39,090 nt of DNA from Catajapyx aquilonaris (taxonomy: Eukaryota): assembly GCA_000934665.2 (NCBI GenBank), contig JYFJ02000923.1:62001-101090 (forward strand). The letters run 5' to 3'. Shown here one piece after another: positions 1 to 39,090 of the stretch. A program made the position numbers and the translations under genes. The notes beneath the pieces were generated by a model that was not told where the DNA came from, made no database searches, and saw nothing but the letters and a program-made list of their open reading frames with translations. The number at the start of each line of letters is the position of its first letter. The stretch's first letter is position 1.

Positions 1-533
1 ACCATGCATAATCCACGTTCTGCCTCAAAATATAGCAGCTTTCTCTCCTCCACCCTCCGGTCACAGCTCATTTTGCTCCAACTTCCTCTCGCGACATGAC
101 TTGTTAGTGCGAATAAGCCCTTTCAACATGGCGGCGCCCCAAGATATTTCCGGCGTCCCGCCTTAGGCCCTGGCATAATTAACACCGTTTTCCAGCGGCC
201 TTCTTTCCGCCAGGCCACAGCAATACTGCAATAATGATTGCCAAGTGGATGGATTGAGATAATGCACGTTCCACTGGCTGGGACGGTGTGTGAGATGGGC
301 TCATCTGCGTGTTTGCATCCGCGAATAATAAGGTGGAGGAAATTGAGGAGCCTAGGAAAAAGGGAGGATAGAAGAGTGGGGATGTGATGGGAGGGGTCAT
401 TCTGGAGAGCCTCGGCCAGCTTTGCATGGAAATTGACTTCTTTTCGGCCTCATTTATTCCAGCCCCAGTTGATTCTGCTGAAGCGCATTCGCTCACTTCT
501 AGCTTGCTTGCAGGATGACAATAATAATAGTTA

Positions 534-872
534 GTGACAAAAAGGAGCAGGGGGTTCATCCAACAGATTTTTCCAGAGAGCATCGCTATTGGGACGGATC
601 GTCCCATCATTATTTCGGTGGAAATGGACTGGAGTGGCGCTGCAGGAGAAATTGGAGAGGAGACAAGAGAGATGCTTTCGACACGGGGGGCCCAATTAAT
701 CAATCGATCCATATGTCTGTTTGCTCTGTCACTGTGGGAAACCTCCTATCCTGACTTCCCGCACAATGGTACCAACCTTATTAGCGGAATTAAATTCCCC
801 GGAGGAGTCTGTACCGGCAGAGACGGACAGGTACTGATCAGGCTTCTGTCCGGAGCAATCGAGCTGCCCTAG
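534..872 (+). mobile_element. Degenerate Ty3/gypsy-like aspartic protease remnant
   Basis: At 672-710 'atgctttcgacacggggggcccaattaatc' reads ML(F)DTGAQLI with a compensated -1/+1 slip. It is followed by 'LISGIKFPGG...GQVLIRL', resembling the flap/C-terminal half of retropepsins. Confidence 0.4.
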
Positions 873-1378
873 AAGACACTATAACCTATAGTGTCACATA
901 TTATGGGGATATTACCTCACATTCCGCATTAACTGAATAATTACATGTTAAAATTAACACATTAGAGCCCACGTTCTTATTAGATTTATAGGCAATGAAT
1001 ATCGAAAAGGTGGGCCAGAATGTGCCGTATATAGGTGGGGGTGAGATTGTTTTTGGAGGCCAGTCTCGATGATAAAGTGGCGGTGATGGTGCTCGTTATT
1101 GGGAATTTGTGCAACCGAGTGGAAAGGGAAGGAACGAAGGCACTTCGGAGGGGAGGATTTTACCTTCAGGCCCTGGAATGAATAGCAATAAGCACGGACA
1201 AGAGGAGCTGCGGTTTGATAATTACACTAAGCTTCTAATCCGGAACAACTACCCGCATCGGTCCTCTCAGAGAGGATCTAACTTCCCACATGGCCTAACT
1301 CTCATACTTAAAAACAGGACGGTCCTATATACAGTACAGGGAGTGATTAGTGCTTGGCGGGAAGTCGAAATTAAGTCT

Positions 1379-1792
1379 GGGGGGGGGGGGGTTAGTTAAG
1401 CATTGGCAGGTTCATTCAAAAGTTACGAACAGGCTAGAAAATTCCTGTCTGATGATCACCCCGTATCGTCGTCAATTAGCGTCCAACGTGAAACTCCACG
1501 GCAGATTGTCCCAGTCTTTAATTAAAACCAGTGGCGGACTTTGAGTGCGGTGCAACACCCACCCACCAACCCCTCGGCATCCTACCCAATACCGCCATCA
1601 CTTTTCCTCCCGTTGCTCTCACTTCTCTATCTGGCCGCTAATTAGAATCCAGGAATTCAATCAAACTTTTCGCTGTTTGACCAGGCATCGGTCGTATTAG
1701 ACTTCGCTAGACTCGTTCTACTGGAGGTGATCATTAAGGAGGATGCAAAAAGTTCTGATTTTTCATCAAGCTGCATCAATTTGTTCATAACA
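1379..1792 (+). mobile_element. Putative polypurine tract plus 3' LTR of an LTR retrotransposon
   Basis: G13 run (1379-1391) directly followed by (G)TTA...; TAACA at 1788-1792 gives TGTTA...TAACA-like termini; internal ATTAAA at ~1521; lies downstream of the protease relic. No second LTR is in the window to confirm it. Confidence 0.35.
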
Positions 1793-2948
1793 GTAGTTTC
1801 GTCCGGACGTGAATAGATATGTGAAGTATGTCATAATTACAATTGCTGGAATTTCATTTGGACGATTTTTGAATATGTAACTGTGCTACATAAGGCGGTA
1901 TCAATGCATTATTTCCAGTCTGCCTTGCCCTAAATTCATGGTTAACTGGACGATCTTAGTTGGACCAGGTATATTCATTCTGAATCATTATTAAAAGACT
2001 CATAGCCTAATGGAATCATATGACTTTTCGGTCTTAACGAATCTGAACGCCCTTGAACTCAGTCTGTAAACATCCGGCAGAAAATGTGCATGGAGAATTT
2101 TTATCACTCTCACACAGTGTACCAAGTAATCCCCAAAATCCGAGCAAAGACTCGCTTTGGCCCGCGTAACCATGAAACCGCGCTATTCCGTGAAGATAAA
2201 TATAGCGCCAGGGAGGTAAGGAGGTCATTTACTCAGCGGTGCTCACTGCTATCTCCCTCCCACAAATTGATATTGTTTGAAGCCTGCGTCATAACGCCTC
2301 CTCTAGGTACGTGTTAATGGGTCAACATTTCTGCAACACTGCCGCACTACAACCTTGTGTTTCCCACCAAAACAGCGTCGTTTTCCTCTTTTCTGAACCA
2401 TTTTACCTGAACCCCACCAAGTGCGACGCCGCGATTTTCCTCCTCCAAAGCAAGCACCAAAAAAGAAACAAAGCGGCCCAGGATTTATGAGGTCTCGTGG
2501 ATGGCATTATTCCTAGAGGAGCTATAACTCGCGGCCAAGGAAAACCCGCGACTGGTTGATTCTACAGGAAAGCCCAGTTTGCCAAAGCGTGGCTTGGATT
2601 TCCCTAGAGGAAGCTAACCCCCTCCCCCCCCCCCCTCTTCGTCCCGTCACTATATCAGGCTGGCAAAAATCGGCTGCAAATATTCCACTCTGGACCGAAG
2701 AGACGACAATGCCCACCACTTGCAACACGTGTGACGTCACAAAAAAATCGTGTTAAGAGCCGGCTTTGAGGAGGTACTTGTGCTATGGAGGAGGCCCTGG
2801 AGACCGTTTTTACCCTGGCCTGTTGGACTTGGACCGTAAAAAGTAAGTAACACAGAAACCCATTTGGAGGTGTTCTCTTGGGAAATGGCCTGATTACAGA
2901 GATCATCAGTGCGTAGGAGAATAAACGTGGATTCCCACTTAGCATTGT

Positions 2949-2954
2949 TTTATT
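2949..2954 (-). promoter_or_regulatory. Candidate polyadenylation signal of the serine protease gene
   Basis: AATAAA on the minus strand ~70 nt after the stop codon at 3023. Confidence 0.45.
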
Positions 2955-3022
2955 TGCGTCATCTTACACGCTATGGGCCAGGCTGTCGGTGCGAAAGCCA
3001 TTGGGCACATGTATTAAAAATG

Positions 3023-4691
3023 TTAACCTATGAGTCCGAGTATCCCACGTCGTTCGTCTGTCTTACGTCGAATCCACCAGTAGTAGGTGGCCACTTTGGT
3101 GAACACGTCTGGGGAACGTCCGCAACTTTTCTTCAGCGAGAAGGACGCGATTCCAACTTGGTATATTTTGCGTCGGTCGTCGTACATCAATGGTCCGCCA
3201 CTATCGCCGTAGCAAATGGCAGCCTCTGGTGTGGAGTCGACGCACATCATGGAGCGACGTAGGTATCGCCGGTATACTTGCTTGCAGTCGTCGTAGTCCA
3301 TGACAGGTATCTTGGCTCGCATTAGCTGTTTGGAAGATGGGCCGTCGGTACGTATCCGACCCCATCCAGCGGCCTCCAGTTTTTGACCGTCCATCCTGAG
3401 ACGTCGGACTCGGCCATTAGGCAAGCACACTGGTGCAACGTGTGGGGACCAGTTCAACGTGTAGGTCAGCCTAAGCAAGGCCAAATCGCCATCCAGATTT
3501 TTGGGATTCCAGCGAGGATGTAGGATATATTTCTCGGCTTCTACTAGCATCTCAGTACCACGGATTTCGCCCCTGAGTATATATTAACAATAATTAATGA
3601 TATGATAAACAGTGGTTCGTAATGTGACGGACCTGTTGACACCACCAACAAACACGATAGCTTTATCAGCTCGTCGCAGGCAGTGCGCTGCTGTGAGGAT
3701 GTACTGCTTTGTAATGATACTTCCACTACATGACGTAGTTGAATCATCAGAACGATGTATCTCTATTTGCACTAGCCATGGATGACTGAAGTGTGAAACA
3801 GCTGACCCACCGACAATCTGGAAATACGGAATTTGTCAAATGTGCCGTTAATTGTCATAAGCAACACTTACTCTCGAATTTCTTCCACACCCGCCGGTTC
3901 CTCCTTTGATTTCGTTGAGGACCTGATAAGCGCAACGATGGGCCGTGTGTTGTCGACTTTGCAACCGGGACACTAACACCAGATTGTTTCCCAGGGACAC
4001 GGCTCGTAAGTGCTGCTGAGGACCACACCAGTAGTAGCTATTGGTGTTGAAGTTGGAGTCGCCAGTCAGGCTAGCCACAATGTAATCATCCAATTTGGTC
4101 GAACACGACTGAAAATGTAACACTAAAATCGGTATCTATACCATTGTGGATCACAATATACGAGGGTTGTTCAAGAAAACTTGAGCCAGATTTTTCCGCA
4201 GCTTGAGCAGGTATACGGCGAAATACTGCATAAGTATACTGGAGCTGGGGAAATTAATCGATCTTTCCGCCCGCTCAAGTGGAAAAACTACAGTATATGG
4301 TACATGGTACCCTCGTACAGTACAGTACAGTACACACCCTTTAAAAAAATCCTCTCAAGTATTTTCTTGAACCTCCTCAGCTTCAAGCAGCAGACGAAAA
4401 TTCGCATGCTTCAAAAAGGTGATCCTAGGCTATGGTATGGGGCGTATATATTGGCCACTAAAGTACCTTCATAGTCACGTTGTTGCATTGGACGTAAATC
4501 CGCTTTCCAGCAGGAGCGTGGAAGTAGAAAGCGCATTGAGAATTGGAGCCGTTGAAGCTAAAGGCGCCGCTGGTGCCATCAAACGTCTGAGAGCAGCTTC
4601 TTGCAGTATTAGCGGTAGCACCAGTGCTGGTCTGAATTTGGGCCGAAGGCACATTGGCCACTTTTCTAGCTTCCAGCATCAATCTTGAGCC
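3023..4691 (-). CDS. CUB domain + S1 (chymotrypsin-family) serine protease, 3' four exons
   Basis: Exons 4691-4467, 4108-3872, 3817-3633, 3572-3023, all GT-AG and in frame. CUB motifs: CSQTFDGTSGAFSF, CAFYFHAPAGKRIYVQC, YWCG..SLGNNL. Activation site R|IVGG; catalytic triad TAAHC, DLALL, GDSGGP. Confidence 0.92.
4161..4380. mobile_element. Degenerate mariner-like MITE in protease intron
   Basis: TA-CGAGGGTTGTTCAAGAAAACTTGAG at the left; imperfect inverted copy CTCAAGTATTTTCTTGAACCTCCTC at ~4352-4378. Confidence 0.35.
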
Positions 4692-6484
4692 CTGTCGCGC
4701 AATAACAAAAGGGCAATAGAACATTGTCAATTGAATTGCGCCGCTATTGATTATTATTAGTGTAAAATTTATAGGTGGCATTAGCATTGAAGCGGAAATT
4801 TATTAGCATGTTATCAGTATAACATGCCTACAATTTGTGAAATTAATTTCTTTTACCAGACACATTTTCACTTTCAACTGGCTGCATCAATCACATGACT
4901 CGTATAGTCCAGAGCATGGTCATGATGTGTCAAAAGGTTTTAACTGTATATAAAATTGCAAAATATAACTGTTTATGATTTCCTGGTATAATTTCTCATA
5001 CCTCCAGGCATTATCTACTCTTAATGCCTTTTGACTCTTATTCACTCAATCAGACGCTACAGTTAATACCCAGTGCCTCAAATTATCTCAGGATTATAGC
5101 CGCGTACAGCCACCAGGGTCGGATTGAACGATAGGCTTGATGTGAGGGTGAGTGTCATGGTTTTAGCTCACTTCAAGTAAAAATGTATTTTAATGTCTTT
5201 TGCCAAATTGCGGCAGAGCAGAAATACATAATGATAATATATACTTTCTTGATACTTTATCTGCTCGTTCCTTGCAGTAGAGACATATCCCTTCCTCCCT
5301 CCAGTCAATATTGTATCAAAATCCTCTTACATGAATGGCTGGGGGGAAGAAACAGACGGGGTGTCCACTACAATCTATACTGTATATGAGCATATTCTCT
5401 ATCATTATCGTTATTTAAAATAACAATGAGTGTGGAAGTTTACAACTCTAGTACATAATTATTTTGTGTAGGCGAGGTTGACTTCACTCACCTCCAAAAT
5501 GCATTTAAACACAGCAACCTACTGCTTAAGGTACCCACCAAAAAGTCGATTGTTAGTTATGGGATGCTACATGGTGCTACTATATTGATCTTGCCAAGCA
5601 TCTGCCGAGAAATCTGACTGAGAAATAATGAATTCAAACTCCAGCCCATGCATATACAACTGCTCGGGGGCCTTCTATGTAATTAATGACTCCATTTTAC
5701 AGGGTGTTTCAAGATATTGAACTATTCGTAGTTGTTGGTGAGACAGACTCCTTAGTAGTTACCTTCAGCGTCTAGGACAAATTAATTGCACGTACAGTAT
5801 TAGTTCCAATAAAAGCATCTAAGTGACCAGTGCAGTGTAAGTTATATGAAGTCTGCAAAAATGGCATTAACTTTTGATATTGGATGCTACTAGTTATTCT
5901 CACTATCACATATACGTAGGTTTACTACTTCAAAGACGTTTCCATTCTATTTGGAGAACCATTTTGACAGCCACTGAAATTAATCGATACATAAAATAAT
6001 TAATCATAAGCAGCCTAGTTACATGGAAAGTTTAGGTGGAACACTCGGCAAGAAATTCTGACATTTGTAGTTACGTGCAACACAGGCCATGTACTTGTAA
6101 AAGCAATCGAGTCTCAATTATTCGGACAAACCGGAGTCCAATCGGTGGTCCGGATAATCACTCGAAAATCCGGATAATGCGGAAATCTGGAGTGAAATAG
6201 GACTGGAGTAAAAAAAAATCGCATGCCACTATGAAAATGGAAGTGCAGTGTAAATTTAAAATGAGGTTATTAGCTGGAGAGTAGCCATGTATATATACCA
6301 ACGCCTGTCTTTGTGACTCACAAACAAAAGGCAAAAACACCTGTGGTACTGATACTGACGAAGAAAATTCGAAGCACACCTACGCAAGTAAATACGCAGC
6401 TCAGAGGCACCAACACAAGGCATTCAATAAATTAATAACAAAAACACTGCAATATCAGCCACAATTTACACACATTAAACTTAC

Positions 6485-7083
6485 GAATTTGATCGGCTTC
6501 CATTCCGGTTCTTCATCATAACGGACCTCATTATCCGCTTCGTAGTCATACCCTTTTTCTTCCACTTGAGGCTCCTTATCCAAATCTGGGTATGCCCAGG
6601 AATCCACCTCCGGTGTGGGCAATACTCCAGGCGCCGGATAAACCCCATTTCCTCCTAAAGGCACGCTTATCTCCCCCTGAATCAGTGTAAGAGACGGTGA
6701 GAGAGCATGGTTAGGGAGGGTTGTTGGGGGGGTGGGTTGAAGTGCGGGGTCAGCTTGATTTGATGGCTGACCAGAGCAGCCCCTTTAATCACCAGAGTGC
6801 AACGAGTGGGTGCCCTGGAGATGTGCGTCTGCACCGGATGAGTCCAGTGGGAGTCCCCGGCCGGCTGAAGACCCACCGGGGGGACATCAATATTCCAGGA
6901 GAGGGCAATCCCACCCGGATTTGATATCCACCCAGCCACCCCTTTTTATGAACGGACACATACCTCATCCAGTTCCGGATCCTCTTCTAGGACGTAATCC
7001 TCCTCTTCGGGGTCCAAGTCCACGTCTGGGAAGGCGTTGGCAATGGCCCCTAAGAACAACACTGTCCACCACACTTTCTTCAT
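6485..7083 (-). CDS. Probable first two coding exons (signal peptide + acidic pro-region) of the CUB serine protease
   Basis: Exon 7083-6964 MKKVWWTVLFLGAIANAFPDVDLDPEEEDYVLEEDPELDE|gtatgt; exon 6676-6485 ttcag|GEISVPLGG...EEPEWKPIKF|gtaagt. Both end in phase 0, matching the phase-0 acceptor at 4691. Joined model is 502 aa. Confidence 0.65.
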
Positions 7084-8984
7084 CTTTTTGTCGCCTGTGT
7101 GGGTTTGTCTGTGGTGGGCTGTCCTTTTAGCTCTTCTGTTGATTTGGTCTGTGGTAGGGTTGACAATGGAGGGATGAGCGACGCCCGCTTCCTAATTGCA
7201 CGGAGCATGTGGCAATTCAGCCACGTCTATTTCATTTCCATTCCGAATGGGGAAGCGGAACTGACTCGGGGTCCGTTTCACACAATGGGAGCACCTGGCT
7301 CAAGTGTTTCCTACTATGGATTTCCATACTGATTGTAATGCTGACTAGGAAGTTCGCTCTAAACCCCCTTTCTTCGAGAGGAATTTCCATGCCTGACGTG
7401 ACGTACTCGAGCACCTCTTAGATCACTTGCTCTGTTCATGTTCTGATTTGGGAGACGGGACATTACATTCACATTCCTGATCTGATCTCAAAATTGAAGG
7501 GAAAAAAACGTTCCAATGATGTGACAATACAGAGACAATCCCCAATGCTGTAAGAAGGTTGGTAATGTTCACATAATGTCCGGTTTTCCACGTGGGGATA
7601 TGTATTCTGGAGGACGGAGCATAAATCCACTATACATGACGACGCGACTTGGGAGGAAAAAACCTTACTTAACAGGAGTTAAATTATTCTCAATTAATAT
7701 TACAGTATGCTGAATTATTACCAGATCGAGACGTGCATCAATGGTTCAATATAACCAAATTAATGCCATAATAATGTGATCAATTATTATATTAAATTAG
7801 TCGCAATAATTTTGTTTAACCCAAATGGCTATTTAAAAGCTGGGCATACAGTATGTGCGTAGGTGTTGGTTGGGTGACCCAGCAGGTTGGAATTTGTGGT
7901 ATGACCTGATGCAGGATGTTTCTCTTCAGCACCAAGAGAATTATTGACGCGTCCAAAATTATTACGACGTCTCTCTTTTGTCTCATTATTATTGATAAAA
8001 TTATGATCTTGCGTAGCATATGCCGAACAGAGATTATTAATATAATCTAGGGTGGAGAAAGTATGTCAAACTTTATCTAATCATTACTTTCTATAATGAA
8101 ACACCTGTGACATCTCAACCTCACAATGCTGATAGTACTGTACATGCTGAAGGGTATATTGTGACCAAGCAGGTAATTTTTTCATTTATATTAAAATTGA
8201 AAAAGCTCATTTACTTGACAGAATTCCAGGATCGCAGATCTACTTCAAGAATGTTGTTCAAATGACCTTTCACACTAATTTCGTGATTATTCCACACTCC
8301 AGCATCCAACACACCATGCAGATAATAATGCGCTGTATGATTGGCAGGATATGTCTTTTCATGCACAGGGGTGACAAAACGAGGAAATTCAATATCTCAG
8401 TAGTTGCCAAAATAGTTTCATGATCACATTCAGAAGAACCTGGAAACACGGAAGGCTCTGATTTTCATTCCCACAGGAATAGGTATGTCTACAAGAAAGT
8501 CTCACCCTGACACACGGAACAGACTTAACACCTCTATATTTTATTACCAAACTCTTGTAACCATTTAATTATTTGGCAGCATCGTTATTTTATGGAACTA
8601 AAGCAGCACTGTTAACGAGGTGTTCGAATATTCCTGCCGACATCCGCAGTGTTGCCACATTGTGCCATCTGATAGAGGAGAATACTGTAACTTGAAACTT
8701 GTTTCTGAATGAGACTTTTCAACTACGATCTTATTGCGTCCTTACCTCGGAAATAGCAGAGAATGCGACTTGTGTCTGAATGTGACCTTTGAATATTGTA
8801 AAATAAACCTCAAGTCCAGGGGAAATGAGCAGCTTTTTCCACAACTTTGTACAATTATATGACAGACTCCCCAAAAGTTTATTTTAAAAACAATAACATA
8901 CCTGGGCAAGTGCACAATAATATTGTTAAATGTCACAAATGAAAGTTTTACAGGAAGCCCAGAAAAACCGATACACATACTCTT

Positions 8985-9296
8985 GTCTTGACTAAGGCGT
9001 GGGGACGGACATTGATCACTTTTCACTGCGAGTGTAAACTAACCTAACCTAACCTAACCTATCCTACCTAACCTACCCTACCCTAAGTAACCTAGGCTGA
9101 GAAAAATGGACTTTTGTGAAAACCTACAAATGAAAATAGTGGGGACATGTCCCCACTAATTGACACATGTCCCCACTGTAATGGTACACTTCGCGTGTGT
9201 GAGACTGTGGGGACCGACAAATGTCCCCACAATTGGAACTGGTCCCCACAGCTACAGTAAAACCACAGACTTCCGTCCCCAGACCTTAGTCAAGAC
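8985..9296. mobile_element. MITE with 25-bp TIRs, internal (TAACC)n and GTCCCCA repeats
   Basis: GTCTTGACTAAGGCGTGGGGACGGA (8985-9009) versus TCCGTCCCCAGACCTTAGTCAAGAC (9272-9296), 23/25 inverted match; several internal TGTCCCCAC/GTGGGGAC motifs. Confidence 0.75.
9040..9094. repeat. Interstitial arthropod telomere-type repeat (TTAGG)n on the minus strand
   Basis: Four perfect TAACC units (9040-9059) followed by degenerate units. Confidence 0.8.
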
Positions 9297-10714
9297 CTGA
9301 TCACTACCTTCAACTGCATACCACTGATATTTCTTACTTGACTCCACGTTTCAAAACGATCTTAATATTATTTTGTTAGAGGTACAGTACCGTCCAATAT
9401 TAATTAGTAATTACGCTCTAGATGTAGAATGGATTTTGAACTTAAGACTATTACTGATATCTCATTTTGTTATAAACACGTTACAATGTGACATTTGGCC
9501 AAGATCAGTCATAAAGTAATACGTATTTATACGTATTCAGATATTTCCAATGCAGTCTCGTGTGTGGTTAAAACATTTTCCAGACAACCAATGTCCAAGG
9601 TGATAGAAATATGTGAAAAAATCTATGCACTGGCAAACAGCAAATGTCAATGACATCTGTGGTTTTTCTGAAAAAAGTCTTCATTTAAAAAATAGCTCTA
9701 CCGTCCCAATGCATGTTACTTGGAGCATCAGATTCTAGTGAAAATATATATGAAAATGCCGAGTCGACATACAGCAGACATACAGAAAACCACAAGAGTA
9801 TCCTAAGAAGAGGACTTCTGGTTATTACACTGTGTGCATGGACTGATGGAAGAAAAAAAAGTTTCAGACAAGGTATGCCTGCAAAATGTCAATTTACTTC
9901 TCTTCCAGCTATTAGGCTACTAAAATCTTAGCCATCCCGCCATTAAGTGCAATGCACACATGTATATATTGTTTTAAATATTAAAAGCTACACTTAAGTT
10001 AAACTGGACGCTAATTTTGCACTACTATATATAGCATAAAAAACAGGTTCAGTGATGTTGATGCTGCAGAAGGTTGGCGAATAATCAGGTATACACGTTG
10101 TTGTATAATAACACATATATAACCACAAATATGCTGCAATGTTTCCTTAGGGATAATGACTAGCTAATCACAAGGAACCATGAGCAGTTGTACATTTCTA
10201 ATAGAATGTCCAACACTTCGAATTCTGTTTAAATTCCCATTCTAATGCATTCCTAGTGTCCATATTATGGGGTGTACAGTACATTTCCAGTCTAATATGG
10301 CAATTGAAACTGAAAGGCGTACCATATAATATGTTTCTTGGGAAGACTGTTCAATATAAAGAACAAGTTATCAATGTGGGGAGGACAGCTTAGAATAGTA
10401 GTAGGTACAGTACTGTACTATGTGACCAGCCACGCTTCCTAGTGGCTGAGAAACCAAATGATTAGTTCAGGCCCCCCATAGCAGATGGCAAACATGCCTC
10501 GGATCATGCCTCGGGTCTTGGCATTGCAGACAGTTACATCTCTGACTATTTCAAATTTGCATTGTTTTCACAGTAAATGACATGGAGTTTCCATAAAACT
10601 CAGGCTAAAAGTATGGCTTTTGAAATAATTAATGAGTAATGACACACCTAAAGCGCAAACATTTATTAAAACTCGATTATTAGGAATTACTGAAGGCAAA
10701 CAATTTTGTACTTT

Positions 10715-13700
10715 CTAAATCAGCTTCACCATTGTAAGATTAAGAACACTGGGAATTTCAATATCCTCTAAGCAGACACTGGATGGCTTGAATGGTAGTG
10801 TAACCGCAAGTGAAGCAAAGTTTACATTCTCAAACACCTGGAAAGAATTGGAAAGTGTCGCGATAAAATGTCAAGTCAGAAGCACAAATGCAGAAATGTT
10901 ACCTCGTCAGGCTGCTGAACTTCGTTCATTCTACTTTCCTGACGTTTCTGGCCCACCTTGGAAATGAAGGACGGGTTACAGTGCTCCTCGCCTGTATCAA
11001 TCGGAGTGTATAGGCTAAGCAACTTGATGACCTGGAATATGTCACTAATATTATGCTGCATCATTTGAGTGTATTGCTCACATACTTGAGCAGTTGACAA
11101 TTTATCACACATGTCGCATATGCTCTGGATATCGTCATCTGTCTTCCTGGCTTGAAGAAGTTGAGTGGCTTGAATCAGCGGCTGGAAAGTGTCCTCCATC
11201 TGTAAATCAGTAAATAAGTAAATAAAATAAAAACGCTCCTTTTCAAAAATAGCGCTACAACACAAATTGCATTATCACCTGAAAATGATAATCTTTGCAC
11301 CATTGCTCCAGAAGTGACAAGTTGTATCGGATTTGCATGCCATTTGACCAGTTACATAGATGCTGACTCTGAAGCAGTGCATTAAGTCCCCAGGCGCATA
11401 TGAAATGAATTATCTGTGGTAAGAGCAACAAAAAGGATTCAAACAAATTGTTATTACAACTTCTAACATATTGAGGGCATCTAAAAGTGTTCATGGCAAA
11501 AGATAATTTATATCCACTTTTGACACTTTCCAGACATGAGCAAAAAACATGCAGCTCAACAATTGAATTGAGAATTTCATTACTCCTAAATTTAAACAGT
11601 CAATACATCAACATTTTTTGAGAAAATCATCAGCATTATTCACTCTGATGCTCATTATCTCAACCAGATTAAGTATAAAACCCAAGATAAAACCAGAATT
11701 AAAACTTTGTTGAGATTTTTTTTGCCTCAACCTCTTCAGATAAATGATTAATGACATGCCAGTTGGCATTTATTAAAAAGTCCTCACATGCAGAATACGG
11801 AATTGTGTGTAAAATTACATTTCCTGAAAGAAATCTGACCTTTGCAGTTGTTAAACAGTAATAAAATAACTGCGCAAAGTACATGGGGGTATCAGCTTAT
11901 GCTGGTAACAGGTTGCGAGGTATCAGTAGGTAACCACAGTTGGTAATAAATGAGCAATCAGTGCCAACGAGGTACTGTAATGTAGTGACTAGCTGTAACC
12001 CCCTGAAATCTGGAAATGCTGGCAATTGGTGTGTACTTGTTATGAAATTGGCTAGTACCACATGATGTGCCAGCCAGTCATAAGTTTTCAAATAGCCAAA
12101 ACCACATTTTTTGTCTTGTCTGAGGCATGCTGTGTCCCTAAATCAAGTGAATTACAGGGTGTTTCTTACTGTAGTAGGTCAATCCAAAGTCAGCATATTC
12201 GTTAGGCCAAAACAAGTCTAAAAGGTAGGAGGGAGAAATGTCCAGGGATGTCCTTAACCCTGTAATGCCCCTTGGGTCATATCTGGCACACCATTTAGTG
12301 CAATTTGGCACTTACAGGAAATATAAAAATTGCAAAAGTTGCTAAAATTGCACTAAATGGTGTGCCAGATATGACCCAGTGGGCATTACTTAGATAAGTA
12401 GGCATTACAGGGTTAATGAGGTAGATGACCAGAAACATTGGACAGTGGTTGCCTGGGGAGAAGGATATGAGCGGTGATAATCACATCTGTGAAAGGGCGG
12501 GTGACGTCACAAATCTCTACAGTCACGATTATCACGCTCATATCCTGCTCCTTAGGTAACCACTGGCCAATGTTTCTGGTCATCTACCTCATTAATGGTT
12601 GATCCCTGGACATTTCTCACCACTACAGTTTCAGCTTGTTTTGGTCAAGGAATATGATGACTTCAGGTTGACCTACTAGTAAGAAACACCCTGTATATCA
12701 CAGTTTGAACAAACCTGTCTAAACATTTGAGGAATGAGTTCCGCATCTACACCGTGATTGTTAATCATTCTCCATAATGCTGTCAGCTGATCCATGAGGG
12801 TTTGAAAGGCTCCCATGGTATCATCATTAGAATCTTGGGGAAAAGAAGTGCGTGGTCTATGCCTCTTGAAAAGACGATGAGAATAACCATGTATGGCTTC
12901 CTGCTCCAAAATCGCTGGAGAAATCAAAGGTACCAGTAGCTTCTGCATCAGCTTTATGACCCTCTGCAAATGAAAGAAACCTTTAGCCAGTAATATATCA
13001 TCATGTCATCAGATTGTTCACATCTTACGTACATCAGAATTTAGGTCACAATCATATAAGTAAAAATTTATCCTGCATTAGGTATACTACTGTGCCTGAC
13101 TGTATATTCAAACACAGAGCAGGGAAGAGGCACATAAGCACCCCCCACATTTGCATCTCATCCCTTATTTTTCCAACATGAATTACGAGCGTCTGACATT
13201 TGCACCGATACAAATTTGAAATCAGTTCTGTAACACACGGTATAATGTTTCACCTGGAATATCCACACAGCAATAGTATTCAGCACTTGACGGTGTTCGG
13301 AAAGGTCAAAGGTAGTCAAGCACTGCTCATTTTGTCTGGGAGAATTCTGGGTTTGGAACACCTGTAATTAATCCGTATTTAACTTTTAGTCCTTGAACAT
13401 ACAGTGACTACTTTGAATGTGTCTGTACCTTGTCTCCACTGTACTGCTTCAAGGTGTGAAGTAGTCTTAAGGTGTTAGACAGCCACATAACGGTAGTCTC
13501 CAGGTCACTAGACTTTTTGATCACTTTCTTCAGTGCATTAATGACGTTTTCAATTAGAAAGGTAAGCTTGGATTCATCCTTCACATAATCATCGTGTCTA
13601 ATGCACATGAATATTACATAGGCTGGCAATCCTGGAGGAAGCATGACGGCTACTTCTGGATTCAAATCTGTGAAAAAAGTGATTATTTAGCTGTAATTGC

Positions 13701-16060
13701 AATTATTCTTAAGTCATTCTTAAGTAAATAATGAGCAATTATCAAATTTACACGCTATTTCATTTCCACACAGCCAGTTTTTCTTGGCAAATGGATGTAT
13801 AGGCTATATTTTAAGAGATATTTTATACATTGTCAGGCTGTGCCGACTAACAACAACATAAATACACATCAGAAATAAACACGTTTTAATATAAGAGAAC
13901 CCTGCAACACATTCATAGCACTTGTCATATCCTCCTGAGACCTGGTGTTGTCATATGTCGACATCAGCAAAAGATTTTTTTGGCGCCAACCAGTGATGCC
14001 AACAGAACTGTAATCTGTTGGTATCCCATGGTTACAATCTGGCCTCAATAGCTGTAGCCACCTAGCGTCGAATATCTGGCTTGGGCCGCGAAAATTAAAT
14101 CGCGGACAAAATGGCGGATTCCGCTGCTGAAGCTAGGCGCTCATCTGATCAGTTTTATTTTTTTTACTCATATTTAGAATGCGATTTTCGCAATGCAGTG
14201 AATGTCCTGGGATTCGCAAGGAATGTGTCTTAGGAACTGCGAAAAGATGATTCTGTGACAATCTTTGTTGCTGTAGAGAACTGGTCATTTTCTTTTCTTC
14301 CTGAGACCAAATGTCCATTTAAATGGACATCCGAAAAATGGCATTTTTAGCTGAATGGGTGTGACTTTTCTTTACGTGCCTGTACCTATACACCCATAAG
14401 GAAGTGGGCTTTTCACTATGCAGTTCAGTTTCAAAATCTAGAATAGCAAGGTACCACTTTAGCGGGTAAGAAGGGAAGGAGCAAGCCCCATGCCTGGAGT
14501 GGTGGCGTTAAAAATAATTTCATTTATCTCTAATTGTCTTCTGAGGGGAATTGCTACCACGAATACCACAAATGAATTTTAAAAACATTGTTTGGAGGAT
14601 AGAGCACTATGTGAGTGATCCATTAAGTGGTATTTCAATTTTCAGCTTTCATCCGTTCTGCTTTTGTAGCACCAATTGGGTCCTAATGTTCTCATTGGTT
14701 GTTTGTCGCCATTTTTGTCGATATTTTAAAACTAAAATTTTTTTCTCGTTTCTTATTGGGAACATGTTCAGAAAATGCAATAGGAACTGACATTGCGTTA
14801 AAAAATTCGTCTCACGTCTCAGGAGGATATAACTACCAATATCACAAAACCATAGCCAATGCAGCAAGGGGTTAACCACTCGACTGTAAAGTGTATACAC
14901 TGGAGTACCAAATTCTAAGGAGTGCCAAGGAGTACCAAAGAGTAAGGTACCTAAGGAGTACAGTACCTGGGACTACCGATATGCAGCACCAAGAAGCAAT
15001 ACACCCCTGTCAATATAACAACAACTACAGTGTAAACTGCAAAACATTAGGCTACAAGAGCATCAGTGAAGCATCAATTTTTAATGCTCTTCTAATGCTG
15101 TTGTGCTTTTAGGAACATAAAAGCATCACAAGAGCATTAGAGGAGCATTAGAAGAGTATTAAAAATTGATGCTCAATGGGAGACTCGCCAGTGGTGTTCT
15201 TTTCATGATTTGCAAATTACAATGTACTATCGGATACAAATAGTTTTGGCCACTTTATCCTGATCTTGAAGCAACCCTTCGCTCAGACCCCACGTTCAAT
15301 AGATGAGGGTGTGTGACGGGTTCCTTCAAGGCCAGGATAAAGTGGCCAAAACTATTTGAACCCGATAGTACGCAACAGTTACGTAGTCACCAACAACACT
15401 AACCTTACACCACAAAACATTAGCATAATAAGCAACTTCACAAAAATTAACACCTGCATAATTTAATTACGAATCGTGTACATCATCATCATCATCAAAA
15501 AACTTCACCATTCATAAAAAATAATAAAGCCCATAAACCATCTGTCACAACTATTAAACAAAATTGCAACAACACAACTGGAAAACCCCATTCAAATATA
15601 TATCATTGATTCATTAGTGACTTGCATTTATATTATGTATAATTATATACATTATATTTATATTGTATATTCAGTTTTTCGACATTGACATTTGGTGGGC
15701 GATTGTAAATCCGCAATGTTTAGGAACAGGGACGATCTATTTTAAAATCTCTGAATGACCAATGCCGTACAGTTTCAGTAATATCCCGCAGACTATGCAT
15801 AGCGTCCATCCTTTCCCTTGTGACTTGACATATATGCCTCGTTATGCATATTGTAACAGGTTTATCAGTTTTAAAAGGACTATAAGATATATGAAGTTGT
15901 ATCCAGAAGCATTGGCAGCAGAAACCGTACCACGTTACACCAGCAACAACAGAATTGATTCACTCACCATATATTAAATTGTGAATCAAAAGCATCACGT
16001 TTTGCTTGCTGACCTTCAGCATTCCCATGTGTGATTTTTTTCCCTGCGTTGTCTGGAATT
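10715..16060 (-). CDS. MYO5: Myosin V globular tail / Dilute (DIL) cargo-binding domain, divergent myosin V (didum/MYO5)-like, 8 exons
   Basis: Exons 16060-15968, 13667-13429, 13361-13254, 12963-12715, 11413-11279, 11199-11086, 11031-10903, 10837-10715; all GT-AG, one continuous frame (1190 nt). Motifs: GML..LIHNLI, PGLPAYVIFMCIRH, WLSNTLRLLHTLKQYSGDK, QNEQCL..FDLSEHRQVL, GMQIRYNLS.LEQW, PLIQATQLLQARKTDDD, LYTP, PFKPSSVCLEDIEIPSVLNL. Confidence 0.93.
12155..12693. mobile_element. Fold-back Tc1/mariner-type MITE (TA TSD) in a myosin intron
   Basis: TA|CAGGGTGTTTCTTACT...AGTAAGAAACACCCTG|TA; the arms are imperfectly complementary along nearly the whole element. Confidence 0.85.
12258..12412. 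mobile_element. piggyBac-type MITE nested in the previous MITE
   Basis: TTAA|CCCTGTAATGCC...GGCATTACAGGG|TTAA; internal inverted repeat GGGTCATATCTGGCACACCATTTAGTGCAATTT. Confidence 0.85.
13931..14826. mobile_element. Non-autonomous DNA transposon with CCTCCTGAGAC termini and ATAT flanks
   Basis: ATAT|CCTCCTGAGAC...GTCTCAGGAGG|ATAT; internal end-like copy at ~14300-14330 (CCTGAGACCAAATGTCCATTTAAATGGACAT); same termini as the palindrome at 27831-27890. Confidence 0.7.
15070..15173. repeat. Short imperfect inverted repeat (MITE-like)
   Basis: AGCATCAATTTTTAATGCTCTTCTAATGCT versus AGCATTAGAAGAGTATTAAAAATTGATGCT. Confidence 0.7.
15225..15370. mobile_element. Palindromic Tc1-like MITE
   Basis: TACTATCGGATACAAATAGTTTTGGCCACTTTATCCTG...CAGGATAAAGTGGCCAAAACTATTTGAACCCGATAGTA; ~50-bp arms. 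Confidence 0.75.
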
Positions 16061-17823
16061 CTGAAATGCATGGACTGTATAGTCTACACTCTACACTATC
16101 GTGCCAGCCACAAGGCTGTATTTGCTGCAAAAGATAATATGCACAAAAGTACCTGCATTCATTTCTATCTTGATAATATCAGTTGCATTAAATGTCATAT
16201 TCTCATTTTTCCTAGGCGGTACGGGGCTGGCTACCAAGCGATCATAGTTGCCAGAAGATTTCACTAAGGTATGATAAAATTAAGTATTATTAGTACAGTG
16301 GTTATGCAGATAACAAAGAATATTTATATCCTTGTTTTCCCATTGATACATAGCTAACCGGCAAAGTAGGTTACTGCAAGTCTATTGCAGTAGGCCTAAT
16401 GCTGTTGTAGTACAGTATTAGCAATGGATCCACCACCGTTGTGTGCTCCCATTTCAAGGGTTCTGTGGCAATAGCCATCATACTGAGAGACTGACCGATC
16501 TGTTTCACTTGATTAACACACCAACCCATCAAGTAGTATTCCATTTTGTGTGTTGTAGAATGTGAGAATGAGTCAAGCCAAAATAATTATTGTATAGCCG
16601 TCTTGTGATCCATGGAGTTCCAAGTATCGTATTGGGATCATTTTAGTTAAATCGCAAATTTCAGTCGAAGTTAGTTGTAATTTTTTGTGTAGCTTTTTGC
16701 ATTCCGATCAGTTCCGATCCAGGTGCCCTATTATTCTCAGGTGGTCGAATATAGCAACTGATAGATAATTGGGCACCTCAATCGACGTGCAAAAATGCTG
16801 CACAAAAGAACCTTGATAAAAACTTCAAGATTTCCCGTAACTAAAAAAAAACCACCCCCCACATATTTCGAACACACTGTATGTGGGTCAATATTTGCTA
16901 AAGGGTCAAACAACAGCCAAACTGATGAGTATGGTAATGAATGTAGTTTTCCAACCATAATTGAAGGGCCCCATGGGAGAAGGGGGTAACTAACATTTTG
17001 GCAATTTTTGAGTTAGGCACGTTGAAGAAGGGGCTGCAGCATCGGATACACTTCCATATGCCCATTTGGATCACTTTCTGGTCCCTCACTTATACGACAA
17101 TTTTAATACATAATATGTATATAATCATCACATTGAAATAAGTCGTGCATATTTGAACACATGGCCCTGGAATGTCGGTGATACCGCAATGTAATGATCA
17201 AGGGTAATGATAATGACCCATCTGTTGCAATAATGGCAATTCTATAGGGGCGCAGCTTTCTTAAAACTATAGCAGTTTGCAAGTGTGTAAAATCATAAAT
17301 GTAGTAATTTTATTCCCTTATTGGGAAGGTGTGTGCTTACAACCTTAAACAAAAAGTAATGTTGTAATACACGCAAAAATTTAATTGGTCCCTACCGTAG
17401 TGACATAAAAATTCTACAAAATTTATCATGGAATATCGCTACATTACAGTGCATTTAAAACATTGAGAATGAAGAAAATAAATTATGATTGTAAATTAAC
17501 TTCATTACCATATTCAATTTGGCCTTTTCGCTTAACTGTTCATCAGCTTGGTTCCAAAAAATATATACCAATTGCGAACACTTTAGCTGGAACACTTGGT
17601 GGTACTGTACAATACACTACAAAAATTGGCACAGCCGCAGCCGTACAGTGCGTAGTACAAGTACATACGTGCCCTCAGTTCGTAGTATGCATTAATGCAC
17701 ATGGATTACTGGAGCCAGTAATCCGGACACATTTTACCCTTCCCCAATGATGGTGTCAACTTAGGATACGTATACTACAGTAGGCCTACCACCATAATAA
17801 TTGTCTTCTCCAGATGAACTCAC

Positions 17824-17953
17824 CATTGGTAAGGGTGACTGTAGATCGTTGAGAGTCGAAAGCTTGTAGGATGCCTTCGAATCGTATTTTGGACATATTG
17901 CATACTACTACGACCTTGCTTCCAATCCAGCACTGGGGAATCCCACTGTTCAT
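17824..17953 (-). CDS. LSM14: LSM14/Scd6/Trailer hitch-like N-terminal Lsm-domain exon (divergent, apparently isolated)
   Basis: MNSGIPQCWIGSKVVVVCNMSKIRFEGILQAFDSQRSTVTLTN(G)|gtgag aligns with the LSM14 start ([40 protein letters not shown]); phase-1 donor; no clear second LSM14 exon found. Confidence 0.7.
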
Positions 17954-18639
17954 TTGGGATGAATTCTCGACTGACTTACTCGGAAGCACTGCCAATACGA
18001 ACTGATATCAGTTAGAGCTAGGAATGGGTGCAGTTCCTAGTCAAATAGGTCACTCTGCATTCTCATTCTTTTCATACCCTTTTACATTTTACAAAACTGT
18101 CTTTATCGTCAAATTCCACTTTACAAAATGTGAGCGGAATATTTTATGCTACTACTGGCGAGTGCACCTAGTCCTTAGTTGCAAGTTACGTGAATGCGAC
18201 AACAGCATCCTGAGAGCAGCCAGTCATCAGATTATAATGTAAACCTTCGTAATCAATTAACACCCACCAATACGCGACAGGATAAGATGAAACGATGCTA
18301 TTCGAATCCGTCCACAAAATCCGCCAAATCTTCAGGCAGGGGATTGGCTCGATGGTAATTAACTCCGCCAGGTTGAACGTTTAGGATCGATTGCAGATAT
18401 ATAACCTAAAACCTGGGTTTGGAATATTGGGAAAAACTAGGACAGCGGCTTTTGCCATTAATCTGCCCGTAGGTATAGGCCCATCATCCCTAAGGGATGA
18501 AAGACGCACCTAAAGTGACCTCCTCAAAATGACCCTGTGATCCTTTTTTTGAGGGGGGCAGAGCCTCCTCAATGTTAATTTTTTAGACCGACGAAAGTTT
18601 TTTTGAAAACTGTCAGACAGTGTCGTCTTATTTTATGTT

Positions 18640-18930
18640 GATTGTGTACTTCTCACGTGCAACAATCTCATAGAGATGATGTCTCTGACCATGAACCAGT
18701 TTCCTGCCCCTTGATTCAGCCCCATGATATACATACCCCTGGTTTATAACATGCGGTAGTGTCTCGTTCGTCGCAGAACATCTGCGGCAGGTCTTCGGCT
18801 GATTGGGCTCCACGCAGAGGGAAGAGGTTTAGCCTGGCTCTGTGACTCTGAAAATGACCTTTCGACGTCACATGAAGCAACTGGCGGGATCGTACTTGAG
18901 AAGTGAAATGTCTTCTATTGCCATTCATCC
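18640..18930 (-). mobile_element. Relic of a restriction-like-endonuclease non-LTR retrotransposon (NeSL/Utopia/R2 group), CCHC region
   Basis: HRARLNLFPLRG followed, after a frameshift, by KTCRRCSATNETLPHVINQ, matching the family motif HRARLNL.PL...CRRC...ETLPHVLNHC. Confidence 0.7.
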
Positions 18931-19415
18931 ACCATGCCTAGAGCCTGTTCGCCCTTCACAGGTTGAAGTGGAAAGGATTCCTTGAACGAAAAACCCGTCC
19001 AACTCTCGAAAGTCTTACAGAAGGGTGTCAAAAAGGTCGACATAGGTGCAAAATATGCGCTAACAGGCAACTTAGGTCCCAATACCCAAAATAGGCAATT
19101 TTAGGTTCTATAAAACTACAATATTTTTGAGGTCCTTGTGTTATGAAACGGATAGATGTTTTGGTTCCCGTGTGCTGCCTACAGAATGAAAAGTAGATAA
19201 AAACCTAGAAATCCGTTCTCTAGAAATAACGTACAATTTAAGTTCCAAAATTGAAACATACGTACAAAAATATTCTCAGAAAAATACATTTTTTTTTTGA
19301 AAGTAGGCCTTACCTTGGGTCTTACCTCTGGCGTTCCCGCAAATATGGTAAGGCACCATTATTCCCCGGGGTCCATGTATTCGAGACTGCAAAGCTAAAA
19401 GTGAAGGGAACTCGG

Positions 19416-21300
19416 CAATCTCGCATGGAAGTGCAACATGTGGTAACATTTCCCATCTCTTGGGGACTGCCTCACAGTCGGGTGTCACCAATCGTGACCT
19501 ACTTCGGGAAAGAGCAGCGTTTCAAAAGGTGGGCTCTGATTTTTGAGGAGAAGCGGCGCACTAGCCTTTACCTTCAGTATTCTTTTCTCCCTGACTCTAA
19601 TATAAAAAGTGAAATAACATCTTATGCCTGGCATAAAAATGGACAAAACTACGAAAGTGAAGGTCGGGACACGCCTCGGACGTGACTTTTCACGTTTTGT
19701 GGCCTAAAGAAAAACTTGAAATAATTTTCTCATTACATATTTGTTATGTACCAGGTATTCCGCAAGTGACGCTCATTTCTTTGCATGTTATCTGGTTTTC
19801 AGATGTTATATTAAGCCCAGAAATTAGCTGGGACAAGAACTGCACGTTTTTTCACTATTTAACCATTTCCTAATACACATTCCTTGCGAATCCCAGGACA
19901 CTGACGAAAATCGCACTATAAATATGAGTAAAAAAAATAAAACTTGGCGGATGAGCTTCAGCAGTAGCATCCGCCATTTTCATGAGTGATTTAATATTCG
20001 CGGCACAGGTCAGATTTTCGACACTGCACTGGTGTACTGTGTACCGCAAAGGTAATGTCGCGACTGTTTATGTGTTTACCTGTTTATGTGTTGGCTATCC
20101 TGGGCGCTGCCAGGTTACGGATATGTTGATTTGGCGATGTTCCGGAATCCACAACACTGTGATCACCGGTCACGGTCGCGGTCCCTTGGTCGCACTGTCC
20201 CATGGTCGCACGGTCCGAGTCTCGGGAGGCGGGCGGGCGTGGGATTGGCTGGGAGTTGTCTGGTGAAGGCGAAACGGTGTTTATTCGGGGTGATGGGGGA
20301 AGGGAGGGGCGGATGAGGCAGTGGCCACAACACGGGGAACACTCCCCCGGGGCGTCAAGGCAAAACTAGACATAAATATAATGCACTTTTTCCAACCATT
20401 CAGGGGGGAAATAATATTTTCGTTTGATCTGCTGCCATGAGGGTTCAAGCAAGTGACCCTACCAACCACCAAAATATACGTTCCTATAATGAATTTTTCT
20501 CCTCTTTCTAGTACACTACGCCAATATTGTCTCTATACGTGCAAAAGGACAGGGGGTTCTAACGTGTTGGGCCGTTGGTTTTCTATGCTTGTCCGGTCGG
20601 GAACATGTACGAATCGTACGATCATCTCTGCTTGGAAAATCATACCAAATGTAGGCTTAGAAAAAATAGCGTGAATTAGTGGGGGATGGGGGGGGGGGGG
20701 GGGGGGGTCANGGGAGGTCAATACTTTTGATGTGCGAATGTGCTGTGTAGGATTGGGGCATTGCGAATGTGAAGTGAATGTTCAAATTTTTGAAATTGAA
20801 ATAAAGTCGTTGAATTCATAGTTCAAAGTTTAAAAACGATTGGTATTACTGCTATCGGACTACCGCCTTCGGCCATGAAAATTTTATGTCGCATTATGTG
20901 CTTCATTTAGCATTTTTTACCAATTTTTCCATAGTGGGACCTCCGTAAGGTTCGGCGTAATAAAATTAAACATGTCCGTCGGCGTATATTTTGGTGGTTG
21001 ATAAAAGGTCACTTGAACCCAGATGGCCGCAGATGAAACGAAAATATTATTTTTTCCCTGAAAAGTTGGAAAAAGTGCATTAAGGTAAGTGTAGGCTATA
21101 CTTCGGCACTGTCGATGTATTCGTCAACCGAGACTGGAAAGCTAAAAAACAAGAGAGCATGTCAATCTCGCATGGAAATATTACATCGGGTGGCATTTCC
21201 CATATCTTATTGGGTCCCCGCTCATTACCGGGTGGCACCATTGGTGACCTACTTCGTGAATTAGAAGCAGTTGCAAAAAGTCGGCTCTGGTTTTTGAGGG
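19416..21300. repeat. Complex non-coding repeat with internal direct and inverted duplications
   Basis: Diverged direct copies 19416-19548 and 21163-21299 (CAATCTCGCATGGAA...GTGACCTACTTCG...TTTTTGAGG); inverted copies 20381-20458 and 21007-21080. Confidence 0.55.
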
Positions 21301-22733
21301 GAAGAGTTTGTTTCGGGTTTTTTGAGCGGAAAAGGAAGTAAATGTTCTAAAATGTTCAAAGATGTCATTTTGGGGAAATCTTATGTAAAGAAAGTATTAC
21401 TGGGTTGAAGATTACTGAAACACAAAAAAATCGATGTTTCAACAATCGGCATGGATGTCGACTTCATGAGAACGGAATATTATTGACACGTACCAGTACC
21501 GCTTATAAAGAATGGTACAACGCTGTGGATGAACTGTTTATCCTCTTCCCAACCCCTGGATCGCCAGCATGTTTTTAACCCTTTGACTCTTGAGTTTTTT
21601 GGGCCGTTTTCTTCTCTTTTCGACCAAAATTTGTAGTAGGAGTGATATTAATGAAAAACAATATGCTCCAATATTTCTCATTTTAACTCGTGGCACCTGG
21701 TGTTCTTGAATGTAAAATGCCGAAAAAATTCACCTACAGGGCGTTCCAAAAAATATTTTTAAATGGAATTAAGTTAACTTTAAATGTAATTAAATTTTAA
21801 AGTCACTATAAAATTGTTATTACGGTTACATAATAATAAAAACATTGAACTATGAGGATTTCCTAAGCGTCCAGACTTATGGGACTTATGGGAAAAAACA
21901 ATTCGTCAGTGTGCGAGTGTTGCAGAATAATTTGAAGTGCAGCTTAACTTGTGATTAATCATAATTGTATTTATTCAGAATAAAGTCTAATTACTCTATT
22001 AGGTTATGTGAACTCGACACAATTTAAAACTGACCCTTCCCTGTTGTAAGGGTTTGACCCTGACCATCCTATCGGTGGTGGAACCCGGCCTTTCCCCAGC
22101 TTTCCCTCCCAGTAGTGGGAGCGGTACGCAAAAAAAACCGCATTTGATGATAGAAGCAAGCCACTTTGCACACTTGTTCCTAACACCATAAGGTTCAATT
22201 TGACCCGCAGTACTATAGTACCTACAAGACCTAGTATGCCAACCGGCCTATGCCTCCAATGGAAAGCTCGCCCCCCAAAAAAGTTGAAAATCCGCCAGGT
22301 GGCACTGCGATCGACAGGATTGCTACTCCCCTGCCTGCCGCTTATGGCGGGATGCATGGACGCGGGCAGTTTTATGCCTACAATTGCGGTTCATTGGTAT
22401 CGGATAATTATCATTATTTTTTGAGGTAGACTTTAAACCTTAACTAACAGTCCTGGCGTGTGTGAGAGAAACTATAAATGGGGCTTTCTGGATGACTTGC
22501 GTCACAAAATATATCTACACGGTTTTATATATTTTTCATTACTCATTTACAGCTCTTTCAGCCCCTTTCCTTTAATCTAGGTCATCGTCTCACCTTGACT
22601 GGCCGAGATCGGTAGGTATCGTAATGCCAGTAGATTGGCAGATAGTACATAATGAGTAGGAATTTTACTTGTTGGCAGACAATATTATTTTCATCACATA
22701 TGACGCAAGCATTATGGGGATCTGGTACATATA

Positions 22734-23656
22734 CGAGGGGTGTTATATAAGTTCGTGGTTTCGCCTAGAAGGAGAAGCAAATGCGGAAGTTAAACATCGC
22801 CATTAAATCGAGCCACCCTTCAAACCCCTATATCCACCCAATTGACATAGGTGTCAAAGTCCTTGGGTTCAGAAATAATTCGGATGTGAAAGGGTACGCA
22901 GCATTTTGTGAAGATGGCGAACATCGCACATCGCGCGGTCATCCAGTACCTGGTGGCAAAGGGAATGGGTGCCAAGGACATCTTTGAGGACATGAAGGAT
23001 ACATTGGCTGGCGATGCACCATCCTACAGCATGATCCAGAAGTGGATTGCCCTCTTCAAACACGGCCGAGACAGCCTAGAAGACGACCCCCGCTCCGGAA
23101 GACCTGTGTGTTCCACCACTGAAGAAAATGTGGCCGAAGTGGAGGAACTAGTGATGGGAGACCGAAGACTGACTATCAGGTACCTTGCTGAGGTGGTGGG
23201 CATCTCAACATTTTCCATCCACACCATACTACATGACCACCTGCGCCTGTGGAAGGTGTCAACACGATGGGTACCCCGAATGTTGTCGCCAGAACAGAAG
23301 GCGGCGCGTCGGGAGATTTCACAATATTAAATTTGGACCAGCTGAATGCTGATGCAGAAGGATTTTACGCTCCTCTGGTCACACAGGATGAAACCTGGGT
23401 ACCTCTACCTGTTCCCGAACATGAAGAAACACCTGCGGGGTCGACTCCATGGGAGTGACGAAGAGGTCAAGGCAGCTGTGGAGGACGTCTTGGGGGGGTG
23501 AGATTCTTCCTTCTACCAGAACGGTTTGGAGAAGTTGCCACGAAGATGGACAAAGTGTATTGACCGGTGTGGGTACTATGTTGAGAAATAAAATTGTTTC
23601 TTTGTCATGTCTCGCGTATGTCTACTTGAAACCACGAACTTATATAACACCCCTCG
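22734..23656 (+). mobile_element. Internally deleted mariner element (irritans-like), 923 bp
   Basis: Perfect 29-bp TIRs CGAGGGGTGTTATATAAGTTCGTGGTTTC with TA TSD. Transposase N-terminus from ATG 22914 (LEDDPRSGRP, WVPRML), then TQDETWV, then a jump to YLFPNMKKHLRG...RWTKCIDRCGYYVEK; the HDNA/YSPDLAP core is missing. Confidence 0.95.
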
Positions 23657-23658
23657 TA

Positions 23659-24126
23659 AAGCAGCCTGTTGCTGAAAATGGAGGTTTTATCAGTTCAACT
23701 ACTGCACTTGGATTGCGAGATAGTAGTATTTGCGAGTATTGCGAGTATATAGTAACAGACGCGAAGAGTGCATTTCTCTTCTGACATGCCAACCAAACCA
23801 GGCAGTAGGTGCAGCATGTGCAAAATTAGTGAATGAGTTTAATGAAGGTGGGTTAGTGCACCCTTCGGAGGAGTGTTTTCATTTTCTCAGCATGATAGAA
23901 GGGATTGTAACACACCAGCTGAGTACATCCAGGCTGCATCGAGGCTCTATTGATGACATCTTGGCAGATATCAGCAGATTGAGAGTAACATTTGTGAGCT
24001 GCGAAGCTCACAAACAATAAATCATGTCACACAGTGTTGATGAGAATGAACTTCTATGACAAAGGCCTCAATAAATCTCGCCAAGAAGACAGAAAGAAGC
24101 AAAACCTGCTCAGACTATGCAAATAG
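23659..24126 (+). mobile_element. P-element/THAP9-like transposase C-terminal relic
   Basis: C..C, then EGGLVHPSEECF (GGLxxPS motif), CEAH and RMNF segments with stops and frameshifts. Confidence 0.55.
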
Positions 24127-24331
24127 TCAATTTTTATCATGTGCGTAATATATGATTATTATATTAATTATTATCATGATGATGTAATGTACAGGAGGCG
24201 CCCAATAATTGCCGTTGCCCTGCTGTGTTTCATGCGGACAAGGCGGCCATGGAAAAAAAATATTCCACTATACTGACTATAGCAATAATCGCCCCTTGCT
24301 TGGACTGAATGAATAATGCACACTGTACAGG

Positions 24332-24795
24332 CAGAGCTGGGCAGTATTTGAATACAAATGTATATAAATACGCATTTAAATACTTCTTGGTATTTAGAGA
24401 TGTATTTATACCTACATTGGTTCTCCTGTATTTAAATACACTCTGAGTATTTAAATACAGAAGTATACATATCGTAAATACTTTCCGTAACTTTTTTATT
24501 GCGCAGCAATAAAAAATCTGGAAAGACGAACTTTTGATTTTCATTTGTCATTCTGTAATTATATTATTAAACTTACCCTTTTACTGAAGTTGAAGTCTTG
24601 AAAACACATAGCTAATTAATAGAATGGATATAAAAGTAGAAATCTGTTATGTTTTCTTATTTTATCCAAAGAATGATGGTAAGAAATTAGTTGCACATTA
24701 ACAAATGTACTTGTCAATGTACTTGAAATGTATTTACGAAAGTATGTAAATACCTTTGATGTATTCAGTATTTAGTATTTAGTATTTAATTACAT
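24332..24795 (+). mobile_element. hAT-like non-autonomous element fragment
   Basis: Begins CAGAGCTGGGCAGTATTTGAATAC with multiple GTATTT(A)AATAC subterminal repeats; right end not found. Confidence 0.45.
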
Positions 24796-25779
24796 TCAAG
24801 TTTTTAGTGCCGATCACTGTGTACAGGAGTGAGCATGTTGTGTGATGTAAGTATGTATAATATGTTGAGGTTCACTATTAACTTGTGTTCATAGGCTAAC
24901 TTACACATAGTTGTAATAATTATTATGATTGCATGATATAAATGTGCAAGACATGAACATGTTGTGTGACATAATATTAGGCTATATCGCGGGCTATATT
25001 GAGGTTCAATCAATATATATCACAAATTATCCAATGCCGCCCCCATCCAAAGACACAGCCTAATAATGTAAAAGATATCAAATTTCCATTGTCATTGTCA
25101 GTCGTCCAGTCAAAGATAAAGGATATTATTTTGATATAATTAGGTCTCACGAGATATTTTTAAAGTGATATGGAGCGCCATATCATGGCGATTACTACTT
25201 TCCCAATATATTCCCCACCCATATGGCTACCAAAGTGCACCTGTTTCAGTCGGAAAATAGTATACACAGTGTATCACATTTCCTCCATAAAAAAATACTG
25301 AGCTGATATCCTAAAACCCGACATAGATCGAGAAATAGGCGGGGAGAACCGCTCTTCCCCATAAGGCGTAATGGCAGGAGTAGCAATCCTGTCGATCGCA
25401 GTGCCACCTGGCGGATTTTCAACTTTTTTGGGGCTCAGGGAAAGCTGCGCTTGGCATACTATGCAATTTTAGGTACTGTAACCGTGGGCTGAACCGCGGG
25501 CTGAACTTTAAGATGTGGATGCGCATGCGCAGTAGGGTGAAGCCAGGGATTATGGGGGAAAAAACAGTTTACCGTGACAGCGCGAAGTTAGAGTGGATTA
25601 TCTGAATTTCTGACTTCCAATGTTGCCTTATAATGTTCATGTAGAAATTGGAAATTATACATGATTATGCCTTTGCTTTCCCTAGTAGCCTACCGTATGT
25701 TAATTTCAATTAATGTAGGAGTACCTTACTTGGCAGTATGAGCTACTACTTCTATGAAATTGGTATTTGCTATACTATA

Positions 25780-25978
25780 CAGAGTGTCTCAACTTTTTTG
25801 TCCGAACAATTATCGGAAATATTGCACTAAACTGCTTATTTTGCAACCAGTGATGCTTCCCTGGCTTTATCAGTTGAGGGATGTGCCAGGAATGTTGGGG
25901 CATATTCTGGCTACATAGCTAGAAGATATACATAAGCTTTTCCGATAACTGTTGGGACAAAAAAGTTGAGATACCCTG
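25780..25978. mobile_element. Tc1/mariner-type MITE
   Basis: TA|CAGAGTGTCTCAACTTTTTTGTCC...GGACAAAAAAGTTGAGATACCCTG|TA; ~40-bp imperfect TIRs. Confidence 0.8.
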
Positions 25979-26120
25979 TATACCTTGTAGGTGTGTTGTA
26001 GGTGAACGGTTATCGACGTATCTTGCTGGGATTAAGGACCCATGTTCGATGCTGGTCCAGTGGCTTTTTTTCCTCTAATTAGTGCAATAACACTATCACA
26101 GTTGCTCTAACTTAGCATTA

Positions 26121-26408
26121 ATAATTCCTACCCCATTATCAGCCGGCGCGGCGGCTCTTTAGGGGGGAAATTTTTGTTTTGACTGGAACTCTTTGCTTTC
26201 ATTTTTATTTGCTTTTTGGGATAGGATAGGGACGGAAGGAAGCGGGTGTGGCCTGTTTTTACGGAAACGACCCCGGAATTATCCTGGGAGGACCGTGGAA
26301 AACCACAGAAAACCACGGTCAGGGAGGACGCCGGCCCCGGGATTCGAACCCAGGACCTCCCGATTAGCAGGCGGACTCCATATCCACGACACCAACCTGC
26401 TTCGGTCC
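26121..26408 (-). mobile_element. tRNA-derived SINE with 14-bp TSD
   Basis: Head with A box (TGGTGTCGTGG) and B box (GGTTCGAATCCC); body GGTTTTCTGTGGTTTTCC...GGCCACACCCGCTTCCTTCC typical of arthropod SINEs; TSD CTAACTTAGCATTA at 26107-26120 and 26409-26422. Confidence 0.9.
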
Positions 26409-26749
26409 CTAACTTAGCATTACTATTAGTGTTGGCATTGGTACTGCTAACTTAGCAGTGACTAGCAGTATGACGAAAATTCCACCCATAATTTTCTTCC
26501 TTCTACTATCTAATTGCAAAGATTATTATTAGGTATTTTCAATTTTCTATTCCCTGAATATTGTTTGAAGCACTATGCCAATCATTATTTTCTTTGTATC
26601 ACGAAGAAGCTCATTCTTTAACAAACAACCCCCGCGCCGACCCGGTACTAGCAAATCACATATGAAGCATGGATAATGCACCAAACTATAACAATTATCA
26701 TTTACCAAATTAAAATCAAACGATAGCGCCTTTCCACTCCCAGCCAATC

Positions 26750-27300
26750 CCAAGGCCTCTCAGGCAGAGTCTTTGAAGGTGGGTATCGACGTGCGAGTTC
26801 CTCGTATGCGGGAAATCTTGTACGTCGAGACGGACTCTTTGTCGCCTCAGGGCCCCTCTTGTTCCTCGAAAAGGGGATTAAAGTTGAAAATTGTCAAGTT
26901 TTCCTCGTTCCTCGTATCCGGGCATGCGCGCAGTTGGCTCCTCGTATGAGAGAAAACTGGTACTGTTACATGGGTACCGGCCTTCAGCCGCAACCGCACT
27001 ACTAGTCTCTCCTGCCATCTAGTGCCTCCATGTTGAAGCTGCTGACTAGGATCAAGGATCATTTCCTTCATATTTCCCTCCGATCCTGGTTGCTGGGCCT
27101 ATTCCTGCGCTTGGTGGGCTTCACGGTCAGCTCTTGGGTCAGCTCTGCGGAGGATACGCAGCATTTGGTACCGGTGCTGATGAGCCGGGCAAGGATTGCG
27201 ACTGCTAGCCTGGTTAAGAGTACGAGACGTGCTGGAGGCTGGTAGAAGCCGTAGAAGGTTTGTTTACTCTTGTGCGCGGTCATCACGATCATGTGGTTGA
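26750..27300 (-). mobile_element. Degenerate 3' fragment of a LINE (L2/Kiri-like) ORF2
   Basis: CCVSSAELTQELTVKPTKRRNR resembles the post-RT YC..Y.DL..EL..KL..LQN motif; SIPTFKDS resembles the terminal S..FK motif; many frameshifts. Confidence 0.4.
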
Positions 27301-27807
27301 CAGTAGCCTTAGATAGATAGCAGCTGAAGCTTTTTTTTTTTTAGACTTGAGGGTAAAGGCCTTTAGGGGAGCTCATCTTGCAGAGCCTGATATCAGGTGT
27401 CTTCTTGCAGGAAGTGCATCAGCATCCGGATGGGTGTTGCCAAAGGATCTCTTACCACTGGAAGGTAGCGGGAATCTGCATGCGGTCAGAGGGAAGAAGT
27501 TACATTGTGTTGAAGCAGGTACGTTGTTTGTGGACAAGCCCAGTGCGTGGTTTGTCACTTTTATACTGCGTGTAGAGGCTGTGACGCAGGGAACAGAGGG
27601 TATGTCATCTATTTGCTGATAAGTGTGAGCTAGATAAAGCTGATGGCCTATATTTACATGTGCAGTAAAGATAGATGCAGGGGATAATTTGTGGTTTATT
27701 GCAACTTGCACTGAAAACATGGATATGCCACATAGCTTGCAGCTGGATTCGTGAACTTAGGAGATTTTTAGAGATACTATAGATATATGTTGTGCAACAA
27801 AGATATT

Positions 27808-28863
27808 GAGGAGGTGAGTTCCAAACTGGGCTATATCCTCCTGAGACCTGATGTCCAATATATTGGACATCAGGTCTCAGGAGGATATAGGTTTTCTGTA
27901 ATTTTTCAGGAGAGACGAAAACGAATAAGTACAGAAGCCGATATGACACATGCACAATTTTTTTTATGTAACATCATGCAGTTACCTCTGACACTTTGAT
28001 AAAGTCATATTTAAAATTCAAGTTATTGTCTACCTGCAATTAATATGTTTTGCCAGATATAAGTGACTTTGGAACACACTAGTCGAGATAGGTCATTATG
28101 GAAGAGCCTGCATGTTTCAACCTATTTATAATCAACTTTCCACGACTGTATTATTTATTTTCATCTGCATAGTTTACATCTCTCCGCATAAAATAGTGCC
28201 TTGTACCAAAGTAACAGCACAAAATGCTCAAATGAAGTGGTTTATTGATCCATCATACACACACTCACAAGGCTTATTATTACTATTATCAGTAATGGCG
28301 CTAGAGTCATCAGTATTATTCACAACATCATCATCATCCTTTGGGAGATACACGTCTTTGTAATATTCTAGAAGGGGATTCTTGTCCCATTCGTCCCCAT
28401 AATCCCTTACGCAAGGAAGTAGGACAGGGAATTCCCCGCACAGAAGGAAAGGAGAGGGAGGGGGGAGGTGGAGGGATTGCACAACTCTTTACTTTTTGAG
28501 GAAAGGACGAATCCACTTTTCATGAATATCCAGATCAGTCAGAAAATAAAACACAAATCCCATGCTTAAAAAAGTAAGATAACCCGTATTGATATTGGCA
28601 CATATTCCAGCAGTGCGATCATTGCAGTATATAAACCAAAATGGAAAGAACAGCAAGATAGCTCTTCTTGGAACAAACTGGGCCTCCGAGATAGATCGCT
28701 AAGGAACAAACCGTTCAGTTTGAATGCTTGTAACTCCATGAATAATTTTTTTTGGCGTGGTCGTAGTTTACGCAGTTGCAGATCCCTACTCTGACCAAGA
28801 GATGGCATGGAAATCTCAATTTCGAATTTTTTCGAGATAGCCCACTATGGAACTCACCTCCTC
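27808..28863 (-). mobile_element. Deleted DNA transposon with GAG...CTC termini (Sola-like)
   Basis: 28-bp inverted repeats 27807-27834 and 28837-28864 (26/28). Internal minus-strand peptide YGDEWDKNPLLEYYKDV...acidic...CEC resembles Sola-type transposase C-termini (from memory). Confidence 0.5.
27831..27890. repeat. Perfect 60-bp palindrome (collapsed TIR-only element)
   Basis: CTATATCCTCCTGAGACCTGATGTCCAATA|TATTGGACATCAGGTCTCAGGAGGATATAG. Confidence 0.95.
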
Positions 28864-31273
28864 ATATGCAAACATCTGTCACAGCCTTGCTTCCTCGTAA
28901 CTCCAATGTAGTATACGTGTATGTTCAAACCCCGAAAGTGCTCAACGAGCGAAAAAAAAAAAAAACGACCATTTCGCAACATGCTTTTTAAAAATGGCCA
29001 GATCGCAGAATGCGTCTTTTCAAACCATCTATTTCGCAAAATTATCTTTTTTAAAGGGGACATATTGCGGAATTGTCGTTTTCAATACAGCCAGAACACT
29101 TTCTGGAGTAAATGAAAATGTCAGGACGTGAATTTTGTGTCGTGGCTGGTTCAGAAAACACCCATAACACGTTTTGGCAGTTTCTGGTTCCCCACAACGC
29201 CAAGTATAGATGCTGGAAATAAATCACCCTATTGTTGTTTGGCAAATGGTTGAAATACTTAGCATTTATTTGATGATCCTGTTTATTGACATTACTTGTA
29301 CATCTTTTTCCAGGAACTGTTACCTGCAATTATTAGACTATTTGTTGCTGCAGGCACTGTTAGAATGACATTTAGAATGACATTTAGTATTGCAGGAATG
29401 ACATTTACATTTATCAATCAAGTACCTTTTGCACCTGCAACGTACGAATCGAGGCGTACTACCTGAATTTCGAGCTGAAGCCGATGGAAGAGATACAGAA
29501 TTGGAAGGCATTGTTCAAATCGATCATATTGGAATCAGCAGTTGTGAACTCATTGCTGGGATTGGTAGTTCAGTCGATTCTTTCAATTGACATGAATTCT
29601 CGCGGTCAAATAAACCTGATCGCCAAGCAGTCTGAATCATATGGGGAATATCCTGGAATTAACCCTAATAAGACGGGCATATCATATGCTGATACGGTGG
29701 CTTTAAAAAATTCTGCTGGCGAAACTATAGCGTTTTCCCACTATGTAAAATGGTTTCTGTGTGGCTTTTTAAATTTTCTCTCATGTAAAAATCGCGAGTT
29801 TTGGACTACAACATCTTGCATAAATAAACCGGTTTAACCAGATTAACTTGAATGAAATCATTTTTTTGCAGCCACTGAAAAAAAAGCTTCAAACAAGAAA
29901 AATTATTCGACCTTGGCCGGCAAATTTTTGGCATACAGAGTTGCCCCCAAACTCCCTCAAGAGATTCCACCCTAAAATTAGTGCAAAAGATAATTCAATA
30001 GCTTTAAAATAAATAATGTTGTAAATGCCAATTAGCTGCCGGCGGGCCACTGCGCAACTCCTGGCCAGCCTCCGTCAGGATGGAGGGCCGCATGCCCCGC
30101 TGGGTTTTTGAACAGCTGTGGAGCGAGGGAGGTTTACACTCGGTTGGGGGGTGAATGTTTGTCTCTGTTGCTGGCATGCCTGTCCTGTGACATAATTCAT
30201 GCCATGTGCTTATGTACTGCTTTGTTCAGCAGTGCCAAGGCTACATACCCATAGACTTTTTGTCAAGCAGGCAGAATGACAAAAAATTTGAGTGGGCGCG
30301 AAATATACCCCCTGTGCCGCCATTTTGCTCATTTAAGAATTTGCATCTCCATAATGGTATGAGAGGAGGGTCACATAGATGGCCTCAGGATCAAGCCTGG
30401 ACACTAGACGATCTTATTCACTTGTGTATTTACGTATATTTACCCAAGTGACAAAGCAAGCGAATTTTTTGCAGATCCTTGCAAAAACGCGAAAAACCAC
30501 CTGTCTTATTACGATTAAGATTGTTAGAATATAGTATCTCATAAGGTTGTGCTGTCCTGCTAGTTGGTGCTGACTGGTGACAAGTAGCAAAATATGCAGT
30601 TTGCTCAAAATCCCTTTGTTGCTCATGAATGCTCTTTAAAGCCCTGTGCTTGATTTATTAAAGCTAGGATTAACCCCACGAAGATTATAGTAGAAGAACC
30701 AAGATGTAAAGGCACATGCCATCCACCACCACCTAATCTGAATGCAGCTCAGTCTGGATCGCTTGCAATGATATCTGAGGGTGATTAGAGGCTTGGCAAG
30801 ACTGAGTTTCCATATGTGATCCATTTTACCTAAAGTGACTTGGCAATTATAATGAGCAGGACATGACAACTCAGCCTCTTTCCAAGCCTCTAATTGCTCT
30901 GAGCTATTGCATTGGATGATTCCGAGTGGGTGGGATTCAGATGAGGCTGTAGGTGGTCTCTGCCGTTATATTTTGGTTACTCGACATAGATGCGGTTTTC
31001 CTTAAACTTGCTAAAAAGCTGCGAGAGTTCCCGTCTCATTCTTGTTTCTCATCCAAGATTGGGGTGAGCTTGATATCCAATTATCAAGCTTGCCTGACCT
31101 AACATAATCTTCTGAGAAGGCACTCCTGAGATTGGAGACCCCAGGTTTGATCATAACCTCAGCAATGGTTTTTCAATAGATTCAGAGCATTTCTGGCACC
31201 ACTTTATAACCATGCCTTTTTCTGTTTATTGAGTGAGTGATTGCGCTTGTTGATTTTCAGACATCCTATGTGA

Positions 31274-34200
31274 ATGGCATACTCATCAGTTCGTGAGCAG
31301 CAGGCCAGAGTAGCAGCAGAGAGTCTTCTTAATAAGAGTGGGCACAGTGATGTGGAGTGTTCTTTGAGGAGCAATCTGGGTGCCATGGGTGAACCTCTTT
31401 TGTCTCCTGCTTCTGGTAATAAGATAACTACAACCATATCAGTGTCTAGTATTGTGTCTTACTGGAGGGTGTTAATAAACTTTACCACCCAATGTGGTGG
31501 GGGCAGGAGGTCCAGGAAGAGCAACCTCAGTAAATGAAACATTTGTCTTGTATTTGTTTATTTGGGTGTCAGAAGGCATTCGAGGCACTGGAACAGTGCC
31601 TGTTGCTGCCATGCCAGCAGCAGGGCATTGGTCTGAGAGGGTGTCTACAATAATATTCTGAAAATTAAGCAGGTTAGCTGGTAAGGAAGTTTCTTGCATG
31701 AGCTTTTCCGGTGTCTTTGATGCCCTCTCGTACCTGAAAGAGGCACCGAAGGCCATATTTTACCCTTACTTGGGACCTCTATACCCCCCTGTGAAATGAG
31801 TGGTAAAATTCATATAAACACCCTGTATAAGTTATGTGTATAGTAGCACCTTTTACGCTATTTCTGGCATAGCATTGTGTAGACTGCATTGCACCATCAT
31901 GTGTTTTGCTTGAAACAGGGGGGTTACTCTTGTAGTGGGGCGGGTAAGCTAACCTATTGTGCATTTTTTGATAAAAGCACCTTTGTGCAGAGGTAATTCA
32001 ACCTATTATGAACAAATTTGGATATTGGGCCATCGCGTATGTGCCCCCTGGCGGCCGCCACTGTTCCGTAAACAGGGACTTATAGTCGAAGCGGTACACA
32101 AAATTATGCTGCAAAATCTTGCAGAAAGCAAGCCACTTTGCACAGACGTTCCATAGACCAAGACGATCAATTTGACCTGCAGCACCCTTACCCCTGACCT
32201 TATGGGGTCAAATGGAGGCCATTTTTGAAAAAACGGTCATATATTTTTTTGTAAATTCCAAATTGCCTCTCCATGGCAATGTTGGTGTCATTTCCGCATA
32301 TTTCGAGGTCGACAAGTCGATGGGTAACGTGCAGGAGGTCATAAGGTCACTAGTTGGTGACCTATGACCTCCGTTTTGAAATTACCCTGCTGGGCTATGT
32401 CTGATGGTATATTTGCGACTAAAAGGTGGCATGTGAGGTATCGTTTAGATATAATTTGATGTCACTGAAACCGAAAACGACAATAAAAACTCGGAATCAT
32501 GCATCCGGTGACCTGTGGGGCGCCATATTGGGTTTCAACTTAAACCCTTTGGTGGGGATATGCACCCGTAAGTGAATAGTAGACGTGTTTGGTATCCTTG
32601 CAGCATATTTCGAGGTCGACAAGTCGATTGGTAACATGCAGGAGGTCAGTGGGAGGAGCAGGTCAGTGGGAGGAGCAGGAGGAGTTTGTGACCTATGGCT
32701 GCCATTTTGAAATTATCTTATCGGAAAATGTCTAAAGGTATTTGCATATGATGTGTGGCTTGTGAGGTGTCGATAACATTTTAAAAAAATTATTGTACCC
32801 CGTGATGACCCTTACGGGTTCTATAGGGGGGTGGTACGCCACCATTTTTCCTCAATTTTCTAAGTTAAATCACTCCGGTGCAGGGAAACAAGGACATGGG
32901 AAAGGATTGGGATTTTTGGGGAGGGAACATGGGTGCAAGTGCATTGTCTGAAAAGGGGTCATGTGCTGTTCCCCAGGAGGTTAGGTTGCCAGACACCTCC
33001 TTGGTGCAGGTCAGAGACCCTCCTGACGCAGACGAAAGGTAACTCCCAGGCGGGGAGCGAACCTGGGACCTTTCACTCAGCAAGCCGAGACGTTATCATC
33101 TCGGCCACCACACCTCCCCTGTCGATTACATATAATTTGCTGTCACTGAAACCAAAAATGGCATTAAAAATCTCGAATCATGCTTTTTGAGACCAGACAA
33201 GCACCATATTGGATTTCAACTGAAGCCCTTAGGTGGGGATATGCACCCGTAAGAGAATAGTACACGTGCTTGGTGTCTTTACCATGTTCCTTGCGATCGG
33301 TTTTTGGGAAGTTACTGAGTTTTTGTGCTTTCTTTCACATTGGTAACAGCTAGAAAAAACCGCTTTGTACCCACACAAGCCGCACAAAGCGGCCAAGCAA
33401 GCAGGTGCAGCTGGAAGGGTGCATGAATTGACTTGCGCATGCTTTCACCTTCACCTGCGCATGGCTGCTTGCAGTTTTTCCCAGGAGGATGCTTATTTAC
33501 TTGCCCAGAAGTGTAGTTTTTTTCATATTGTAGTCAAGTGCCTTGATGTTGAGCAATGTATTTGCTAATATAATTATTTATTTCAAAATAGTGCCTCCAT
33601 GTTACAATGCCATCAACAATCCTGACATCATAACAGAAGATCTGGTGGTGGGAATGAGGCAAAATGGACGCATTTCTCCAGTGCGGCGTTTTTTCTGCCT
33701 GCTTGTTACATTTGATCTCTTGTTCACAACTCTTCTTTGGCTTATTCTTGTGATGGTGAGTACTTTTTATTATCTGCATGTCGATATCAGATATGCTTCT
33801 CTATAATTTTTCATTTTAGTGTTTCTGTGAAGTGCTCACTTATGAGGTTCAATCAATGTATTCTCAGCCTGACATAGATGGGGTTGACATATAAGGACGT
33901 GTTGTCAGTAAATTGTAGTGGGACTCTCTAGAACATCACTCACAAAGTTTCATTGCAATTGCATAATTCCAATGGGAGTTATTGATCCCTGAAGGCATGA
34001 AAGTGTGGGGTCTTCTGACGATGGAGAAGATCAAGGCTCGTGCAGTATCAAATTCCTTCACAGGAAGGGGATGGGCCTTTATGGACATTTATGAAGAAAT
34101 GTACACAGAGTGGGTTATGATGCTCCATGCTACAATATAGTCAAAAAGTGGGCATAGGAGTTCAAGGTGAGTCAGCAGAGCTTGGAAGATGACCCCCGCC

Positions 34201-37200
34201 CAGGCGCCCCAGAAACAGTCAACACTCAGGAGAATGTGGATCATTTTCATGATATGGTGATTGATGACCATCAACTCACCATCAACCAATGATAGCCACA
34301 GCGATGGGCATATCACGCAGTAGTGTGCATTCCATCCTGACACTAACATTGGGGATGCACAAGCTGGCAGCCTGATGGGTACCCAGAAACTTGACACCTG
34401 ATCAGAAGGCCCATGTCCGGGAATCATTGGAGGTGTATCAGTGGTATCTGGATGCTTTCTTGGGTCGCTATGATACATGAGATGAAACGTCGCTTCGCCA
34501 ACATTGCCCAGAAACAAAACAGCAGAGTAAGGAGTTGTTTCATATCAGATCCCCACCCTGTAAAAAGTTCTGTGTCATCCCATCAGCAGGGAAGGTGATG
34601 GATTCCATTTTTTGGGGCTGTGAAGGGCCTCTGCTGGTGGACGTTCTGGAACATGGGCACACAGTGACAGGAGACTACTATGCCAACCTCCTCCACTGAC
34701 TACGCGATGCTATAAAAAAGAAGAGATGTGGAAAGCTGAACCGAGGTGTGCTGCTCCATCAGGACAATGCTCCAGTCCACACCTCACGTTCCATTGGTTT
34801 CTGCTGACAATTGTGGCTTCAAACTGCTCCTCCATCCCCAGGATTTCCCAGATTTGGCTCCCTCTGACTGTCACCTGTTCCCAAAAATGAAGGAAAGTGC
34901 GTGGAATTCGTTTTGCCAATGACAGTGAGGTGGTCAGTGCCATGCATGAGTGGTTGGGTGGGGGTGTGAAAAGAATTTTACTTGCAGGGAATCCCGAGTT
35001 TGGAGCACAGATGAGAGACACTAAAAACTAAAATGTGTCTTTTAGTGGTGTTAGGAGGGACTATGTTGGGAAGTCACAATAAATTGGTGACCATGAAAAT
35101 AATCTTTCTGTTCAAGGTCGAGAATACATTGACTGACCCTCGTATGTGACTATCTTTTAGCCCACCATTCTGAAGTATTACCTTTGCCAGCCTTTTATAA
35201 TGCAAGTTGGGACACTTTCTGAGCTTCCTGCTTTTGGAAAAAGGTGCTGTAGCCCATATTGGCAGTAAAATAACAAGAAACAGAAGCATCTTCATATGTT
35301 GATGGGCATTAATGTTTGCATTAAGGAGATGATGATGTCTTGAAAAAATGGTATGATTCGTCTGTGGCATAGAAGGTTAATGAATTTACTTGGTGTATGG
35401 TGTAGCCAAGGTATGACATTTTGTGATGTGGTACAGTCCCGCACATAAAGAATGGTTATCCTGATTATCGAGTATTATTCCCAACCTTAATTCAACAAAA
35501 CCCTATTGACAACCATTTCTGGACCTCCGGTGACTCGTATGACCTATCCCGATTTTTAAATAAAAATTTTAATGACCAAACTGTTCAACCCGGTGCAATG
35601 CTTACGTAGATTTGATGTGAATTTCCCCCCTAAAATTTTCCTACTTAGCTGTGTTTTTCTCTTCTCTTTTTTATTTTTATTTTGAGTCCCTTTTCCCGGA
35701 CTTCCTCGTGACCCCTAAAAACATGCTGGCGACCCAGGGGTTGGGAACAGAATAAACATTTCGTCCACATAGAGTCGTGCCATTCTTTATGAACGGTAGG
35801 CCCTACTGTACACTTACACTTTGGGGGTATTACAAGTGCATGTAAACAGTTTTTATGGTGGGTGGCATTTACACCATGTCAGTAGCCTTCATAGCTAACA
35901 AAAAAGCAAACATTATCATGACATTTCCCCAAAAACGTGGTAGTGAGTGATGAAGAAGACATGTCAAATTACAGAGCTAGCCTTAAAAGCATATACATAT
36001 AGCTTAATACATGCATAGCAGGTCTGGAATCATATCCTATAAATGCAAGTGGAGTATGTGTGTCTTGTCACTTGTAGCATTAGGCTAAAATATTGCAGTT
36101 TCCGATCTACTAGTAGTGGCATAAATTATGCTGAGAAATTTTTGCTGACCTCTGGTTTTATTCTCCTCCAGGAAAAAATTGCTCACACAATGCTGCTGAC
36201 CTTGCCTTTCCAATTCTCTGATCCTGTAAAAGCTGTAGCTATGAGAATGTGGAATAAGGTGTAGTGTCTTTCATTGAGATGCATTAGACTGTTGCAGCTG
36301 GATGAGTAACCCTTCTCAACTTGATCACACTAAAGACTATGATAGCAGAATTGTGGAATGTAGGACCTCCCACAAAAACCTTGTCATCTCCTCACCACAA
36401 TGCAATGGGGGGTCTGTAGTTTTAAATAGGATTTCATGACAATAGCTATATATGTGCCAGTGTTGGATTTGTGTGGATTCTGCACCAATTTGTGAGTTTT
36501 CGAGGGCATTTGCAACAGCTGAAAATGGATTGGATTCGCTTGCTGGGTGCTAAAGATCTGGAGAGGCACAAAATAATACAAAACCATGAGTTTGACCACA
36601 TTTTGATAAGACTAGGTGGGCAAGAATCAGTACAAAATTTTCATTCCTTAATATAGTTTTTCTTATTTGCATCAGCCAGGATGTATGTAAAACATTAAAT
36701 TGACGCCCCTCACTGCTTGATTGAATGTGTAGAAATATTTACATTATTATTGAAGAATATATTCCAAGTCGATTTAGAATAAAGGAAATTGAGAGTCAAG
36801 GCCTCCAGGCAAGTCAGTTCATGTGCGACTGATTGAATGCCCCGATTGGCTAGTCTGGCATGCATGGGAGCTCTCCATATGAGTTGTGTGCACAGTGCAA
36901 GTGTAGCTTCATAAATCGGTTCATTGATACGTGTCCATGGATTCTGTAATTTTTTTAAATGCATTGTTGCTTGAACTCACCTCCTAATGATCATTGCGGG
37001 TCAGATTGGGATGTAAGCTTGTCACATGGAAAAACAACAATTCCTGGAGTTCAGCAGCTTCTTTTCAAGGTGATTGAATTTTATTTAGAAAGAGTTGTAT
37101 AACTCACTGAGCTACACTTGTAGGTGAATGGACGGGGAAAAGTGAAAATATGAGCATCTTTGAGACATCCGCAAATACAGTCATTATGAGCTAAATTTAG

Positions 37201-38476
37201 TATGGTATTGTGACAGTAGCAAGTTGCATAAAAGACGTACTTGGACTAAGCAAGAATTTGGTGTCTTGAAAAGCATTCAGTATCAGTATTTTCATACGCA
37301 TCCTTGCTGCACAGTGCTGGACATTAATTCCATCGTTATGCTAGCGAAATTTTCTGATGCGGCAGAAGTGCAAAGCGGTGTACCGGGTTCACACTCCATC
37401 AATTCACTTTGCCCTTCTGCAGCATCGGAAAATCTCGCTAGCAGTACAGCAGAATTAACGTCCAGCACTGTACGTATTGCTACTTCTGACACATTCCATA
37501 TCTCTTAGTTGACACTGCTTCTGAGGGCTAATTGAGGAGATGGGGGGTAGGGGTGGGTCACTGCATGCTATGTATGACTTTGGTAAAGATAATACTAGGG
37601 GAACAGTTTATAAAATGACAAAAATTGTGAAGAAGAAATTGACCAATGAGTTGACCTAGAGCAGCCCATATCATCACCCTAAATTTAATGGCTTATTTTC
37701 AGTTGCGTGGAGGAGAAATTAAGACTGCTTTATGGAATGAAGTGGCAGAATACACCATCAGTGGATCAATGTTTGATTTAGTGGTGAGCTAGTTTCCTAG
37801 AACATGATGGCAAACTTATTATTTATGTCAAATGAAGTAACAGCGATGATTCTATTTTAACAGATGGCAGCGGCATGTCGATTTACAATCTTGTTGCTCT
37901 TTTACGCCCTTCTCCAAATCAACAATTGGTCTGTGATTGCTGTAAGTATGTATGTTACATAAGTGTAATAGCATGTCTCTCACTGGTATAAGTAGACCTG
38001 TGCACATGTTTAATGAGTTGGATTAGGTAAATGAATTTGTAGACACTGAACCAGATATTTCATCCTGATTGTTTGGTGTAAAGAACTCTTTAGTCTTGCT
38101 TCATCTTCACTAGTATTATTATCACTGAATAAGTGGGTTATCCTTCATGACAATTGTTCAAGTATGATAAATCTACTCGATTTGGGATTTAATATTTGGA
38201 GTGGCAGATTATTAATGTTTTCAATTTGTGAAGGCTATTATCAAGTTGGCCAGTTAGGGCATTGACAGCATTCACCTTATTATTTAAGTTATAAGGTGAA
38301 TGCTGTCAATGCCCTAACTGGCCAAGTCAGGTCCACTCAATTGTGGAGCATGTTTGAACTTCTAGGATGAGGTACAGTTTGAATGGAAACATGTCGTAAC
38401 ATGTTGATGTTTTCTTTTGCAGTTGTGCACGGCAGGGAGCTGTGCATTTTTGTTGGCGAAGGTTTTTATGTATGAG
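31274..38476 (+). CDS. STARD3: STARD3/MLN64 (Start1) steroidogenic acute regulatory protein-like, MENTAL-domain exons (5' partial; continues beyond window)
   Basis: Exons 31274-31337 (MAYSSVREQQARVAAESLLNK, less certain), 33592-33755 (IITEDL...GRISPVRRFFCLLVTFDLLFTTLLWLI), 37703-37783 (EYTISGSMFDLV), 37864-37941 (AACRFTILLLFYALLQINNWSVIA), 38423-38476 (CTAGSCAFLLAKVFMYE); all GT-AG and in frame. Confidence 0.92.
32030..33290. repeat. Intronic non-autonomous element with a ~307-bp internal tandem duplication
   Basis: Units start at 32296 and 32603 (GCATATTTCGAGGTCGACAAGTCGAT); the second unit is split by a SINE; 32090-32185 resembles 22120-22215. Confidence 0.7.
32780..33119 (-). mobile_element. 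tRNA-derived SINE (second family) with 12-bp TSD
   Basis: Head GGTGGCCGAGATG...CCCAGGTTCGCTCCCCG (A/B boxes); flanking TGTCGAT(A/T)ACAT at 32768-32779 and 33120-33131. Confidence 0.8.
33843..35142 (+). mobile_element. Full-length degenerate mariner element (1300 bp) in STARD3 intron
   Basis: TIRs TA|TGAGGTTCAATCAATGTATTCTC and GAGAATACATTGACTGACCCTCG|TA. Pseudo-transposase from ATG 34021 with LEDDPRPG, WVP, SAGKVM, LLHQDNAPVH, PDLAPSDCHLFPKMK, GDYV; many stops and frameshifts. Confidence 0.92.
35434..35808. mobile_element. Degenerate Tc1-like MITE
   Basis: TA|CAGTCCCGCACATAAAGAATGG and CCATTCTTTATGAACGG...ACTG|TA; a similar end motif occurs at ~21494. Confidence 0.4.
37312..37470. mobile_element. 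Palindromic Tc1/mariner-type MITE
   Basis: CAGTGCTGGACATTAATTC...GAATTAACGTCCAGCACTG|TA; ~65-bp imperfect arms. Confidence 0.75.
38246..38325. repeat. Perfect hairpin, 35-bp stem, 10-nt loop
   Basis: 38246-38280 is the exact reverse complement of 38291-38325. Confidence 0.95.
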
Positions 38477-38611
38477 GTACGTATGTTAGTGATGATGAAA
38501 GTGAGGGATTAGATGGGTGAACTTGCTGCTTTTAAAACCACTGCATGAATGGTTTGTTTTTAAAGAAAGAACTTTTGTAGTGATAAACAATTTCTTGAGC
38601 ATCTCAAAAAT

Positions 38612-38697
38612 CAATTGAATCACTTTTTATAAGAAGGGAACAAGTCCAACTTAAGGTTATTGGACTTGTTCCCTTCTTATAAAAAGTGATTCAATTG
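38612..38697. repeat. Perfect hairpin, 38-bp stem, 10-nt loop
   Basis: 38612-38649 is the exact reverse complement of 38660-38697. Confidence 0.95.
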
Positions 38698-39090
38698 CTT
38701 CTTCTCTTTCTGGAAATGAGCATCACACTGGCATGGAATCACATTTGATGGAGGAGATGCTAGACGGGGGCCTGTTTTAGGGGGGTCTTGAATCCAATGG
38801 GGAAGTAGCCTTCATTTTGGAAACTACATAATAAATTCGCCCATATTTTTTGGATTTTTTTGGCATATTCCGTTTTAAGATATCAGCTTTAGTTCCGGAG
38901 TAATTGGGGTTTTTATGTAGGGAAATGGTGACGTCACTGTTTCCATAGAAAATGTTGACGTCACGCGAAGTGAAATGAACGCAAAAATGATGGTATAGAA
39001 CGCGCCCCGTCATTGTTGTAAAATGCTTCGCTGTGGTTAGCAACCGTCCCATTCCGTGAGCAAGATAGCGGCCGGGGCGCGTTTTTACTT

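Follow-up and report, generated by a model that had tools for sequence, protein, structure and literature searches.

Class V myosins and LSM14/4E-T/DDX6 complexes are both central to the localisation and storage of mRNPs, and they are normally linked through separate adaptor proteins. In LSM14 itself, binding of DDX6 depends on the FDF and TFG motifs. DIL-domain proteins without a motor include afadin and RADIL, in which the partner domains are RA, FHA and PDZ, and the headless derivatives of plant myosin XI carry a tail module of the myosin V/XI type without a motor; to our knowledge, none of these proteins has an Sm domain. A headless tail product close in length to the protein predicted here (488 aa) is annotated in a decapod (P0016, "unconventional myosin-Va-like isoform X2"), and it too begins with some 100 residues that are not myosin; its N-terminus, however, is a low-complexity alternative first exon of a canonical gene and not an Sm domain, and its tail is canonical, being placed next to the full-length Palaemon protein in our tree, with very short branches.

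An LSM14-like Sm domain acting as an N-terminal docking module before an unrelated C-terminal domain is found in EDC3, as described in PMC8984151. EDC3 differs from the gene considered here in retaining the FDF motif and a C-terminal YjeF-N domain, and the first exon of our gene matches the Sm domains of EDC3 with E = 1.1-1.3 versus 5e-4 for LSM14A. A limited literature search returned no published description of an LSM14 protein with a dilute/DIL domain, and we could not find the architecture of an LSM14-type Sm domain joined to a globular tail described for either the LSM14 or the myosin V (MyoV) family.

We analysed a stretch of 39,090 nucleotides of contig JYFJ02000923.1 of Catajapyx aquilonaris (hereafter the window), in which a chimeric gene model of 10 exons occupies positions 17953-10715 of the minus strand. 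The exons and the intron that separates the LSM14-derived from the myosin-derived part are as follows.

e1: 17953-17824, minus strand; ATG and first half of the LSM14-type Sm domain, 43 codons plus 1 base, donor GTGAGT, phase 1
e2: 16263-16153, minus strand; 111 nt, phase 1-1, encoding the second half of the domain; acceptor ...ccttag, donor GTACTT
Fusion-junction intron: 16152-16061, minus strand; 92 nt, GT-AG
e3: 16060-15968, minus strand; linker and start of the globular tail
e4: 13667-13429, minus strand; globular tail
e5: 13361-13254, minus strand; globular tail
e6: 12963-12715, minus strand; globular tail including the variable loop
e7: 11413-11279, minus strand; DIL domain, first part
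e8: 11199-11086, minus strand; DIL domain, second part
e9: 11031-10903, minus strand; globular tail, H11-H12 loop region, strongly diverged
e10: 10837-10715, minus strand; C-terminal end of the tail and TAG stop codon

The preliminary description of this locus had joined e1 directly to e3-e10, and its coordinates, strand, phases and open reading frame (1320 nt, 439 aa, with zero internal stops) were reproduced on recomputing. It had also taken the LSM14-like exon e1 for the nearest recognisable same-strand coding exon and had cautioned that no more than an initial portion of the Lsm fold is present; both statements have to be revised, since e2, an in-phase exon of the same strand, is nearer, only 92 nt separating it from e3 further downstream, and supplies the second half of the fold according to local alignment, a profile and controls. 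With e2 included, the frame stays open over 1431 nt (476 aa), all nine introns of the full e1-e10 path are GT-AG, and the junction intron falls in the size class of the other short introns of the gene (54, 65, 67 and 79 nt). The proposed 17824->16060 junction keeps an open frame if spliced directly, but it is probably not the one mainly used, the likelier path being 17824->16263 followed by 16153->16060.

The predicted 476-aa protein would consist of a complete Sm domain (e1 and e2, approximately residues 1-80), a linker of about 11 residues and a complete globular tail with its DIL domain (e3-e10), without motor, IQ or coiled coil and without the FDF, TFG and RGG parts of LSM14; because these last regions are missing, DDX6 binding would be lost.

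With the LSM14/RAP55/Trailer hitch/Scd6/CAR-1 family, the gene shares an N-terminal Scd6-like Sm domain, the same start methionine and the division of the domain between two exons. Scored alone, e1 matches the Pfam LSM14 profile PF12701 over positions 2-35 of 75 (31.8 bits, cut-off 30 bits), the PDB chains of LSM14A (6f9w_A, E 5.3e-4; 2fb7_A, E 9.7e-4) and, more weakly, that of Tral (2vxe_A, E 0.081), and the ESM Atlas clusters nearest to it are LSM14 (score 0.92). A full HMMER search with e1 gave five matches at E<=0.001, of which P0129 and P0130 are of the LSM14 type; one is a bacterial DUF5666 repeat protein, and P0127 and P0128 resemble translated repeat-spacer arrays and were treated as chance. 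In the alignment with P0129 (18/41 identical, 44%, E 1e-9), the ATG of e1 coincides with the MSGGIP start of LSM14 itself.

The second exon is poorly recognisable by itself and, searched alone, has no match in Pfam, PDB (phmmer), BLASTP or the ESM Atlas. Its local alignment to copy 2 of the domain in P0129 nevertheless scores 49, a value reached by 0/2000 shuffles, and that to copy 1 scores 30 (71/2000 shuffles), while no alignment was obtained with the two copies of P0130. Against a home-made LSM14 profile, for which just two proteins supplied the four domain copies, e1+e2 scores 52.8 bits over positions 9-82 of 92, compared with 33.0 bits for e1 alone and 32.2 bits when e2 is skipped, so that e2 adds about 20 bits; none of 1000 shuffled and none of 988 random stop-free controls reached 52.8 bits. 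Relative to LSM14, e1 has gained 2 residues and beta-4 has lost 2, in both cases in frame. The shortened beta-4 stretch of e2 is also less hydrophobic than its counterpart in P0129, and these changes may impair the Sm fold. The frame of e2 continues for 20 further codons past the donor before a stop. This extension has no LSM14 similarity, its scores being matched by 346 and 831 of 2000 shuffles, and we therefore rejected reading e2 through its donor as a continuation of LSM14. The family differences lie in the much greater divergence of the chimeric Sm domain (44% to P0129), in the lack of an FDF match and in the continuation of the frame into myosin tail exons.

The resemblance to class V myosin (Myo5a, Drosophila didum) extends along the whole globular tail, to which e3-e10 align, and the chimeric tail matches the solved tails of Myo5a/5b/5c and of yeast Myo2, with e4, e7 and e8 matching those of Myo5a. 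Exon e3, which carries two in-frame ATGs, aligns to ...KKERDYMGMFEY...LIY of arthropod MyoVa but is short on its 5' side relative to canonical MyoV sequences, and the open frame upstream of its acceptor has no MyoV similarity. The e3/e4 boundary coincides with breaks in the database fragments P0006, P0007, P0011 and P0033, and the positions of the e3/e4 and e5/e6 introns agree with those implied by arthropod MyoVa fragments. Among the inner exons, e4 matches 160 MyoVa proteins with E<=0.001, at up to 69% identity, and the PDB Myo5a tails at E 5.9e-25, e5 is 57-68% identical to 9 MyoVa proteins in tblastn, and e6 is 32-42% identical to MyoVa in the same kind of search. Both e7 and e8 exceed the cut-off of the Pfam DIL profile PF01843 (53.8 and 35.0 bits, cut-off 24 bits) and match PDB Myo5a (E 1.4e-8 and 3.5e-9, respectively). 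Exon e9 is linked to e8 by tblastn and has no PDB match at E<=0.01, and e10 is 50-70% identical to the last 23-37 residues of MyoVa in tblastn.

The tail departs from the canonical pattern. Of the 135 columns conserved in at least 97% of 95 canonical tails, 104 are kept and 31 are broken, whereas the canonical tails themselves break at most 14 of about 140 (median 0); the median identity of the chimeric tail to these 95 tails is 46.5%, and that among them is about 57-64%. By this measure, the tail would be unusual in a working MyoV. The broken columns take in the H11-H12 loop and include R326S and K334N, at residues that are conserved in human Myo5a, as well as D/E406T, F/Y407G, R410H, V411C and P412N. 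According to PMC4454200, the basic and acidic head-binding residues of subdomain 2 of mouse Myo5a are K1706, K1779, E1789 and E1791, and R326S, K334N and the breaks at 406-412 lie around them. With the numbering transferred through chain 7yv9_A by an inferred offset of 25 residues, the equivalents of K1779 and E1791 are kept as K396 and E408, the position of K1706 is Q (arthropods also vary there, with N/S/K), the neighbouring R, invariant in 95/95 canonical tails, is S, and the equivalent of E1789, which is D/E in 95/95, is T. Part of this divergence could be that of the lineage, because the tail tree is only midpoint-rooted, without an outgroup, and the placement of the chimeric tail in it is not interpretable.

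The remainder of the window was searched for parts of either parent gene. No Pfam match to Myosin_head, IQ, FDF (PF09532) or other LSM14 regions was found among 256 ORFs of at least 55 aa on both strands of the window, nor any match to these among 82 minus-strand ORFs of 22-54 aa at 3836-10720, downstream of the tail, and no coiled-coil or motor match in tblastn searches of the window with 9 and 10 MyoVa queries (best chance-level E 0.22). Rfam and tRNA scans of the window gave no matches, and a weak zf-ANAPC11 match at 9127-9285 (E 0.0028, below the cut-off, without a Met) was unconvincing. An exon encoding a MENTAL domain (STARD3-like) lies at 33534-33803 on the strand opposite to the chimeric gene, mariner remnants are present upstream of e3, and the window contains a single N at position 20711, 2.7 kb outside the gene. 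Two candidate flanking signals were noted.

Candidate core promoter: 18005-17972, minus strand; Inr-like TCAGTT (A+1 at 18003) with DPE-like RGWYV at +28..+32 (17976-17972)
AATAAA polyadenylation-type signal: 10667-10662, minus strand; 47 nt after the stop codon

The Inr+DPE-like motif, 50 nt ahead of the ATG, is one of two such composites on both strands of the window, where 0.77 are expected and 17/100 shuffles reach two; the consensus, that of Drosophila core-promoter work, gives a short match here and serves as a lead only. AATAAA is a common hexamer, occurring 59 times in the window, and is weak evidence at this position.

In a word-indexed protein search, e1 gave 5 candidates and e6 gave 6, none of which scored, and the metagenome scans gave 236 pattern matches for the e1 ORF and 222 for e6, none of them confirmed; these protein and metagenome searches thus found neither an orthologue nor a second example of an Sm domain joined to a tail.

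These data can be explained in several ways. We consider it quite unlikely that e3-e10 are the end of a full-length myosin V gene with its motor, IQ and coiled-coil exons beyond the window, at a distance of more than 21 kb upstream. The LSM14-derived exons would then lie within its long intron, where they would be inert or would provide an alternative internal pair of first exons for a short isoform made beside the full-length motor. The window reaches only 21 kb upstream of e1, the e3/e4 and e5/e6 intron positions are those of arthropod MyoVa, and the decapod P0016 provides an annotated precedent for a headless isoform made from an alternative first exon; however, motor, IQ and coiled-coil similarity is absent across the 39 kb, the opposite-strand MENTAL exon and the mariner remnants would fall inside the supposed intron, and nothing MyoV-like precedes the acceptor of the short e3. 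The 31 broken columns are more than twice the number in the worst of the 95 canonical tails, and some of them fall at sites kept from human to arthropods, close to the head-binding residues given in PMC4454200. A chance landing of the LSM14-derived exons 92 nt from e3, in the same orientation and phase, would also be unlikely. An artefact of assembly, in which a canonical LSM14 5' end was joined to a MyoV 3' end, is highly improbable: the one N in the window is well outside the gene, the junction falls within a clean, in-phase GT-AG intron, and neither part is canonical, with the tail being atypical and e1 only 44% identical to P0129, which by eye is much closer to human LSM14A.

Also unlikely is a non-functional or split relic, that is, an LSM14 fragment and a tail duplicate that are adjacent without forming one protein, whether as a pseudogene or as an Lsm-only product reading into the 92-nt intron together with a tail-only product started from the Met codons of e3. 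The weak recognisability of e2, its open frame beyond the donor, the two ATGs in e3 and the failure to find an orthologue would fit such a relic, but the ten exons are open and 9/9 introns remain GT-AG despite about 50% divergence from both parent families, where neutral decay would be expected to leave many stops and frameshifts. Moreover, 104 of the 135 conserved tail columns are kept, the indels relative to LSM14 are in frame, and the e2 read-through lacks LSM14 similarity.

Overall, we favour a real Lsm-GTD fusion gene encoding a motor-less adaptor or decoy, with a probability of roughly 0.6. The structure argues for a chimera of an LSM14 start with a headless myosin V tail more strongly than the preliminary description did, which leaves that proposal partly supported. 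The sequence shows the exon structure, the phases, the domain homologies and the absence of the other parental domains from the window; transcription, splicing path, origin and function of the gene are our inferences. Both halves show only in-frame differences despite about 44-53% identity to the parent families; that they are so far diverged from canonical LSM14 and MyoVa and yet keep open frames suggests that the chimeric gene is an old, maintained paralogue.

A plausible origin for the fusion gene would be that the two 5'-most exons of an LSM14 gene and the eight 3'-most exons of a MyoV gene were duplicated at the DNA level and came together within what is today a 92-nt intron, with long divergence under coding constraint afterwards. 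Lacking a motor and probably monomeric, the product would act as an adaptor or decoy with two modules. Its Sm module could dock on the partners of the LSM14 Sm domain, 4E-T/Cup and DCP1, and its globular tail on the cargo receptors of MyoV, and repressed mRNPs would then be tethered to MyoV cargo sites, or LSM14 and MyoV would face competition from the protein for their binding partners. Tentatively, then, an old and selectively maintained Sm-tail protein might act as a motor-free tether of RNPs to cargo sites, linking the 4E-T/DCP1 side to MyoV receptors, or as a dual decoy. Such a decoy might, with the same reserve, adjust P-body assembly as well as the loading of cargo onto MyoV, and the architecture would be one undescribed for either family.

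If the gene is not expressed, it would be one more decaying duplicate of limited interest. If the fusion is real, the hard-wiring of an LSM14 docking module to a MyoV cargo-binding module would serve as a natural experiment, showing which interactions of each module work alone and how exon shuffling yields a new adaptor, and it would offer a case in which to see whether, after loss of the motor, the tail surface that binds the head degenerates.

The minus strand of the window carries ten exons, e1-e10, that together would form a gene for an LSM14-type Sm domain followed by a myosin V globular tail.

Exons of the predicted Sm-tail gene, each fixed from the sequence
17953-17824 (-): e1, Sm-domain exon
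16263-16153 (-): e2, Sm-domain exon
16060-15968 (-): e3, tail exon
13667-13429 (-): e4, tail exon
13361-13254 (-): e5, tail exon
12963-12715 (-): e6, tail exon
11413-11279 (-): e7, tail exon
11199-11086 (-): e8, tail exon
11031-10903 (-): e9, tail exon
10837-10715 (-): e10, tail exon

All nine introns of this model have GT-AG borders, and their lengths from e1 to e10, computed from the exon coordinates, are 1560, 92, 2300, 67, 290, 1301, 79, 54, and 65 nt. The path through e2 gives an ORF of 1431 nt (476 aa) with no internal stop. The preliminary description had proposed direct splicing of e1 to e3, and that path is open as claimed (1320 nt, 439 aa, no internal stops); its observation of an LSM14 start joined to a myosin V tail is borne out as a whole and is extended here. 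Nested inverted repeats resembling MITE-type insertions occupy 12207-12644 in intron 6 and 15224-15371 in intron 3, with arms of 43-62 nt that are 81-92% complementary across both.

Exon e1 matches the Pfam LSM14 profile with 31.8 bits (cut-off 30 bits) over positions 2-35 of 75. Among solved structures, it matches the Sm domains of LSM14A (6f9w_A, E 5.3e-4; 2fb7_A, E 9.7e-4) and Drosophila Tral (2vxe_A, E 0.081), whereas the match with EDC3 Sm domains is weaker than that with LSM14A (E 1.1-1.3 only). Alignment with P0129, a database protein with two LSM14 domains, gives 18 identical residues of 41 (E 1e-9) and places the ATG of e1 at the family's own start, and in the ESM Atlas e1 falls with LSM14 clusters (score 0.92). 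Two further proteins, P0127 and P0128, were treated as chance matches inflated by repetition: the former matches e1 via the eight-residue stretch NMSKIRFE, from which the latter differs by one residue, and both consist of three recurring 15-residue motifs and variable stretches, like one DNA repeat in three frames (a repeat-spacer array).

The 111-nt exon e2 (phase 1-1) lies 92 nt from e3 on its upstream side. Its translation, both split codons included, aligns with the second Sm half of P0129 copy 2 with a score of 49, reached by none of 2000 shuffles, and with copy 1 with a score of 30, reached by 71 of 2000; no alignment was obtained with the two copies of P0130, another LSM14-type protein, and e2 by itself finds nothing in Pfam, the PDB, the BLASTP search, or the ESM Atlas. 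Against an LSM14 profile built from the four domain copies of P0129 and P0130, e1+e2+e3 reaches 52.8 bits (positions 9-82 of 92), compared with 33.0 for e1 alone, 32.2 for the path skipping e2, and 7.7 for e2 alone. None of 1000 shuffled-e2 constructs attained 52.8 bits, nor did any of 988 random stop-free window segments (maximum 40.7); these remained of 1000 drawn after removal of 12 overlapping e1 or e2, four of which beat the real score, all four being copies of e1. The beta-4 stretch of e2 differs from P0129 in being two residues shorter and less hydrophobic. From these comparisons we conclude that e2 derives from LSM14 and that the predicted gene encodes a whole but diverged Sm domain; therefore the earlier caveat that only the first part of the Lsm fold is encoded falls, as e2, absent from that description, supplies the second half.

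Pfam DIL matches e7 (53.8 bits) and e8 (35.0 bits), and the protein search with e4 gave 160 of 206 candidates at E<=0.001; those of the 120 listed e4 matches that have names are myosin Va or dilute-domain proteins from arthropods (top identity 69%), and none of these 120 carries the LSM14 domain (PF12701). Solved Myo5a tails match e4 (E 5.9e-25), e7 (1.4e-8), and e8 (3.5e-9), with no match for e9 at E<=0.01. In tblastn, nine MyoVa queries matched only within e4-e10, and e3, aligned by eye, resembles the segment immediately preceding the tail in fetched arthropod proteins. Database fragments pass into non-coding sequence at the e3/e4 and e5/e6 boundaries, so the tail comes from genomic DNA rather than from a retrocopy.

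We consider a real fusion gene the best reading of this sequence, with a probability of about 0.6. The LSM14 and myosin parts join at a 92-nt GT-AG intron, on a common strand and in a common phase, and this intron fits the size class of the gene's other short introns. It is improbable that the tail exons belong to a larger MyoV gene. Canonical MyoVa does continue upstream, whereas e3 begins about 11 codons ahead of the conserved MGM motif, and the open frame upstream of its acceptor contains nothing MyoV-like. None of the window's 256 stop-to-stop ORFs of at least 55 aa matches Myosin_head, IQ, or FDF (the DDX6-binding part of LSM14), nor does any of 82 smaller minus-strand ORFs from the stop codon to the next gene. 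With the 375 residues that precede the tail in 10 MyoVa proteins as queries, tblastn at permissive settings gave chance-level matches only (best E 0.22). Mariner remnants and a MENTAL-domain exon on the opposite strand lie within the 21 kb upstream. A random fragment dropped into a large intron, moreover, would rarely produce such an arrangement of strand, phase, and 92-nt spacing. An assembly artefact is very improbable.

An unexpressed or split relic is unlikely, even with the divergence of the locus. Against 95 canonical pancrustacean tails, the tail of this locus shows 44-53% identity (median 46.5%), compared with medians of about 57-64% among those tails; it retains 104 of 135 columns conserved at >=97%, and its 31 violations stand against at most 14 of about 140 (median 0) when each canonical tail is left out in turn and scored. 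On a tree with a midpoint root only, it has the longest branch and falls outside the insects and decapods sampled. Similarly, P0129 is far closer by eye to human LSM14A than e1 is to P0129 (44% identity), and the differences from LSM14 are in frame throughout. Since ten exons are open and the splice sites intact at such divergence, we infer coding constraint. A candidate promoter of the Inr-plus-DPE pattern (Drosophila consensus; two in the window on both strands, 0.77 expected) has A+1 at 18003, with the ATG 50 nt downstream, and AATAAA, a hexamer common in the window, lies 47 nt past the stop codon.

The changes in the tail include R326S and K334N, at positions invariant in 95 of 95 canonical tails and shared by human Myo5a, and D/E406T, F/Y407G, R410H, V411C, and P412N in the H11-H12 loop. 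Passages of PMC4454200 describe K1706, K1779, E1789, and E1791 as required for head binding or inhibition, with subdomain 1 binding melanophilin and subdomain 2 the head. On a mapping inferred through a 25-residue offset to chain 7yv9_A, the equivalents of K1779 and E1791 are retained but that of E1789 is not, and residues around K1706 have changed, a pattern suggestive of release from docking on the motor head.

In its short GT-AG introns, its mariner remnants, and the presence of a trypsin-like gene, the window resembles animal genomic DNA. The trypsin-like gene (3026-3835, -; Pfam Trypsin 128.5 + 47.4 bits in two adjacent frames; AAHC and GDSGGP motifs both present) looks intact, because its in-frame stop at 3584-3586 sits within a GT-AG intron some 60 nt long. 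The mariner-type transposase remnants lie at 22890-23327 (+) and 34481-34696 (+) (HTH_48/HTH_32; Transposase_1 45.7 bits), and the exon at 33534-33803 (+), about 15.6 kb upstream of e1, matches the beginning of a MENTAL (cholesterol-capturing) domain like that of STARD3/STARD3NL (PF10457, 39.6 bits). A zf-ANAPC11/zf-rbx1 match at 9127-9285 (-) is sub-threshold (E 0.0028/0.019), in a 53-aa frame without Met, and probably due to chance.

Because the predicted protein consists of the Sm domain and tail alone, it would act as a monomeric two-module adaptor or decoy, with 4E-T/DCP1-type proteins and MyoV cargo receptors as possible partners; DDX6 binding, coiled-coil dimerisation, and movement on actin would be lost. 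Headless myosin tails and chimeric genes are kinds already known. Protein and metagenome searches returned no orthologue or second Sm-tail architecture, and in a limited literature collection no paper mentions either 'dilute domain' or 'DIL domain' alongside LSM14. The decapod 'unconventional myosin-Va-like isoform X2' (P0016, 488 aa), annotated as a headless tail isoform, differs in having a low-complexity alternative N-terminus; it illustrates that other arthropods, too, have predicted tail-only MyoV products.
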